Shown here: positions 1-51,001 of the stretch, one piece after another
Numbering within the stretch: position 1 is the stretch's first letter
Layout: the number at the start of each line of letters is the position of its first letter
Assembly (NCBI GenBank): GCA_964402245.1
Contig: CAYOBX010000001.1
Coordinates: 1-51,001, forward strand
DNA: 51,001 nt
Direction of reading: 5' to 3'
Origin: an uncultured Saprospiraceae bacterium
GTDB taxonomy: Bacteria; Bacteroidota; Bacteroidia; Chitinophagales; Saprospiraceae
Position numbers and translations under genes: made by a program
Notes under the pieces: generated by a model
What the model was told of the DNA's origin: nothing
Database searches by the model: none
What the model saw: only the letters and a program-made list of their open reading frames with translations

Positions 1-55
1 AAAAAATAGTCCTTACCGTGTTGTCGCTTGCGCTCCTGCCCGAACCATAAGCACG
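1..55. repeat. Wrap-around duplicate of 50947..51001 (circular junction)
   Basis: 55/55 identical to the last 55 bases of the window. Confidence 0.95.
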
Positions 56-153
56 ATTTTTCCCTCCATTCTCACCCCCATTCTCGCCGAAGGGCAGAAG
101 GATAAAGCGCATTTAGTGCTTTTATCCTTCAACCCCAACAAAGGAGCGAAAAA

Positions 154-462
154 ATGCAGGAAGTGACCACCACAGACTTTTCCCGTTTCGGTTATCGAGA
201 AAGAGAGATGGCAGAAGAATTACTCAAAGCATGGCGAGAACAGGGACTACCCGAAGATTTTGATAATGATTCAGTCGTTATTATGATGAATTTCTATTCT
301 GGCAATGTGTTTTTAACCAATGCTGATTACCAAGTGGCAATGATGAATGGTGACACATTAGAGAGCTTCTATACCGATTTTGAAACAGGAGAAGAAGGAT
401 TCAAAGAGGAATTAAGCGAAGAAGCCTTAACACGGCCTGGAATTAATGAAAGTGAGGAATAG
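154..462 (+). CDS. Hypothetical small acidic protein (102 aa)
   Basis: ORF with AAGGAG 7 nt upstream of the ATG. Overlaps the next ORF by 17 nt. 25 Asp/Glu versus 7 Arg/Lys. No motif recognised. Confidence 0.6.
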   Translation: MQEVTTTDFSRFGYREREMAEELLKAWREQGLPEDFDNDSVVIMMNFYSGNVFLTNADYQVAMMNGDTLESFYTDFETGEEGFKEELSEEALTRPGINESEE

Positions 463-832
463 AGCAATGAATAATGATAATATCAACATTCTTAAAAATG
501 AACTGAAACAATTTACAGGAAGTGAAAACTGTTATCAGAATCCACTCTTTAGAGGTTATGTCTATACGGAAGGGGTGAAACATCTGGCAAAACAGGCAGA
601 GGCTTATTGGCTCATTGATTACGTTCTTTCCCATCAGTTAGACCCGAAAGTGAAGGTATATCCCTTTCAAACATGGAAGCTAATAACACAAGATAATAGT
701 GCAACCGTTACCGTAGAAGATGGTAATAAGAACGAAATTGCCAGTTTTACCATTGGCTATACAGATTTTCCATTAGAGGAAATCACTCTTTGGCTAGTGG
801 ATAAAACGTTGCTTTTACCATCAGAATATTAA
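446..832 (+). CDS. DUF6876-like protein (128 aa)
   Basis: Paralog of 27926..28303 (53/113 identical in a gapless by-eye alignment). Shared FTG/FSG..PLF..YT.GV..LAK.AE.YWL and LLLPSE[YH] C-terminus. The family name is from memory. Confidence 0.65.
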   Translation: MKVRNRAMNNDNINILKNELKQFTGSENCYQNPLFRGYVYTEGVKHLAKQAEAYWLIDYVLSHQLDPKVKVYPFQTWKLITQDNSATVTVEDGNKNEIASFTIGYTDFPLEEITLWLVDKTLLLPSEY

Positions 833-857
833 ACCGATAGGATAGGGGAGAGTCACC

Positions 858-1151
858 ATGAAAAAGTTAGTCTTACCTTGGCAGGGCATGAATATCAAAA
901 TCACTTATGAGTCAGATTATAGTCAAGCGGTTAAAACCATACAAGGCTACCAATTGGCGCATATTGAAGTTAGGCATGATTCTCCCCTACCGATTACCGA
1001 AACAGGCTATAGGAGTCTCTTTTTACCCGATAAGGAGGTGCAGGAAGCAGGAGGAGTCATAAAGCTTATTCGTGCTGAATTGGATAGAGCCGCCCAATCA
1101 AAAGAATGGAAACAATATAAAGCGAGACAAAGCCAATTGAAGCTATTCTAA
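858..1151 (+). CDS. Hypothetical protein (97 aa)
   Basis: ORF with GGGGAG upstream of the ATG, in the same operon-like string as the two preceding ORFs. Confidence 0.6.
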   Translation: MKKLVLPWQGMNIKITYESDYSQAVKTIQGYQLAHIEVRHDSPLPITETGYRSLFLPDKEVQEAGGVIKLIRAELDRAAQSKEWKQYKARQSQLKLF

Positions 1152-1174
1152 AATCTTTAGTGATGCTAAAAAAA

Positions 1175-1202
1175 TACAGAAGAATACAGCAATTTGCTGT
1201 AT
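1175..1202. promoter_or_regulatory. TACAG/CTGTA palindrome of the same type as the par-locus sites
   Basis: ATACAGCAATTTGCTGTAT at 1184..1202 plus an extra TACAG at 1175. Bases 1186..1208 match 46583..46605 at 22/23 positions. Confidence 0.6.
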
Positions 1203-1288
1203 TTTGCTTTTGTATTACTAGCGCCAATCTTGTAAATGTGAAAAGTGTTCTTTATTGATGTGTTTAAATCAGAATAGGAGAAGAAGCA

Positions 1289-1663
1289 TTGACTGACGTT
1301 ATTTCAATGATAGATGGGAAAAAACTTTATCAGCCTTTTGAGGAATTTGATAATAAGAAGCTATCGTATTTTGAGTTATTTAATCATGATTTCTCAGAAG
1401 AAAAACCTAGGAAATTTGGTATAAAATACAAGAATTTGATTATGACCAGACTTTATCCTTTGTCGGGTAGTGATGGAGATTCTTGTTTGCTTATTCAGAT
1501 TTTTGGTCAAAATGAGCTAATGCTTAAAGGTTATAATTTAGATAGGTTAGCAACTCTATTTCTTAATGATAACTTGAAAGTAGCTTATAGTTTCAATCCT
1601 AACACGCATTATTTATTAGGTGATATTGAAGAAGAAATTGTCATAAAGAAAATTGAAGAATGA
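1289..1663 (+). CDS. Hypothetical protein (124 aa; TTG start, alternative ATG at 1307)
   Basis: AGGAG 8 nt upstream of the TTG. The C-terminal half resembles the 139-aa ORF at 1688..2107 (G.NL..L motif). Confidence 0.55.
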   Translation: MTDVISMIDGKKLYQPFEEFDNKKLSYFELFNHDFSEEKPRKFGIKYKNLIMTRLYPLSGSDGDSCLLIQIFGQNELMLKGYNLDRLATLFLNDNLKVAYSFNPNTHYLLGDIEEEIVIKKIEE

Positions 1664-1664
1664 G

Positions 1665-1696
1665 AGAAGGGGCGAAAGTCCCCTTTCTTATTTTTT
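1665..1696. terminator. Bidirectional intrinsic terminator between convergent ORFs
   Basis: AAGGGG / CCCCTT stem with a 7-nt loop, followed by TCTTATTTTTT. Confidence 0.6.
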
Positions 1697-2107
1697 GCTA
1701 TCCTCTTCGTCTTCAATCTCGATGCGGCTAATGTAAAGTTCATCCTCGTTGAACCTTTTTTCTATATCGGCTGGATATTCCCTTATTTCGCTGATTTTAA
1801 CCCGTAGCAAATGCTTGTGCAATTCTCTTAAATTCCTGCCTGTAATGGTAATGAGTGAGGTATAATCGAAGCGTATTACAATAGCGTGTGGTTCCCGATT
1901 AAACCAAATCCGCTTAATGGACGGAATGGGCAACGCTGTTTCATTGCCATCTTTGGGGCAGATATTGAGAAAATCAGGAGTTGCCCCATTCTGCCGAATG
2001 AGTGTATAAAAAGGAGCATCTTCCGTAATTTCTTCGGTTCTATTATTTGCTCTAGTGCTAACGGTTGGTTGCCAGCTTTTTGTTTTAAGGTTATCCTGTT
2101 GTGTCAT
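1688..2107 (-). CDS. Hypothetical protein (139 aa), translationally coupled to the relaxase
   Basis: Its start overlaps the relaxase stop by 4 nt (2104..2107). No motif recognised. Confidence 0.6.
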   Translation of the reverse strand: MTQQDNLKTKSWQPTVSTRANNRTEEITEDAPFYTLIRQNGATPDFLNICPKDGNETALPIPSIKRIWFNREPHAIVIRFDYTSLITITGRNLRELHKHLLRVKISEIREYPADIEKRFNEDELYISRIEIEDEEDSKK

Positions 2108-4839
2108 AAACTATGTGTTTTTGAATGTTGATTTTGTTTTGCTTTGACTGCCGCAGCATTAGCTGACTTAGCTTGACGCTTATGTTTTGCACGAATGGCA
2201 TTTTCTACTGTGTCTTGATGATAGACCACTTCTCTTGCAGTCATGCGTTTGCCACTTTTCTTAACTCCTCGTTCTAAAGCGAGTTTGTCATCCGTAAAGA
2301 TAGTAGCTCGTTCTCTTGCTCGGCTGATGCTAACATAGAACTGTTCGGTACTGGCTGCTGGGAGCGATTGGCTAGATTGGGCAATAAAGACCCTATCGAC
2401 CGTTTTACCCTGCGAAGAGTGGGAAGTAGTGGTATAGCCATAAGCAAGATGCCCAAAGCCTTTATCCAGCACCTTACCTGTATGTAATTTGATATGCCCC
2501 TGCTTGGTGAATCCTTTGATGGTGAAAGTATCGCCATTATGGATACGTGTACCCTCACGAGTTTTGCCGCCCTTGGTAATGCGTATCTTTTCACCTTTAG
2601 CAAGCTGTAGCTCCTGTTTCTGATAGACGGTGAAGCGGTTGGCATGGCGCAATCCTAACTGATTGGAATTTCCCTCTTCCTTTCCTTCTTTCTGTGCCGA
2701 TAGGACATGAAGGTTTAAAGATTGTTCAGCGTCCAGATTCCACCTTTCGCCCTTCTTATGTCCTTGGCTATTTTGATGAAACTCGACCATTAATTTTTGT
2801 GGATGGTCGTGGTAATGGCGAATATCGCCTTTATTTTCCTCTGTCCAATTAGTCGTTTTCAGTTGTGTAAAAATACGTTCTTGCTTATCGAGCGTTCCCA
2901 ATTCTTTTAGCTCATGGCGTAAGGCAGTCGTAACTTGCTTGCCCTCTCGGTGAGTAGGAGAGACAATCAAAGCGGTTTTCTTTTGCTTGGCAGCGAGGAC
3001 ATAGCTTTGTACCAAAGCTTGCTGTCGATGTTCCTGATTCTTCAATTCAACCACGCCTCCCATTTTATCTAAATCATAAAGTGCTTTATCTGCTTCGCCT
3101 TTGGCAGCTAATGCCACAATCTTTTTAAATTGTGGACTGTTCCTTTGGCGTTGAATTTCATTAACACGAGCCACTTTGATACCGCCTTCCTGTTCAAGAA
3201 TCCGTAGTGCATCACCAGCCGCAACCGAGGAATGTTGATTTATATCGCCAGTCATTAATATGCGAGCCTCTTGCTGTTTTGCAACCTTAAATAGTTTATT
3301 CATGTCCTTGACACCAATCAAGCCAGCTTCATCAACCCAAATCACTCCCTTGTTAGTTTTCTGCTGGAATTCTTCATCAACCAATAACCGAGCCAGCGTA
3401 TCGGAATCTTTAAAACCTTCGGAGCGCATTACGCCCCGACTCGCTGCGGCAGAAGGAGCAACACCTATAAAGGGAATGTTACTTTCTTCAATGCCATCTC
3501 TGATTTCTTTAACGAGAGTGGTTTTTCCCACTCCAGCTCCTCCAGATACTATGGTCACATTATTGGTATCTTTCAAAGCATGGAAAATGGCAGCGACTTG
3601 TTCCCTGTTCAGATAATCAGCTTTAGGTTGATAGAAAGGATTAATCGGGGCTTTAGTGCCTTTGCCTTCTCGCATATAAGCAAGCATTTGATTCTCTGCT
3701 TGGAGCGCATCATCTGTCGTTAGGTAATTTTGATAATCCTTTTTCTGTTTATAGAATTTTTGACGACTAATAGCACCGTCCAATTGTTCGGGCAGTACAT
3801 CGCCATAACTCCGTTTTAGCGTCTCAGCCTTTAACTGGTACTCTTTGACGACCGACTTCCTTTCAAATAAATGATGAGTCGCCGAACTTAACGCCCCATC
3901 AACCAATACGTCTTTTTTCTTTTCACGGTCAAAAGTAGCCGAAGGCTGCGCTGCTTGTCGAATGGCTTCACTCTCCGCATCGGAAAGCCACCCCTCCCAA
4001 ACCTTTTGTAATTTCTCCCAACTCAATTTCTTTTCTTTTTTGGAACGGGTTAAAGCCCCTAGCTTATCCTTTTGTTTTGCAGTTAGTGACTCACCTTTAT
4101 TTTTAGCCGCTGCTTCGACTTCCGCAGTACGACGAGAAAATTTAGAAAGGGTAGGGGAGTCTATGCCCGATAGCTCATAACTATAACCTCGCTTATCAAT
4201 GCCATAGCCGAGGGATTTCATTTTGTTTGCCATACGAGCATTAAAAGCAGTTTCGTAATAAGGCGCAGTTTTTTTAAGCATTCCAAACTCCCCAGCTTGG
4301 AATCTTTTTTTATCCTCATTCCAAGTGGTATTCATCACAAAACAATGGCTATGTAAATGAGGGTCAGGGATGCCGTCAACAGGTCGGCTGGTTTTATGGG
4401 TGAAGCTCGCCCACACCATATTTCCCGTTAGCTTATGCTCTTTCTCTTTTCCCTGCCCCGTTTGGGTGCGCATGTCCTTTTCCATTTCTTGCATGGTGGA
4501 TTGCACCGCTCCTTGAAAGGCTTCCAAAATCCGTTCATCCTTATTGATGGCATAAGCAACGGAAACAGACTTTGGAACAGAGAACGTAAAATCATAGCCG
4601 ACCTTTCGAGTTTTGCTATGACGAGGATTAAGCTTTGAGCCATCTGGTTTTTGGTTATTGATGAGTGCGGCAAAATCTTTGGTGGCCACTTCTCCAGAAA
4701 GCCCTAAACGCTCGGCAGCCTTCCCGCCCCATCTCCCAATTGAATCCTCCCCTGTGGCATAATAATCGCCTTTGGTCAGTCCCTCCGAGAAATAGCTCAT
4801 TGCTCCTGCGGCACTCTTGCTTTGAGTTATTCGTAACAT
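2104..4839 (-). CDS. MOBF-type conjugative relaxase fused to an SF1 (RecD-like) helicase (TrwC/TraI family)
   Basis: N-terminus MLRITQSKS..AMSYF..GDYY (catalytic Tyr region) and an HLHSH histidine cluster. C-terminal helicase motifs: Walker A GGAGVGKTT, Walker B IWVDEAG, and TTSHSSQGKT. Confidence 0.9.
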   Translation of the reverse strand: MLRITQSKSAAGAMSYFSEGLTKGDYYATGEDSIGRWGGKAAERLGLSGEVATKDFAALINNQKPDGSKLNPRHSKTRKVGYDFTFSVPKSVSVAYAINKDERILEAFQGAVQSTMQEMEKDMRTQTGQGKEKEHKLTGNMVWASFTHKTSRPVDGIPDPHLHSHCFVMNTTWNEDKKRFQAGEFGMLKKTAPYYETAFNARMANKMKSLGYGIDKRGYSYELSGIDSPTLSKFSRRTAEVEAAAKNKGESLTAKQKDKLGALTRSKKEKKLSWEKLQKVWEGWLSDAESEAIRQAAQPSATFDREKKKDVLVDGALSSATHHLFERKSVVKEYQLKAETLKRSYGDVLPEQLDGAISRQKFYKQKKDYQNYLTTDDALQAENQMLAYMREGKGTKAPINPFYQPKADYLNREQVAAIFHALKDTNNVTIVSGGAGVGKTTLVKEIRDGIEESNIPFIGVAPSAAASRGVMRSEGFKDSDTLARLLVDEEFQQKTNKGVIWVDEAGLIGVKDMNKLFKVAKQQEARILMTGDINQHSSVAAGDALRILEQEGGIKVARVNEIQRQRNSPQFKKIVALAAKGEADKALYDLDKMGGVVELKNQEHRQQALVQSYVLAAKQKKTALIVSPTHREGKQVTTALRHELKELGTLDKQERIFTQLKTTNWTEENKGDIRHYHDHPQKLMVEFHQNSQGHKKGERWNLDAEQSLNLHVLSAQKEGKEEGNSNQLGLRHANRFTVYQKQELQLAKGEKIRITKGGKTREGTRIHNGDTFTIKGFTKQGHIKLHTGKVLDKGFGHLAYGYTTTSHSSQGKTVDRVFIAQSSQSLPAASTEQFYVSISRARERATIFTDDKLALERGVKKSGKRMTAREVVYHQDTVENAIRAKHKRQAKSANAAAVKAKQNQHSKTHSL

Positions 4840-4999
4840 GATGATGTAAGTATTTTAAGTATGGCTTTTCTCCTTTAGGTCGAAAGTCATGTTGAAAAAT
4901 TATAAAAGGCAGACATCTCGTCTAAGACATGCTTATGACCGTAAATGCCCCCCATGACAGCTTGATGACAGCGCATGGGAAAGAGTCGAAAATTCCCAT

Positions 5000-5034
5000 A
5001 AAAAAAGGAGCTGTGTCCTAATCAACACAGCCCC
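5000..5034 (-). terminator. Intrinsic terminator ending the upstream minus-strand operon
   Basis: GCTGTGT / ACACAGC stem followed on the minus strand by T7. Confidence 0.65.
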
Positions 5035-5075
5035 ATTTTTAGGCTAGAATGGTTATTCCTAAAAAATAGCCCTGC

Positions 5076-5492
5076 CTATTCTATCTTCTCAATAGGTTCT
5101 AATTCTTCGTGATAAAGCCATTCTACACAATGCTTGAGTTCGACAATATCCCATTGCTCAAAGGGAAGTTGCACCGTCCAAAAGACAAGTTCTTTTAGCT
5201 TGATGCGCATTTGTTTTCTTGCCTCCTTGGTATCGAGCTTACCTTCTTCATGCAGAACGAAATAGCAATCAGCCATCAATTTGCAAAGATCACGAATGCG
5301 CTCAATGTCGCTTTCTAAATCCTGATGCTGCACAATCTCAGTACAGATTCTTTCTACCATTTCGGTAGAAAGTTTGGTTTGATCGCCATCAATAATATGA
5401 CGAGCTAATTGACACATAGCGGCAAGATTTCCCTTGCTGGCTGATTCCCTAATAGGCAGTAATTCGGCACTAACAATAATATTTTCAAACAT
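5076..5492 (-). CDS. Hypothetical protein (138 aa from the internal ATG; the longest ORF extends to 5540)
   Basis: GGAGG 7 nt upstream of the ATG at 5492. The alternative ATG at 5540 overlaps the upstream stop as ATGA. Confidence 0.55.
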   Translation of the reverse strand: MFENIIVSAELLPIRESASKGNLAAMCQLARHIIDGDQTKLSTEMVERICTEIVQHQDLESDIERIRDLCKLMADCYFVLHEEGKLDTKEARKQMRIKLKELVFWTVQLPFEQWDIVELKHCVEWLYHEELEPIEKIE

Positions 5493-5536
5493 CCTTTTTC
5501 CTCCATTTATACTCTTTCTATTATAGCATAAAACAA

Positions 5537-5944
5537 TCATAAACTCCTGCCTTTTCCTTTTGATTTACCACGAGATTTTTGAGGAATACTTTTGGGGCGA
5601 TAACTGCCAGAACTTGAATTAGAACTAGGAGTATCCATTTTTTTACCTTTTTTTGCCATTGTAACCCCATTGGCTTTTAATGTTTCTCGAATGCCTGCTG
5701 CATCGACTTGTTGCTTTGCTTTTTGCATATTACTATTAGCGACTGCTGGTTTTTGCTTTGCTATAGCTTGCTTGATTTTGGCATTTTTGACTTGCTGAGG
5801 ATACTGATTTGCTGGTTTTTGGGGAGGGGCTTTTTGAGGTTGTTTTTGCTGCTTCAACATACGTTGCCGCAATTTTTGCAGTTGAGAATTTATCCATTTC
5901 ATGGTTTGAGAATTTAAAGGATGCTGAATGATTTCAGCATCCAT
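5537..5944 (-). CDS. Lys/Gln-rich basic low-complexity protein (135 aa), possible relaxosome or DNA-binding accessory
   Basis: ORF in the mob operon. Composition only; the function is inferred from position. Confidence 0.5.
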   Translation of the reverse strand: MDAEIIQHPLNSQTMKWINSQLQKLRQRMLKQQKQPQKAPPQKPANQYPQQVKNAKIKQAIAKQKPAVANSNMQKAKQQVDAAGIRETLKANGVTMAKKGKKMDTPSSNSSSGSYRPKSIPQKSRGKSKGKGRSL

Positions 5945-5975
5945 GAATGTAAATAAGAAGGATTAGAAGTGGGAT

Positions 5976-6710
5976 TTAATCCTGAATCGTATAGTCGTTT
6001 TGAGGTTTTCTCTGCCGCTTTGGTTGGGACATTCTACCTAAAGTTTTACTCTCTTTTGCTGTATGTGCCATCATTGCACTATTAGCAAAAGCATTCCATG
6101 TTGCCCAATTATAAGAGGCTACAGCAATGAAGAGGAAATAGCTATAAGTGCTATATCCCATATCGCCGATTTTCCATGCTAGGCAGAGGAGTAAAAATGG
6201 TTCCCAATATTTCATCCACCTATTTTCATTTAACTTCCAATAGGTTTTAGGTTCACTTTCATGGTCAATTAGCTTTAAAAGGCGCATCCACCAGCGTAAG
6301 AAAAACCAATAAATCACACTATCGCCAATGGATATTCTTAAATCTCCTTTACCAAATTGTATTTTTTGCCAACTCCATGTCGCATGGATGAACATAAAAA
6401 CGCCAAAGATTTTACCATGTAGAAATACCCAATCTGCGCTGAAAATGAGTCCTTGAGATTCAGCTACGGAACTCTCCCAATTGAACGTTGCTATAAAGAA
6501 AAAAGCAGTAGAATAGGAGAACCCAAATAGCCAATCTGTCATTGAAAATAACTTGTGTCCAATATTGAATCGGAGAAATGAAGCGATAAACCAAACATTG
6601 GCACTTCTTAAAACTTTAAATAAAGCATAGAGATAGCCATAATTTCCTCGTGATGCCTTATTAGCAATATCATCAAATAAGGTATCACTAAGTCTTCGTT
6701 GTTCTTGCAT
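5976..6710 (-). CDS. Polytopic membrane protein (244 aa), Trp/Phe-rich
   Basis: Several long hydrophobic segments. Lies directly downstream of the coupling-protein-like ATPase. Confidence 0.6.
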   Translation of the reverse strand: MQEQRRLSDTLFDDIANKASRGNYGYLYALFKVLRSANVWFIASFLRFNIGHKLFSMTDWLFGFSYSTAFFFIATFNWESSVAESQGLIFSADWVFLHGKIFGVFMFIHATWSWQKIQFGKGDLRISIGDSVIYWFFLRWWMRLLKLIDHESEPKTYWKLNENRWMKYWEPFLLLCLAWKIGDMGYSTYSYFLFIAVASYNWATWNAFANSAMMAHTAKESKTLGRMSQPKRQRKPQNDYTIQD

Positions 6711-6789
6711 AATTTTAAATATTGTTCCCTTTCATTCTTACTTCTTAAAAGAAAAGAGTCGATTGAATGAGTGAGAGGATGAAAATAGA

Positions 6790-8253
6790 TTAAGATTTAA
6801 ACCAGGGTTGTTTTAAAGTCAGTTTCAAATAATTTTGACCATTGGAAAACCGTTTTCCCGTACCTGTTACAATAGCATCGACTATGCCTTTATGTTGTTT
6901 TCCTCCACGTCGAAACATAGAAAATTCTCTGGGCATGACGATGTAATGATAACTTTCTGAATGTCCTGCACTTGCTTTAAATTGCGACATATCAACCGAA
7001 CCAGAACCTAGAGAATGAATCCCCATGCCAATCGTTTTACTGGCAAATTCATTATTGATATAGTTATTTTGCGGTAAAAAGAACTTATGATTAGAAAGTG
7101 CAAAAAGGGCATTCACCTTTTCTTCTGCTGCTTTTCCTGTTCCTCCCATTTGGGCAAAAAGCGCACTAATATTTTGTGTCATCAAAATGCACCCTGCTCT
7201 CGACGAACGAGCAGTTGATAAAAATAACATATCATAGTTGTTAATGTAATGCTGATATTCATCCAAAAAAAGAATGACAGGATTAGGGCATTCATTCAAA
7301 TTTCGTGCTTCAATTTTCTTCTGTAAAATGTATTTGAACATCATTTGCGCCACTTTACCGCTATACTCATATTGCTGTATCGGTAGGTTTAATATCAATA
7401 TTTCTCCTTTCAATATGCCATCTAGGTCTAAGTTCGTACCACCACAAAAAATATTACTTAGCATGGGTGAGTTGATAAAAGGCTCTAAGATGGCACTTGT
7501 TAGACTCAAAATAGAGGACTGAGTACGGTCAGCCATAAAAGGTACTTCACGCACAAAGTAATTTTCTAAAAGCTTAAATTGGGGATGGTCTTCCCTTAAA
7601 TTTTCATGGGCTTTATTAAGCATTTGCCAGCAGAAAGAAGTTTTTTGCCAATCTTCATCTTCCAATTGTTCAGGCATTTGAGGGGCGCTACTATGAATTT
7701 TATGAAGTGTATGAATGTTAAGTTCTTCCCCTGATACCTGATTTAGCAAAATTAAACGATGCAATCTTTGGCGTTTAGCTTGTTCCCAATATTGCTCTGA
7801 ATCTTTTTTTGAACCTCCACCAAGTGATAAACCCGAAATGGTCATTAAGGCATCAACAGCTGTAATCGCCTCTTTTCCTTGATAATGATTCAGTAAATTG
7901 AAAACATCCTTATCGGTACTATTGACAATACGAATATCTTTCTCTCGTCCTTGTTTCTTTGCCCAACTCACAAATAAATCTAAATCGCTGGTTTTGTAGA
8001 GAAAAAATACCATACCGACCCTATCTTTTTCTGGTAGATGGTGAGCTTTTAGTAAATGGTTGACAAGATAATAAGCTAGTGTTGAGGTTTTGCCTGCTCC
8101 TGTAGAGCCTGTGACCAAAATATGCTCAAAAAAATCTTTCAATAATAGGTGGTCGTCTAAATGTTTGCTTCCCGTCAAATTGAGAATCGACCGTTCCATA
8201 TCTAATTTGGGCGGTGATACACCCAAATTGATAGCTTTTTTTAGAAAATTCAT
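6790..8253 (-). CDS. VirD4/TraD/TraG-type coupling-protein-like P-loop ATPase (487 aa, no TM segment)
   Basis: Walker A GSTGAGKTS, Walker B ILFLDEY, and ARSSRAGCILMTQNISAL resembling the T4CP RS.GI....Q motif. There is no N-terminal hydrophobic anchor. Confidence 0.65.
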   Translation of the reverse strand: MNFLKKAINLGVSPPKLDMERSILNLTGSKHLDDHLLLKDFFEHILVTGSTGAGKTSTLAYYLVNHLLKAHHLPEKDRVGMVFFLYKTSDLDLFVSWAKKQGREKDIRIVNSTDKDVFNLLNHYQGKEAITAVDALMTISGLSLGGGSKKDSEQYWEQAKRQRLHRLILLNQVSGEELNIHTLHKIHSSAPQMPEQLEDEDWQKTSFCWQMLNKAHENLREDHPQFKLLENYFVREVPFMADRTQSSILSLTSAILEPFINSPMLSNIFCGGTNLDLDGILKGEILILNLPIQQYEYSGKVAQMMFKYILQKKIEARNLNECPNPVILFLDEYQHYINNYDMLFLSTARSSRAGCILMTQNISALFAQMGGTGKAAEEKVNALFALSNHKFFLPQNNYINNEFASKTIGMGIHSLGSGSVDMSQFKASAGHSESYHYIVMPREFSMFRRGGKQHKGIVDAIVTGTGKRFSNGQNYLKLTLKQPWFKS

Positions 8254-8347
8254 TTCTTTATTTTAAATTAATTAGAAATATTTCTGATTAGAAATATGAG
8301 ATATGACTAAAAACATAACTCTCTAGCCATATCTCATAGGGTAGGGG

Positions 8348-10513
8348 CTATAAGTGGCTCACCCCTTCTATATTAGGATGATGTTCCACCAAATCCATAG
8401 ACGCTGGTAAATTGGTTTTATAGATGACCTTCATACCCAAATTCTCGAAATAGTAGCGAAAATAGCGCTTACATACCTCATGTAACTCATCATCTATTTT
8501 GGTTGGTTGATAAATATTAACCAAGGTAACACCCTTTAATGAGGGCAAACTATACCCATCTGTCATCAATGTAATGAGCGAATCTTTATGCAGTAAAATT
8601 TGTTCGGGATTCTTTTTAAAGCGGTAATGGCTCATTTTTGGCTCATTAACAATCAAATCGGACCAAACAAGCACGATTCGTTTTCCTTCCATTTTAGATA
8701 AATGATTTAACCGATGATACATATTTCGATGGATATAGGAATGGCTCTTACCTTTACTTGGAACAGTCAACTCTGTTAGTGCTTGCTTTAATTCTACCGT
8801 AAATTTTTGTGGTAACTTCCGATGCTCCATTTCATTACGAGTAAAAAATGACTGGCTGGGAGGTAGAGTTAGAACCTGGGCAGATTGGGTCGATACTTCC
8901 CCGATTTGCGAAAGAGAAACCGTTATTTTCCCCCATTCTCCTTTCTTCGTATCAATGTCAATTGTGCTTAGCACATAGTTTAAAATAGGGTCAATTTCTG
9001 GTGAGGTCGTTATTCCTGTCTGGTCATATAAAATTTCTAAATGAGTTTCAGCTAATTCTTCAGTAGCATTAGGTGTACATCCAAAGCAGCTTAAACTAGC
9101 CATAAGTAGTAAAATCGAGGCATTTTTGAGAGGGGTAAATATCCCATTTTTAGGTTTATCTTTATTATCTTTCTCTAAAAATGCTTTGCTCTTTAGTGTA
9201 TTTTGTAACAAATCTTGATATTTATCTAAGGCATTCTGCTTGGTAGCGGCTAACTGACCTAAACATTCCTTTTCATGGTCATTGACCTTTGCCAGAGTGA
9301 TTGCACATTGTTCTAATTGGGTTTTTAGCTCCTCTTTTTCTTGCTCCATCATTTTTTCAGATTGATGCTTGGATTCCCATTCAATTGCTTCACATTTTTC
9401 TTGATAATCACTTTCAATGATGTTGATATAATTCTCTTTTGCATCTATTTTTGCCGAAAACTTGTAGCGTAAGGCTTGAATATTGAAAAACTCCTTATTA
9501 TTGGCGTGGAAGAAGGCAAGAATGACTGTACCGCCAGCAATGATAAAGTTAATGATGAAGTAAAATATTTTCGTCATCACAGGTACTTCCATATTCAGCC
9601 GAAAAGCACTTAATAAGATACATAATAAGAAAGTAGCTGCTGCAAAAATCTTAATGGCGGTTTTGTTTTTCTTATAAAGAGAAACTCCTAATTCCTTAGC
9701 AGTAAGGGCTAAACCAACTGCAAAAAACACTCCTAATAACATTGCTCCTGTATTAGACTCACCAATGCTTGCCGTTTGAAAACTAGTAAAATTGACACTA
9801 ATCTCTAAAAAGAACAGGAAAGTCACTAACCCCCAAAAGACCCAACCATAATTCAACCATCCTTTCATGGGGGGTATCTGGTTATACTCGTTCATCAAAT
9901 TTTGATATTGAACTTCGCTATGGCTTAATTTCTCTTTCAAGTGTCGTACTTGTTCTTTTAAGGCGGCACTAACCCCTAAAACATTCCCCTCTTTTAAAAT
10001 AAGGAAGAATAAGTTTAAGTTTTTGGCAGGAAGTTTAATATTCTTAGCTGCTTTTGCTAAATCCTTTCGTTTCCCTTTTTCTGTTTCCTCTGAATAATAC
10101 TCTATTGTTTTAGGATTATTTAACTTCTCCTCCAATTCGGCTTTTTTCTTTTCTTCTTTTCGCCGTGTATCTAGGTGAAGGTGTGAAATTTCCGCTGCTA
10201 CCTTATCATGTTGGGCAATGATTGTCTTTTCTGCATGACTAGGATTACCATTTAAGGCAGGGGGAACATTATAAGCCGCATCTGTAATTGCTTTCTGTGC
10301 TGTTTTTTCCATCATAGTCTTACTATCATTGAGTAAGTCTTGACTTTTTTGCATTAGTGGTTGCAATTCATCCTTGACCATATCCATTTTTAGAGTAGGC
10401 GTAGGATTCGTAACTATTACCTTTTGTTGAGGAAAAATGGGTGATTGTTTCTTCTTTTTAGAAGAGAGTAGGGAGACAGCTCCCTTGGCTAATTTCAATA
10501 CTTTGAAAATCAT
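8348..10513 (-). CDS. Large membrane or coiled-coil protein (721 aa) with an internal lipobox-like segment
   Basis: Charged coiled-coil stretches, about 4 hydrophobic helices (residues about 215-335), then ILLLMASLSCFGC at residues 466-479 and a beta-rich C-terminal part. Confidence 0.6.
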   Translation of the reverse strand: MIFKVLKLAKGAVSLLSSKKKKQSPIFPQQKVIVTNPTPTLKMDMVKDELQPLMQKSQDLLNDSKTMMEKTAQKAITDAAYNVPPALNGNPSHAEKTIIAQHDKVAAEISHLHLDTRRKEEKKKAELEEKLNNPKTIEYYSEETEKGKRKDLAKAAKNIKLPAKNLNLFFLILKEGNVLGVSAALKEQVRHLKEKLSHSEVQYQNLMNEYNQIPPMKGWLNYGWVFWGLVTFLFFLEISVNFTSFQTASIGESNTGAMLLGVFFAVGLALTAKELGVSLYKKNKTAIKIFAAATFLLCILLSAFRLNMEVPVMTKIFYFIINFIIAGGTVILAFFHANNKEFFNIQALRYKFSAKIDAKENYINIIESDYQEKCEAIEWESKHQSEKMMEQEKEELKTQLEQCAITLAKVNDHEKECLGQLAATKQNALDKYQDLLQNTLKSKAFLEKDNKDKPKNGIFTPLKNASILLLMASLSCFGCTPNATEELAETHLEILYDQTGITTSPEIDPILNYVLSTIDIDTKKGEWGKITVSLSQIGEVSTQSAQVLTLPPSQSFFTRNEMEHRKLPQKFTVELKQALTELTVPSKGKSHSYIHRNMYHRLNHLSKMEGKRIVLVWSDLIVNEPKMSHYRFKKNPEQILLHKDSLITLMTDGYSLPSLKGVTLVNIYQPTKIDDELHEVCKRYFRYYFENLGMKVIYKTNLPASMDLVEHHPNIEGVSHL

Positions 10514-10655
10514 CGTCTAAAATTTTTGTAGCGTTAAAAAAAATAACAACATAGTTGTTTTAATAAAGGCAATAGTGTTTCATTCTCTGTTTATGGTTCT
10601 AAACAGGGTTATTATTAGTAGAGAAGTAAGAAATGCTACTATTTTATCTCTTGAA

Positions 10656-11582
10656 TTAGTTATTAGAAAAATTGTAATCTAACACAGTCTTTGTCCAGTT
10701 TGCGTTTACGTCTAGAACTGATTTAGTTGAAATTCCGTGGATAGCTTTAGTTTTTTCTGTGCCAAAATTTAAGACTTTCCATTTGTTCGATACATTTTCT
10801 TCCCATTCATAGCTATTATAAGAAGGTTTATACCCTTCTGCGGTAATTTCAGCTAGTAAATTAGCAGTAATAGGAAGGGCTTTAATTTCATTAGGAACTT
10901 CAGCAATTCTTCGTGCGAGTCTCATTTTGTTAACATAATGAATCTGTCCAAATAGTTTCCCTACAAAACCATTCCATTGCTTACGTGTGACAGGTGTTTG
11001 TTTTAGTTGCTCAATTTGTTTTAAGTCTTTTGCTAGTATCTTTTCTGTTTTTGGAAAAAGTTTTTTTACTTGCTCAAGCAGTTCGTTAGTACTAATTTTC
11101 TTTCTTTTCTCAAAGGTTGAGAAACGTCGTTCGGCTGAAAGAATAGTGAAATTATTACAAATTTTAACATTCCCCCCAAAAGCGATTTCTTCTCCATGTT
11201 CATTTAAATTGATAGCAATAGCAGGGAAATAGTCTTGACTGAGTCCTTCAACTTCAATTTTTATGATAGCTCGATTACATACCAGATTCTTAGGAGAGGT
11301 TTCTAGAAGTTCAGCATCTGTTACTTTTTGTACTTGTTTTTTTGTTTGGTCCACCTTTAAAATGCTATTTCGTTCTATATAAATAGAGTTAATATTGACG
11401 AATCCTCCTTTTACATGTTTACTCAAATTTTCTATACAAGCTTCTAACAACCAAGAATTGGAATGTCTTCGGTTTACATCATTATAGGTAAACATATTTA
11501 GAAATGCTGTAGGTTCTACCTGTAATACTTTTGTTAAATTGGGGGTTTCTTTTTGTTGGTCAATAATGAAGTTTTTAAGCAT
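10656..11582 (-). CDS. Hypothetical protein (308 aa), possibly DUF932/DUF3871-like
   Basis: Clean ORF. The FGGNVKICNNFTI segment loosely recalls the DUF932 R.vC.NG motif. Weak assignment. Confidence 0.5.
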   Translation of the reverse strand: MLKNFIIDQQKETPNLTKVLQVEPTAFLNMFTYNDVNRRHSNSWLLEACIENLSKHVKGGFVNINSIYIERNSILKVDQTKKQVQKVTDAELLETSPKNLVCNRAIIKIEVEGLSQDYFPAIAINLNEHGEEIAFGGNVKICNNFTILSAERRFSTFEKRKKISTNELLEQVKKLFPKTEKILAKDLKQIEQLKQTPVTRKQWNGFVGKLFGQIHYVNKMRLARRIAEVPNEIKALPITANLLAEITAEGYKPSYNSYEWEENVSNKWKVLNFGTEKTKAIHGISTKSVLDVNANWTKTVLDYNFSNN

Positions 11583-11639
11583 AACTTATAATTTGTAGTA
11601 GATTATACTGAAAATAGAATCTACGTGTTATCAATGGAG

Positions 11640-11918
11640 TTAGTGAATGTTACATCTAATTACAGTCTTGACTAATAATGAAGACGGAAGAGGTTGTTTC
11701 TGAATTTGCTTTTCAAATATATCTTCTACCTGATACTTAGTATTGTAATAATGGTTGATGGTTTCCACTATCTTGATGCAAGTTGAATCTTTTACTTCCA
11801 ACCCTTTGCAGATATTAGTAATTTCTTGTTGAGAAATTTTAGCAGCGATAGCTAATTCTGGTACTCTTATTCCAAGCTGAATTATTAAATTTCTTAATTT
11901 GTAGTTACTGGTCATCAT
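11640..11918 (-). CDS. Small helix-turn-helix DNA-binding protein (92 aa)
   Basis: VPELAIAAKISQQEITNICKG has an HTH-like pattern. Confidence 0.5.
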   Translation of the reverse strand: MMTSNYKLRNLIIQLGIRVPELAIAAKISQQEITNICKGLEVKDSTCIKIVETINHYYNTKYQVEDIFEKQIQKQPLPSSLLVKTVIRCNIH

Positions 11919-11974
11919 AGAAATAAGATTTTGAAGTTGAGAAATAAGTGGTTGGATTTTTTAGCCAACCACCT

Positions 11975-12009
11975 GAAAAACGACTGCCAATCAATACAAG
12001 ATTGGCTGG
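11975..12009 (-). terminator. Hairpin module copy A (terminator of the 150-aa ORF); inverted copy at 12497..12532
   Basis: Minus strand reads CCAGCCAATCttgtattGATTGGCAGTCGTTTTT: a 7-bp stem plus a T-run. A second hairpin GTGGTTGG/CCAACCAC lies at 11948..11972. Confidence 0.6.
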
Positions 12010-12013
12010 TTTC

Positions 12014-12466
12014 TTATTCATAATGTATAATTCTAGTTGTAATCAACTTCACGTCTTCTTCTTTTGCTTTTTTGTAAAGCTTAAACATTTCTTTATACAG
12101 TTCTTTTTTTAATAGAGTGGGTTTAGAAATGAGAATGATGAATAGAGATTTTTCTAAATCTGAATTTTGGCAATTACTATGTAAATAGTTAACATTTTCA
12201 AATCCATGAGCCTCTAAATATGCTATGCGTCTAACTACATAATCAAAATTTTCAAAGAAACTTTCAGCAAGTACAAAGTGATTTTTAGGTATGGAAATAG
12301 GACAGGTCGAATAACCTTCTTCAATACTGACCAATTGACTATATGACTTATTTTCAGAAGTTAACGGTAGACTAGATTGGGCTAATGTGTAGGTAAATGA
12401 AGCCATTGCCACGATAGCAATGATTAATTTTCTTAATGTGGAGTTAGTTAGAGTAGAATTTTTCAT
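12014..12466 (-). CDS. Secreted small protein (150 aa) with an N-terminal signal peptide
   Basis: N-terminal hydrophobic stretch LIIAIVAMASFTYTLAQS. No other motif. Confidence 0.6.
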   Translation of the reverse strand: MKNSTLTNSTLRKLIIAIVAMASFTYTLAQSSLPLTSENKSYSQLVSIEEGYSTCPISIPKNHFVLAESFFENFDYVVRRIAYLEAHGFENVNYLHSNCQNSDLEKSLFIILISKPTLLKKELYKEMFKLYKKAKEEDVKLITTRIIHYE

Positions 12467-12496
12467 AAGACCGATTAATTTTAAAGATTAATTAAT

Positions 12497-12532
12497 CAGC
12501 CAAGCTTTATCAATGGCAGTCGTTTATTTTTC
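12497..12532 (+). repeat. Hairpin module copy B (inverted relative to 11975..12009)
   Basis: CAGCCAAgctttatcaaTGGCAGTCGTTTATTTTT shares the exact blocks CAGCCAA and TGGCAGTCGTTT with copy A. Confidence 0.55.
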
Positions 12533-12723
12533 TGTGTTTATCAGAATCTTTAACAAAGATAAGGAGTATTACTGACTTATGCAAGATAAAAATAAGGAAT
12601 GTTTCTATTTTTTAAAGGATTGATGCTGACTTTTTGGAAAAATATTTGATATCTGGCATGATAGTTTCTGTTATTGTCTGTATATTGCACTTGATTATAG
12701 ATGTTTTTTAAATTTACTTTAAA

Positions 12724-14919
12724 ATGAACCACCAAAGTGATAGATGGAAGAAATCTAATCTTCCACAGCAACTAATTGATTTTCTGGAGGGTAAAGACAA
12801 TGCTTTTCCATATGATTTTTTTGCAAATGATACGTATTCAGAGACTAAAAAGCTAAAGGCTATTATTGATGCCATTGGAAGTACAATTCAAAACTATGCT
12901 GCTGATAATACAGAAGATATTAGAGTCAGGACACTTATTAAGACCAAGGTTCACCGTGAAAATTTACAAGATTACTTAGATAGAAAAGTTATTCTGCAGC
13001 TATTTGATACAAAAACGCTAAAGCGTTGCTTGGACGGTTCCCCAGCTTCTCCTGCAACTATAGAGATTTTAGAGGTTTACAAAGAGATTATAGAAAAAAG
13101 AGAAAGAGAAAAAGAAAAAAGAAGAAAAGTATTTAAAAGGATTTCTGGAATATATCATCAATTTGTAACACATAGTAGCCGAAAAGATAGATTTCAAGAA
13201 TCTATCTATAGAATAGAAGAAGATGGCTCATGTGTAACAAAATATGTTAATTCTGATTATGAGATAAAAACTGAAACCTTAATTCCAGAATTAGTTGGAG
13301 ATTCAGGGCTATTACTAAAACTGAAACGAAAAAGGCACTTAGCTATTTTCTATCTTTATATTGGAGGAGATATTACTCCTAATTATAATTATATTCAAGG
13401 GGTATTCATTTATTCAAATACTAGAGAAACTGGTAATATGGCTAACTTAGCTGTGTTCAAAAAGATAAGGGTAGAAGTAAAAGAAAAAACAGATAAGGGT
13501 AAAAAGAGAGAGAGAGTAGATATAGATAAAGAAATAAAGCAAAAAGAAGAAGATATATTTAAAACATTTGTTCCTTTCAGAGAAAGAGAAGACATTTTAA
13601 CTCCGATGGAGTATGAGAAAACGGGTAAGGAGGGAAAATATAAAAAAGAGTATGTTGATTATGAGCATAAACTAGAGATTAGACAGAACATTCAATATTT
13701 TCTCTCTCATCATTGTCCACCAATTAAAACCTTTCTTTATGAAGGAATCAAAACCTTTGATTTTTCGAAGTCATTAGCAATTAGTCCTGGTCCCTACGGT
13801 AAAAAGGCACTCCATTATAATAAAATTAAGAAACTAGAAGGCGACTATTACTTCTATTTCAATGAGCGTTATCCTTCCGTTAAGAAGGGAAATCTAAATG
13901 ATAAAAATTTATCAAAAGATGAAAACCCAATGATACTACCTGAGAAAACTAAATATTTCTCTTCAGTTGGTAAATCTATACTAAAGATAAAAACTGATAA
14001 AATTACTGGTGCATTGAAAGGTAAGTTATGTGTAAGGAAAAATGAGGAGGGACATGTCTTAAAGTATGAAGGATTTATACTAAATAATCAACTTCATGAT
14101 AGTTCTTATGTGATGATGTTACTCTATTTAATAGAAGAGAATAAGAGGAAGATTGATGAACCTCATCGCTGCATATATTTATTATTAAATTTTATTGATG
14201 ATAATAAATTGCTTGGTAATTATTCTGTTTCTTACACGCCTCCTAAGGAGTTGGGAACAGGTATAGGGCTTGCAATCAAAACGGCTGAATTAAAAAATGC
14301 AGAACCAGATGTGATTTCTTCTCATAACAGAAGTTTTCAACTAGGTTCAGATTCATTAGAGGATAATATTGTCAACTTCTTTTCTAACACAAGGAAATCT
14401 CTAATATTTACACCGTCTTTTAAGGATATTAAAGATAGCCGTGATATCGTGAACCAAGGAATTTATAAGCTTTATAGTCAACGTAAGAGTGGTGGTATAA
14501 GAATGGGATTCTTGGTTATTTTCCCTAATGGCTATGTTATGCATATAGATTCGTACAAGAGTCGTTCTTTTGGGGATGCTCAAAGAGTAGGTAATGTTTT
14601 AAATATTATTCTAGAAAATGAGAAAAACCAGAGAACAGGATTCTTTTGTTTTCGAGTTGATAATACCTCTTCGGAGAAAGGCATTGTCTATCGAGGTACT
14701 TTTTCAGGTACAGTTAAAAGAGGAGATGAAGATGCTATTGCTTCAAGAGTGGTAATCCATTTAGATTCGGACCCTTCATCTAATCTTGTATTAACTGATA
14801 ATGATATTAATTCGCTTCAATCACAAAAGATTCCTGAAAGTATTGAGGATATTTTTAAAGAAAGTGTGAATCGCATAGAATATGATAATGGCAAACCATC
14901 TTTTCTAGAGGATAAGTAA
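12724..14919 (+). CDS. Orphan 731-aa protein with a three-fold internal repeat and a Lys/Glu-rich linker
   Basis: Long clean ORF with no catalytic or NTP-binding motif recognised. Three modules share the pattern G[ID]Y..[FY] ... hydrophobic strand-(GGD/DDN/DNT) ... G.[FY].[VIY]S. Confidence 0.7.
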   Translation: MNHQSDRWKKSNLPQQLIDFLEGKDNAFPYDFFANDTYSETKKLKAIIDAIGSTIQNYAADNTEDIRVRTLIKTKVHRENLQDYLDRKVILQLFDTKTLKRCLDGSPASPATIEILEVYKEIIEKREREKEKRRKVFKRISGIYHQFVTHSSRKDRFQESIYRIEEDGSCVTKYVNSDYEIKTETLIPELVGDSGLLLKLKRKRHLAIFYLYIGGDITPNYNYIQGVFIYSNTRETGNMANLAVFKKIRVEVKEKTDKGKKRERVDIDKEIKQKEEDIFKTFVPFREREDILTPMEYEKTGKEGKYKKEYVDYEHKLEIRQNIQYFLSHHCPPIKTFLYEGIKTFDFSKSLAISPGPYGKKALHYNKIKKLEGDYYFYFNERYPSVKKGNLNDKNLSKDENPMILPEKTKYFSSVGKSILKIKTDKITGALKGKLCVRKNEEGHVLKYEGFILNNQLHDSSYVMMLLYLIEENKRKIDEPHRCIYLLLNFIDDNKLLGNYSVSYTPPKELGTGIGLAIKTAELKNAEPDVISSHNRSFQLGSDSLEDNIVNFFSNTRKSLIFTPSFKDIKDSRDIVNQGIYKLYSQRKSGGIRMGFLVIFPNGYVMHIDSYKSRSFGDAQRVGNVLNIILENEKNQRTGFFCFRVDNTSSEKGIVYRGTFSGTVKRGDEDAIASRVVIHLDSDPSSNLVLTDNDINSLQSQKIPESIEDIFKESVNRIEYDNGKPSFLEDK

Positions 14920-15045
14920 AAATAATGATTGACTAAAGTTTTGTATTGGTCATAATAAGTAAATTATTTAACCAGTTTCTATTTTTAACTTGTTTTTTGT
15001 GATGTTTGTCACACACATAATCATAGAAACACAAATCTTTAAGTC

Positions 15046-15309
15046 ATGATAGACGAAAAAAACATCTATGACGGGGACCCATGTAATCGCAGAAGCTGCC
15101 AAAGAAACTTAAACCGTGCTTATGAAGAGGTTAGGTTAATTACGAATCGAACTTCTGCAGAACTAAGTGATTGTTGGGATAAAATATCGCTTACTAAAGG
15201 ACAGTTTTGGGCAGTCGTTAATCATTTCAGACTAGACCAATCAGAAGTTAGAAAAGTGATTGATAACTACAAAAAAACTCATAGATATGAGGTTGATTCT
15301 GTACTTTAA
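15046..15309 (+). CDS. Hypothetical protein (87 aa)
   Basis: ORF followed 12 nt later by a strong hairpin. Confidence 0.5.
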   Translation: MIDEKNIYDGDPCNRRSCQRNLNRAYEEVRLITNRTSAELSDCWDKISLTKGQFWAVVNHFRLDQSEVRKVIDNYKKTHRYEVDSVL

Positions 15310-15320
15310 TCAAAAAAATA

Positions 15321-15351
15321 ACAGCCATTTGCAAGCTTTGCAGATGGCTGT
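15321..15351. terminator. Bidirectional terminator between convergent genes
   Basis: 13-bp stem ACAGCCATTTGCA / TGCAGATGGCTGT with one G-U pair, flanked by A-run and T-run. Confidence 0.65.
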
Positions 15352-15446
15352 TTGTATATCTTTGATAATTATTTTTGCCCCTCTTATCTTTTCTTTCCTA
15401 GTAGATTCGACCGTCTATTTCTAGTACGGTAAGGTAGAAATGAAGG

Positions 15447-16796
15447 TTATTCTAAGAATAGTTTTATCTTTTGATTATAGCCGTTTACACTAAATTCTTT
15501 TAAGCCCGTTCCATCGGCATTAATACGAAAAATCTTATCCTTATTCTGAAAAATAGTGTAACCAGCATTTTCAAAACGATAAATATTGCCTGCTTTATAG
15601 GAGGTTATCTTCTTACTTTCTTTAGTGATGACATCATAAACCCAAGTACCTTGGTTTAGCAAATCGCCATGTGTAGTATAGAGTAACTTGCGGTCGGAGA
15701 GCCACCCAAAAGCAACATCATTTCTGATATGTTCTTCATAAAAGGGTATGTCTGCGGAGTGGAAAAGCTGGGTTTGTTCCTTTGTTTCAAGGTTGATGAT
15801 AGAGAGGTAATGCCCATGTTTTCGCTGTTGAACGTAGTTCTTTTCTTGAATAAAGAGCATAAAATCATGACCAGGTGAAATACATCTGGCTTTCCCATTG
15901 GCAAAGCGTCGCATATTATCAGTAAATTCCATATCAAGTACAGAATGAGGAATGGGTGTTACAGTCGTTGAGGTTGCAAAATTATAAATCCAGCCCCCGT
16001 ATAAATAGTCGTCATTTTGTTTTGCTTTCTCTGTTATAAAAGCGGTATGGGCATCTAGCCATATCATTGGATAACCTCTCGTTGAATATATCTTATCTCC
16101 ATCAAGTGGATGCTTTTGATAAGTCTTTAAATCTACCGTATAAGGGGCGAAATAATTTCGAGGTGACCTTGCGGTAACAAATCTACCTGTTGGCGAAATT
16201 ATACCTTGTTTTTCAACAGGTTTTTTATATTGAAAGTGAAACTCTGTCTCATACCCTGGCGCACCTAGAAAAGGATTGTTTTCTATCGTTCCTTTTTTTG
16301 CATCAACAATGTAATAATTTTGCCGATAATTAAGGCAGATATAATCCCCGTACCAATGGTCTATTGGTATTTTGTAACTGAATACACCTAATTGAGTTAA
16401 TTGCCGATGATTCACTAAGCCCCCAGCTTTCCAACTAATATCGGCTGCCCATAAATCTCTGTCTTTATGATAAAGAACATAGTTCATATCAGGCGAGATT
16501 AAGCCATTTTGCTTAAAATCTAGCCTTCTGATGAACTTACCTTTTTTGCCATAAAGCCAGAGAGATTTACTATCATTAATGATAATCGTATCTAGCCCTG
16601 CTACTTTTTTGAGGTCGCCAGGAACAAAAGACAAAGGAACTTTGCTAAAATCTCGGATGTCAAATAGTTCCTTACCCACAAAGAAGTAATATTTATAGTC
16701 GCTCGTATCAGTAAGTGCGGTATTTAGTGTCGTAATTGCGAAGGCTGTTGTAAATGTAGAAAAGAATAGAGCAATTGCCAGTAGTGATTTTCTCAT
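15447..16796 (-). CDS. Secreted beta-propeller-like protein (449 aa; TolB/WD40-like)
   Basis: Signal peptide MRKSLLAIALFFSTFTTAFA. Repetitive Tyr/Trp/Gly-rich beta-strand pattern. The fold call is by eye only. Confidence 0.6.
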   Translation of the reverse strand: MRKSLLAIALFFSTFTTAFAITTLNTALTDTSDYKYYFFVGKELFDIRDFSKVPLSFVPGDLKKVAGLDTIIINDSKSLWLYGKKGKFIRRLDFKQNGLISPDMNYVLYHKDRDLWAADISWKAGGLVNHRQLTQLGVFSYKIPIDHWYGDYICLNYRQNYYIVDAKKGTIENNPFLGAPGYETEFHFQYKKPVEKQGIISPTGRFVTARSPRNYFAPYTVDLKTYQKHPLDGDKIYSTRGYPMIWLDAHTAFITEKAKQNDDYLYGGWIYNFATSTTVTPIPHSVLDMEFTDNMRRFANGKARCISPGHDFMLFIQEKNYVQQRKHGHYLSIINLETKEQTQLFHSADIPFYEEHIRNDVAFGWLSDRKLLYTTHGDLLNQGTWVYDVITKESKKITSYKAGNIYRFENAGYTIFQNKDKIFRINADGTGLKEFSVNGYNQKIKLFLE

Positions 16797-16939
16797 GATT
16801 TAAGTTTTATTAAGAAATCGGTTGTGATTTATTTTGCAAAGATAGGGATTAAAAAATAAAACCATGATATTAAATGGGTTTAATGCCATGATTTAATTAA
16901 ACGTACCTTAAATAATGGACTGAAACGAACTTTGCTATC

Positions 16940-17218
16940 ATGGAAGAACATGATAAAAACCTAGAATTTACAAAAAGGTATTTGCTGCAAAATGGCGAAC
17001 GCTTAAAGACTTTACGTAAAGCAAAGGGCTTTAAAAACTATGAGAAGTTTGCTTATCTGAATGATATAGGACGCTCTCAATATGGAAAGTATGAGAAAGG
17101 AGCAGATATGCGCCTTAGTACCTTTTTTCGTGTACTAAAAGCAATGAATGTGAATCCCATTGAGTTTTTTAGTGAAGATTTTGATTTTAAGGAATGGGGC
17201 GAAGAACCCAAATCCTAG
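16940..17218 (+). CDS. XRE-family helix-turn-helix regulator (92 aa)
   Basis: LKTLRKAKGFKNYEKFAYLNDIGRSQYGKYEKG matches the Cro/C1 HTH pattern. Confidence 0.7.
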   Translation: MEEHDKNLEFTKRYLLQNGERLKTLRKAKGFKNYEKFAYLNDIGRSQYGKYEKGADMRLSTFFRVLKAMNVNPIEFFSEDFDFKEWGEEPKS

Positions 17219-17235
17219 CTTCTTTTTCTTTTCAC
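17219..17235. repeat. CTTCTTTTTCTTTTCAC 17-mer, identical to 41590..41606
   Basis: Exact 17-mer immediately after a stop codon. Its 15-nt core recurs inverted at 40496 and 40666. Confidence 0.7.
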
Positions 17236-17519
17236 GGTTTCTGTCTCAAGCGGCGGATTTGGTAGCTATAGTTGCCATGAGAAAAATAGGGTAGGGCGGT
17301 ATTGCCTTTGGGGTATGTTAATTTTGATACAGACCTTGAATTATTATCGTTTGTGCAAAAAAGCAAAATTTAGACTTCTCCTACTTTCCTATAAATCAAC
17401 CCTTTAGCCCATTATGTATTTTGGCCAGTTTGCACAGATTAGAGTTTGTAGAATGTCCCTTTTTTGACGTAATTGCGTCTCTTTAGCTATCGTTACTATG
17501 GGTGAATAAGGTAGGGTAG

Positions 17520-18233
17520 TTATTCGGCTAACTCGAAGGAAAATCCACAATCACCGCAGATGATGTTGAGTTCTAGCTTTCCCCAGACATTGTTATTACA
17601 GGGGCAGCTATACTTATTTTTGGAAGTCTTGGGTTTAGGTGGAGCTTCGCTTTCATCCAACCCCATAATGCCACTAATGCTTACCATTCCTGCTAATCCG
17701 CTTGTGAACATGGCTGTATTTTTCCGAAAATCACCTTCGACTGAAGTAAAGGGCAACTTATATTCGTCTGGCATTTCGTCCAAGGCTTTGAGAAATTTCC
17801 CTCCTTTTTCGGGATAATCGCTCATATTTTGCCCTGTCATTCTACCGCCAATTTGCCCGTTATGGCTGGGTATCAAGCCAACCCATAGCATTTGTGATGC
17901 CCATTCTTTGTTGTGGTAGCCATTACGGGAAGGCTTACCAAGTGTATATTGCCAGATATGGCATTGTTCATGCACTAGCGTACTATACACATCGACTAAA
18001 GACATGGAGAGAATTTCGGGATTTAGCGAAAGTTCGTGAATTGTTCCTTTCCCTGCTTCATCCTCTGCTTTGCGCCAACGGAAAGGAGCAACAAAGCCCA
18101 TTGCCTTGCTCTTACGGCTGAGGTTCAGAATCACAGGCGGCAATTCATTATCAAAAAGCTTTTCGTTGAAATATTCGTAAGCATCCTCAAAAGCTTCAAA
18201 TTGTGCGGTCGTAGGGTGCATTTCAATTCCCAT
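17520..18233 (-). CDS. SprT-like zinc metalloprotease domain protein with a C-terminal zinc ribbon (237 aa)
   Basis: HEQCH motif (17958..17972) in SprT-like context. C-terminal CPC...CGDC cysteine pairs. Confidence 0.7.
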   Translation of the reverse strand: MGIEMHPTTAQFEAFEDAYEYFNEKLFDNELPPVILNLSRKSKAMGFVAPFRWRKAEDEAGKGTIHELSLNPEILSMSLVDVYSTLVHEQCHIWQYTLGKPSRNGYHNKEWASQMLWVGLIPSHNGQIGGRMTGQNMSDYPEKGGKFLKALDEMPDEYKLPFTSVEGDFRKNTAMFTSGLAGMVSISGIMGLDESEAPPKPKTSKNKYSCPCNNNVWGKLELNIICGDCGFSFELAE

Positions 18234-18248
18234 TATCTTAAATTTAGA

Positions 18249-18314
18249 TTGTAAAGTACCTTACAAAAATAAGAGCTTCGAATGAGAAATTCAATTTTGT
18301 AAGGTACTTTACAA
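18249..18314. repeat. Perfect 20-bp inverted repeat with a 26-bp spacer, in the SprT / recombinase divergent region
   Basis: TTGTAAAGTACCTTACAAAA (18249..18268) and TTTTGTAAGGTACTTTACAA (18295..18314). Each arm is itself TTGTAA-N6-TTACAA. Confidence 0.85.
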
Positions 18315-18327
18315 GAAAATTTGCATC

Positions 18328-18368
18328 AAAAAAAGTCACTTTAATTAATGGTTCATTAATTAAAGTGA
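18328..18368 (-). terminator. Strong hairpin plus T7 on the minus strand, with no upstream minus-strand ORF
   Basis: 15-bp perfect arms TCACTTTAATTAATG / CATTAATTAAAGTGA with a 3-nt loop. The A7 on the plus strand is a T7 on the minus strand. Confidence 0.5.
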
Positions 18369-18506
18369 GTGGCTTAATAATCTGATAATCAAAGAATTAA
18401 TTTTTAGACTAGACTTCTTTTTGCTTTTTGACTTTAATAAACGTTGATTAATCACAATTATTAAAGCATTTTTCACTATTTTTAGGATTCTAAAAAACAC
18501 CGTGTT

Positions 18507-19091
18507 ATGAAGAAAAAAAGAAGCACCAAACCGCTAAAATGGAAGGAAGCCAAAAAAGCATTACTATTTTTGGAATCGGAAGAAAAGTACCACTACCTTC
18601 TTATCATTGCCGTTGGTTTTTATACTGGCTATCGCATTGGCGATATGTTGGAACTCAAATATGAAGATTTTGAAGGCGATGCCCTAAACATCACCGAACG
18701 CAAAACTTCCAAGCAGCGCCCCGTTCCCGTAATTGGAGATTTACGGCGCATCGTTACCTTGTGCCAGGAGCAATTCAACCGCAAGCCAGAACATTACCTT
18801 TTTATCCGTACCCGTTTCTTTACCAATCAGCCCATTACCACAGCCGCAGCTATCACCCGTATTCGGAAAGCTTTGCAATTTGCAGGAGTGAAAGGCAAAC
18901 ATTTAACGGCTCATACCTTACGAAAGACCTTTGCCCTTCGTTATTATGAATTGGCACGAGAAACAGAGGGTGATTACCGTGCTTTGAATGAACTTTCCAA
19001 ACAATTGAATCACGCTAGTACGGAAGTGACTCGTCGCTATATCGGTCTAGAGGAACAAATCGTGCAAAATATCTTTGATAATTTTGCCTGA
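18507..19091 (+). CDS. Short tyrosine recombinase (194 aa, catalytic domain only)
   Basis: GYRIGDML (Arg), HTLRKTFA (His-x-x-Arg) and TRRYIG (Tyr). No N-terminal core-binding domain. Confidence 0.75.
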   Translation: MKKKRSTKPLKWKEAKKALLFLESEEKYHYLLIIAVGFYTGYRIGDMLELKYEDFEGDALNITERKTSKQRPVPVIGDLRRIVTLCQEQFNRKPEHYLFIRTRFFTNQPITTAAAITRIRKALQFAGVKGKHLTAHTLRKTFALRYYELARETEGDYRALNELSKQLNHASTEVTRRYIGLEEQIVQNIFDNFA

Positions 19092-19149
19092 CCCAAAAGG
19101 CTCATTTTGTGACACTATTAGCCCAAAAGTGTCTAATTGATACAAATTT

Positions 19150-19193
19150 AAGCAAAATTAGACGTTAATATATTGTTTAAACGTATTTTGCTT
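19150..19193. terminator. Hairpin between the convergent recombinase and immunity genes
   Basis: AAGCAAAATtagACGTT / AACGTATTTTGCTT stem with a 3-nt bulge. No clear T-run. Confidence 0.4.
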
Positions 19194-19280
19194 GAAATAT
19201 TCCTTGTCAGTTGTACAGAAGATTTTATTTACATTAATCAGCAATACGTACACGAGGTTATTTTTTACTGTATTTTGAAC

Positions 19281-19727
19281 TTAAGCTTGATGAACTTCAG
19301 AAATAGACGCTTCTTCATAATCTAGTACATCGTTCTCATACTCTTTTTTTACATAAGATTCTATTTTATCATAAGGAAGGCTACTTGGTATATCTACTGC
19401 AATTAACTGGTCTTTTCTACTGATTTCTGAATCACAACCAAGATTCTTTATAGCTTCATTTACTTTGTCAATATCATCTTCTTCAAAAACATAAATTCTT
19501 ATGGTACTATTACCTGATGGCTTAATGAGGTGATTTACCTCGTACATTCCATCAATTAGTTCCGCACTAACAATATCACCATAGGCATATTTTTTTACAT
19601 AAAAAGGAATATTATCTAATTGAAAACCGTCTTTATGTGGAGTTGCCCAACAACTCTCAACCATATATTTGTTTTCTTCTGTATTAAAAAATCTAAATAA
19701 TATCTTTATGTGTTTTGAATTCTTCAT
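19281..19727 (-). CDS. DUF4265-type polymorphic-toxin immunity protein (148 aa)
   Basis: ESCWATP...LDNIPFY...GDIVSA...PSGNSTIRIY pattern. Lies immediately downstream of the RHS toxin gene. Confidence 0.7.
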   Translation of the reverse strand: MKNSKHIKILFRFFNTEENKYMVESCWATPHKDGFQLDNIPFYVKKYAYGDIVSAELIDGMYEVNHLIKPSGNSTIRIYVFEEDDIDKVNEAIKNLGCDSEISRKDQLIAVDIPSSLPYDKIESYVKKEYENDVLDYEEASISEVHQA

Positions 19728-19829
19728 TTTATTATCTTTAATATTGAACCCACCTAAATAATGCAGTTAGGTTAAAAATTAACATAATTCAAATTTCGTG
19801 CAATAATGTTGTTTATATTTTTTGAATTG

Positions 19830-22800
19830 CTAATTATTGTAATAATCTTCTGGTAGCTTATCGCTTTTTTTCCGATTACAGTCTCTGCAAAGAATCTGTC
19901 GGTTATCAGAAGTTGTATTCCCCCCATGTTTTTTAGGGTAAATATGGTCATATTGAGCTTCATTACCAGGTGGTTTAACACCTTTTTGTGATTTCTTAGC
20001 ATCAACTAATTGTACATCACAATCGGCACATCTAAATTCTCCATCATTGTTCTTTATATTTTCTTGCTTGGCTTCACTTTTCTGCTTCTTTGTAAAACTC
20101 TTTCCTTCTTTAGGGCCTCCTTTTGACCCTGTTTTCATATTTACAATTGCATTATTGCCAGTAAGATTATTAAAGGCAGTAGTCGCAACACCAGCACTTG
20201 CAGCCGCTCCTGTACCAAGTGCAACTGCTGCACCCGCCCCAACTGGTCCGGTAACAGGGGTTGTTAAACTTGAGCCAGTAGCTGCAACTGTTCCCAAAAT
20301 CGTTCCCGCAGTTCCAGCAACTAAAGAAAGGACATCCCCTGTTTGTTGCCCTATTGCAGCTGCTTGAGCATATTTGCCAAAATCATTGGGGTTTCCTCTA
20401 GTACCAGGGAAATTACCCGTTAAGTTAGAGCTTATAGAATTAGCTACACCTGCTACAAATACAGCACTATTAATTAACGCCTCCTTACAAACTTCACAAT
20501 CACCATTTGGGTCATTGAATAAGACGGGATTATTCATCCCAAATTTGTATGGAGTCCAACCTGTAAACAATCCTGCTTCGGGGTCTACTTGCAACCAGCG
20601 AGCTGTTGTTGGATTGTAAGTTCGATATTTTGCAAAGTCTAAACCAAATCCAAAATCGGCATTTCTCTCAAAACCATTGAACAAATAATCGTAAGTGGGA
20701 TTAACTCTTAATCCTGATCCACGCTGTCTTAATCCATAAGGATAGTAGGATGATGTTTCAGATATTTCAGTATTATCAATTGTTCCATCTGTATTTTTAT
20801 CTGAGAATAGAACACGCTGATTCTTTAAATGATCTTTGATCGCATATTCGTAATATGGGGAAGAATTACCAAAAAATAAACGTCCTACATCAAAATAAAG
20901 TGCCTCTAACGTATCATTACTATATTCAATATCGTCAAAATAGTCTTGAGTTAGCAGAATAGTATCTACTAACTGGTTAAGCATATTTTGTTGCTTACCT
21001 GTTGTCTGTTTTTGTAATTTTTTACCTTCTCCATCATATAACCAATCAATCTTACTCCCATTGGCAAAGCTTACTTGATAGGGCAAGTTATGATAATTGT
21101 ATGATATTTGGATGCCTTTATTGGGGTCAATTGTTTGATTACCGTTGTTATCATAATCGTAATCGGCACTACTGCGTTGTACAAAACCATCGGTTTCAAA
21201 TCCACCTTGAGGGCAATTAGCTATTTTGGCAGTAAAAATAGCTCCTGACTTGGCATGAAATCCTGGTTTTAGAACGATGCTATCCCCAGCTTGATAGGTA
21301 ATCGCAGCATTAGCATTGACGACATTATTAGCTTCTAGCATTTCCTCGACAGCATGTAGCTGCGTATTATCCAAAGGATTATCTACTAATTTACTGGTTG
21401 GGCAGGGGGCAGTATCTGCTATCGCCTTCAGTCGATTAGTACCAGTAACATAACTATAACTTAAATTGTCTATTTGTTGAGTCTGTAAATTAGAACTATT
21501 TCCGTATAAGCCCCTTCTGGTCAAACTGTTAATATTCCCTCTTAAATCATAGCTATAAGTTGTCCCATAAGCATTATTATGGAGGTTATAATTAGCAGCG
21601 GTGAGGCGGTTTAAGAAATCATATTGGTAGTCATAGATTTGTGACTGTCCGTCTTTGAATTCCCATGTTAGGCTAGCGATATTGCCCTCATATTGTGGCG
21701 TAATGCCTTGGTCATAGGCTATTTGCAAAGAAAACAGGTCATCTGCTGCCATCGTTTCATTAATACCTTTAAGGAAACGATTTTCTAAGTAAGTGTAGTT
21801 ACATTCCTGTAAAAAACCGTTCGTTGTACCGCTTAAAAACTCCTTTAATAGTAAATCCTTATGATCATAGGCTTTTCGGCATAAATGCTGAGATGTACCA
21901 TTCTGTAGGTTGTGGTGAGTATCAATAGGTCTGCCTTGATGGTCATAGGATTGGGTAATGGTATCTCTTTGGCTATTAAAGGCACTAATATGATAACGCC
22001 GTCTGGTTTTGACCACGTTATCCAAGTAGTCATAATTCATGAAACGTTGCAATAAGCCATTTCGATGATTATTCCCCGAATCAGTAATCATTCTGCCAAA
22101 ATCATCATAAAAATAGAAACGTTCTATGAAGGTATTGCTTACTTGATTGCCATTTAAAACGTAGTTGTTAAGCGCTGTTAATCGCCCGATGTCTATTGAT
22201 GGGTTGGTAAACCCTGTGAGAGAGTTGTTTGGTCTTAAACCATCATAGTAATTTTCCGTCCAAACCTCGTTAACAGTCGTTGGCGTTGTATTTAGTCCTG
22301 TTTTTGTAACCCTTCCATATACATCATATTGGGTTATCATCCATTTTCCGTCAGTCCGTAAATTGCCATCTTGAAAGGCGATAGGTATATTTCTTGGCTC
22401 ATAGACCAAGGTTGTTTTTTCCTTGTCGGGTATTTTGATTTCTAGCTTATTATCTTCCCCAGAGTAGAGGGTCGTAAAAATCAAGTTAGCATCCGTAGCA
22501 CTTGCCGCAGGAGGGATAATGATGGTTTCTCGCTCTTTTTTATCATAAATAGTGTAGGTACTGGTCTGACTACTACCCGACTGGTTCTGTTGTCTAAGTA
22601 AGATAGGTTTTCCTCGTTTATCAGATAGTATAGTGCTTCTATCGCCCGTCTGTGTACTACTTCCATCTGGCTCAATCGTAGTGATGGTATTGAGTTCTCC
22701 GATGGCGTAAGTAATAGAAGTGCCAGGAACAGTAATTGCCGTTTGATTACTCCCATACAACGTATGCGTGGTATACCAGTCAGGCGGTGTAACTGCTACG

Positions 22801-25800
22801 GGGCGATTAAGTGGAGAAACTTCATATTGCGTAACAGTAAAAGCAGTTCCATTAGGTACGGTTCTAAACGAACCGTTACTTAAAAGGCTTTCAAAAGGCT
22901 CATAAGCCATTGCTACCCTACTTTGATTATCATAACTGACGGCGGTAATAATATCTTTGGGGTCAGCCGCATCGGGTGAATGTTTGATTTGATTGGTCTG
23001 CAACAGCCGTCCCAATCCTCCTAAATACTGTCTAGTTTCGATGGCTTGCAGCGCACTTAGATTCAACCCATCAGGTTGAAAAGTGACTTTTTGATTAATG
23101 AAATTATGCGTATTTGTCCCATCTTGGTATTGGTAGCTGATGTCTGTAAGTACGTTGCCATCCCGCTCATTAATCTGGATTAACCGCATCAAGGGATCAA
23201 AGTCAAAATCTGTGTCCTGTGCATCTATATCAATGGTTTCACTTGCGATCCTTGTTCCCGTAAAATAGTTTGCCACCCATTGAAAATTCTCAAAAGTTCG
23301 AGTTTTAATCTGCTTATTGATGGCATCGTAGGTATAAAATTCTGTTTCCCATCCTTTACTTGTCGAATTGGCAGGTCTGCCTACTGCCATATTATAAGCC
23401 CCGTGATGTTCTAGCGTATCCCATCCACTATTTGGACCTGTTACTTGTAGATTGCCACCAGCATCCCAAGTCATTTCATAATCTTCAAAAAGATAAGGGT
23501 AAATCGGGTCTAAACCACTACCGCCTCGCAGTCCAAAATTATCAAAGAAATCACAGTTGAGCCGTTGCCCCTTTGTTTGCAAGGCTGTTCCATTTTCTTC
23601 TACTTTATGAATCGTTTCAATAGGGGTCGCAATTTGATTACGAGCTACCATTGAATCATAAACCGTCTGGGTAAAATCAAAGGGGTAACGATGTTCGGTG
23701 ATAAATTTTAAATCATCCGAATTGGTCATGCTTACACCAACAGGTGCTAAGTGACGGTTAAGATTGTCATATTCATACACCATCTGTGTACTCACCCCAT
23801 CCCGAAAACTGGTCACGACTGATTTTTGAAACTGATTAGGAGAGATATTTTGATAGGTGCGATGAAAATACCAAGTTTGCTGTCCACAAACAATGGGAGG
23901 AGCTGTCTTAATAATAAGATTCGGTGAATTAGTGCTAATAATCGTTCTAGGCGTTACTGCCGACTGATTCACCAGCGTCGCTTGATTAGCTTCTACCTTA
24001 AATGCACTTGTTCTATCCGACTTTCCTTTATACACATTGAGTTGTGCAGGTGGTCGAGGAAACTGATTAACAAAATTAAAAATGGGGTCAAAGCTACCAA
24101 AGAAGGTATAGGTATTATAGCCATTATCCGACTCACTATTGCCTAGTATCTCTCTAACGTTTTGGTATCCTAACGAAATTCCGTCATAGCCCCCTAGCGG
24201 AACGATGCTATTATCGGTAAAATAAGCGGCTTCAACCGCCCCCTCCACCAATCCACCTGCAGTAATAGATTGTCCATCAACAAAATAAGCATATCGGGGA
24301 ATTTGGTATAAAATTCCACTTGATTCATTCGGTAGATTCTCGTTTTTATACTCAAAAGTTTTGATAACATCAGGATTGAGATTCTGTCCATCCTTAGCCG
24401 TTATTTTTCGGATGCGGAGTCCACCAGCAGGACGAGTGGCAAAAAACTCATCTTGAATGGTAAAGAGGGCAAACCGAGCCTGTCCATTATTGCTACTGAC
24501 CTCAAAGATATAAGGTACATTGAGGCTTAACGCTCCCAAGTTTGTTAAAGGAACGTCATCTCTTATTTCAAATTGTTGGCTGCTATTGAGATTAAAACTA
24601 TAAAAGCCTCTTTGAATGGGGTTATTCGGGTCGGTGACTTCTAAGGCTCGAATATTTAAAGTGGGTAAGGGCAAATTACAATCAATGCTACCGTCCCCTG
24701 CATCATCTACTATTTTGGTCAAAACAGCGGTGAAATACGCTCGGTCTATTTCTCCTTGGGAAGTAAAAGTGTAAGGCGTGATAGTGGTTTCATCATGCGC
24801 TCCACAGCATTGTAATTCTAACGGATTGGGACAGCTTCTAATTTCTGGTACTAAGGTAGTTTCCTCTCCTTGAATTTGTCCGTAATAATCATTGAGTTCG
24901 TATTCAAATTCAACGCTTCCCCCCAATGGGTTATTGATTTTTGTTAAAATGCCATATTGGGTATGGGTTAAACTAGGATTCCGATTTGCTTGTCCTTCGA
25001 TTAAGATTCTCCCGTTGGGAAGGGTCAATCTGGTATCTTCGGGTAGGTTAATGGGTAAATTATTATTGGTGAATTGCCCATTGAAGAATCCCCATTCATC
25101 GGTTGCCTTATCTAGCCTTTGAGGCAAATAAGGTGACCCATCAGTATTCAGAGGTCCATCATATTCAAAACTGTAAGGAGGGATTTCAATATAAGTACCT
25201 GTGCAGGAAACTTCTTGTACTGATAAGAGCCGAAGTCGCTTCGATTCGGAGCGCTGATTGACGGGAAAAGCGGGGTCTTTGAAATAATCGTAGGCAAAGC
25301 GAAAGCGTTTACAGAATTTGGTGCCGCTACTAATCGAAAGGGAATCCAAACGGTAGGAAGTGCCATTGACATCTTCTCTAGCTGTGTTGGCAGCAAAAGT
25401 AATTGTTTCGGTAGGGCTTGTAATGGTGGCGAGGCGCAATCCTCTGGTTACTTGGGTGGTCGTAAAAAAATGATTGGCATCATAAGAAGAGCCCACACAG
25501 CTTTGACTTGCAGACCACCCACTATACCCCACACCGCCACAACCTGTATAATTAATCTGGCAAGAGGAAGGAGTTACGTAGCTGTAATTTTCTGTTTGAT
25601 AATCTAAGGTGATATTATCGATGCCATCATAAGACTGAATGCGCAGCAAGTACCAAGAAGAAATCCGCTCCATGTCTCCTTGATTAATGGTTCTTTCTTG
25701 GGCAACTCGATTATCGGTCGGGTCTTGGCCAAAAAAGTATTTGGTGCCATCTTTGTCGATAATGGTAAAACCTAAAAATGGTCCATTATTTTCGGTGGAT

Positions 25801-26348
25801 TCAACTAGCTTTAAATCCTGCTTAGGCACAAACTCAACCATACCAGGTCCATCTCCTGTAAAATAAAAGCGTCCAGAGGTGCCATTGGGAAGGGAAAAAC
25901 TAAAGAGATCTGGTTCTTCATCACGAGAATTGATAATCGCTTCAAGTTGATTGTCTTCAAGAAACTGTCCATTGCGATAATAGCCTAGGGCATCATCATC
26001 GGCACGATCGAGGATGGTACGAGTAATCATTCCCCCTGCACTTAGATCCCAATTCCCCGTCCACGAACTCAAAGTGGCCAGTTTGATACCTGCCGAGTGA
26101 TAGCTCAACGAAATGGGTAAACTGACTTTGCCGTCTGATACCGTATATAACGGAATAGTATTGTTTGAAATGCCTGTAAAATAAGAAACGGGTACATCCA
26201 CATATTTGCCAAAAGAAGTAGCAGAGGGCGTAGGCATGACTACATCTCCTACATGGCTATTGGTTGGTTGTGACCATCCATTTTGTGTATGAATTAGGAG
26301 GCTTAATCCTAAAAAAAGGAAACGATTTACAAGAGAGAGCTGATTCAT
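19830..26348 (-). CDS. RHS/YD-repeat polymorphic toxin with a C-terminal HNH nuclease domain (2172 aa)
   Basis: Signal peptide, many YD-type repeats, and RHS core ending ...RYYNP-like TYNPTTARWLQVDPE...NDPNGD. The 222-aa tail carries CADC..YDH..N..CRDCN (HNH with two CxxC pairs). Confidence 0.9.
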   Translation of the reverse strand: MNQLSLVNRFLFLGLSLLIHTQNGWSQPTNSHVGDVVMPTPSATSFGKYVDVPVSYFTGISNNTIPLYTVSDGKVSLPISLSYHSAGIKLATLSSWTGNWDLSAGGMITRTILDRADDDALGYYRNGQFLEDNQLEAIINSRDEEPDLFSFSLPNGTSGRFYFTGDGPGMVEFVPKQDLKLVESTENNGPFLGFTIIDKDGTKYFFGQDPTDNRVAQERTINQGDMERISSWYLLRIQSYDGIDNITLDYQTENYSYVTPSSCQINYTGCGGVGYSGWSASQSCVGSSYDANHFFTTTQVTRGLRLATITSPTETITFAANTAREDVNGTSYRLDSLSISSGTKFCKRFRFAYDYFKDPAFPVNQRSESKRLRLLSVQEVSCTGTYIEIPPYSFEYDGPLNTDGSPYLPQRLDKATDEWGFFNGQFTNNNLPINLPEDTRLTLPNGRILIEGQANRNPSLTHTQYGILTKINNPLGGSVEFEYELNDYYGQIQGEETTLVPEIRSCPNPLELQCCGAHDETTITPYTFTSQGEIDRAYFTAVLTKIVDDAGDGSIDCNLPLPTLNIRALEVTDPNNPIQRGFYSFNLNSSQQFEIRDDVPLTNLGALSLNVPYIFEVSSNNGQARFALFTIQDEFFATRPAGGLRIRKITAKDGQNLNPDVIKTFEYKNENLPNESSGILYQIPRYAYFVDGQSITAGGLVEGAVEAAYFTDNSIVPLGGYDGISLGYQNVREILGNSESDNGYNTYTFFGSFDPIFNFVNQFPRPPAQLNVYKGKSDRTSAFKVEANQATLVNQSAVTPRTIISTNSPNLIIKTAPPIVCGQQTWYFHRTYQNISPNQFQKSVVTSFRDGVSTQMVYEYDNLNRHLAPVGVSMTNSDDLKFITEHRYPFDFTQTVYDSMVARNQIATPIETIHKVEENGTALQTKGQRLNCDFFDNFGLRGGSGLDPIYPYLFEDYEMTWDAGGNLQVTGPNSGWDTLEHHGAYNMAVGRPANSTSKGWETEFYTYDAINKQIKTRTFENFQWVANYFTGTRIASETIDIDAQDTDFDFDPLMRLIQINERDGNVLTDISYQYQDGTNTHNFINQKVTFQPDGLNLSALQAIETRQYLGGLGRLLQTNQIKHSPDAADPKDIITAVSYDNQSRVAMAYEPFESLLSNGSFRTVPNGTAFTVTQYEVSPLNRPVAVTPPDWYTTHTLYGSNQTAITVPGTSITYAIGELNTITTIEPDGSSTQTGDRSTILSDKRGKPILLRQQNQSGSSQTSTYTIYDKKERETIIIPPAASATDANLIFTTLYSGEDNKLEIKIPDKEKTTLVYEPRNIPIAFQDGNLRTDGKWMITQYDVYGRVTKTGLNTTPTTVNEVWTENYYDGLRPNNSLTGFTNPSIDIGRLTALNNYVLNGNQVSNTFIERFYFYDDFGRMITDSGNNHRNGLLQRFMNYDYLDNVVKTRRRYHISAFNSQRDTITQSYDHQGRPIDTHHNLQNGTSQHLCRKAYDHKDLLLKEFLSGTTNGFLQECNYTYLENRFLKGINETMAADDLFSLQIAYDQGITPQYEGNIASLTWEFKDGQSQIYDYQYDFLNRLTAANYNLHNNAYGTTYSYDLRGNINSLTRRGLYGNSSNLQTQQIDNLSYSYVTGTNRLKAIADTAPCPTSKLVDNPLDNTQLHAVEEMLEANNVVNANAAITYQAGDSIVLKPGFHAKSGAIFTAKIANCPQGGFETDGFVQRSSADYDYDNNGNQTIDPNKGIQISYNYHNLPYQVSFANGSKIDWLYDGEGKKLQKQTTGKQQNMLNQLVDTILLTQDYFDDIEYSNDTLEALYFDVGRLFFGNSSPYYEYAIKDHLKNQRVLFSDKNTDGTIDNTEISETSSYYPYGLRQRGSGLRVNPTYDYLFNGFERNADFGFGLDFAKYRTYNPTTARWLQVDPEAGLFTGWTPYKFGMNNPVLFNDPNGDCEVCKEALINSAVFVAGVANSISSNLTGNFPGTRGNPNDFGKYAQAAAIGQQTGDVLSLVAGTAGTILGTVAATGSSLTTPVTGPVGAGAAVALGTGAAASAGVATTAFNNLTGNNAIVNMKTGSKGGPKEGKSFTKKQKSEAKQENIKNNDGEFRCADCDVQLVDAKKSQKGVKPPGNEAQYDHIYPKKHGGNTTSDNRQILCRDCNRKKSDKLPEDYYNN

Positions 26349-26382
26349 AGCTTCTTTGTTTTAATGGTTATTTTGATGTTCA

Positions 26383-27720
26383 TTATTTTGATAACGTAAA
26401 ACGTTGGGTCTGTTTTTCAGATAGATTAATGGCGGTGATAAAGTAGATGCCCGCAGGGTAATGACTGCAATCTACCCGTAGCAAAGTTCCATTTCCATTT
26501 ACCCTAAAATTCTGCAAAAGCTGACCGTTTGCATTAAACAGTTGAAAAGATTGCCACTCACTATCCGAAGGATAGCTAATGCTAATCTGATTGGTCGCAG
26601 GATTGGGGCTAATCTGAAAGGATGTGGTTGTTTTTTGAGTAGTCACTATCGGTTGATTTCTAGCAAGAGCTTCGGTTTCTAATAAAGATTGACCACATAA
26701 ACTTTTGGCATCTTTTAAGCTACCTCTAGGACCACCTTCACTTAGCATGGCGGTAATGCGGAGCATTTGACCGAGGGTAAAACTATACATGAAATTATCG
26801 TCGGTAGCATCCATATAATTCATGCTATATTCTACTCGTCCGTCACATAGACTGATATGGCGGTATTCGGCATTAGCGCCATAGTTGGGCGCATTATGCA
26901 CAGGCGTATCAAAAATTCGGTCGTCAGCGCATGGTTTACTATCATTCCAAAGTTCCAGTAGTCCGAGATAAGAGCCTGTAAGATGGACGAGTGACTTCAT
27001 TTGCGCATATTGACGAAACTTGTCCCCCGAAGGTTCAACTAGTTGTCGATTAATGACAATGCCATCCGATTTTTTAGGACTCCAAGGCATCTGGGCATAA
27101 CCCGCTTCGGTATCGGGTAAATCGACTATCCAAATATTGAGATAATTTTCGGGTTGATAGGCGGTAAAATCAAAGCCTTCGACTGCATTATTTCCCAAAG
27201 CAGTTGTCACTAAATCATCAACTGACCATTCTTCAATGCCGACTGGTATATAATTATAGCCCAGAGAACCATTCTCCATCAAATCTACATCCGCTAAGCA
27301 AAATTGAATGCTACCACTAGGCGGCATTAGGCTTTCAAGGTCCAATATATCATGAGCGGGATGTTCCCATTCCGTTTTATATAGAAAAGCATCATTGAGT
27401 GCGGTTAGTTGGGCTTCAATAGCAGCTGGACTAATCGGATTATCCTTATAGACATGGTGAAAGATAATGGGAATGGTGAAGCTTGGTAACTCCCCGTTTA
27501 GTTGGTAGCTTTTTACATAACGTTCGATAGCTTGTCTGCGCTCAACGACTGTTTCATCAGCCAAGCGAAATTGTTTATCAACTGCTTGGGTGGAAAATTG
27601 GCGATAGATTCTTTGGGAAAAACTCGTTTGAGGATTCAAGGAGCAGCTAATAAACAGGAAAAGTACGAACCTTAATGGTAGATTGTGGTAGTTAAAACAG
27701 AGAGAGCTAGTTAGCTTCAT
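26383..27720 (-). CDS. M43 (cytophagalysin/pappalysin)-like protein with a degenerate zinc site and a T9SS C-terminal sorting domain (445 aa)
   Basis: HLTGSYLGLLE replaces HExxHxxGxxH, while the downstream C..D....DTP is conserved. The C-terminus ISPNPATNQISISY...GIYFITA.. is typical of a T9SS type A CTD. Confidence 0.75.
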   Translation of the reverse strand: MKLTSSLCFNYHNLPLRFVLFLFISCSLNPQTSFSQRIYRQFSTQAVDKQFRLADETVVERRQAIERYVKSYQLNGELPSFTIPIIFHHVYKDNPISPAAIEAQLTALNDAFLYKTEWEHPAHDILDLESLMPPSGSIQFCLADVDLMENGSLGYNYIPVGIEEWSVDDLVTTALGNNAVEGFDFTAYQPENYLNIWIVDLPDTEAGYAQMPWSPKKSDGIVINRQLVEPSGDKFRQYAQMKSLVHLTGSYLGLLELWNDSKPCADDRIFDTPVHNAPNYGANAEYRHISLCDGRVEYSMNYMDATDDNFMYSFTLGQMLRITAMLSEGGPRGSLKDAKSLCGQSLLETEALARNQPIVTTQKTTTSFQISPNPATNQISISYPSDSEWQSFQLFNANGQLLQNFRVNGNGTLLRVDCSHYPAGIYFITAINLSEKQTQRFTLSK

Positions 27721-27925
27721 TGGTATGGATTTTTTGTTCTACTAATGAATCATCCGTTTAAGATGATTTTGGTTTTTATATATTGTGTAACAATAATACT
27801 TCCAAGGTATGTAAATGATTTATATATACAAAAATATTTGTGTGTTTTTTGTTGAAAGAATTTTAAATTATCCTAAAAGAAGTAGAAGGGCGACACAGCG
27901 TCCTCCCTTCTAAAATAGCTATTGA

Positions 27926-28303
27926 TTAGTGTTCACTAGGCAATAGTAAAACATTACCTTCCATCCAAAGCGTGATGCTATATAATGGGAAAGTGGTAAA
28001 ATTAAGGGTAAAAGTTTCAATAATTTTCTTGTTACCATTCTCAATGGTGATGATACAACCTTCACCTCGTCTTACCAGTCGCCACACTTGAAAATCAAGC
28101 GCTTTGATTTTTGAATTAATTTGATGGCTAAATATAAATTCCAATAGCCAATAGCATTCTGCATTTTTGGCTAAGAATCTCACTCCATCGGTGTAACGGA
28201 AGGCTTTGAACAGCGGATGGAAATAATACTGTGTCGTGCCTGAAAACTGCTTGAGGGCAGCTAATAACTCGCCTTTACTCATGTATGTAAAAGTTTTGGA
28301 CAT
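27926..28303 (-). CDS. DUF6876-like protein (125 aa), paralog of 446..832
   Basis: 53/113 identical to the 128-aa ORF, with the same LLLPSEH ending. Confidence 0.65.
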   Translation of the reverse strand: MSKTFTYMSKGELLAALKQFSGTTQYYFHPLFKAFRYTDGVRFLAKNAECYWLLEFIFSHQINSKIKALDFQVWRLVRRGEGCIITIENGNKKIIETFTLNFTTFPLYSITLWMEGNVLLLPSEH

Positions 28304-28450
28304 GGTTAGACCATGTGTTAAAAAATGAAGTTAAGCGTAGTTATAGCAAAGGATTATTGCAGTATTATTACAGCGACCGTAATTTGAATCGAATAGGTAA
28401 AAGTTGTATCTTTAGGGCAGAAACTAAGTAGAGAGAGTTTCACTCATAGT

Positions 28451-28490
28451 GCTTCATTACCTGTTTTACAGCTAATGAAGCCTTTTTATT
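28451..28490 (+). terminator. Orphan plus-strand intrinsic terminator in an ORF-free region
   Basis: GCTTCATTAcCTGTtttACAGcTAATGAAGC followed by CTTTTTATTT. Confidence 0.6.
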
Positions 28491-28669
28491 TCTAGGAGTT
28501 AGGTTGATAAAAGAGAAGTTTGTATTTAATAAAAAACAATGTATTTTTGAATAGCCTTTAATGATTCTCTCTATGTAACGGGGTCGTTTCTCTCTACTTG
28601 GTAAATAGACTCGACCTCGATTTTATTGATTTACTAAAAGCACCATTCAATATAAATATTGGTTAGCTT

Positions 28670-28714
28670 GGTTAAAAAGAAGAAGCCCTAACGCTTGACC
28701 AGCATTAGGGCTTC
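28670..28714 (-). terminator. Intrinsic terminator of the DUF1640-like gene
   Basis: GAAGCCCTAA.GC / GCATTAGGGCTTC stem followed on the minus strand by TTCTTTTT. Confidence 0.65.
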
Positions 28715-28745
28715 ATTCCGTAATGGATATACGATAATTTTAGGC

Positions 28746-29078
28746 TTATCCAATCAGTTTAATGAGGGCAACAGTCAATCCCACACCACCAAGTACAGTA
28801 GCCATCATGGTTTTTTGTAGACTGATGATAGTGTCTTTTACATTGATACTGATATTGGAAATATCTTCTTTAAGTCCGTCTCGGACGCTATCAATTCTTT
28901 CATTAAGTCTTTTTTCTGATTGACGTAAATCTTCTTTTGTAGCAACGCCATTGAGGGTAATTTCTTGAATCGCTTCAATGAAACCTTCTGCTTCTTGTTC
29001 TGAATAGCCTTTATCTTGAAGTAATTTTACTACTTTATATGTGTCCAGATTCAGGGTTGCAGATTCTGTTGAGAACAT
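28746..29078 (-). CDS. DUF1640-like coiled-coil protein with a C-terminal TM helix (110 aa)
   Basis: LDTYKVVKLLQDKGYSEQEAEGFIEAI opening, coiled coil, and C-terminal MMATVLGGVGLTVALIKLIG. Confidence 0.6.
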   Translation of the reverse strand: MFSTESATLNLDTYKVVKLLQDKGYSEQEAEGFIEAIQEITLNGVATKEDLRQSEKRLNERIDSVRDGLKEDISNISINVKDTIISLQKTMMATVLGGVGLTVALIKLIG

Positions 29079-29243
29079 TTTATGCCTTTCTTAGTGTATA
29101 CACTATAACATAGGCTAAATGACTTGGCAAATAAGAGTAAACTTCTGATTAGAAAAACCTTTAATTATAGACTCAAAGCTTATCTGCTGACTATAACTTT
29201 CCATAACATAAATTATCAAACTGGATTATGATGGTGCTAGTAT

Positions 29244-29483
29244 TTACACAACACGCCAAACTCTGGCACCTTCTCCTTCTGGTCGGCAAACAAATTTCTT
29301 AGGCTTATAGCTGTACAACCGTGTCATAACAGCAAGCTTTCCTTTTTTATCTCTGGGAGGTTCTTCTAGAAATACACTATCGCCTACATCCATATTATCT
29401 GCTAAATGTTTCCAAAGCCCTGTTCTGGTTTTAGTGTTTTCAGGTATAGATACACCTTTTTCTATTTTGATATTTTCAAACAT
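29244..29483 (-). CDS. Hypothetical protein (79 aa)
   Basis: ORF only. Confidence 0.45.
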   Translation of the reverse strand: MFENIKIEKGVSIPENTKTRTGLWKHLADNMDVGDSVFLEEPPRDKKGKLAVMTRLYSYKPKKFVCRPEGEGARVWRVV

Positions 29484-29647
29484 TAGTTGTAATCCTTACA
29501 GTTATTGATGACTTCAACACTAAATCCTATTGCTTTAATAGTCAATTAGTTCTTACAATGTTAAGGTTTCTAATAATGTTAAGGAATTGTGGTAGTATAA
29601 AATATTATCAATTCGCTAAAGGTTCAATCTTGAATATTTATTGTAGG

Positions 29648-30766
29648 TTAATTAATTGAATTAGAAATAGAAAATCTTTTTTTGTAAAATTCATTGTATT
29701 CATGTTTTAATCTACCTAATGGAATTGCTGGATGTATATTTATTTCATTAGCAAAACTGATAATTGTTTCACTTGAAAACTCTTCAGTTTTCTCAATAAA
29801 TTTTTTCCATTTTTTCTTGGGAATTAAATGATTTTCGGCAAAAATATTCGCTTCTTTTTCCTTGGAAGCCTGATTTCCTTTATTTCCAGCTATATCATCT
29901 ATGAAAGGAATTTCATTATTTTTATTTGGTTCTAAATGTCTATAAATATGTCCTAATTCATGAAAAAGCGTAAATGCTAGGTTATCTAAACGCTTGTGCC
30001 TGAGAGTAAGACCAATAGCAGGGTTATCCTTACTCCAAAAAGCAATACCATCTACTGGCACTTGGTCGGCTCTCGGTTCTATAATTAGTTTGATACCATA
30101 TTTGGGTAAAATTTTCTCCAGATTATCAACTATTGACTCGCCTAGAAATACACTTTTCAATTTCTCAATCAATTCTGATTCTGATTCTCGATTAAATGCT
30201 TCGATTTTTTTTAATTTGCTAGCCTTGTATTCCACATACTTAACCCAGCCTAGTAAGTTAACTGGATTTACTTTTAAAACAGGAGATTTTTTAAAATTCT
30301 TATAGGTAGCACTTTCCAATTCCATTTTTATTTCATTGGCACTTTTTACTCCATATATCGTAAAAAGGAAATCTATATCTTTTTCTAGAATATTGGATAA
30401 TTTCTTTAGTTTTTTGAAATAGTTTAAAGCTACGTATTGTTTTAAATCAACCCATTTTCTAATTATAGAAACTTTTTTTTGCAGGTTTTTGTCAAGATTT
30501 GCTTTAGCCAGTTCATAATTAGACTGGAGATTAATCCAGTAATCTTTATCTATACCTAAAGCAGCTTCTAGGATAATAGCTAATTCAGTCGAAATACCTC
30601 TTTTTCCCTTTATAATCTCATTGAGTTGAGAATGTGCCATACCAATGGTAATAGCGAATTCTCTTTGCTTTAAATCTTTCTTATCTAAAATGTCTTTCAA
30701 ATATTCTCCAGGGGGAATTGCTATTGCAGGAGTTAATTTATTGATAACTTTTCCTTGTGCATCCAT
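29648..30766 (-). CDS. XRE/HigA-type HTH fused to an ImmA/IrrE (M78) zinc-peptidase domain (372 aa)
   Basis: N-terminal IPPGEYLKDILDKKDLKQREFAITIGMAHSQLNEIIKGKRGIS (HigA-like HTH). HELGH motif at 29948..29962. Confidence 0.75.
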   Translation of the reverse strand: MDAQGKVINKLTPAIAIPPGEYLKDILDKKDLKQREFAITIGMAHSQLNEIIKGKRGISTELAIILEAALGIDKDYWINLQSNYELAKANLDKNLQKKVSIIRKWVDLKQYVALNYFKKLKKLSNILEKDIDFLFTIYGVKSANEIKMELESATYKNFKKSPVLKVNPVNLLGWVKYVEYKASKLKKIEAFNRESESELIEKLKSVFLGESIVDNLEKILPKYGIKLIIEPRADQVPVDGIAFWSKDNPAIGLTLRHKRLDNLAFTLFHELGHIYRHLEPNKNNEIPFIDDIAGNKGNQASKEKEANIFAENHLIPKKKWKKFIEKTEEFSSETIISFANEINIHPAIPLGRLKHEYNEFYKKRFSISNSIN

Positions 30767-30778
30767 AATTTACCTTCT

Positions 30779-31057
30779 TTATTCAACATTAACAATAAGT
30801 AATTGATTACTAGATACTTGCTTAAAGTAGAGATAAAGCTCCGCATTTAATTGTATTGAGTGAAGGTTATGTTCATTATTAGGAGGGAAATAATCTATAT
30901 ATAGTTTTGATAGTTCAGAAATCTTTGGTACAGCCCGTAGCATTTCTATTGTTTTTATCAATTGCCTTCTTACAAAAAATAAGTTCTTGTTATGGTTATT
31001 AGGCTCTTCATCAGAATATAGTGATTCTAATGCAGAATCTTGAAAAAAGATTTGCAT
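30779..31057 (-). CDS. HigB-like (plasmid maintenance killer / RelE superfamily) toxin candidate (92 aa)
   Basis: Small ORF 12 nt upstream of the HTH gene. F.D..LE.LY start and a C-terminal beta pattern resemble HigB. By-eye call only. Confidence 0.5.
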   Translation of the reverse strand: MQIFFQDSALESLYSDEEPNNHNKNLFFVRRQLIKTIEMLRAVPKISELSKLYIDYFPPNNEHNLHSIQLNAELYLYFKQVSSNQLLIVNVE

Positions 31058-31059
31058 AT

Positions 31060-31080
31060 AGTATAAATAAATATTATACT
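31060..31080. promoter_or_regulatory. 7-7-7 palindrome abutting the HigB-like start codon (possible operator)
   Basis: AGTATAA-ataaata-TTATACT. A short AT-rich palindrome, not statistically compelling on its own. Confidence 0.3.
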
Positions 31081-31416
31081 TGTAAAATAATTTTTTAATT
31101 GATAACTAAGTAACGAACTAATTCACAAATTTGTTACTATTTTTTAAAATCAAAAAAAATAAAATTAACTTTTTTGTTAAGTAATTACAAATTAACGCTT
31201 TTAAAATTACTTTTTCAAATAAAACTTAAATTATTTTCAAGCACTATTAATATAATAGGAAAAAAAGAAGAGGATAGAGCGCCAACTCTAACCTCAGGGT
31301 TCTTAGTTCAATAAGAAATATAAATATATAAAAAATATTTCTTCCCTGAAAGTAAAATTTACTTTTTACGCCTCTTCTCCGTTTCCTATATTTTTTCATA
31401 CTTAAACTTTATAATC

Positions 31417-31755
31417 ATGGGTTATCCTAGATTTGAAATCGACACGGACTCGAAAGGGGAATTTCGTTTTAACTTATTTGCTGTAAACGCTAAAAACATT
31501 TTGCGCTCCAGCGAAGGTTACACCACTAAGCAAAATTGTATAAAAGCAATTGAATCTGTAAAAGCTAATGCCCCTAATGACAATCGGTACAAGCGAGGTA
31601 CTTCCAGTAATGGGCAATATTACTTTGTACTGAATGCTCGTAATGGCGAAGCATTAGGGATTAGCGAAATGTATACTACTGTTGCCAATCGTGAAAATGG
31701 TATTGCGGCAGTAAAACGAGATGCACCTGTCGTAACGATTGTCGATTTGACTTAA
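31417..31755 (+). CDS. YegP/DUF1508 tandem-repeat protein (112 aa)
   Basis: Two repeats of the G.[FY][RY]F.L.A.N...[LI]..SE.Y....... I..VK pattern. Confidence 0.75.
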   Translation: MGYPRFEIDTDSKGEFRFNLFAVNAKNILRSSEGYTTKQNCIKAIESVKANAPNDNRYKRGTSSNGQYYFVLNARNGEALGISEMYTTVANRENGIAAVKRDAPVVTIVDLT

Positions 31756-31929
31756 ATTTTTCTACTGCTTTCTGCTTTTTCTGAAGTAGAAAGCAATCTT
31801 TTTTAGGCAATATTTTGGGTATGACTTATCCAAAGTAAACGGCATTGCTATGCCTAAAAATCAAATAGCGACTTACCCACTAGGTCGCTTTCACTCTATT
31901 TTTTAATCTTTTTTAAAATTTTATTTTTT

Positions 31930-33282
31930 ATGAACTTAGCTAAAATTATTAGTAAGACTTTATTCATTAGTTTTTTGTTTTGTGTTAGTTGTGATATTCC
32001 TCCAGTTGATTTATGTTCAAACGGTATTCTAGACCTAGAAAATGGTGAAATAGGAATTGACTGTGGAGGTATAAACTGTGAAGCTTGCCGACAAGTTGAC
32101 ACCTTCAAGGAAATGGTAATCATAGATACCGCAGTTGTCAATCATCCAGAAGCAAAAATTGGACGATTGTCTTTTGGTCATTTGATAAGAAATATGACTA
32201 CCGATGCTGTAACGAAGGAAGATTTAATCCTAGGCTTTTTGCAATCTTGGGAGCGAGAGCAAACCATCAATAATTTTACAGTTGCACCTAGACCTCGTAT
32301 TAATGAAAGGATAATCAAGCCTTGGATGGAAGCGGACGGTCAGGCTGGTAGTCCGATTGACGAATGGAAAATTAACTTAGATAATGCGCCTTTTAAATTA
32401 CTTGCAGTAGTTAATAGATTAGACTTGCTAAAAGTCAAGGAAGGTCGTGTTACTAATTCTGGTGAGGGACGATTTGTTTACTGTGCTGTTGATTCTAATA
32501 ATCGACCTTTGCCTTTTACGGTGATTTTCGAGTATCAATTACCGATTCTAGATACTACGCAGATTTTTCCTTTGGTCTCTAAGTGGCATAACTTGGGAGC
32601 GCATGAGACTTTTGATTCTAGTTATGTTGAAGCACTTATTGCAGTAACAGAGAACTTTGTAGGAAAAAATGTAATGCCAACTAAGCCAAACGGCAATGCC
32701 TTGAACCAGATACGGACGAATGAGGTAGCGCTTAGTGGTCCCTGGGAATTAAGAGAGTTCAACTTAGACCGAACTGAAGGGATATTCAAAGAAGTGACTA
32801 GGAAAATGACACCCGATTTTTCATTAAACGGTAGTCAGCTATTAACGAAGTTTATACAAGAAAACGAAGAAGCTATTAGGACGGGTCAATTTACAATACC
32901 CTTAGTTTATGACGGGCAACCTTTTTTGGGTGGATTTTGTCCAACCAATTCATCTTCTTTTAAATGGAATGCTCCTGGTGTAAGTAGAGAGTTAATCGAC
33001 AAGTTTTCTATAAAAACATGCAATGGTTGCCACGGAGGGGATACAGGAACACCTTTTACACATATAGGACCACCATCTACTTTGCATGAACCTGCGAGTG
33101 TATCAACATTTCTAATGGGAGAAGAAATGAGTAATAGACTTCGCCTTATGCATGAGCATTTTTTGAAAATTCAAGAATTTAATATAGCTAATAAGCCTTC
33201 TAGCAGAACAGTAGCTATGCCATTAGAAAAACAAATTTCTATCGAAGAGTTGATTAGGCGACGGGCAAATAATGTTCATTAG
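31930..33282 (+). CDS. Probable lipoprotein or secreted protein (450 aa) with an N-terminal Cys-rich module and a single CxxCH motif
   Basis: Signal or lipobox LFISFLFCVSC. CSNG..D.ENGE.G.DCGG..C..C module. CNGCH at 33019..33033. Confidence 0.65.
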   Translation: MNLAKIISKTLFISFLFCVSCDIPPVDLCSNGILDLENGEIGIDCGGINCEACRQVDTFKEMVIIDTAVVNHPEAKIGRLSFGHLIRNMTTDAVTKEDLILGFLQSWEREQTINNFTVAPRPRINERIIKPWMEADGQAGSPIDEWKINLDNAPFKLLAVVNRLDLLKVKEGRVTNSGEGRFVYCAVDSNNRPLPFTVIFEYQLPILDTTQIFPLVSKWHNLGAHETFDSSYVEALIAVTENFVGKNVMPTKPNGNALNQIRTNEVALSGPWELREFNLDRTEGIFKEVTRKMTPDFSLNGSQLLTKFIQENEEAIRTGQFTIPLVYDGQPFLGGFCPTNSSSFKWNAPGVSRELIDKFSIKTCNGCHGGDTGTPFTHIGPPSTLHEPASVSTFLMGEEMSNRLRLMHEHFLKIQEFNIANKPSSRTVAMPLEKQISIEELIRRRANNVH

Positions 33283-33326
33283 TAGCATACGTTGAAATTT
33301 AGTTTTACTAGGAACTTAGTATTAGA

Positions 33327-33370
33327 TAACTTTGTTCATATTGTACTATAACATAATGTGAACAAAGTTA
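33327..33370. promoter_or_regulatory. 12-bp perfect inverted repeat just upstream of the patatin gene
   Basis: TAACTTTGTTCA (33327..33338) / TGAACAAAGTTA (33359..33370) with a 20-nt spacer. Confidence 0.4.
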
Positions 33371-33398
33371 CTTTAACCTTTAAAAAATCAAAATTAAT

Positions 33399-35222
33399 AT
33401 GGATATTCAACCATTAAAAGTCGATGACTTTATTCAAGAGGTGAAGCCTATTTTAGATACTCTAAGAAAAAATGTAGCACAAAACAATACAGAAATTCGA
33501 GTCTCAGATATATTCGATAAAGCAGGTAATCAGTATATTAATCTGGTTCAAGAAGGAGGTGGGCTATTAGGAATTGCTTTAGTTGGATTCACCTATGTTT
33601 TGGAAGAAATGGGCATTCGTTTCTTGAGTTTGGGAGGTACTTCTGCAGGTGCAATTAATACTATTTTTTTAGCTGATGTCGATAAACCTGCAAATAAAAA
33701 AAGTCTTGCAATTTTAAAGAAAATTGCAGGTTTTGATTTTATGCAATTTGTAGATGGAGGCAGACGTGCTAAATGGCTGGTTAATGCAATGGCTAAGGAA
33801 AAAACAGCACTAACCTACTTGTTAGCGGTAATGAATGCACCTAGATTGTTTCAGAAAAAAGGGATTAACCCAGGGACTTTTTTTGAAGACTGGTTAGAAA
33901 AAGAATTAAAGCACAAAAGGTTAGATGCCTTAGACAAGAACATAAAAGATATTCCTGACTTAATCTTAAAAGATGACTACGGGAAGGAAAGAAAGTTAGA
34001 CCCTAAAAAGTTGGCTATTAAATTAGCTATTGTAGCTGCGGATATTACTACGCAAACAAAGGTAGAGTTTCCCAAAATGGCTGAGTTGTATTTAAGAAAT
34101 CCTAAAGTCGAAAGCCCTGCCGCTTTTGTTAGAGCCTCGATGTCAATTCCTGTATTTTTTGAGCCCAAACAATTTAATCTTTCCTCTTTTACTGGTGGGA
34201 AAAAAGATTTTTATCAAGAGAGATGGAAAGCTTTAGCTGATTTTAGGTCTTCTCAACTTCCCGAAAGTGTACAGATGGTAGATGGTGGCGTGATGTCTAA
34301 CTTTCCTATTGATTTATTTCATACAGAAGACACCATTCCTTTGCGACCAACTATTGGTGTCAAATTGGGGATAGATCGGTATAATTTTAAAAAACATGGT
34401 GGCTTATTTAAATTTGCGGGGAATATTTTTGACGGAGTACGGAATTTGAGAGACCATGAGTTTTTAAAAACGAATCAGGAATATCAAGAATTAGTTGAAC
34501 ATATCAATATAGATGATATTAATTGGTTGGATTTTAACCTATCCAACGAAAATCAACTAAGATTATTTAGAGAAGGGGCGGTTGCTGCACAAAATTTTCT
34601 TAACCGTTTTAATTGGACGAATTATAAGAAGCGTTTAAAATCAGAGCTAATTCAGCGCATCAAACCACTTACTTGGGAGTTGTCTAATATTGATGATTTA
34701 GAAGGGGTATTAGAGGTTTTCAAAATAGAAAGAGGCACCCCACTTTTTGAACGGATACAGGAAATAAAAAAACGACCTGAGCCTTATAAAGTGCTTTGGG
34801 TAGATAACTCATTTACCTATACCTTGCCTATGGCTATTTTAGATAAGCTCAATATTTCTTGTATTACTGCTAATAGCTCCGAAGAAGCCTTTGATATTAT
34901 TGATGAACACGATGATATTGACTTAATTATCTCTGATTTAACCAGAGACAATAGCAATATAGGAGGTATTACACTTTGCCAGCGGCTGGCTTTAGATCCT
35001 AAGGCTAAAAATATCTCCGTATTAATTTACGTCCATAGTCAATCAAGTTTAAAAGAAAGATATTTTAAACATTTAAAGGAAACTAATGATTCTATAATCA
35101 GGTCTATCCGTTCTCCTGAAGAAGTAGAATTACCCAAAAATATAATTAATAGTATTGGTAGAAATACTGTTAGTCATAAAGAGTTTATCATGGAGGTTGT
35201 AGAAAATATTGATAAAAGCTAA
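33399..35222 (+). CDS. Patatin-like phospholipase fused to a C-terminal receiver (REC)-like domain (607 aa)
   Basis: GGGLLG oxyanion motif, GTSAG nucleophile elbow (Ser82, 33642..33644), and VDGG catalytic Asp (34281..34283). The C-terminus KVLWVDN...DLIISDL...VLIYVHS fits a CheY-like beta-alpha pattern. Confidence 0.8.
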   Translation: MDIQPLKVDDFIQEVKPILDTLRKNVAQNNTEIRVSDIFDKAGNQYINLVQEGGGLLGIALVGFTYVLEEMGIRFLSLGGTSAGAINTIFLADVDKPANKKSLAILKKIAGFDFMQFVDGGRRAKWLVNAMAKEKTALTYLLAVMNAPRLFQKKGINPGTFFEDWLEKELKHKRLDALDKNIKDIPDLILKDDYGKERKLDPKKLAIKLAIVAADITTQTKVEFPKMAELYLRNPKVESPAAFVRASMSIPVFFEPKQFNLSSFTGGKKDFYQERWKALADFRSSQLPESVQMVDGGVMSNFPIDLFHTEDTIPLRPTIGVKLGIDRYNFKKHGGLFKFAGNIFDGVRNLRDHEFLKTNQEYQELVEHINIDDINWLDFNLSNENQLRLFREGAVAAQNFLNRFNWTNYKKRLKSELIQRIKPLTWELSNIDDLEGVLEVFKIERGTPLFERIQEIKKRPEPYKVLWVDNSFTYTLPMAILDKLNISCITANSSEEAFDIIDEHDDIDLIISDLTRDNSNIGGITLCQRLALDPKAKNISVLIYVHSQSSLKERYFKHLKETNDSIIRSIRSPEEVELPKNIINSIGRNTVSHKEFIMEVVENIDKS

Positions 35223-35286
35223 TTATCATTTGAGTGCGCTACAGTTTAGTGGGTTTTAAATATGTTCAAACATTTAGTTCTCCTGA

Positions 35287-35534
35287 AATTAATGGGTATT
35301 ATCGAACAAAAGGCAAATTTGTCCCACAGGCTTAATTTTCATCGAAAACGGCTATAAAAATAGACTATGGTGATAACGAACGTTAAAATTATAGGATAAG
35401 ACCATACAAAACGCTCATGTATCGCTATGAAATTATTATGGTTTTAGTCCAAAATTTGCCTTAAAACCATAGCATTGTCGGCTATATTTAGTTATGGGAC
35501 ATTTCCGACTTTTGTGCGATATTACCCAATTAAT
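35287..35534. repeat. About 250-bp imperfect palindromic element (MITE-like, or a structured RNA locus)
   Basis: 39-nt terminal arms (35287..35325 / 35496..35534) are complementary at 29/39 positions without gaps. There is an extra internal inverted copy of AAGGCAAATTT at 35447..35468, plus nested CTATGGT/ACCATAG pairs. Confidence 0.55.
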
Positions 35535-35756
35535 CTAGCATTTATATATTTACATGATGTTAAATTTTATTCCAAGTCATTTATCATATAGAGTGGAACG
35601 ATATGAGTCTATGATATAAAGATTAAGTAATTCTTTCTAAGGTTGTTATTTTTGTAAAGAGAGTAAGATTGCTTATGTGAGGTTCTTTCTAATGGTAGAT
35701 GTTATGATTTTTAATTAACTAAGAATTTTTTATTCCTAATAGAAATGGGGGAATGA

Positions 35757-36314
35757 TTAAAACATAGTTACATAATAGGTAATAGCTACAGTTAGAATAA
35801 TAGTAAAAAAAATAAATAGAATAAGATTAATTATTTTAATATTAATAGCTTCTTTTTCCTGTAATCTAGCTAATTCTGCTTGTTCGCACTTATCTAAAAG
35901 CAGGGGAAGAATTGCTTCTAGCCTTGATTGAGAATTTTCTGGAGATTCAGCTTTTACAGCTACCAATATATCTATTATTAAATCGTTGAATAGCTCTTCT
36001 ATTTGTTGTAAATCATTATCAGATGCCATTCCAATCCAGCCAAAGAAGTAGTTTGCTTTTCTTTTAGAGGAAGTTTCCAAACTATAATTGACAGCCTCAA
36101 GTGGTAGAACAGGTCTAGACCTAACGACATAGCCTAGTTTTTTCTCTTTTGGAGAAACTTTGAATTGGTTTATAGCAATTCTCTCAGAGAATGAACCATT
36201 TAGATAATATTTAGCTAAACCTGTAGGTGTTCTATCACTTGCAATCAAAATGGCTGAATAGCCATCTTGAAGACCTGCAATAATAAAAGGTATTTTTGAA
36301 TCTAATTTTATCAT
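35757..36314 (-). CDS. Tail-anchored protein (185 aa), possible Roadblock/LC7 (MglB-like) domain
   Basis: The N-terminal GLQDGYSAILIASDRTPTGLA loosely matches the Roadblock G..A.L+...dG pattern. C-terminal TM helix INLILFIFFTIILTVAITYYV. Last gene of the GTPase operon. Confidence 0.55.
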   Translation of the reverse strand: MIKLDSKIPFIIAGLQDGYSAILIASDRTPTGLAKYYLNGSFSERIAINQFKVSPKEKKLGYVVRSRPVLPLEAVNYSLETSSKRKANYFFGWIGMASDNDLQQIEELFNDLIIDILVAVKAESPENSQSRLEAILPLLLDKCEQAELARLQEKEAINIKIINLILFIFFTIILTVAITYYVTMF

Positions 36315-36438
36315 TCTAGTTGGTCTTTTTAGTTTGAATTATGCATAATGATAACTGATTTGTAATTTTTATTATTTTGAGGTGACGAATATTTATATGC
36401 TATATGAAGGCAATTGCAATTTTTTTGCCATATTTAAT

Positions 36439-37431
36439 TTATTTTAATATGTAGTCATAATTATCTTTCATATGGCTTACAAAATTAGCAATATCGTTCT
36501 GTACAAAGTTAGAATGGTAAAATATTTTGATTTCTCTACCTTTGGGAAACCATTTTGCATTTTTCATTTTTATTTTTATTCCTTCAGTAAAGTCTCTTAA
36601 TATTTTTTCATTTACGTCGTCTTTTTCCCATAAGTCTTTTTTATTAATAAAGATGCAAATGCCCTTAATTATGTGGTCAATTTCTGTGTATTTATCATCC
36701 AAATAACCTATAATCTCATCAGCAAAATATTCATGTTCTTTGAGTCTAGCTTCGTTAATAGCTGATGAATTGTTAGATTCATTGTGGTCTAAAAATAGAC
36801 AAATAAAACTTTTGTTAATTGCTACTTTGAATTGTTGGAAAAAAACTTGTCCTTTTCCATCAAATAAATTTACTCTTTTTCCTATTTCAATTATCCAGGT
36901 ATGCTTTGATAGTTCAGTTGTAGAAATAGGGGCTTTCAAGTTTAATAGTTTTGTTATCAAAGTACTTTTTCCAACCTTACTTTTTCCTATGAAAGCTATC
37001 TCAGGATAATCTTTTTGTTCTGATTCTATTTCTTTCTTGTCTTCCGTTTTTAGATTATTGTGAGACGGCTTCAATATGAGTACAAACAATCTTGCAATAG
37101 CTGCTAGAAAAGGAAAAGCTAGAATCCAAGCTTCATTGGAGTTGAGAGTTTCCTTTGTAAAGAGGAAAACACAAAGACTTGTGGTAGTAATAAGAACAAT
37201 TACACATATTACCAAAATGATAATTTTGTAAACCTTTTTATTATCATATCTATTTAAAAAAAGACTAGCTATTATTCCTATGGTAATCAATGATAGTCCC
37301 CATTGATAATAACTATTGCTATCTTGTTTTAGTATCCACCCAATAGCTGTAACAATGAAAGTAAGTATTCCTAGTACATCAGCTATGAGTCCTATTTTCT
37401 CGAATAGAATTTCTTTTTTGTCTCTTGTCAT
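36439..37431 (-). CDS. Membrane-anchored small GTPase (330 aa; 4 N-terminal TM helices plus a TRAFAC-type G domain)
   Basis: G1 GKSKVGKS (36964..36987), G3 DGKG (36850..36861), G4 NKKD (36634..36645). Hydrophobic helices at about residues 14-34, 45-59, 68-92 and 101-120. Confidence 0.75.
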   Translation of the reverse strand: MTRDKKEILFEKIGLIADVLGILTFIVTAIGWILKQDSNSYYQWGLSLITIGIIASLFLNRYDNKKVYKIIILVICVIVLITTTSLCVFLFTKETLNSNEAWILAFPFLAAIARLFVLILKPSHNNLKTEDKKEIESEQKDYPEIAFIGKSKVGKSTLITKLLNLKAPISTTELSKHTWIIEIGKRVNLFDGKGQVFFQQFKVAINKSFICLFLDHNESNNSSAINEARLKEHEYFADEIIGYLDDKYTEIDHIIKGICIFINKKDLWEKDDVNEKILRDFTEGIKIKMKNAKWFPKGREIKIFYHSNFVQNDIANFVSHMKDNYDYILK

Positions 37432-37468
37432 TTGTATAAAATTTTGAGTTAATATTAGTTTTTTATTT

Positions 37469-38377
37469 TTAGTCTTCTAGAGACAACTTAGCGAATGTCA
37501 GTAGCTCAGAAATTGCCGAGTTTCGGTCTATTCTAGATAACGAAGAAATTAACCCTACATTTAATATTTGTGCTTCTTCATTTGCAATATGAGTAGGTAG
37601 CATAATTTTTTTGAACATCAAAGCTTTAGGTTGGTTTGAAGCCTCTTCATTGCACATATTATTATTTATAGATGAAGATGAAGATAGTATAGATAATAAA
37701 TCTAGATTTTTGTTACAATAATTTTCTATAGTTTTTTCTTTAGTGTTTACTCTAATTTCAATTGTGACATCACTATTTGATGTCTTCTTTGCTGTAATGA
37801 TAAAACCTTCTGAGAGTTTAATAATTTCTTTTTCTACTTTATCAGTTGCTTGAATAATTATTCTTGACTTTTTTGGAAGATTGAATTTGATAGATTTGTC
37901 TCTAAAAACTATAGTATCTGTCTTTCTATTTGTTAGTTCGTCTTTACTTGGTATGTAGATTTTATCTCCCCTTCTAATGTCTACTAAATCATTACTTATA
38001 GTCCTGTCTAGAACTAAATTTTTATAACTATTATCTTTTTCTCTCTTTTTTGTTGTGAATGAAATTATAGATTGATACATATATGAATGACCATATTCTT
38101 TTTTGGAGATACTTGATAAAGTTTCTCCTCTATTCTCTATAATGTAATCTCGGCCTTTAACTATATAAGAGGAATCTTCAAATATCTTAGATTCCAAAAT
38201 TTCTTTTTCTCGTAGGCTTGATATTTTAGAAGGAGAAATTGAAATAACATTGTCTCTTTCTGGGGTTAATTCTGAGTTCTTTTTTTTATTAAAAAGGTAT
38301 ACAAGCCATGCCGCACAAGATAGAATGACAATAGAGAGTATTGTTGTAAGTATCTTTGAAGATAAAATAGCTTTCAT
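37469..38377 (-). CDS. Single-pass membrane protein with a LysM-like domain (302 aa)
   Basis: TM helix ILTTILSIVILSCAAWLVYLF. The Y.VKG.....GETLSSISKKEYG......I..GDKIYIP pattern resembles LysM with an insertion. Confidence 0.6.
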   Translation of the reverse strand: MKAILSSKILTTILSIVILSCAAWLVYLFNKKKNSELTPERDNVISISPSKISSLREKEILESKIFEDSSYIVKGRDYIIENRGETLSSISKKEYGHSYMYQSIISFTTKKREKDNSYKNLVLDRTISNDLVDIRRGDKIYIPSKDELTNRKTDTIVFRDKSIKFNLPKKSRIIIQATDKVEKEIIKLSEGFIITAKKTSNSDVTIEIRVNTKEKTIENYCNKNLDLLSILSSSSSINNNMCNEEASNQPKALMFKKIMLPTHIANEEAQILNVGLISSLSRIDRNSAISELLTFAKLSLED

Positions 38378-38793
38378 AAGTATAATTTTAAGTTAAAGAC
38401 AAACATAATACATTTTTCTGCTAGTAAAAATTATATGTAAAGAATTTTTGTGGTGACATTTTTTATATTCTCACGTCACGCAGGTTTTCCCCATTTCATA
38501 CTGCTTTTATTTGCTCCTGTCCGCTTTTGATTACCAAAGTAGGACAGGATAGCCCTGCCCTACCCTTTCAGCCTTTATCTCCAAACTTGTCTATTTCACT
38601 AGATTGTCCTGCTTTCGAAACTAGGATGACTTGAAAATTACTGTCTTAAAGGGGGGCAACAGGGATAACTAAAGGACTGAAAACTAGCCTTTTTATTGCT
38701 GCGGGTTTGGTGTCTTAAAAAGAACTGGTTTTGGGATATGAGTTTTGTTGTGGCTGCATGCTATTATATTGATTCTTCGGTTTATGTCGGTTT

Positions 38794-38845
38794 GCTAAAA
38801 CGTTAATATGGGCTACGTACACATATTAACGTTTTAGCCATTTTT
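38794..38845. terminator. 17-bp perfect hairpin with a T-run on the plus strand, abutting the stop of the 429-aa gene
   Basis: GCTAAAACGTTAATATG (38794..38810) / CATATTAACGTTTTAGC (38822..38838), then CATTTTT. Confidence 0.65.
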
Positions 38846-40134
38846 CATTGAAATACAGAAGCGGGTTTCATTGGTTTAATTATGACTTGACTATTCGTTC
38901 TATCATCAAGTATTTTGAAATACTTATTTTCCGTTTTTGAATTAAAAATTTCCGTGTAACCGTCTAATGTTTCAATTTCAATCGTAAACCCAATTGTATT
39001 TTTTGTGAGTGGAATTCTCACATCCTTTATCCAAGTTATTTCCCCAGTCTTAAAATTTGGTACTTTTTTCTCTACTGTTGGCATAGTAAAAGTTTTATAT
39101 GATACCCAACCGTCGATGTTTTTTCTTGCCAAGTTAGACCATGCCGTTTTTGCCAGCAATTTCAATGTAAACCCTGCATCTGAAACATTAACAAATTCCC
39201 AAGGACTATTTTCTTCTCTTCTTGTTACATGAAATACAGTTGATGATTGGATTAACTTATGTCCTGTTGGAACAATCGTCGGATAATTACATGTTTCATC
39301 GCTCCTTCTTCCACTTCTACATTTATAATGATGAGGAGGCTTAGGAGTATGATGCGAATGTTCTTTTCTATTTTTAGATTTCTCAGTAATTCCTATCCTA
39401 TAAGTTCCCATTACTTTTGGTAATGAGAACAAAGGGATTTTAAATTTTCTTTCTTCGTAGTTAGGAAATACTAATAGTTTTGTTGTTTTGTGAAATACTA
39501 CTAAATCTACCGTTTCAGTTTTTATTTTTTTCTTTGGATTACTAAATTTCTCCAACGGTATATTGAATTGAAGGGTGCTTGACCCAGATTGAATAGGTTT
39601 TATTTTTTCACCATTTACAATTAGGAATGGTTCATATTCATCCCCATATATATGAAGTCTACTTCCGTATATTGGCAGGCTCACGTTATCTTCATTTGAT
39701 AATTTTAAGAAATGAACTTTATCTGGTTTCCTAACTCTTGGAAACTTTTCAAAAAAAGGAATTCGAGAAATTGATTCATCCAAATTATCTGTTACGACCT
39801 GTATTTCTTTTACCGTTTTATACAGTCCATTATTGAGGTTATTTATTAGTTTGTCTAAATCAGTAAATACTCTTTGTTGAGTTATATCTAGTTTATCAAA
39901 AGTTTCATTCATTGATTTTGAATATGCTGCTTTTAAATTTTCTATTTGAACTTGGACTTGTTGAGAACCAACCATTATTGTTGTTCTTGCTTCTTCACCT
40001 GCCTTTTCAATTAAATTTTTTCCAGCTTGCTCTAATTTAGAAATTGCTACACCAATGGACAAACCCCCAAATTGACTGTAGGTAATATTATTAATGGTAA
40101 AAAAGATGATGATTAGAATGATGTTTCTTTTCAT
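38845..40134 (-). CDS. Secreted protein (429 aa): signal peptide, helical N-terminal region, beta-rich C-terminal region with a His-rich patch
   Basis: MKRNIILIIIFFTINNITYSQ signal. Heptad-like region at residues about 30-115. HSHHTPKPPHHYKC patch. No family recognised. Confidence 0.65.
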   Translation of the reverse strand: MKRNIILIIIFFTINNITYSQFGGLSIGVAISKLEQAGKNLIEKAGEEARTTIMVGSQQVQVQIENLKAAYSKSMNETFDKLDITQQRVFTDLDKLINNLNNGLYKTVKEIQVVTDNLDESISRIPFFEKFPRVRKPDKVHFLKLSNEDNVSLPIYGSRLHIYGDEYEPFLIVNGEKIKPIQSGSSTLQFNIPLEKFSNPKKKIKTETVDLVVFHKTTKLLVFPNYEERKFKIPLFSLPKVMGTYRIGITEKSKNRKEHSHHTPKPPHHYKCRSGRRSDETCNYPTIVPTGHKLIQSSTVFHVTRREENSPWEFVNVSDAGFTLKLLAKTAWSNLARKNIDGWVSYKTFTMPTVEKKVPNFKTGEITWIKDVRIPLTKNTIGFTIEIETLDGYTEIFNSKTENKYFKILDDRTNSQVIIKPMKPASVFQ

Positions 40135-40495
40135 TTTTGATGATTTTTTATTTAGCTACAATTTTTAACTATACGCTATGTGGTATAGAGCTAGGCTAGC
40201 CACTAAGGTACAAAATCAAGATTGAAAAAGGAAAATGTTGCTATAAAAATCCGTTAAGTTAGACTGTGAGTCTTCATCTCATCTAATTTCCGCCTGTCTT
40301 AAAAAGTAGAGAAAAAAAGATAGGTCACCCAGGAATAGCAACCTACTTGATTCGCAAGATTGAGGACTGGTAAGTAGCACGAATATGAACATTAATAGAA
40401 TTAGAGAGAAGGCTAATAACAAGGTGAGTTGTGCTATAATTGAGTAGATAGTTAGTTAAAAGAATGTGTGACTATAATAATAAGGTTCTTGGACG

Positions 40496-40510
40496 GTGAA
40501 AAGAAAAAGA
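40496..40510 (+). repeat. GTGAAAAGAAAAAGA 15-mer, copy 1
   Basis: Exact 15-mer. Four copies in the replicon: 40496 and 40666, and inverted at 41592 and 17221. Confidence 0.75.
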
Positions 40511-40665
40511 CAGTATAGATTTTAATTCTGCTGGGGAAATGCCTATTTTGCAACTACAAAATTCTACATCTAAAATATCAATTAGAATGTGGTAGCTAAT
40601 GAAATCGAGGGAGAAGGTTAAAGCTATTTCATTATTTAGAAAATGTAGTAAAATTTTTTGTGCGG

Positions 40666-40680
40666 GTGAAAAGAAAAAGA
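40666..40680 (+). repeat. GTGAAAAGAAAAAGA 15-mer, copy 2 (47 nt upstream of the KilA-N start)
   Basis: Exact repeat 170 bp downstream of copy 1. Confidence 0.75.
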
Positions 40681-40726
40681 TTGGCAGAACCATTTCACTT
40701 AAACCTATATAGAGAAAATCACACCT

Positions 40727-41578
40727 ATGGCAAAAAAGAAAACGATTAATGTTCAAGGTAATGAAATAAGCCTTATCACTCAAGGAGATGAAGAATATAT
40801 CAGCCTTACGGATATGGCTAAAGGCTTTGAAGGGGAAGCAGGAGAGTATATTAGAAATTGGTTGCGGAATAACTCAACTGTTCGTTTCTTAGGTGTTTGG
40901 GAGAAAGTACATAACCCTAATTTTAATTTGGTGGAATTCCACCAAATTAAAGCTGAACTGGTAGATAACACTTTTCTTATGTCTGTTAAGAAATGGATAG
41001 CACGGACTAGTGCTATTGGTATGCAAGCACGAGCGGGTAGATATGGAGGTACTTATGCTCATAATGAGATAGCTTTGCAATTTGCAACATGGTTAAGCCC
41101 TGAATTTCATGTTTATCTTGTAAAAGAATTCAAAAGATTAAAACAGGATGAGGCAATACGACTTGGTTTACAATTTGACCTAAGACGAGAATTGACCAAG
41201 ACCAATTATGCATTACAGACGGATGCGATTAAGGCAATGCTTGTTCCTGATAAGGTGAAAGGTACGAAAGATGCCAGCCCATTTTATAGCAATGAAGCGG
41301 ATTTACTTAATGTAGTTGTTTTTGGCGATACAGCAAAGGGATGGAAAACTAAGAACCCAACCTTAAAAGGCAATATGCGTGACCATGCTACGATTGAACA
41401 ACTAATGCTTCTTCTTAATATGGAGGTACTAAATGCGACGATGATACATTGGGAATGGACACAGGAAATGCGGTTGGAAGTGTTACATAAAGAATCTAAA
41501 CGGCAGATGCCAACGATATTAAGGAGTGCTGCAATGAAGAGAATTAAGTCTAATGGAAAGAAGAAATTAAAATCGTGA
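40727..41578 (+). CDS. KilA-N domain DNA-binding protein (283 aa)
   Basis: The N-terminus INVQGNEISLITQGDEEYISLTDMAKGF... is typical of Bacteroidota KilA-N proteins. Confidence 0.75.
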   Translation: MAKKKTINVQGNEISLITQGDEEYISLTDMAKGFEGEAGEYIRNWLRNNSTVRFLGVWEKVHNPNFNLVEFHQIKAELVDNTFLMSVKKWIARTSAIGMQARAGRYGGTYAHNEIALQFATWLSPEFHVYLVKEFKRLKQDEAIRLGLQFDLRRELTKTNYALQTDAIKAMLVPDKVKGTKDASPFYSNEADLLNVVVFGDTAKGWKTKNPTLKGNMRDHATIEQLMLLLNMEVLNATMIHWEWTQEMRLEVLHKESKRQMPTILRSAAMKRIKSNGKKKLKS

Positions 41579-41589
41579 GAGAGGACCAA

Positions 41590-41606
41590 CTTCTTTTTCT
41601 TTTCAC
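41590..41606. repeat. CTTCTTTTTCTTTTCAC 17-mer (inverted 15-mer core), downstream of KilA-N
   Basis: Identical to 17219..17235 and reverse complement of the 40496 / 40666 copies. Confidence 0.75.
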
Positions 41607-41646
41607 AAGCAAGCACCGCAGGTCGAAATTTTTTGAGCAAATTTCT

Positions 41647-41678
41647 TATTATCACCTTTTGAGTGAAGGTGATAATAA
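41647..41678. repeat. Hairpin built from an inverted iteron plus a half-iteron, between convergent genes
   Basis: TTATTATCACCTT-ttgagtg-AAGGTGATAATAA. The left arm plus loop is the reverse complement of the iteron CACTCAAAAGGTGATAATAA. Confidence 0.7.
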
Positions 41679-41706
41679 AAGAAAAAGAGCGTTTGCCCCT
41701 GCCCTA

Positions 41707-42540
41707 CTAGTTAAGGGCTAATGTTTTTTCAATGGTTGTTAAAACTCTACTATCTATCTTACTGGCTTCTTCTGGTAGTAATTTAGTTTCATAATGATTA
41801 AGCGGATAATTGAACCCATTATAAAGTAACCAGGCATTCATGGGAGTATCGAGGATTAGCATTTCCTTTTCTGCAATCAATTTGGCAGAATCTAACATTT
41901 TCTTAGGGTAACGTATGGTATTAGAGGTACGCAATGTATGCATAATTTGAGTGATTTCATCAGGTGTTACTTGACGGTCGGAAAGCTTTTTGAATCGGTT
42001 TAGCTTTACCTCGATATTCTCTAACCTTTTATAGATAGGTTCTAGCTCTATTCGCCCCGACCGTTTGGAATGTTTAACACTAACAGATACATCTTCTCTA
42101 AAAGCCATTAATCCATTGGTGCAGATTAAGCGTTGATATCCAATGCCAATTGTTTGTTTAATCGTGCCATCATAGCTATTATGAATTTCTATCATAGGGC
42201 AAACATCGTCACCTTTTAAGATATTATGAATATCTCCATCGACGATGAACTGTACATAAAAGCGTCTATCATCAAAAGATGATACTTTCGTTTTAAATCC
42301 TCGCTTACCAAAAATGGATAGCATTTTATCATGAATTGGTAAAATGATTTCTTCATTGGAAACAAGCTGATAGTTACTTCCGCAAAGTTGGGTGACTTTC
42401 TCTTGTTCTGGTAGATAGACACAATGGGTTAAATTGCTTGCAAAGCCTACCTTATCAAATAATTCCCCTACTTTTTTGACCTGAGCAGGAAAGAAAATTG
42501 TATTTAACTCTTCGTGGCTTTTCAAATTTTCATTCTTCAT
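41707..42540 (-). CDS. DUF932 family protein (277 aa)
   Basis: CGSNYQLVSNEE...IEIHNSYDGT...GYQRLICTNGL matches the DUF932 S.Y..v.N / nS.DGs / R.vC.NG pattern. Confidence 0.75.
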   Translation of the reverse strand: MKNENLKSHEELNTIFFPAQVKKVGELFDKVGFASNLTHCVYLPEQEKVTQLCGSNYQLVSNEEIILPIHDKMLSIFGKRGFKTKVSSFDDRRFYVQFIVDGDIHNILKGDDVCPMIEIHNSYDGTIKQTIGIGYQRLICTNGLMAFREDVSVSVKHSKRSGRIELEPIYKRLENIEVKLNRFKKLSDRQVTPDEITQIMHTLRTSNTIRYPKKMLDSAKLIAEKEMLILDTPMNAWLLYNGFNYPLNHYETKLLPEEASKIDSRVLTTIEKTLALN

Positions 42541-42770
42541 ATCCTTTTATTTTAAGATGAAGGAAATTCTTCTTACTTTAAAATTAAGGTATTTTAGTAA
42601 ATTAAACAAATTTATAATTGTATTTTTTTCTAATTAGATTTTATCGTTCAATAATCAGTTTTTTATTAATTATAAATTTTTCCAATTAGAAAAATGTGCA
42701 ATATCTAATATCTTTACCTTTTTAAAATATGAAAAGTATAAATCGGAATGGAGAAACGAGTAACATGAAC

Positions 42771-42790
42771 TTACTCAAAAGGTGATAATA
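42771..42790 (+). repeat. Outlying iteron downstream of rep
   Basis: TTACTCAAAAGGTGATAATA. Confidence 0.7.
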
Positions 42791-42807
42791 ACAATCTAAT
42801 GATGAAC

Positions 42808-44217
42808 TTAACGATGCTTTTCTAATTTCTTAATTTCAGTATCTAGCTGCTTTTGTTTTTGATAGAGTTCCCTAACCTCTGCAAATAACTCTGGATAATT
42901 GGCTTCTAATTGGATATTAATTTGAGAACTAACTATCGGACTTTGATGATAATTTTCATGCGGAGACAGATTTTTCTTTAATGTTCTAAAGCTACTACCC
43001 TGTTCTTTTTTTTCGATTACTTGATAAGCTTCCATAAAAGCAGCTTCATTATTGACCAACTTAATTAAAATCGGTTCTCTCAATTTTCGATATTGTTGAT
43101 TGATAATCTCTCTTTGTTTTTCAAGCTTGACTATCTGTAGATGCCTATCTTTTCGCTGTTTTGCTATTTCTCGTTTCTTTTGCTCTTGGAACACCTTTGG
43201 TGTTTTCCAATCTTCTCGTAATGCTTTGATTAAGAAACCCGCAGGGTTACTTCCTGCTGTTTTTGATTGGTCTAGCAAAGTAATTTTCTCTAAATAATAT
43301 ATTTCTATTGTTTTACATCGAGTTATCGCCTCTTTGCGACTGGATTCATTTTGAATCAAATCAAAACCTTGCTTTTGAAGATTATCTATGTTCTCAATAC
43401 TAATCCCTATTTTAGTTAATTTTTGAGTGATTGTATCTGATAGATTGGGCTTTTCTTTAATTTCAATCGAATCTGTTAGAAAATCTAATACCCCTTGTTT
43501 TGACTCTTCGCTTTTGGGTTCATTTGGATAAATGTAGAAAATCAATCCAATGACTTTCTTACCTTCTTTGATTTCTTCAAAATCAAATCGTATATCTGTG
43601 TGTTTTATTAATTCTGATTGTGCTTTTAATATTGCCTTTTTTTTAACATGACCATAAAGGTTGTAGTTGCAGCCAATGAGTCTTTTTAAATCTTCTAGCT
43701 CAAATGTACGTTTTCCTATCTTTTTATACTGAATGAGTATTTCATAAATCCTAATCGAATAAGAACTTTTCAGACTAGGAAGGTTCTTTAATTGATAAGT
43801 TGTATAGTTACGTTGTAATTCCAATAAATGCTCTTTTAATCGCCCAGATATTTCAAAGACAGTCACATCTTCTCGCCAGTCATTCTCCCAAGAGGAAATC
43901 AGAAAAGCATTTAGTATTGTTCCTTTATCTGTCAGTAATCGAATTGGTTCTTCATTCAATTGCTTGCAGATATTTTCTAAATCGGCATTGAATCGGTTGT
44001 AAGGCACATTTTTCTTATATCCTAAATACTGTCTAATATCTGAGTTTTTAACTCGTGTTAAGCGAAAGTCTTTATCATCAGGGCTAATTTTTGCCACAAT
44101 CAATCGCCCGACTTTCAAGGTCTTGGCGGGAAGCTTCGCCTTAGAATAATCAGCTTCAATCAACTTATTCGATTGAGTGACAAGGTGTTTTTCGGATGAT
44201 TTAGTATTTGTTGACAT
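42808..44217 (-). CDS. rep: Rep_3-family (RepB/RepE-like) plasmid replication initiator (469 aa)
   Basis: The VTQSNKLIEADY signature opens the winged-helix region. Adjacent to the iteron array. Confidence 0.85.
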   Translation of the reverse strand: MSTNTKSSEKHLVTQSNKLIEADYSKAKLPAKTLKVGRLIVAKISPDDKDFRLTRVKNSDIRQYLGYKKNVPYNRFNADLENICKQLNEEPIRLLTDKGTILNAFLISSWENDWREDVTVFEISGRLKEHLLELQRNYTTYQLKNLPSLKSSYSIRIYEILIQYKKIGKRTFELEDLKRLIGCNYNLYGHVKKKAILKAQSELIKHTDIRFDFEEIKEGKKVIGLIFYIYPNEPKSEESKQGVLDFLTDSIEIKEKPNLSDTITQKLTKIGISIENIDNLQKQGFDLIQNESSRKEAITRCKTIEIYYLEKITLLDQSKTAGSNPAGFLIKALREDWKTPKVFQEQKKREIAKQRKDRHLQIVKLEKQREIINQQYRKLREPILIKLVNNEAAFMEAYQVIEKKEQGSSFRTLKKNLSPHENYHQSPIVSSQINIQLEANYPELFAEVRELYQKQKQLDTEIKKLEKHR

Positions 44218-44254
44218 GATTACTTCTAGTGATTAAGAGTAGCAAAGATAACAA

Positions 44255-44283
44255 TTATCACCGAAAAGTCAATGAGGTGATAG
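44255..44283. promoter_or_regulatory. Inverted iteron-core pair at the rep promoter (likely autoregulatory operator)
   Basis: TTATCACC-N13-GGTGATAG, 38 nt upstream of the rep start codon. Confidence 0.55.
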
Positions 44284-44296
44284 TAAAAAATAATAA

Positions 44297-44610
44297 ATAC
44301 TCAAAAGGTGATAATAAGATGTTTTCACCCCACTCAAAAGGTGATTTTTATACTCAAAAGGTGATAGTAAAAGAATGTAGACTAATTTACTATATTCTTT
44401 GTAACTAATTGAATATCAATAATATAACAGAAAAATATTGAAATTTTTCTGTTTTTTGAAATACTCAAAAGGTGATAGTAAATACTCAAAAGGTGATAAT
44501 AGATTTCATAACTTATTGATAATCAACAGCTTTTGAAGCTGGAAAACAAGACTATTAAAACAAGAATTAAAACAAGAACAAAGGAAAATTATACTCAAAA
44601 GGTGATAATA
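44297..44610 (+). repeat. oriV iteron array: six direct copies of ATACTCAAAAGGTGATA(A/G)TA
   Basis: Copies start at 44297, 44330 (variant), 44350, 44461, 44482 and 44591. An AT-rich spacer with the hairpin ACAGAAAAAT/ATTTTTCTGT lies at about 44427..44453. Confidence 0.85.
44543..44577 (+). repeat. Three direct AAAACAAGA repeats inside the origin region
   Basis: Copies at 44543, 44557 and 44569. The last two form the tandem ATTAAAACAAGA. Confidence 0.5.
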
Positions 44611-44767
44611 GAAAATAAAATATAGATTTGCCGTGAAAAGAACAATAACAATATAATTACGGATACCGATTTTATAAGCCAATTTGGTGTTAGATTTAAA
44701 ATTTAAAGAAGCTTTCGTTTTTCTAATTAGAAAAATATGTAATCAAATAAAAATAACACAATTTGTA

Positions 44768-44983
44768 TTATTTATCATGTTTGTCCAGTTCCTTAATATA
44801 GGTTTTGATTTCGGCAGCGGTTATTTCGGTAAGTTCTTCCCCCTCCCCTATCATACCTAAATCTCGCATAACTACTCCTAGATAATATTCTCTATGATTC
44901 AAATCTAATTCATAAGCTCTTTGAATAAGTTTTGCATAGACCTTTGATGGTGTGACGATAGTTACCTTCTTTTTCTTTCCCAT
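44768..44983 (-). CDS. Small protein (71 aa), possible ribbon-helix-helix
   Basis: KVTIVTPSKVYAKLIQRAYELDLNHREYYLGVVMRDL fits a beta-alpha-alpha pattern. Weak call. Confidence 0.45.
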   Translation of the reverse strand: MGKKKKVTIVTPSKVYAKLIQRAYELDLNHREYYLGVVMRDLGMIGEGEELTEITAAEIKTYIKELDKHDK

Positions 44984-45198
44984 GCCTACAAAAATAGTCG
45001 TTTTATGTTAAAATTTCATAAAATGCAGTAATACGGTAATACGTGTTACTGTACTTTCTAAAAATATATTATCTTTGATGTGATATGTTTTCTGACTGAA
45101 GCTTCTCCCTTCAGTTTGACAAAACAAAGACCCCGAAAGAGCAGGTCGGCAAAACAGGCTCAATCAGGGTATTTTACATACTTGTAAACCACAAATTT

Positions 45199-46491
45199 AT
45201 GCAAAATTCACAAACCTTGCTAAGTGCCTATTACCAAGAATGGGCATTTGTCTATGGTCGTAAATTCTTACTCGCAATCCTTGCCTTTGGCTCGGTACTC
45301 GTTACCCACATGATAGGCGCACATATCGGCAAGCTCCTATTCCCTATCCTACCGCTTATGCTACTACTGACCAAAGTTTTCTTTGTCGCAATGGGCTGGG
45401 CTGGCATAGATTGGGTATTGGCAAACGCTTTAGCCTCTGCATCCAATGTGGACGAGGATGAAAGAACAGGAGAAACAACCACCAATAAACGCCCTGTTTG
45501 GGTGTTTGCCTTGGTCGCATTGGCTTCTACCCTTGCGCTCTCATTGGTTTCTAATTATTTCATTAGTAATCAATTGGCAGGAAAAACGCACCTTTCCGAC
45601 TTTAACCAGATGGTTGAAAAATCAATGGTGCAAGATAGCAGCTTGAAAGCAAAAGCCTTTGCACTTTTAGAAGATGCCCCAAAAACGCAAAATAAGCTCG
45701 TTACAGACGCATTAGCAGAAAAAGGTAGGTTGATAGGGGCAGCAGTCAAATTAGGCTCTCCTAGCTGGAAAAATGACTATTTAAACGGCAAAAACAACCC
45801 GACCGCATTCTTTTGGAAATGCCGCAAATGTCCACAACGCTATAAAAACTATCGAAATGGCATTCTTACCGCTATTGAGCAGGGCAACCAATTGGTGGCA
45901 TCTGCCCGAAATCATCAAAGCTCGATACAGGCTTCGCTCTCCCCCACCCTATCCTATCAGCTTGCCAATGATTCGCTATTACTGGCAGTCAAAACCAATA
46001 CCGAAAAAATGGAAGCCGAGCGCAAAGAACGAGAAAGCCAAATCAACCTCATTCTTTTGTGCATGACATTGGGCTGCGGCATCCTCTCGCTTATCCTCAC
46101 TTACGTTTTACAAGAACACCGCAAAAAATATGGACAACAGGTGATTGAAAATAACGTGCGCCTGTTCATGTTGGCATTTGATGTGGTGACACGTTTTGGT
46201 AACGGTTGCATGGATATTCTTTACACGCTTACCGTTCAGCCGTTCACGTTTATGCAACGCAAAGGCTGGCTTAAACGTTATCAGCTATCCCCTAGTCGTT
46301 ACACGGATAGCTCAACGGATAAGCTTTATAACGGTAGCGTGACGGGTAATGAGTTAACCGTTGAACGTTTATGTATCAAATGCCAAACGGATATATCACA
46401 CAAACGGAGTGATGCTAAATTTTGCGGTGATTCCTGCCGTATGGAATATCATAATTTTGTACCAAATAAACGGAAATTAGTAGAATCGTAA
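45199..46491 (+). CDS. Membrane protein (430 aa) with a C-terminal zinc-ribbon motif
   Basis: Several hydrophobic helices. C-terminal CIKC...FCGDSCRMEYH. Confidence 0.6.
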   Translation: MQNSQTLLSAYYQEWAFVYGRKFLLAILAFGSVLVTHMIGAHIGKLLFPILPLMLLLTKVFFVAMGWAGIDWVLANALASASNVDEDERTGETTTNKRPVWVFALVALASTLALSLVSNYFISNQLAGKTHLSDFNQMVEKSMVQDSSLKAKAFALLEDAPKTQNKLVTDALAEKGRLIGAAVKLGSPSWKNDYLNGKNNPTAFFWKCRKCPQRYKNYRNGILTAIEQGNQLVASARNHQSSIQASLSPTLSYQLANDSLLLAVKTNTEKMEAERKERESQINLILLCMTLGCGILSLILTYVLQEHRKKYGQQVIENNVRLFMLAFDVVTRFGNGCMDILYTLTVQPFTFMQRKGWLKRYQLSPSRYTDSSTDKLYNGSVTGNELTVERLCIKCQTDISHKRSDAKFCGDSCRMEYHNFVPNKRKLVES

Positions 46492-46525
46492 CGCATTTGC
46501 TACGGATGGAAAGTAAGTGTTTGTT

Positions 46526-46556
46526 TATCAGTATTATTACTGATATTTTTTCTTTT
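46526..46556 (+). terminator. Intrinsic terminator after the 430-aa gene
   Basis: TATCAGTA-ttat-TACTGATA followed by TTTTTTCTTTT. Confidence 0.65.
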
Positions 46557-46580
46557 AGTCATTTATAAGAATAATGTAAA

Positions 46581-46660
46581 ATACAGCAAATTGCTGTATT
46601 TTGCTGTATTGATATTGAATATTTAAAGTTTTATACAGAATTTGCTGTATTATTTCTGTA
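46581..46660. promoter_or_regulatory. Centromere/operator-like cluster of TACAG/CTGTA sites upstream of parA
   Basis: ATACAGCAAATTGCTGTAT (46581..46599), ATACAGAATTTGCTGTAT (46633..46650), and extra CTGTA at 46604 and 46656. Confidence 0.65.
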
Positions 46661-46707
46661 TAGAAGCTATATTTGTGGTTAAATAATCGAACCTCAAGGA
46701 GGTTACT

Positions 46708-47403
46708 TTGTCACAAAAAAAAGTTATGGTATTATCCGTTACAAATCTAAAGGGGGGAGTAGGAAAGACAACCCTAGCTACTAATATTGCTGTGTATCTC
46801 GTGCATCAAGGGTATGATGTTTGTATTGTTGATACAGATTTAGGACAACAATCTTCAATGGAATGGTCAGGTAATCGTGACGAATCGCTTAAACCTGTTC
46901 CTGTTTTTGGAATTGCCATTAAGCAGCTTAACAAGGAAGTTGAAGGACTAAAGAAACGTTTTGACATCGTTATAATTGACGGTACGCCCCAATTATCAGA
47001 ATTGGCAGATCGTACTATTCTTGCCAGCGATATATTGCTTATTCCGCTTACACCTAGCATTTATGATTTTAGAGGATTTGAGAACTTTCTTGAACGATTT
47101 GAACAAATTAAAGGGGTAAAAGAGGTTAGTGGCAGTCAAGTAGAAGCTTTTGTCGTCTTAAATCGGGTTGTTCCCAATAGTAATGTCAGTAAAGATATTG
47201 AAGAAGCGGTGTCTGAATATGATATTACACTTTTAGAAACTAAGCTCGTTAATCGAGTTGCTTATGTTGATACAGCAACTGACGGCAAAGGGGTAGTTGA
47301 ATATAAAGACCCTAAAGCAAAGAGGGAAATCGAAGCATTGGTGAAAGAAATAAATAATAAAACACAGAATAATGCTGTATTAATACAGAAAATTAAAGCA
47401 TAA
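46708..47403 (+). CDS. parA: ParA/Soj-family partition ATPase (231 aa; TTG start, alternative ATG at 46726)
   Basis: Deviant Walker A NLKGGVGKTTLA. GGAGG 5 nt upstream of the TTG. Confidence 0.85.
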   Translation: MSQKKVMVLSVTNLKGGVGKTTLATNIAVYLVHQGYDVCIVDTDLGQQSSMEWSGNRDESLKPVPVFGIAIKQLNKEVEGLKKRFDIVIIDGTPQLSELADRTILASDILLIPLTPSIYDFRGFENFLERFEQIKGVKEVSGSQVEAFVVLNRVVPNSNVSKDIEEAVSEYDITLLETKLVNRVAYVDTATDGKGVVEYKDPKAKREIEALVKEINNKTQNNAVLIQKIKA

Positions 47404-47437
47404 TGCTGTAATATTCATTAACTTTACAGCATTTTTA
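47403..47437 (+). terminator. Hairpin made of par-site motifs plus a T-run, between parA and the RHH gene
   Basis: ATGCTGTAA (47403..47411) / TTACAGCAT (47424..47432), then TTTTT. Confidence 0.5.
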
Positions 47438-47454
47438 CAGAAAAGTATCTAATT

Positions 47455-47685
47455 ATGGCAAAGATTAAACCTCGTATCAAAAAAGACCTAAGCGCTGTAG
47501 AGCAAGAAAAAGCCCTGCAAAAGCTTCAATCACAAGATAAGAAAAAGAAAGTCCAACGAGTTACTGTTGATTTTCCACTTTATATCTATGACCAAGTAAA
47601 GCTAGAAACAGAAGATACTGGGCAAACGATTAAAGGCTTTATTGTAGGGCTAGTCCGAGAACATTTTGCAAAGAAAGATTTATGA
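47455..47685 (+). CDS. ParG-like ribbon-helix-helix centromere-binding protein candidate (76 aa)
   Basis: Lys-rich N-terminal tail, then QRVTVDFPLYIYDQVK...QTIKGFIVGLVREHF (beta-alpha-alpha). Lies directly after parA. Confidence 0.6.
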   Translation: MAKIKPRIKKDLSAVEQEKALQKLQSQDKKKKVQRVTVDFPLYIYDQVKLETEDTGQTIKGFIVGLVREHFAKKDL

Positions 47686-48668
47686 ATTCAGCCCAAGCCA
47701 ATAATATTAACATGCCTGATTTGCTTTCTCGCCTGGGGCATGAACCAACTTCTATCACAAAAGGTGGCAGAGAGTTATGGTATCTTTCCCCTTTACCAGG
47801 CAGGGAAGGAGAGAAAGAAGCTTCTTTTCATATCTCCAGAGGGCGAAAATGGGCGTGGGTATGGAATGATTTTGGCGATATTGGCGGTACGGTGATTGAC
47901 TTTATCATGCGATATAAGGGGTATAATAGAGTTAGAGAAGCTTTAAGCTTTCTCGATAACAACTATCGAGGAAAGGCTCTAATTTCCAATCAGAATAGGG
48001 CAGGGGAGAGTAATACTTATCATCCAAACCTTTTTTCTTCTCACTCGCAAAAAACAAACACTTCTTTAAGTGAAGAGAAGGAATTAGAATTCCTATCGGC
48101 TTATGATATTCAAAATCCCTTGATTTTCTCTTATCTAAGCAAAGAACGCTGCATTCCTAAGGGTTTAGTCAAGAAATACCTTAAAGAGGTCAAATATCGC
48201 AATAAAAGGACAAATAAGGAGTATTTTGCTTTTGGAATGAAAAATGAATCAGGAGGATATGAGATTCGAGCAGCATCTGACAAGTATAAATTTAAATCTG
48301 CCCTTAAATCTCGTGATATTACCGTCATAAAGGGGAGTAAGCCCGAACGACATAGTGTCAATATTTTTGAGGGAATGACGGATTACCTTAGTTTACTCGC
48401 CATGAAGAATGATGAGCAATTTGAAGGAGATGCAATCGTCTTACATTCGCTTTCCTCTTACAAGAAGGCAGCTCAATATCTCAAAGAGCATGATTATAAG
48501 CATATTCATACTTTTCTTGATAATAACCCTTCTGGTGAGAAACACACAAAACGATTTTGTGAGGAATTTGGCGATTTGGTGACTCCTCAAAATCATCTTT
48601 TTGAACGATATGAAGATTTAAACGATGCGCTAAAAGCTAATCAACTATCCAATTACCTTTCTCGTTAA
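47682..48668 (+). CDS. Toprim-domain primase-like protein (328 aa) with a cysteine-less zinc-finger-like N-terminus
   Basis: The N-terminus LLSRLGHEP......W.LSP...EKEASFHI...W.DFG.IGGTVIDFI parallels the CHC2 primase finger but lacks the Cys/His ligands. Toprim NIFEGMTDYLS and FLDNNPSG. Confidence 0.65.
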   Translation: MNSAQANNINMPDLLSRLGHEPTSITKGGRELWYLSPLPGREGEKEASFHISRGRKWAWVWNDFGDIGGTVIDFIMRYKGYNRVREALSFLDNNYRGKALISNQNRAGESNTYHPNLFSSHSQKTNTSLSEEKELEFLSAYDIQNPLIFSYLSKERCIPKGLVKKYLKEVKYRNKRTNKEYFAFGMKNESGGYEIRAASDKYKFKSALKSRDITVIKGSKPERHSVNIFEGMTDYLSLLAMKNDEQFEGDAIVLHSLSSYKKAAQYLKEHDYKHIHTFLDNNPSGEKHTKRFCEEFGDLVTPQNHLFERYEDLNDALKANQLSNYLSR

Positions 48669-48677
48669 AAAATATAG

Positions 48678-48713
48678 TACAGAATATTTACAGCAAATTA
48701 CAGATAAATACAG
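48678..48713 (+). repeat. Four helically phased TACAG repeats
   Basis: TACAG at 48678, 48689, 48699 and 48709 (spacing 11, 10, 10 bp). Confidence 0.6.
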
Positions 48714-48730
48714 CAATATGCTTTAATTTG

Positions 48731-49009
48731 TTAGTTGAGAGGTTTTCGTGAAGTATGATAGATTCTCAAAACAAAAAGAGTGTTACCCGAAATTTTATAA
48801 ATAATTCGATAAGGTAAACTACCAATTTTTACCTCTTTTGTATCTTTTACTTTACCCATTTTTCCCATTTCGGGTAATTCAACCAAATTGATACAAGCCT
48901 GTTCAAGAGCATGATAGGTACTAGCTGATTTTTTAGGAAAATATTGAGTAAGATAAGTACTGATTTCTCTAAGGTCTTTTTCTGCTTTTGGTACTAATTT
49001 AATTTCCAA
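48731..49009 (-). CDS. RelE/ParE-family type II toxin (92 aa)
   Basis: AEKDLREI..YL......SA......L......L...P..G.........E.......PYRIIYKI.GNTLFVLRIYH pattern. 16-nt overlap with the upstream antitoxin. Confidence 0.8.
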   Translation of the reverse strand: MEIKLVPKAEKDLREISTYLTQYFPKKSASTYHALEQACINLVELPEMGKMGKVKDTKEVKIGSLPYRIIYKISGNTLFVLRIYHTSRKPLN

Positions 49010-49236
49010 AATTCGTTCCTTACCCTTTCAAACACTTCTTTGGCTGGCATTGCTAACCCTGCATCTGCTTCTTTGATAGCATCTTCAATGCCTTTGACCC
49101 ATGCGGCATTCATTTCAAGATAATTATCTATCGCTTCCTCCATGATGGCATTACGAGAATAATTTTGTTGTTCAGCAATACCATTCAAGGCTTCTACTTT
49201 ACTTCCATCTAATCGGACACTAACAGTCTGGTGCAT
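48994..49236 (-). CDS. Ribbon-helix-helix (CopG/ParD-like) antitoxin (80 aa)
   Basis: TVSVRLDGSKVEALNGIAEQQNYSRNAIMEEAI is an RHH N-terminus. Gene order is antitoxin then toxin. Confidence 0.75.
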   Translation of the reverse strand: MHQTVSVRLDGSKVEALNGIAEQQNYSRNAIMEEAIDNYLEMNAAWVKGIEDAIKEADAGLAMPAKEVFERVRNEFWKLN

Positions 49237-49251
49237 GATATTTAGCCTTTA

Positions 49252-49276
49252 TATTCATTTCTATTCATTATGAATA
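49252..49276. promoter_or_regulatory. TATTCAT repeats and palindrome upstream of the antitoxin (probable TA operator)
   Basis: TATTCAT at 49252 and 49262. Palindrome TATTCAT-t-ATGAATA at 49262..49276. Confidence 0.45.
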
Positions 49277-49600
49277 TATCATATATTTATCTAGAAAAGC
49301 AATCGAAATTCATTCTACTGTATTAGCTACTATTTTATCATTCTCCTTTATGCTCATATTTTACAAGTTACGCTGTGAGTGTATTCTTTTGCCAGTCTAT
49401 ACTTCTTGAATGGGGTAAATTTCTTCTTGTGTTCTGCCATCATTTCATCCTTTGTCAATGGCGCAGCCCGTCCGATGGACGGAGTAAACGGATTGCAATT
49501 TTTGCTTGTAAAGAAAAAATATGCTAATCCCTGCTTTTGACAAAGCCTTTCATTCTGGCTTATGAACGACAGAAATTAACCACAACAAGGAGAAGTTAAC

Positions 49601-49996
49601 ATGGCAACTAATAACAGAGTAATTATTGAAGGTAATATGGGTAGTGAAGCTCGCACTATTAAAACTGATACTACTACTTTTGCAGCCGTTTCTATCGCTA
49701 CTACCGATAGCTACAAAGATAAAGATGGTAATTGGCAACAGAATGAACCGATTTGGCATAATATAGTCGCATTCAGTCCAACCGTTATCAAATTATTGGA
49801 AAATCTGAAAGAAGGCGCACGAGTCAAAATTGAAGGTTCACTTTCTTATCGCCCCTTTGATACCAATATGATTAAGGAAGAGACAGGAGAAATCATTGTG
49901 AAAAAAGAGGCTTCAATTGTCGCAAAAACAGTAGAACAAGCCCCTTTGGTTAAGAAAACCAATAAATCAGATTCACAAGAACCAGAAATGGCATAA
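49601..49996 (+). CDS. ssb: Single-stranded DNA-binding protein (131 aa), lacking the canonical acidic DDDIPF-type tail
   Basis: NRVIIEGNMGSEA....T......F..VSIAT......K.G.W....WHNIVAF......L..LKEG..V.IEG.L is the OB-fold SSB pattern. AAGGAG upstream. The C-terminus ends SDSQEPEMA. Confidence 0.85.
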   Translation: MATNNRVIIEGNMGSEARTIKTDTTTFAAVSIATTDSYKDKDGNWQQNEPIWHNIVAFSPTVIKLLENLKEGARVKIEGSLSYRPFDTNMIKEETGEIIVKKEASIVAKTVEQAPLVKKTNKSDSQEPEMA

Positions 49997-50004
49997 GATA
50001 GAGT

Positions 50005-50040
50005 GGGGGAGGGCTTGCCCTCCTTCCTTCTTCTAATTTT
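50005..50040 (+). terminator. Intrinsic terminator after ssb
   Basis: GGGGGAGGGC-ttg-CCCTCCTTCC stem followed by a T-rich tract. Confidence 0.65.
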
Positions 50041-50126
50041 AGGAGATTACCATCGTACAAGATAGCTTCATCAAAGGCGCAGAGCGCATCTTAATTAATA
50101 TTTCTGCTAACCTCCCCCTAGATGAA

Positions 50127-50465
50127 ATGCAACCCCAGGCCTTCGATAAAGAAAAATTTCCGCTGCATCTGCATTTGATATTTGCCAAAAAATATCATTA
50201 TCTGGCAGATGAAATGAAAAGCCAATTGAAGCAACAGCCAAAAGACTCTTACCGTTTCCGTAAGAAAACGAATCCCTATGCAGGGGTAGGAGTACATCTT
50301 TATTTCAAAGATGCCGATGCTTTACGTCCGCTTATTCCTTGGCTAAAAAGCAAAGCACTCTATCAAGACAAGGGCTTGGAAGGGGATAAACTTCTTTTAC
50401 CTTTTCAAGTGATGGATGAAGCGAAAGCTGCGATTGAAGAAGTTAAAGGTAGAGCATTAGCTTAA
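50127..50465 (+). CDS. Hypothetical protein (112 aa); start uncertain
   Basis: No SD at the ATG. The frame is open back to 50043, and a TAGGAGA sits at 50040..50046. Confidence 0.5.
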   Translation: MQPQAFDKEKFPLHLHLIFAKKYHYLADEMKSQLKQQPKDSYRFRKKTNPYAGVGVHLYFKDADALRPLIPWLKSKALYQDKGLEGDKLLLPFQVMDEAKAAIEEVKGRALA

Positions 50466-50857
50466 CAAGCAATCGCAGCGTAGCGTTGCATCAATTGAGA
50501 CGCATCATCCAGAAGCTTTATCTTAGGCACAATCTGTTCTTTAGGTTCATCCATAAAGCTACGCTCTTTAAAGACTTGGTTTAACACTTTCCTAAAGCTA
50601 TCCTTATCTTTAAACACACATTCAATGCAACGTACAGGTTCATCGATTGGTATTTCCGTATCGAGGACAAAGCCTTGCTCCTTTGGCAATTCACGAAAGA
50701 TTTTTGCCAAATCCGCAGCAAATGCTTTGCCCTCCGTATCATTGCGAAAAATAACTTCCCAGACAATCGGATAATCATTTGCCTGTTTAAAAGGTTCTTT
50801 CATTTTGTGACTGTCATAGACAGATGTTGTTCCGGTGGTGACTTTAATTTTATCCAT
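50462..50857 (-). CDS. Hypothetical protein (131 aa)
   Basis: ORF convergent with the previous gene and overlapping it by 4 nt. Confidence 0.5.
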   Translation of the reverse strand: MDKIKVTTGTTSVYDSHKMKEPFKQANDYPIVWEVIFRNDTEGKAFAADLAKIFRELPKEQGFVLDTEIPIDEPVRCIECVFKDKDSFRKVLNQVFKERSFMDEPKEQIVPKIKLLDDASQLMQRYAAIAC

Positions 50858-50946
50858 TGCTTAACCTCGTTATCATTTACTTTAGCAGCCCCTAGGAGAA
50901 AGTAAAACATTTGGTGAAAAAGGGGCTTTGCCCCCGTTCATTTCGC

Positions 50947-51001
50947 AAAAAATAGTCCTTACCGTGTTGTCGCTTGCGCTCCTGCCCGAACCATAAGCAC
51001 G
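50947..51001. repeat. Wrap-around duplicate of 1..55
   Basis: 55/55 identical to the window start. Confidence 0.95.

Follow-up and report, generated by a model that had tools for sequence, protein, structure and literature searches.

Regulated patatin lipases, such as CapV, are established executioners in bacterial immunity, while the receiver domain (REC) is the commonest bacterial switch. Orphan response regulators that are served by distant kinases are also common. In E. coli the patatin-like gene rssA adjoins the separate gene rssB, which encodes a regulator with a canonical receiver and a PP2C-like output, and this pairing hints at a possible old functional link between patatin and receiver domains.

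Receivers that are independent of histidine kinases were predicted in NTPase conflict systems by the Aravind group (Kaur, Burroughs, Iyer, and Aravind, 2020/2021; PMC7159879, PMC8195603) and were proposed to be nucleotide-responsive switches in these systems (PMC8195603); cRec, a cyclic-phosphate-processing receiver, is treated in PMC7824862. In the Kaur et al. papers the receivers are treated briefly, as sporadic effectors, and the word "patatin" does not occur (PMC7159879, PMC8195603). The literature search returned no published description of a patatin-receiver fusion (patatin-REC), in agreement with the original prediction, which did not recognise the architecture as a described one; the fusion is nevertheless not rare but common in databases, being present as 114 full-length homologs among the best 120 matches and in 26 of 77 reference-genome loci. 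One member was even labelled "RssA/CheY-like" by JGI pipelines.

The window analysed here, that is, the whole 51,001-nucleotide stretch of DNA, has ends that overlap (bases 1–55 are the same as 50947–51001) and therefore represents a complete circular plasmid of ~50.9 kb. Its host lineage is Bacteroidota (an uncultured Saprospiraceae bacterium), and a large DUF6443/HNH polymorphic-toxin-like gene is also located on it. The patatin-REC gene lies within a low-GC region of the plasmid (0.32 vs ~0.40) and adjoins a HigBA/M78 module, which matches PD-Lambda-2_B at 5.8e-49 in PADLOC. The reading frame and all motifs and residue numbers quoted in the original prediction were exact. The gene and its upstream region contain the following features:

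33283..33398, plus strand: upstream intergenic region of the patatin-REC gene (sequence read directly)
33327..33334, plus strand: candidate Bacteroidota-type -7 box TAACTTTG, of putative function
33328..33338 and 33359..33369, plus strand: perfect 11-bp inverted repeat, likewise of putative function
33399..35222, plus strand: complete patatin-REC gene, 607 aa (ORF list)

The protein is predicted to be soluble, with neither a transmembrane (TM) segment nor a signal peptide (maximum 19-residue Kyte-Doolittle mean 1.5), and its full-length AF2 model has a pLDDT of 86.8 and a pTM of 0.71. Both domains are under purifying selection (dN/dS 0.07–0.08): in comparison with the 86%-identical copy in the relative L004 the ratio was 0.076 for the whole gene, 0.073 for the receiver, and 0.043 for the linker.

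The N-terminal part is composed of the patatin core, an extension, and a helical linker:

33543..34319, plus strand: patatin-like phospholipase domain, residues 49–307 (Pfam PF01734, E=3.7e-22)
33555..33572, plus strand: glycine-rich oxyanion-hole motif GGGLLG, G53–G58 (G53, G54, and G55 in 114/114 homologs)
33636..33650, plus strand: GxSxG nucleophile elbow GTSAG, residues 80–84, with the S82 codon at 33642..33644 (S82 in 114/114 homologs)
34281..34289, plus strand: catalytic-dyad motif DGG, residues 295–297, with the D295 codon at 34281..34283 (D295 and G296 in 114/114 homologs)
34320..34613, plus strand: patatin-core extension, residues 308–405 (AF2 strand 318–324, helices 336–358 and 383–403)
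34614..34784, plus strand: helical linker from lipase to receiver (AF2 helices 406–430, which is long, 434–440, and 448–457)

The Pfam match reached 79.9 bits against a cut-off of 27.7, and the catalytic set proposed earlier (GGGLLG, GTSAG with S82, and DGG with D295) was located as proposed, with S82 and D295 invariant in the 114 homologs; thus read from the sequence, the Ser82/Asp295 dyad is intact and the protein is a predicted lipase. The usual patatin oxyanion-hole motif is GGxR/KG with a basic residue, the position of which is occupied here by Leu57. This leucine is kept in at least 90% of the family (alignment A1) and is a variation inside the patatin family, for which the Pfam criteria still hold. 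The full-length model matches CapV, PlpD, and ExoU at probability 1.0, the nearest solved folds in Foldseek being CapV (8zr9/9jek/9kej; E~7e-8), PlpD (5fqu), and ExoU (4akx) at 12–15% identity. The extension is common to stand-alone patatin-only relatives of ~405–470 aa, and the tblastn matches of patatin-only loci stop at query residues ~410–420.

The remaining C-terminal part had been described as a receiver or flavodoxin-like, possibly TIR-like, domain. When taken as a single sequence it gives weak evidence: Response_reg (PF00072) scored 23.0 bits against a Pfam cut-off of 30.2, and phmmer against PDB returned E=0.03. At the family level Response_reg was detected (E<=0.01) in 18 of 31 C-termini (best 9.1e-9), and the family profile matched PDB entries with a best value of 1.6e-7, all 60 matches listed being CheY/receiver-containing proteins. 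The cRec family (PF20274) was considered for the same domain and rejected, with 2 of 31 C-termini at E=0.0015 against the 18 of 31 for PF00072. The AF2 model of the domain (pLDDT 94.1, pTM 0.89) has a (beta-alpha)5 layout in receiver order, and every Foldseek match with E<=0.001 is a receiver. Neither a TIR nor a SLOG fold appeared for residues 460–607 in the top 50 Foldseek matches, in Pfam, or in the profile-PDB search. According to profiles and model, the C-terminal domain is a true receiver (CheY) fold, so that the receiver part of the earlier description stood and the TIR and SLOG options fell. Its features are as follows:

34785..35216, plus strand: atypical C-terminal receiver (REC) domain, residues 463–606 (profile, AF2, Foldseek)
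34797..34808, plus strand: end of beta1 with W467 (signature), D469 (CheY D12), and N470 (CheY D13) (alignment to CheY)
34935..34946, plus strand: D513 at the phospho-acceptor position (CheY D57; codon 34935..34937) and R516 (D+3, CheY M60) (homolog counts)
35031..35033, plus strand: V545 at the conserved Thr/Ser site (CheY T87, end of beta4), where the switch residue is absent (alignment)
35064..35129, plus strand: 22-residue insertion FKHLKETNDSIIRSIRSPEEVE between alpha4 and beta5, found only in the query and homolog P0002 (family alignment)
35151..35153, plus strand: S585 at the conserved Lys site (CheY K109, end of beta5), where Lys is absent (alignment)

The start of the domain agrees with the extent given previously (34785..35138), while its end does not, as the last residue of the domain is 606 (nt 35216), one residue before the stop codon. 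The receiver motifs KVLWVDN, DLIISDL, and VLIYVHS fall at residues 464–470, 508–514, and 541–547, respectively. The comparison with CheY was based on residue counts over the 114 full-length homologs and on alignment to CheY. D513, the candidate phospho-acceptor of the original prediction, indeed corresponds to CheY D57 in the alignment, and all 114 homologs have it, as they have W467, while D469 is found in 113/114 and R516 in 104/114; the position of CheY D13 is Asn in the query and D in 96, S in 11, and N in 7 family members. Arginine at D+3 occurs in 31/31 patatin-linked receivers and in 63/64 receivers of small proteins. The T87 position is A in 47, I in 35, S in 26, and V in 6 of the 114 homologs, with no Thr, and V, I, or L in the small proteins, where Thr occurs in 2/64. 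No conserved Lys was found in the K109 segment across the 114 homologs, and the K109-P110 position in the receiver subfamily reads [R/S/N]-P. The Arg of "SIIRSI", offered as the K109 equivalent by a single-sequence HMMER alignment, was rejected because this segment is the 22-aa insertion, which only the query and P0002 have. Control of the canonical two-component kind is therefore doubtful for a receiver that has neither the conserved Thr/Ser nor the Lys.

The receiver variant represents a distinct subfamily of 190 clusters (50% identity) at E<=1e-30, for which the pattern "LW[IV]DD ... SDxxR" was defined in the present analysis and which has no curated family in NCBIfam. The subfamily profile gave 90 bits (E=6.9e-26) on the query, a score that is partly circular as the query sat in the training alignment, against ~25 bits on ordinary stand-alone response regulators; members scored at least 66 bits, and one hybrid kinase reached 52 bits when summed over three fragments. 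Independent support came from the profile made from patatin-linked domains alone, which retrieved small receiver proteins at 1e-26. In the query the signature comprises W467, R516, G523 (CheY G65 position), and the C-terminal location, the domain being nearly always C-terminal in the subfamily. Its fusion partners are patatin, EAD11, HetE-N, DUF4062, TM modules/membrane anchors, a QatA-like KAP_NTPase, TIR+Pkinase+FGE-sulfatase, TPR, TetR_C, and Pkinase; the TetR-like fusions indicate that the variant is not confined to conflict proteins. The subfamily keeps the acidic pocket, swaps the Thr/Lys switch residues, and is probably kinase-independent, and it matches the receivers for which Kaur et al. 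predicted kinase independence. The beta5-alpha5 consensus of the subfamily, GTPPYAFGITN.P.ELVHLV.D..ER, is kept in the patatin-REC clades P0076, P0098, and L099, while the query's clade departs from it (LPKNIINS.GRNT..H.EFI.EVV, plus the 22-aa insertion). Because of this divergence and of the Asn at the second acidic position, the query may respond to another input than the other subfamily members do.

Most patatin-REC homologs are solitary chromosomal genes, syntenic within Lewinella/Neolewinella. The neighbourhood survey of homologs, which the original prediction had called for, was performed by neighbour clustering and found only genus-level synteny and no conserved neighbour across the family; in the query's clade this synteny is among housekeeping genes (TrmB, T9SS protease, S10 peptidase), and the gene looks vertically inherited and core-like there, which is atypical for defence genes. 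The candidate operon partners (DUF1508, the 450-aa lipoprotein-like gene, the HigBA/M78 pair, and the downstream TM-GTPase block) had homologs only in L004, the 82%-identical relative, and at none of the other loci, and were not retained as such. No kinase or cyclase was found on this closed plasmid, as had been claimed: neither HisKA nor HATPase_c occurs in the plasmid ORFs of at least 120 aa scanned with Pfam, and no nucleotidyltransferase or cyclase is present among the plasmid ORFs. The missing kinase is nevertheless not particular to the plasmid, as orphan status is general among the homologs. A kinase- or receiver-like gene lies nearby at 4/25 fused loci vs 6/52 patatin-only loci and at none in the query's clade; given this lack of kinase enrichment around the homologs, the absence of a kinase from the plasmid carries little weight. 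At L029 and L031, two related Saprospiraceae MAGs, a 687–688-aa kinase-like gene is the immediate convergent neighbour. The window contains no second receiver-like ORF according to the receiver-variant profile, which also detects ordinary receivers in other loci, and no EAD11-like segment was found in the window or in the patatin-REC proteins. There is no core NTPase adjoining the gene on the plasmid.

Several loci place the variant in other contexts. At L099 the patatin-REC gene belongs to a defence island, a co-directional SIR2 / TIR-EAD11 / FRG / NUDIX cluster in which it follows a TM-Macro gene at a distance of 24 bp; this is a single locus whose SIR2/TIR/NUDIX/Macro context did not recur at the other loci; at L104 and L105 EAD11-REC adjoins AAA_2 ATPases and more EAD11-like ORFs, and at L100 a 220-aa protein with the receiver variant is near an nSTAND1 NTPase. 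No PADLOC model matched the patatin-REC protein, any of its homologs, or the small proteins with the receiver variant, the best score for the patatin-REC protein being E=0.014 for a generic phospholipase effector. No phage relatives were found in 50,697 INPHARED records, only two weak patatin-only matches were obtained in 72,556 PLSDB plasmid records, and blastn of 31.3–35.3 kb for plasmid or phage relatives gave no match. Under the best explanation the gene acts as a stand-alone unit, and the plasmid has acquired its copy as cargo from a family that resides on chromosomes in Lewinellaceae/Saprospiraceae.

Taken together, we consider with moderate confidence that the product of the gene is a patatin-family lipase, soluble and cytoplasmic, which is most likely gated by its C-terminal atypical receiver. 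Judging from the architecture, the lipase is probably regulated by the receiver, and a signal-gated lipase is probable because the same receiver variant is joined elsewhere to immune-type modules. In the resting state the receiver would hold the lipase off through the long helical linker; an input received by the acidic pocket or by the receiver's conserved beta5-alpha5 face would then shift the oligomeric state and switch on membrane-lipid hydrolysis. Candidate inputs are a phosphoryl group supplied by a non-cognate donor, a small molecule or a nucleotide that bears phosphate, or a partner protein with the same module, and for the plasmid-borne protein any of them would have to come from the host or an invader. 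A stress or conflict response appears a more likely biological role than housekeeping, and a defence role, in line with the anti-phage effectors invoked in the original prediction, is plausible.

Several other explanations have to be set against this receiver-gated lipase. The protein may be a classical orphan response regulator, in which a chromosomal histidine kinase or phosphorelay phosphorylates D513 and the lipase remodels membrane lipids on an environmental signal, the plasmid copy joining an existing host pathway because related hosts carry chromosomal paralogs. Such a role is consistent with the REC fold and its essentially invariant phospho-acceptor Asp and first acidic residue, with the detection of Response_reg in 18 of 31 family members, with the conservation and synteny of the chromosomal orthologs among housekeeping genes, and with the convergent kinase-like neighbour at L029 and L031. 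Orphan regulators with distant kinases are common, therefore an absent nearby kinase is no proof of kinase independence. Nevertheless, throughout the family the receiver has lost the Thr/Ser and Lys that the canonical phosphorylation-coupled switch needs, kinase-like genes show no enrichment in the neighbourhood and are absent from it in the query's clade, modules foreign to two-component signalling (EAD11, HetE-N, DUF4062, KAP-NTPase, and TIR) are fusion partners of the variant, and the subfamily profile sharply separates the variant from ordinary receivers, so we regard the orphan regulator as a serious but somewhat unlikely alternative. The absence of the switch residues Thr and Lys would also suit a degenerate structural or dimerisation domain without signal input in a constitutive lipid-metabolism esterase, and the widespread patatin-only relatives (~405–470 aa) evidently function without a receiver; however, D513, D469, W467, and R516 are (nearly) invariant across proteins that are 35–50% identical, and selection on the receiver is as strong as on the catalytic domain. 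Because of these near-invariant pocket residues and the dN/dS of 0.073 a functional pocket fits better than a mere scaffold, which leaves the degenerate domain very doubtful.

Another possibility is a dedicated immune or abortive-infection executioner, whose receiver would sense a nucleotide-derived alarm or dock onto same-module proteins or NTPase-linked EAD11 adaptors, after which the patatin would destroy the infected-cell membrane by analogy with CapV in CBASS. CapV filaments and dimers are the nearest solved structures to the lipase half, the fusion network of the variant consists largely of conflict-system modules, and the predicted nucleotide-responsive, kinase-independent receivers (PMC8195603) and cRec (PMC7824862) point in the same direction, as do the clusters at L099, L104/L105, and L100 and the position of the plasmid cargo next to the PD-Lambda-2_B-like gene. 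Against this, neither on the plasmid nor at ~30 other loci is the gene linked to an enzyme that generates a signal or to an NTPase sensor, the orthologs show a syntenic, core-like distribution and not a patchy one, PADLOC and the phage records returned no match and the plasmid records only the two weak patatin-only ones, and the TetR-like fusions show that the module is not conflict-restricted; a dedicated executioner of this kind is unlikely. A secreted or injected patatin toxin of ExoU/VipD/VpdC type aimed at other cells is extremely improbable: the NCBIfam match to the Legionella effector VpdC is weak and local (E=4.7e-7) and covers residues 47–89 only, i.e., the glycine-rich and GxSxG motif region, and, although ExoU is among the structural neighbours and the DUF6443/HNH gene shares the plasmid, the protein has no signal peptide, no TM segment, and no T9SS C-terminal sorting domain (its C-terminus being the receiver), and no secretion-system genes adjoin the patatin-REC gene.

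If the receiver-gated reading is true, a lipase under a receiver outside the two-component world would be a new gating of a dangerous enzyme; if the protein is an ordinary orphan response regulator, what remains of the finding is an unannotated domain in a family whose sole label is "patatin-like phospholipase". The receiver variant itself reaches beyond one gene, with its 190 clusters, always orphan, and many immunity-type partners, and the patatin fusion is its most tractable member for learning what it senses because lipase activity gives a direct readout. On a broader and distinctly speculative hypothesis, which we rate as a long shot, the variant could be a general kinase-independent switch or adaptor of a bacterial immune signalling layer that binds a phosphate-bearing alarm molecule in the Asp/Arg pocket or docks receiver to receiver via the beta5-alpha5 face, and thus couples executioners (patatin, DUF4062, TIR-kinase, membrane anchors) to NTPase sensors via bridges such as EAD11-REC, patatin-REC being the plasmid-mobilised, membrane-destroying terminal effector.

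Compared with known systems, the lipase half resembles CapV of CBASS, a signal-activated cytoplasmic lipase to which patatin-REC may be likened, in the patatin fold, the Ser/Asp dyad, and the Foldseek match (E~7e-8, TM 0.57–0.59 normalised to CapV). CapV, in contrast, is 12–14% identical, has no receiver, is cGAMP-activated, and is adjacent to a CD-NTase, while for patatin-REC the plasmid encodes no cyclase and the PADLOC match (E=0.014) is not convincing. The stand-alone patatins of Bacteroidota, Pseudomonas, Burkholderiales, and Nitrospiraceae are 39–45% identical to the query over its residues 1–~415, a stretch that takes in the post-patatin extension; unlike patatin-REC, these ~405–470-aa proteins end before the linker and lack the receiver.

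With CheB, PleD, RssB, and PorX the protein shares a receiver joined to an enzyme and an acidic pocket with the phospho-acceptor Asp. It differs from them in having the receiver at the C-terminus and not at the N-terminus, in the loss of Thr/Ser and Lys, in the signature Trp/Arg, in that no cognate kinase was found nearby, and in a score below the Pfam gathering threshold. From EAD11-REC-type systems patatin-REC differs by the lack of an EAD and of a linked NTPase and by the diverged beta5-alpha5 region; nevertheless, EAD11-REC, HetE-N-REC, and DUF4062-REC share with it the same receiver subfamily (E down to 1e-26 and 1e-41), the signature residues, and the constant orphan state with regard to histidine kinases.

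The search of 5.8 billion proteins gave 2088 matches to the patatin-REC protein, and the full-length members (about 560–690 aa) among the best 120 of these, 114 in number, are the basis of the conservation counts given as x/114. According to sequence comparison and structure modelling, the open reading frame 33399..35222 (+), of 607 residues, encodes an intact patatin with predicted lipase activity, joined by a helical linker to a domain whose fold is that of a true receiver, from a subfamily that is discrete, atypical, and orphan. The motifs and numbering of the original prediction are all exact, both in the lipase half (GGGLLG 53–58, GTSAG 80–84 with S82, and DGG 295–297 with D295) and in the C-terminal part (KVLWVDN 464–470, DLIISDL 508–514 with the D513 codon at 34935..34937, and VLIYVHS 541–547).

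The patatin domain covers residues 49–307 (Pfam, E=3.7e-22), and G53–G55, R74, S82, D295, and G296 are unchanged in 114/114 full-length homologs. The full-length AF2 model reaches a pLDDT of 86.8, and among solved structures the lipase half lies nearest to the CBASS effector CapV, followed by PlpD and ExoU (12–15% identity). The textbook oxyanion-hole motif of patatins is GGxR/KG, usually with a basic residue; here GGGLLG (window 33555–33572) has none and carries Leu57 instead, family-wide, which may give a substrate preference differing from that of characterised phospholipases. The protein lacks a signal peptide, transmembrane segments, and a T9SS tail. Codon comparison of the two plasmid-borne copies gives dN/dS values of 0.081 (lipase), 0.043 (linker), and 0.073 (receiver), which are approximate since dS is close to saturation; it indicates purifying selection on the lipase and receiver halves alike.

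When the C-terminus of this protein was searched alone, receiver matches stayed below threshold (NCBIfam 0.004–0.06; PDB phmmer 0.03; Pfam Response_reg 23 bits versus a cut-off of 30.2). The profile built from 31 family C-termini retrieved from PDB only CheY/receiver-containing proteins, with a best E of 1.6e-7; Response_reg was detected in 18 of the 31; residues 436–607 were modelled by AF2 with a pLDDT of 94.1 in (beta-alpha)5 order; and the Foldseek matches at E <= 0.001 were receivers in every case. These data confirm the domain, originally described as receiver-like, as a receiver, and the TIR or SLOG fold considered as an alternative was rejected, being absent from the top 50 Foldseek matches. 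A 22-residue insertion before beta5 is private to this protein and its closest relative P0002, and it misled the single-sequence PDB phmmer alignment, in which an Arg was wrongly paired with CheY K109.

Receiver residues by CheY position, with the state in this protein and in the family
CheY D12: D469; D in 113/114 homologs
CheY D13: N470; D in 96, S in 11, N in 7
CheY D57: D513; 114/114 homologs
CheY T87: V545; A, I, S, or V in the family, never Thr
CheY K109: S585; no conserved Lys in the family

Two further residues, W467 (114/114) and R516 at Asp +3 (104/114), occupy positions that are fixed in the family and not conserved in ordinary receivers.

P0002, found on short metagenome contigs, is the nearest match at 86% identity. 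Below it come members 44–52% identical, which lie on chromosomes of Lewinella, Neolewinella, and Lewinellaceae MAGs (contigs of up to 5 Mb). Members at 35–41% belong to other Saprospiraceae, further Bacteroidota MAGs, and one Phycisphaerae MAG. For some of the latter, Pfam Response_reg is already among the precomputed annotations, and one patatin-REC member is labelled 'RssA/CheY-like' by JGI; in the clade of the protein under study the receiver escapes Pfam detection. When one genome per species was scanned, the fusion was found in 26 of 77 resolved loci, and the remaining loci encode stand-alone patatin proteins of about 405–470 aa from many phyla, which have residues 1 to about 415 in common with it; thus the fusion elaborates, in particular lineages, a patatin core that is widespread and uncharacterised. 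The original prediction did not recognise this as a described architecture, which holds for the literature, where searches found no description of a patatin-receiver fusion, but not for sequence databases, where the fusion is abundant and annotated only as 'patatin-like phospholipase'. PLSDB and INPHARED contained no patatin-REC fusion, and no PADLOC model matched the protein, its homologs, or the small receiver-variant proteins.

Bases 1–55 of the window are identical to bases 50947–51001, and therefore the contig is closed and circular with an assembler k-mer overlap; the whole plasmid, about 50,946 bp long, is covered.

Plasmid backbone and transfer genes
2104–4839 (-), TrwC relaxase
6790–8253 (-), type-IV coupling protein
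42808–44217 (-), Rep3 initiator
46708–47403, ParA
Also on the plasmid, SSB, Toprim, and DUF932 proteins and a tyrosine recombinase

The 2172-aa protein at 19830–26348 (-) combines DUF6443 with a C-terminal HNH nuclease in an RHS/polymorphic-toxin-like architecture. After it comes an M43 peptidase (26383–27720), whose T9SS sorting tail speaks for a Bacteroidota host. The patatin-REC gene sits inside a low-GC cargo region (28300–44300, GC 0.32 versus 0.39–0.40 in the transfer and toxin parts). No histidine-kinase domain was found in any plasmid ORF of at least 120 aa, and the receiver-variant profile revealed no second receiver-like ORF over the window; hence the proposed lack of a kinase on the replicon was borne out.

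Neighbours of the patatin-REC gene
29648–30766 (-), HTH_3 + Peptidase_M78 protein, 372 aa, HigA-type N-terminus (1.3e-17)
30779–31057 (-), 92-aa ORF, partner of the HTH_3 + Peptidase_M78 gene
Upstream of patatin-REC, DUF1508 gene
31930–33282 (+), lipoprotein-like gene, 450 aa, signal/lipoprotein-like N-terminus, no Pfam match
35757–40134 (-), downstream of patatin-REC, convergent block of four membrane and GTPase genes, weak or no Pfam matches

A 5.6-kb block (29655..35212) is collinear with the related locus L004 at 82% nucleotide identity, and the similarity extends no further than the patatin gene's 3' end. The HTH/M78 protein matches PADLOC PD-Lambda-2_B over its full length (5.8e-49), and the two-gene module 29648–31057 (-), which looks like a toxin-antitoxin or defence-type unit, is kept together with the patatin gene in L004. 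The 450-aa protein is 72.6% identical to its L004 counterpart, compared with 86–96% for its neighbours, so its gene is the fastest-evolving of the shared block; a single CNGCH motif (CxxCH, heme-c-like) lies at residue 364. In the intergenic region 33283–33398 there is a Bacteroidota-type -7 box candidate, TAACTTTG (33327–33334), overlapped by a perfect 11-bp inverted repeat (33328–33338 / 33359–33369, spacer 20), which might serve as an operator or form a hairpin. The convergent block, whose 330-aa protein combines a small GTPase domain (MMR_HSR1 4e-6; weak PADLOC LeoA 2e-4) with TM helices at the N-terminus, is missing from the related contig L005. The plasmid neighbours recur in no compared locus other than L004, and the patatin-REC gene is a stand-alone unit.

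The chromosomal orthologs lie among housekeeping genes, with synteny within genus only. Within 6 kb, neighbours resembling kinases or receivers were present in 4/25 fused loci versus 6/52 patatin-only loci, and none was found in the clade of the plasmid protein. In two related Saprospiraceae MAGs (L029 and L031) the immediate convergent neighbour of patatin-REC is a histidine-kinase-like gene of 687–688 aa; nothing else in the family hints at a nearby kinase. A defence-island context was seen for a single patatin-REC locus, on the marine metagenome contig L099 (1265–10363, +), where a co-directional cluster consists of SIR2_2+TPR (753 aa), an unknown ORF (244 aa), TIR+EAD11 (272 aa), FRG (311 aa), an unknown ORF (192 aa), NUDIX (191 aa), TM+Macro (364 aa), and finally patatin-REC (587 aa), 24 bp downstream of the TM-Macro gene. 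Its TIR and TM-Macro pair resembles type II Thoeris. This SIR2/TIR/NUDIX/Macro context did not recur in the other loci.

The profile of patatin-linked receivers alone also retrieved small proteins of 200–320 aa (E down to 1e-26), in which the variant is joined to EAD11, HetE-N, DUF4062, or an N-terminal hydrophobic anchor. They have the Trp, the Asp, the D+3 Arg (63/64), and the loss of Thr in common with the patatin-linked receivers, and their beta5-alpha5 segment, GTPPYAFGITN[RSN]P..ELVHLV.D..ER, is strongly conserved and occurs also in several patatin-REC clades. When 1.84 billion representatives were searched exhaustively with HMMER, 190 clusters were obtained at E <= 1e-30, with the variant at the extreme C-terminus in almost all of them. 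Long members are fused to a QatA-like KAP NTPase, to SH3 + REC + TIR + Ser/Thr kinase + FGE-sulfatase, to TPR repeats, to a Ser/Thr kinase alone, to TetR-like domains, or to patatin; the variant is a promiscuous module. The subfamily profile gives members at least 66 bits and ordinary stand-alone response regulators about 25 bits; a hybrid kinase reached 52 bits as the sum of three fragments. NCBIfam holds no model covering the variant, and identity with Pfam cREC was rejected by Pfam search of the family C-termini.

EAD11-REC and TM-REC genes are mostly solitary as well. At L104 (3312–5998) and L105 (1758–4960) EAD11-REC shares 4 bp with the beginning of an AAA_2 (Clp-like) ATPase fragment, and flanking ORFs also have EAD11-like N-termini, an arrangement that fits the published 'EAD coupling' pattern. 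At L100 (478–5268) the gene for a 220-aa REC-variant protein is followed, two genes further downstream, by that of a 1143-aa nSTAND1 NTPase with an Lcl_C domain at its C-terminus. In the giant protein P0257 (1874 aa; SH3, ordinary receiver, atypical variant, TIR_2, Ser/Thr kinase, FGE-sulfatase) the variant is internal, not C-terminal. Receivers without histidine kinases were reported among effectors of vWA-MoxR and iSTAND systems and predicted to be nucleotide-responsive switches (Kaur et al.; PMC7159879, PMC8195603), and cRec, a separate family, was described in the same spirit (Iyer et al.; PMC7824862); patatin fusions are not mentioned in these three papers. The variant is mentioned in passing in the conflict-system literature and is not defined there.

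As a general statement, there is about an even chance that the protein is a lipase gated by an atypical receiver. The receiver would control the lipase in response to an input other than a cognate histidine kinase, which might be phosphorylation from a promiscuous donor, a phosphate-bearing ligand in the Asp/Arg pocket, or docking of a partner via the beta5-alpha5 face. A role in stress or conflict response appears more likely than one in routine lipid metabolism. The partners of the receiver variant in other proteins and the single defence-island locus L099 argue for a conflict role, while the core-like, syntenic distribution in Lewinellaceae and the absence of a linked sensor or signal generator argue against it. 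Since this evidence is mixed, two rivals of the gated-lipase statement, which may equally be refinements to it, are both kept: a classical orphan response regulator, which is possible though not probable, and a dedicated immune executioner, which is unlikely. That the receiver variant serves an uncharacterised layer of immunity as its general switch or adaptor, independently of kinases, is distinctly doubtful. The gated lipase would be of the same broad kind as the signal-gated patatin effectors, and to place it among response regulators with enzymatic output is an equivalent description of that same kind.

Follow-up and report, generated by a model that had tools for sequence, protein, structure and literature searches.

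Gene organization of the locus

The window, the whole stretch of 51,001 nt that was analysed, is a circular plasmid of ∼50.9 kb from a member of the Bacteroidota, with Rep3, ParA, a TrwC relaxase, a T4CP and a 55-nt terminal overlap, which agrees with the original prediction that the locus is plasmid cargo. The plasmid is conjugative, its base composition is 29% G+C, and its other cargo comprises a patatin gene, KilA-N, M78-HTH and a polymorphic toxin. Three ORFs of 302, 330 and 185 aa follow one another on the minus strand with intergenic gaps of 37 and 124 nt, and both the patatin gene and the MITE-like element that had been described as flanking them are present. The features of the locus are as follows:

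33399-35222, patatin gene near the locus
35293-35528, MITE-like element with 34-nt inverted ends
35757-36314, minus strand, 185-aa ORF, tail-anchored partner (core gene 2)
35766-35834, minus strand, C-terminal anchor of the partner, residues 161-183 (hydropathy; model pLDDT 88-96)
35850-36020, minus strand, predicted partner helices preceding the anchor, residues 99-155 (AlphaFold2 model)
36030-36314, minus strand, predicted N-terminal alpha/beta domain of the partner, residues 1-95 (AlphaFold2 model)
36439-37431, minus strand, 330-aa ORF, GTPase (core gene 1)
36442-37011, minus strand, G domain of the GTPase, residues 141-330 (motif positions checked by translation)
within 36505-36519, minus strand, HSN motif
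within 36628-36651, minus strand, NKKD motif
36781-36792, minus strand, LDHN motif
within 36832-36870, minus strand, DGKG motif
36964-36987, minus strand, G1 motif
37072-37395, minus strand, N-terminal membrane region of the GTPase with about four helices, residues 13-120 (hydropathy)
37469-38377, minus strand, 302-aa ORF, plasmid-specific upstream gene
37946-38152, minus strand, LysM-like stretch of the 302-aa protein (weak half-matches)
38291-38353, minus strand, hydrophobic segment of the 302-aa protein
38400-38407, minus strand, candidate promoter box TATGTTTG, fitting TAnnTTTG (pattern search)
38794-38838, minus strand, perfect 17-bp hairpin (100% complementary, 11-nt loop) directly 3′ of the stop codon of a 429-aa gene

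The TATGTTTG box lies between 22 nt (motif end) and 30 nt (motif start) 5′ of the ATG of the 302-aa gene and fits TAnnTTTG, which we take to be the Bacteroidota –7 promoter consensus; this pattern occurs only three times on the minus strand within 35700-40400. A sigma-70 promoter scan remained at chance level (33 sites versus 29 expected), and an Rfam scan of the window yielded no known RNA. The hairpin behind the 429-aa gene likely forms the upstream boundary of the transcription unit. We rejected the 429-aa gene as a fourth component, as its N-terminus resembles a signal peptide, it lies at a distance of 467 nt, this hairpin follows it, and no homologue of it adjoins a relative.

The 330-aa protein belongs to a family of membrane-anchored GTPases

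The 330-aa protein matches Pfam MMR_HSR1 (PF01926) over residues 144-258 (27.3 bits; cut-off 21.9), and contains the motifs of a TRAFAC-class P-loop GTPase in canonical order, namely G1 (GKSKVGKS, 149-156), the switch-I threonine (T172), G3 (DGKG, 191-194) and G4 (NKKD, 263-266). The complete G domain that had been read from the sequence is thus borne out, and with all nucleotide-binding motifs kept, including the guanine-specific NKxD, we regard the protein, on its sequence, as a genuine GTP-specific P-loop GTPase. A Kyte-Doolittle scan resolves the four predicted N-terminal transmembrane helices into three strong hydrophobic segments (13-31, 70-88 and 102-120) and one weaker segment (∼44-60), an even count that would place the G domain in the cytoplasm.

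A word-indexed homology search returned self-matches only for all three proteins, and the GTPase family surfaced in an exhaustive HMMER search, with 184 representatives at E < 1e-3, of which 57 also reach E < 1e-10. Among the best 149 of these 184 relatives, 125 are 240-340 aa long with hydrophobic segments before a P-loop near residue 100, and 123 of the 125 keep NKxD. The typical member, represented by at least 125 clusters, is ∼275 aa long and usually consists of two transmembrane helices and the G domain. In an alignment of 50 relatives, G1, the switch-I threonine, G3 and G4 are invariant or nearly so, the invariant positions being G149, G154, K155, T172, G194, Q200, D215, R229, N263, D266 and W268; the Walker B motif of the family reads hhhhDGxG with no conserved glutamate. 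The window protein additionally carries the family motifs QQF (199-201), LDHN (214-217), NKKDLW (263-268) and HSN (306-308).

No Pfam, NCBIfam or PADLOC family fits the GTPase or its partner beyond generic GTPase domains. MMR_HSR1 is matched by 42 of the 50 relatives at E ≤ 0.01 and Pfam Ras by six, while the window GTPase has no match at E ≤ 1 to the DO-GTPase families in Pfam (PF19993 and related) and none to SR-beta (PF09439 SRPRB, cut-off 25 bits), a cut-off that a few relatives nearly reach (best score among those checked, 24.3 bits). With PADLOC 2.0 the window GTPase gives P-loop-level matches only (LeoA, 18.5 bits; LeoBC, 17.1 bits), mad8 is matched by 11 of the 50 relatives, also at P-loop level (best E = 3.4e-5), and the 185-aa protein of the window has no match. 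No description of this gene pair turned up in the literature, which was searched both by accession number and for defence systems built on membrane GTPases.

The GTPase and the tail-anchored partner form a conserved gene pair

Neighbourhoods of relatives were gathered with a six-sequence GTPase alignment. One locus (L001) is identical to the window over 35382-40951 and was left out as independent evidence. Each of the 13 other distinct loci examined encodes a homologue of the 185-aa protein directly 3′ of the GTPase gene, and the stop and start codons of the two genes often overlap: the partner start lies –17 to +10 nt from the GTPase stop in 12 of the 13 loci and at +83 nt in the remaining one (L015). 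The gap of 124 nt in the window is far larger than these, and translational coupling is therefore less certain there. A profile built from 12 partners of other loci, with the window protein left out, recovers the 185-aa protein with 57.7 bits (E = 1.4e-17), whereas the next-best of 230 window ORFs scores 4.1 bits; BLASTP aligns the 185-aa protein with the L013 and L002 homologues at 6e-8 and 3e-7, respectively. We defined the pair as a GTPase with N-terminal helices and the QQF, DHN, NKxDLW and HSN motifs, followed by a partner with the family motifs F10, G14, S26 and W93, and the window carries such a pair.

The pair loci come from Brucella (including B. pseudogrignonensis), Acinetobacter baumannii, where the partner cluster is present on 414 contigs, Pinirhizobacter, Saprospiraceae and metagenomes, a patchy spread over Alpha- and Gammaproteobacteria and Bacteroidota. 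Partners are 157-209 aa long; that of a soluble DUF4062-GTPase variant is longer, at 324 aa. The C-terminal anchor is present in the partners of Brucella, Pinirhizobacter, Acinetobacter, L005, L013, L014, L018 and L019 and absent in those of L003, L007, L010 and L011; the anchor-less partners go with a distinct GTPase subgroup.

The original prediction had envisaged three co-conserved genes. Its GTPase and 185-aa genes are indeed found together in other genomes, but the 302-aa gene is an orphan that stands beside no relative, and the genes upstream of the relatives are unrelated both to it and to each other, so that the pair is conserved and the triad is not. Gene order across these loci shows the predicted functional unit to be a two-gene module of GTPase and tail-anchored partner, usually translationally coupled among the relatives, rather than a triad.

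Structure of the partner

The 185-aa protein has a single C-terminal hydrophobic helix (residues 161-183, hydropathy 2.72), confirming that it is tail-anchored. Its AlphaFold2 model, built from an 11-sequence alignment, has a pLDDT of 75.6 with residues 43-81 at low confidence (<50), and places strands at 10-16, 19-26 and 90-93 and a helix at 31-38; prediction from the single sequence was unusable (pLDDT 48.8).

The proposal that its N-terminus follows the Roadblock/LC7 pattern found no support at the sequence level. Neither the window partner nor 10 homologues match Pfam Robl_LC7 at E ≤ 1, GAP1-N/M/C or any other Pfam domain, the family profile finds nothing among PDB sequences, and hhalign gives probabilities of 0.05-0.13% against SRX, the Sec22b longin domain and DYNLRB1 (0.13% for the latter, whose sequence was checked against PDB 1z09). 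A Foldseek search with the model gave nothing significant in PDB (none at E ≤ 1e-3) or BFVD. The non-significant matches include the longin domain 8yqg (TM 0.40), SRX 2fh5_A (0.39) and the Sec22b longin domain (0.38), the longin-type matches having TM-scores of 0.3-0.4 at E-values of at least 0.2, as well as a Lokiarchaeal Roadblock-Longin protein, LOV/PAS domains and LasR domains. The model thus offers weak hints of a longin-, Roadblock- or PAS-like fold.

The 302-aa gene lies outside the conserved module

The 302-aa protein has one N-terminal hydrophobic segment (residues 9-29), in line with the single-pass architecture proposed for it. The charge balance around this segment, as we read the sequence, gives no clear extracytoplasmic placing of the domain. 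No homologue was found among 5.8 billion clusters. The LysM-like domain attributed to this protein stays below threshold: no Pfam family, LysM (PF01476) included, matches the full protein, the excised region or an insert-deleted construct, NCBIfam PRK11198 aligns weakly with residues 82-105 (E = 0.037), covering the first half only, and the Kbp LysM domain aligns at E = 1.4. Once a putative 17-residue insert (109-125) is deleted, YIIENRGETLSSISKKEYG...IRRGDKIYIP spans the whole Kbp LysM domain in the alignment, still a weak match (E = 0.046). The gene is probably co-transcribed with the GTPase gene while standing outside the conserved module, and its product would be a plasmid-specific addition that may supply the module with an envelope signal or may simply share its transcript.

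Genomic context of the relatives

That the locus sits in a conflict or defence context receives some backing from its relatives. L018 adjoins a ThsA-like SIR2 and a resolvase, L019 adjoins PDC-S02 (1.9e-126), Eco57I, Mrr_cat, MazG and M78-HTH, L016 (A. baumannii) adjoins Abi_alpha, L014 adjoins HigB/HTH, and L015 adjoins a Roc GTPase and TIR_2. On the other side, about half of the relatives adjoin housekeeping genes (pyruvate kinase, SMC, prpC/acnA and, by eye, the probable C-terminus of a valyl-tRNA synthetase), and the defence-island association is anecdotal rather than a measured enrichment. In L010 an OmpA peptidoglycan-binding-domain membrane protein is encoded upstream with an overlapping start, together with coiled-coil proteins. 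The neighbour in L003 is, as judged by eye, a transposase-like ORF.

Scans of plasmids and viral contigs revealed no relative, neither the locus nor either GTPase queried (that of the window and that of Brucella) had a match in blastn and tblastn searches of plasmids, and a metagenome scan returned one already known contig only. Two matches in a phage collection were discarded as phage-borne copies, as their contigs carry prpC, acnA and fabB and look chromosomal.

A proposed membrane switch module and its possible roles

The best overall explanation, to which we give about an even chance, is that the locus holds a conserved two-gene membrane switch module of GTPase and partner, carried as accessory cargo. 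In such a module the G domain and the alpha/beta domain of the partner, both cytoplasmic, would form a complex at the inner membrane via their transmembrane helices, an interaction suggested by gene order. The partner, be it a GAP, a GEF, an effector or an inhibitor, would act on or read the GTP/GDP state, and the arrangement of the membrane helices would be set by the nucleotide state. Neither protein contains a known effector domain. The most likely role, at somewhat short of even probability, is an accessory conflict module with a membrane event as its output, which would serve either in abortive infection against phages or in competition between plasmids. A bolder version is rather doubtful: that the pair is an unrecognised, widespread conflict system in which an inner-membrane GTP switch triggers an abortive response and the partner is a divergent longin/Roadblock-type platform, a bacterial counterpart of the SR-beta/SRX pair.

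Were the pair instead a non-conflict envelope or membrane switch, acting by analogy with SR-beta and SRX in membrane stress, in localisation or in the targeting or insertion of proteins, the many relatives that lie between housekeeping genes would fit, as would the OmpA-domain and coiled-coil proteins upstream in L010, the relatives close to the SRPRB cut-off (24.3 versus 25 bits) and the presence of SRX, Sec22b and the Lokiarchaeal Roadblock-Longin protein among the weak structural matches. Yet a core process would not usually show a patchy spread with carriage on a plasmid and within defence islands, and the hhalign probabilities together with the non-significance of every structural match speak against the analogy, which leaves this possibility somewhat unlikely. 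The three-part envelope sensor of the original prediction, in which the LysM protein reads the cell wall, the GTPase signals and the 185-aa protein is a Roadblock-type GAP, draws on the 37-nt gap and the TAnnTTTG box, which suggest a single transcript, on the Kbp alignment of the insert-deleted stretch and again on L010. We consider it improbable: the 302-aa protein is an orphan without a counterpart among the relatives, the side of the membrane on which its domain lies is ambiguous, the partner has no Roadblock signal by sequence, and with the LysM call below threshold, envelope sensing is left without comparative support.

An addiction pair resembling a toxin-antitoxin system, in which the free membrane GTPase is toxic and the partner neutralises it so that the plasmid is stabilised, would fit the tight coupling and small size of the two genes, the mobile element and HigBA near the pair in L014. 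However, the putative toxin gene would be the first and the larger one, the conservation of all G motifs suggests regulated enzymology over a simple toxin, and many copies are chromosomal and off mobile elements, and we hold this reading to be highly improbable. Only a negligible likelihood attaches to chance ORFs or decaying genes without function; the self-matches of the word-indexed search would favour them, but ORFs of 185-330 aa are unlikely by chance at 29% G+C, and for the two core genes the significant homologues, conserved catalytic motifs and gene order already contradict this.

GTPase and regulator pairs are a recurring design of cellular switches, and to our knowledge nearly all characterised bacterial pairs are soluble. 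In the switch module favoured here both halves are membrane-anchored, the pair occurs in several phyla and Pfam, NCBIfam and PADLOC have no specific name for either family. Further study should address the pair rather than the triad, and its carriage by A. baumannii and B. pseudogrignonensis makes it testable in tractable, clinically relevant hosts. If the pair is a defence or addiction module it would represent a new GTP-driven membrane mechanism, and a partner that proved truly longin- or Roadblock-like would have a bearing on how eukaryotic GTPase platforms arose.

Comparison with known systems

Like the DO-GTPase/GAP1 systems (Kaur, Burroughs, Iyer, Aravind 2020, PMC7159879), the locus has a TRAFAC GTPase gene and, behind it, a conserved partner gene that co-evolves with it. 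N-terminal transmembrane segments occur in ∼13% of DO-GTPases, and near-membrane action in conflict contexts is predicted for these systems. DO-GTPase2 is weakly matched by 24 of the 50 relatives, the four checked individually all falling below the 27-bit cut-off (highest 24.0). In contrast to DO-GTPases, the window family lacks the conserved Walker-B glutamate; the partner, at 157-209 aa and without a GAP1-N/M/C match, differs from their three-domain GAP1, and the loci of the relatives have neither paired paralogous GTPases nor variable effector genes.

Eleos (LeoA/LeoBC) is likewise a GTPase-based, membrane-associated anti-phage system, in which defence is lost when the phosphate-binding motif is mutated in either of the GTPase domains. 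The similarity found with PADLOC is confined to the P-loop, and Eleos is built from large dynamins (559-601 profile positions) that have neither a transmembrane G-domain architecture nor a small partner.

The original prediction had held that GTPase systems are not linked to a peptidoglycan-binding partner, which is inaccurate, as Group 1 Rup neighbourhoods combine a small GTPase with a membrane protein carrying a C-terminal OmpA domain and a coiled-coil protein (Wuichet and Sogaard-Andersen 2014, PMC4316618). The gene set upstream in L010 resembles these neighbourhoods. Rup GTPases are soluble members of the Ras superfamily with a signalling output gene, whereas the window has neither an OmpA nor an output gene and Ras matches are limited to six of the 50 relatives.

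As in MglA/MglB and the actinobacterial conservons (CvnD/CvnB), a small GTPase gene stands beside a gene for a small alpha/beta regulator, and the first hairpin of the partner (IPFIIAG...AILIAS) resembles the beta1-beta2 hairpin of Roadblock, which is what had first been noticed. Unlike in those pairs, both proteins here are membrane-anchored and the partner has no Robl_LC7 signal. Its predicted order is beta-beta-alpha...beta-alpha-alpha, with the strands first in the model, and differs from the Roadblock topology of alpha-beta-beta-alpha-beta-beta-beta.

The longin-based GTPase platforms compared (Sec22b, Mon1-Ccz1 and Ragulator) have folds of the kind found among the weak Foldseek matches (TM 0.3-0.4). 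The profile comparison of the partner with SRX and Sec22b is negative, and the pair gives no sign of a targeting function. In architecture, SR-beta, to which the longin-like SRX domain of SR-alpha binds, resembles the GTPase of the window in being anchored at its N-terminus, and the longin domain, helix and C-terminal anchor of Sec22b match the layout of the 185-aa protein.

Gene organisation and replicon

The three genes lie on the minus strand at exactly the positions originally predicted, separated by 37 nt (302-aa/330-aa) and 124 nt (330-aa/185-aa).

35757-36314, minus strand: 185-aa partner ORF
36439-37431, minus strand: 330-aa GTPase ORF
37469-38377, minus strand: 302-aa ORF
38378-38793: noncoding, 5′ of the 302-aa gene, relatively G+C-rich, with short hairpins at 38515-38549 and 38607-38626
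38794-38838: perfect 17-bp hairpin, directly 3′ of the 429-aa ORF
38845-40134, minus strand: fourth ORF, 429 aa, 467 nt upstream of the three genes
33399-35222: patatin-like phospholipase, 607 aa, with a receiver-like C-terminal tail
35293-35528: MITE-like element, 236 bp, with 34-nt imperfect inverted repeats (TGGGTATTATCG.../...CGATATTACCCA, 79% complementary)
42808-44217: Rep3 gene, iterons on both flanks
1167-1208, 46564-46605, 47376-47417 and 48691-48732: four copies of palindromic motif AATACAGCAAnTTGCTGTATTT, near parA, Toprim and adjacent genes

A box (TATGTTTG) that starts 30 nt 5′ of the 302-aa gene ATG matches TAnnTTTG, the Bacteroidota -7 promoter consensus, and a single transcript covering all three genes is plausible. 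Because two further TAnnTTTG boxes (36511 and 36487) fall inside the GTPase gene towards its 3′ end, the partner may also carry its own promoter here; the gap between these two genes (36315-36438) holds a weak GGCAA...TTGCC hairpin. The 429-aa ORF was set apart as a separate unit because of its distance and the perfect hairpin that immediately follows it.

Bases 1-55 of the window are identical to bases 50947-51001, so it is a complete circular replicon, closed at ~50,946 bp. Its plasmid-type genes encode a Rep3 initiator, ParA, a TrwC relaxase, a type IV coupling protein, an SSB and a Toprim protein, and iteron ACTCAAAAGGTGATA occurs in at least five copies either side of the Rep3 gene (within 42771-44625). 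The Rep protein is nearest to those of Haliscomenobacter and Aureispira, and a T9SS C-terminal sorting domain is also encoded; each of these suggests a host in the Bacteroidota (Saprospiria-like). The AATACAGCAAnTTGCTGTATTT copies may be partition or regulatory sites. The MITE-like element contains a palindrome (35437-35471) and lies where the patatin and 185-aa genes converge. The noncoding stretch 38378-38793 has no Rfam match, and a 39-nt segment of it (38686-38724) is 74% identical to 28479-28517.

A family of membrane GTPases

In the 330-aa protein, four hydrophobic segments (residues 13-31, about 44-60, 70-88 and 102-120) precede a G domain with the motifs G1 GKSKVGKS, T172, DGKG, NKKD and HSN, and the protein scores 27.3 bits against Pfam MMR_HSR1 (cut-off 21.9), bearing out the predicted four N-terminal helices and complete G domain. 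Since NKxD is present the domain should be guanine-specific, and the protein thus joins a polytopic membrane anchor to a G domain specific for GTP. The even number of segments would place the G domain in the cytoplasm.

While a word-indexed homology search matched only the GTPase itself, HMMER, run exhaustively over 1.84 billion representatives, recovered 184 relatives at E<1e-3, 57 of them at E<1e-10. Among the 149 best, 125 are 240-340 aa long (median 276); their P-loop lies around residue 100 and is preceded by hydrophobic segments, two being the commonest count in our scan; NKxD is found in 123 of these 125. An alignment of 50 sequences leaves G149, G154, K155, T172, G194, Q200, D215, R229, N263, D266 and W268 (window GTPase numbering) invariant, and the signatures DGxG...QQF, DHN, NKxDLW and HSN mark a coherent family, of which the window GTPase is a divergent member (~25% identity; four hydrophobic segments versus two). 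In Pfam the family matches nothing more specific than generic GTPase domains, with DO-GTPase2 and SRPRB below threshold; NCBIfam returns small_GTP only, PADLOC matches are restricted to the P-loop level, and the labels in public records are "GTPase domain-containing protein" or "hypothetical protein".

The GTPase is paired with a downstream partner

To follow the gene directly after the GTPase we compared 14 loci, the window and 13 other distinct ones: Brucella pseudogrignonensis, one Saprospiraceae MAG and one Pinirhizobacter MAG, the remainder being metagenome and Logan contigs plus one Acinetobacter baumannii contig. All 13 carry a same-strand ORF immediately after the GTPase gene, of 157-209 aa except in locus L015 (324 aa). 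In 12 of these loci the two genes overlap by up to 17 nt or are no more than 10 nt apart; L015 has 83 nt between them, and the window is an outlier at 124 nt. In BLASTP the window 185-aa protein matches its counterparts in L013 (6e-8, 152 residues) and Brucella (3e-7), and a profile built from 12 partners, excluding the window protein, scores its ORF at 57.7 bits (E=1.4e-17), the runner-up among all 230 stop-to-stop window ORFs reaching 4.1 bits. The downstream proteins are, on these scores, homologous to each other and to the 185-aa protein. The family has no Pfam match, no PDB sequence match and no name in public records, and the window member has no NCBIfam or PADLOC match.

The partner is tail-anchored in the window, Brucella, Pinirhizobacter, Acinetobacter, L005, L013, L014, L018 and L019, and shorter and without an anchor in L003, L007, L010 and L011. 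In L015 the GTPase (P0054) is a soluble variant in which DUF4062 replaces the membrane helices, and it is paired with the longer partner homologue, showing that the two families co-vary. Together this indicates a partner linked obligately to the GTPase and built of an alpha/beta domain, predicted to be cytoplasmic, and a stalk of helices, in many cases ending in a tail anchor.

AlphaFold2 gave an unusable model of the 185-aa protein from the single sequence (pLDDT 48.8) and a better one from an 11-sequence alignment (pLDDT 75.6, pTM 0.64), with strands 10-16, 19-26 and 90-93, helices 31-38, 99-120 and 125-184 (the last including the membrane anchor) and low confidence at residues 43-81. Foldseek against PDB and BFVD returned nothing at E<=1e-3; small alpha/beta sandwich domains predominate among the highest-ranked PDB entries, all non-significant, which include a Lokiarchaeal Roadblock-Longin (TM 0.40), SRX of SR-alpha (0.39), Sec22b longin (0.38), AP sigma subunits, LOV/PAS and LasR ligand-binding domains. 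Compared with longin and Roadblock topologies, the predicted element order (strands first, two helices last) fits longin better. Profile comparisons with verified Sec22b, DYNLRB1 and SRX sequences were negative, and with neither a Pfam nor a DYNLRB1 profile match the proposed Roadblock assignment finds no support in sequence.

The 302-aa gene and the function of the pair

The 302-aa protein has no homologue among 5.8 billion clusters, and just one other contig, identical to the window, encodes it. In the 13 relatives the upstream genes resemble neither it nor one another; among them are pyruvate kinase, Abi_alpha, a DUF6843 protein, a membrane protein with an OmpA domain and, reading the sequence by eye, a probable valyl-tRNA synthetase C-terminus. 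The three genes are thus not co-conserved, and the 302-aa gene is evidently a plasmid-specific addition. The protein's hydrophobic N-terminus may serve as a signal anchor, or else as a signal of the lipoprotein type (ILSC); read by eye, the charges on either side leave its orientation unfixed. Of the undescribed system originally proposed, what stands is the conserved pair, membrane GTPase plus tail-anchored partner, named in no database; the 302-aa gene falls outside this unit.

A LysM-sensor triad reading envelope status draws on a LysM resemblance visible by eye (YIIENRGETLSSISKKEYGHSYMYQSII...ISNDLVDIRRGDKIYIP), but Pfam finds no LysM in the 302-aa protein, NCBIfam PRK11198 aligns with its first half only (E=0.037), and the Kbp LysM domain gives E=1.4, or 0.046 over the whole domain once a putative 17-residue insert (109-125) is deleted. 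With every score sub-threshold, the protein an orphan and the triad unconserved, we consider this model improbable. The neighbourhoods of the relatives bear on the other readings.

L018: adjoins a ThsA-like SIR2 protein, an AAA protein and a resolvase
L019: amid MazG, M78-HTH, a PDC-S02 protein (1.9e-126), Mrr_cat and Eco57I
L016 (A. baumannii): comes after an Abi_alpha gene
L014: adjoins HigB/HTH
L015, 5001-10797: DUF4062 GTPase and partner; genes for a Ras/Roc GTPase and a TIR_2 protein lie ~2 kb away
L003: adjoins a transposase-like ORF (judged by eye)
L010, 1611-6318: pair preceded, its start overlapping, by a 517-aa membrane protein with substrate-binding-like and OmpA domains, itself preceded by two coiled-coil proteins, one weakly PspA-like

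The window pair likewise neighbours a patatin phospholipase, KilA-N, an M78-HTH pair and a DUF6443-HNH polymorphic toxin with a DUF4265 gene. Several relatives therefore have defence or mobile-element genes close by, but others are flanked by housekeeping genes, and none was found on PLSDB plasmids or IMG/VR contigs; this guilt by association is suggestive, and anecdotal rather than an enrichment figure. The likeliest function, favoured tentatively at somewhat under an even chance, is one in conflict, either abortive infection or plasmid competition, acting through a membrane output; a non-conflict membrane or envelope role ranks second, as a rather unlikely alternative. We infer both the defence role and a physical interaction between GTPase and partner. 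In the proposed mechanism the two would be held together as a membrane complex, the partner would bind the G-domain switch face as GAP, GEF, effector or inhibitor, and nucleotide state would alter how the membrane helices are arranged or oligomerise.

Patatin residues about 460-545 weakly match response-regulator receiver domains, and the protein also weakly matches Legionella effector VpdC. At 19281-26348 a 2172-aa DUF6443 protein with a C-terminal HNH nuclease precedes the DUF4265 protein, which looks like a plasmid-borne polymorphic toxin with its immunity gene. For L016 (CAKLQH020000009.1), records labelled 'Acinetobacter phage MD-2021a' hold prpC, acnA and fabB and so look like A. baumannii chromosomal contigs, not phage genomes; its GTPase is annotated as 207 aa from an internal TTG, and cluster members reach 279 aa.

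Comparison with known systems

DO-GTPase/GAP1, MglA/MglB, SR-beta/SRX, Rup and Eleos are "works like" leads, none a membership match. Closest in concept are the DO-GTPase/GAP1 systems (PMC7159879), but the pair lacks three of their hallmarks: a Pfam score above threshold, a glutamate in Walker B and a GAP1 partner of three domains. The GTPase-plus-small-regulator logic recurs in MglA/MglB and the conservons, but these are soluble and Roadblock-based. SR-beta/SRX and longin SNAREs mirror the architecture of the pair, with weak structural hints from the predicted model. Eleos dynamins are a known GTPase defence system of unrelated architecture. The original view that such GTPases are not linked to a peptidoglycan-binding partner was overstated, because in the Group 1 Rup neighbourhoods a link between a prokaryotic GTPase and an OmpA peptidoglycan-binding protein is already on record (PMC4316618); the L010 upstream set of OmpA-domain and coiled-coil proteins resembles them. 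The pair is a fresh variation on the GTPase-plus-regulator theme.
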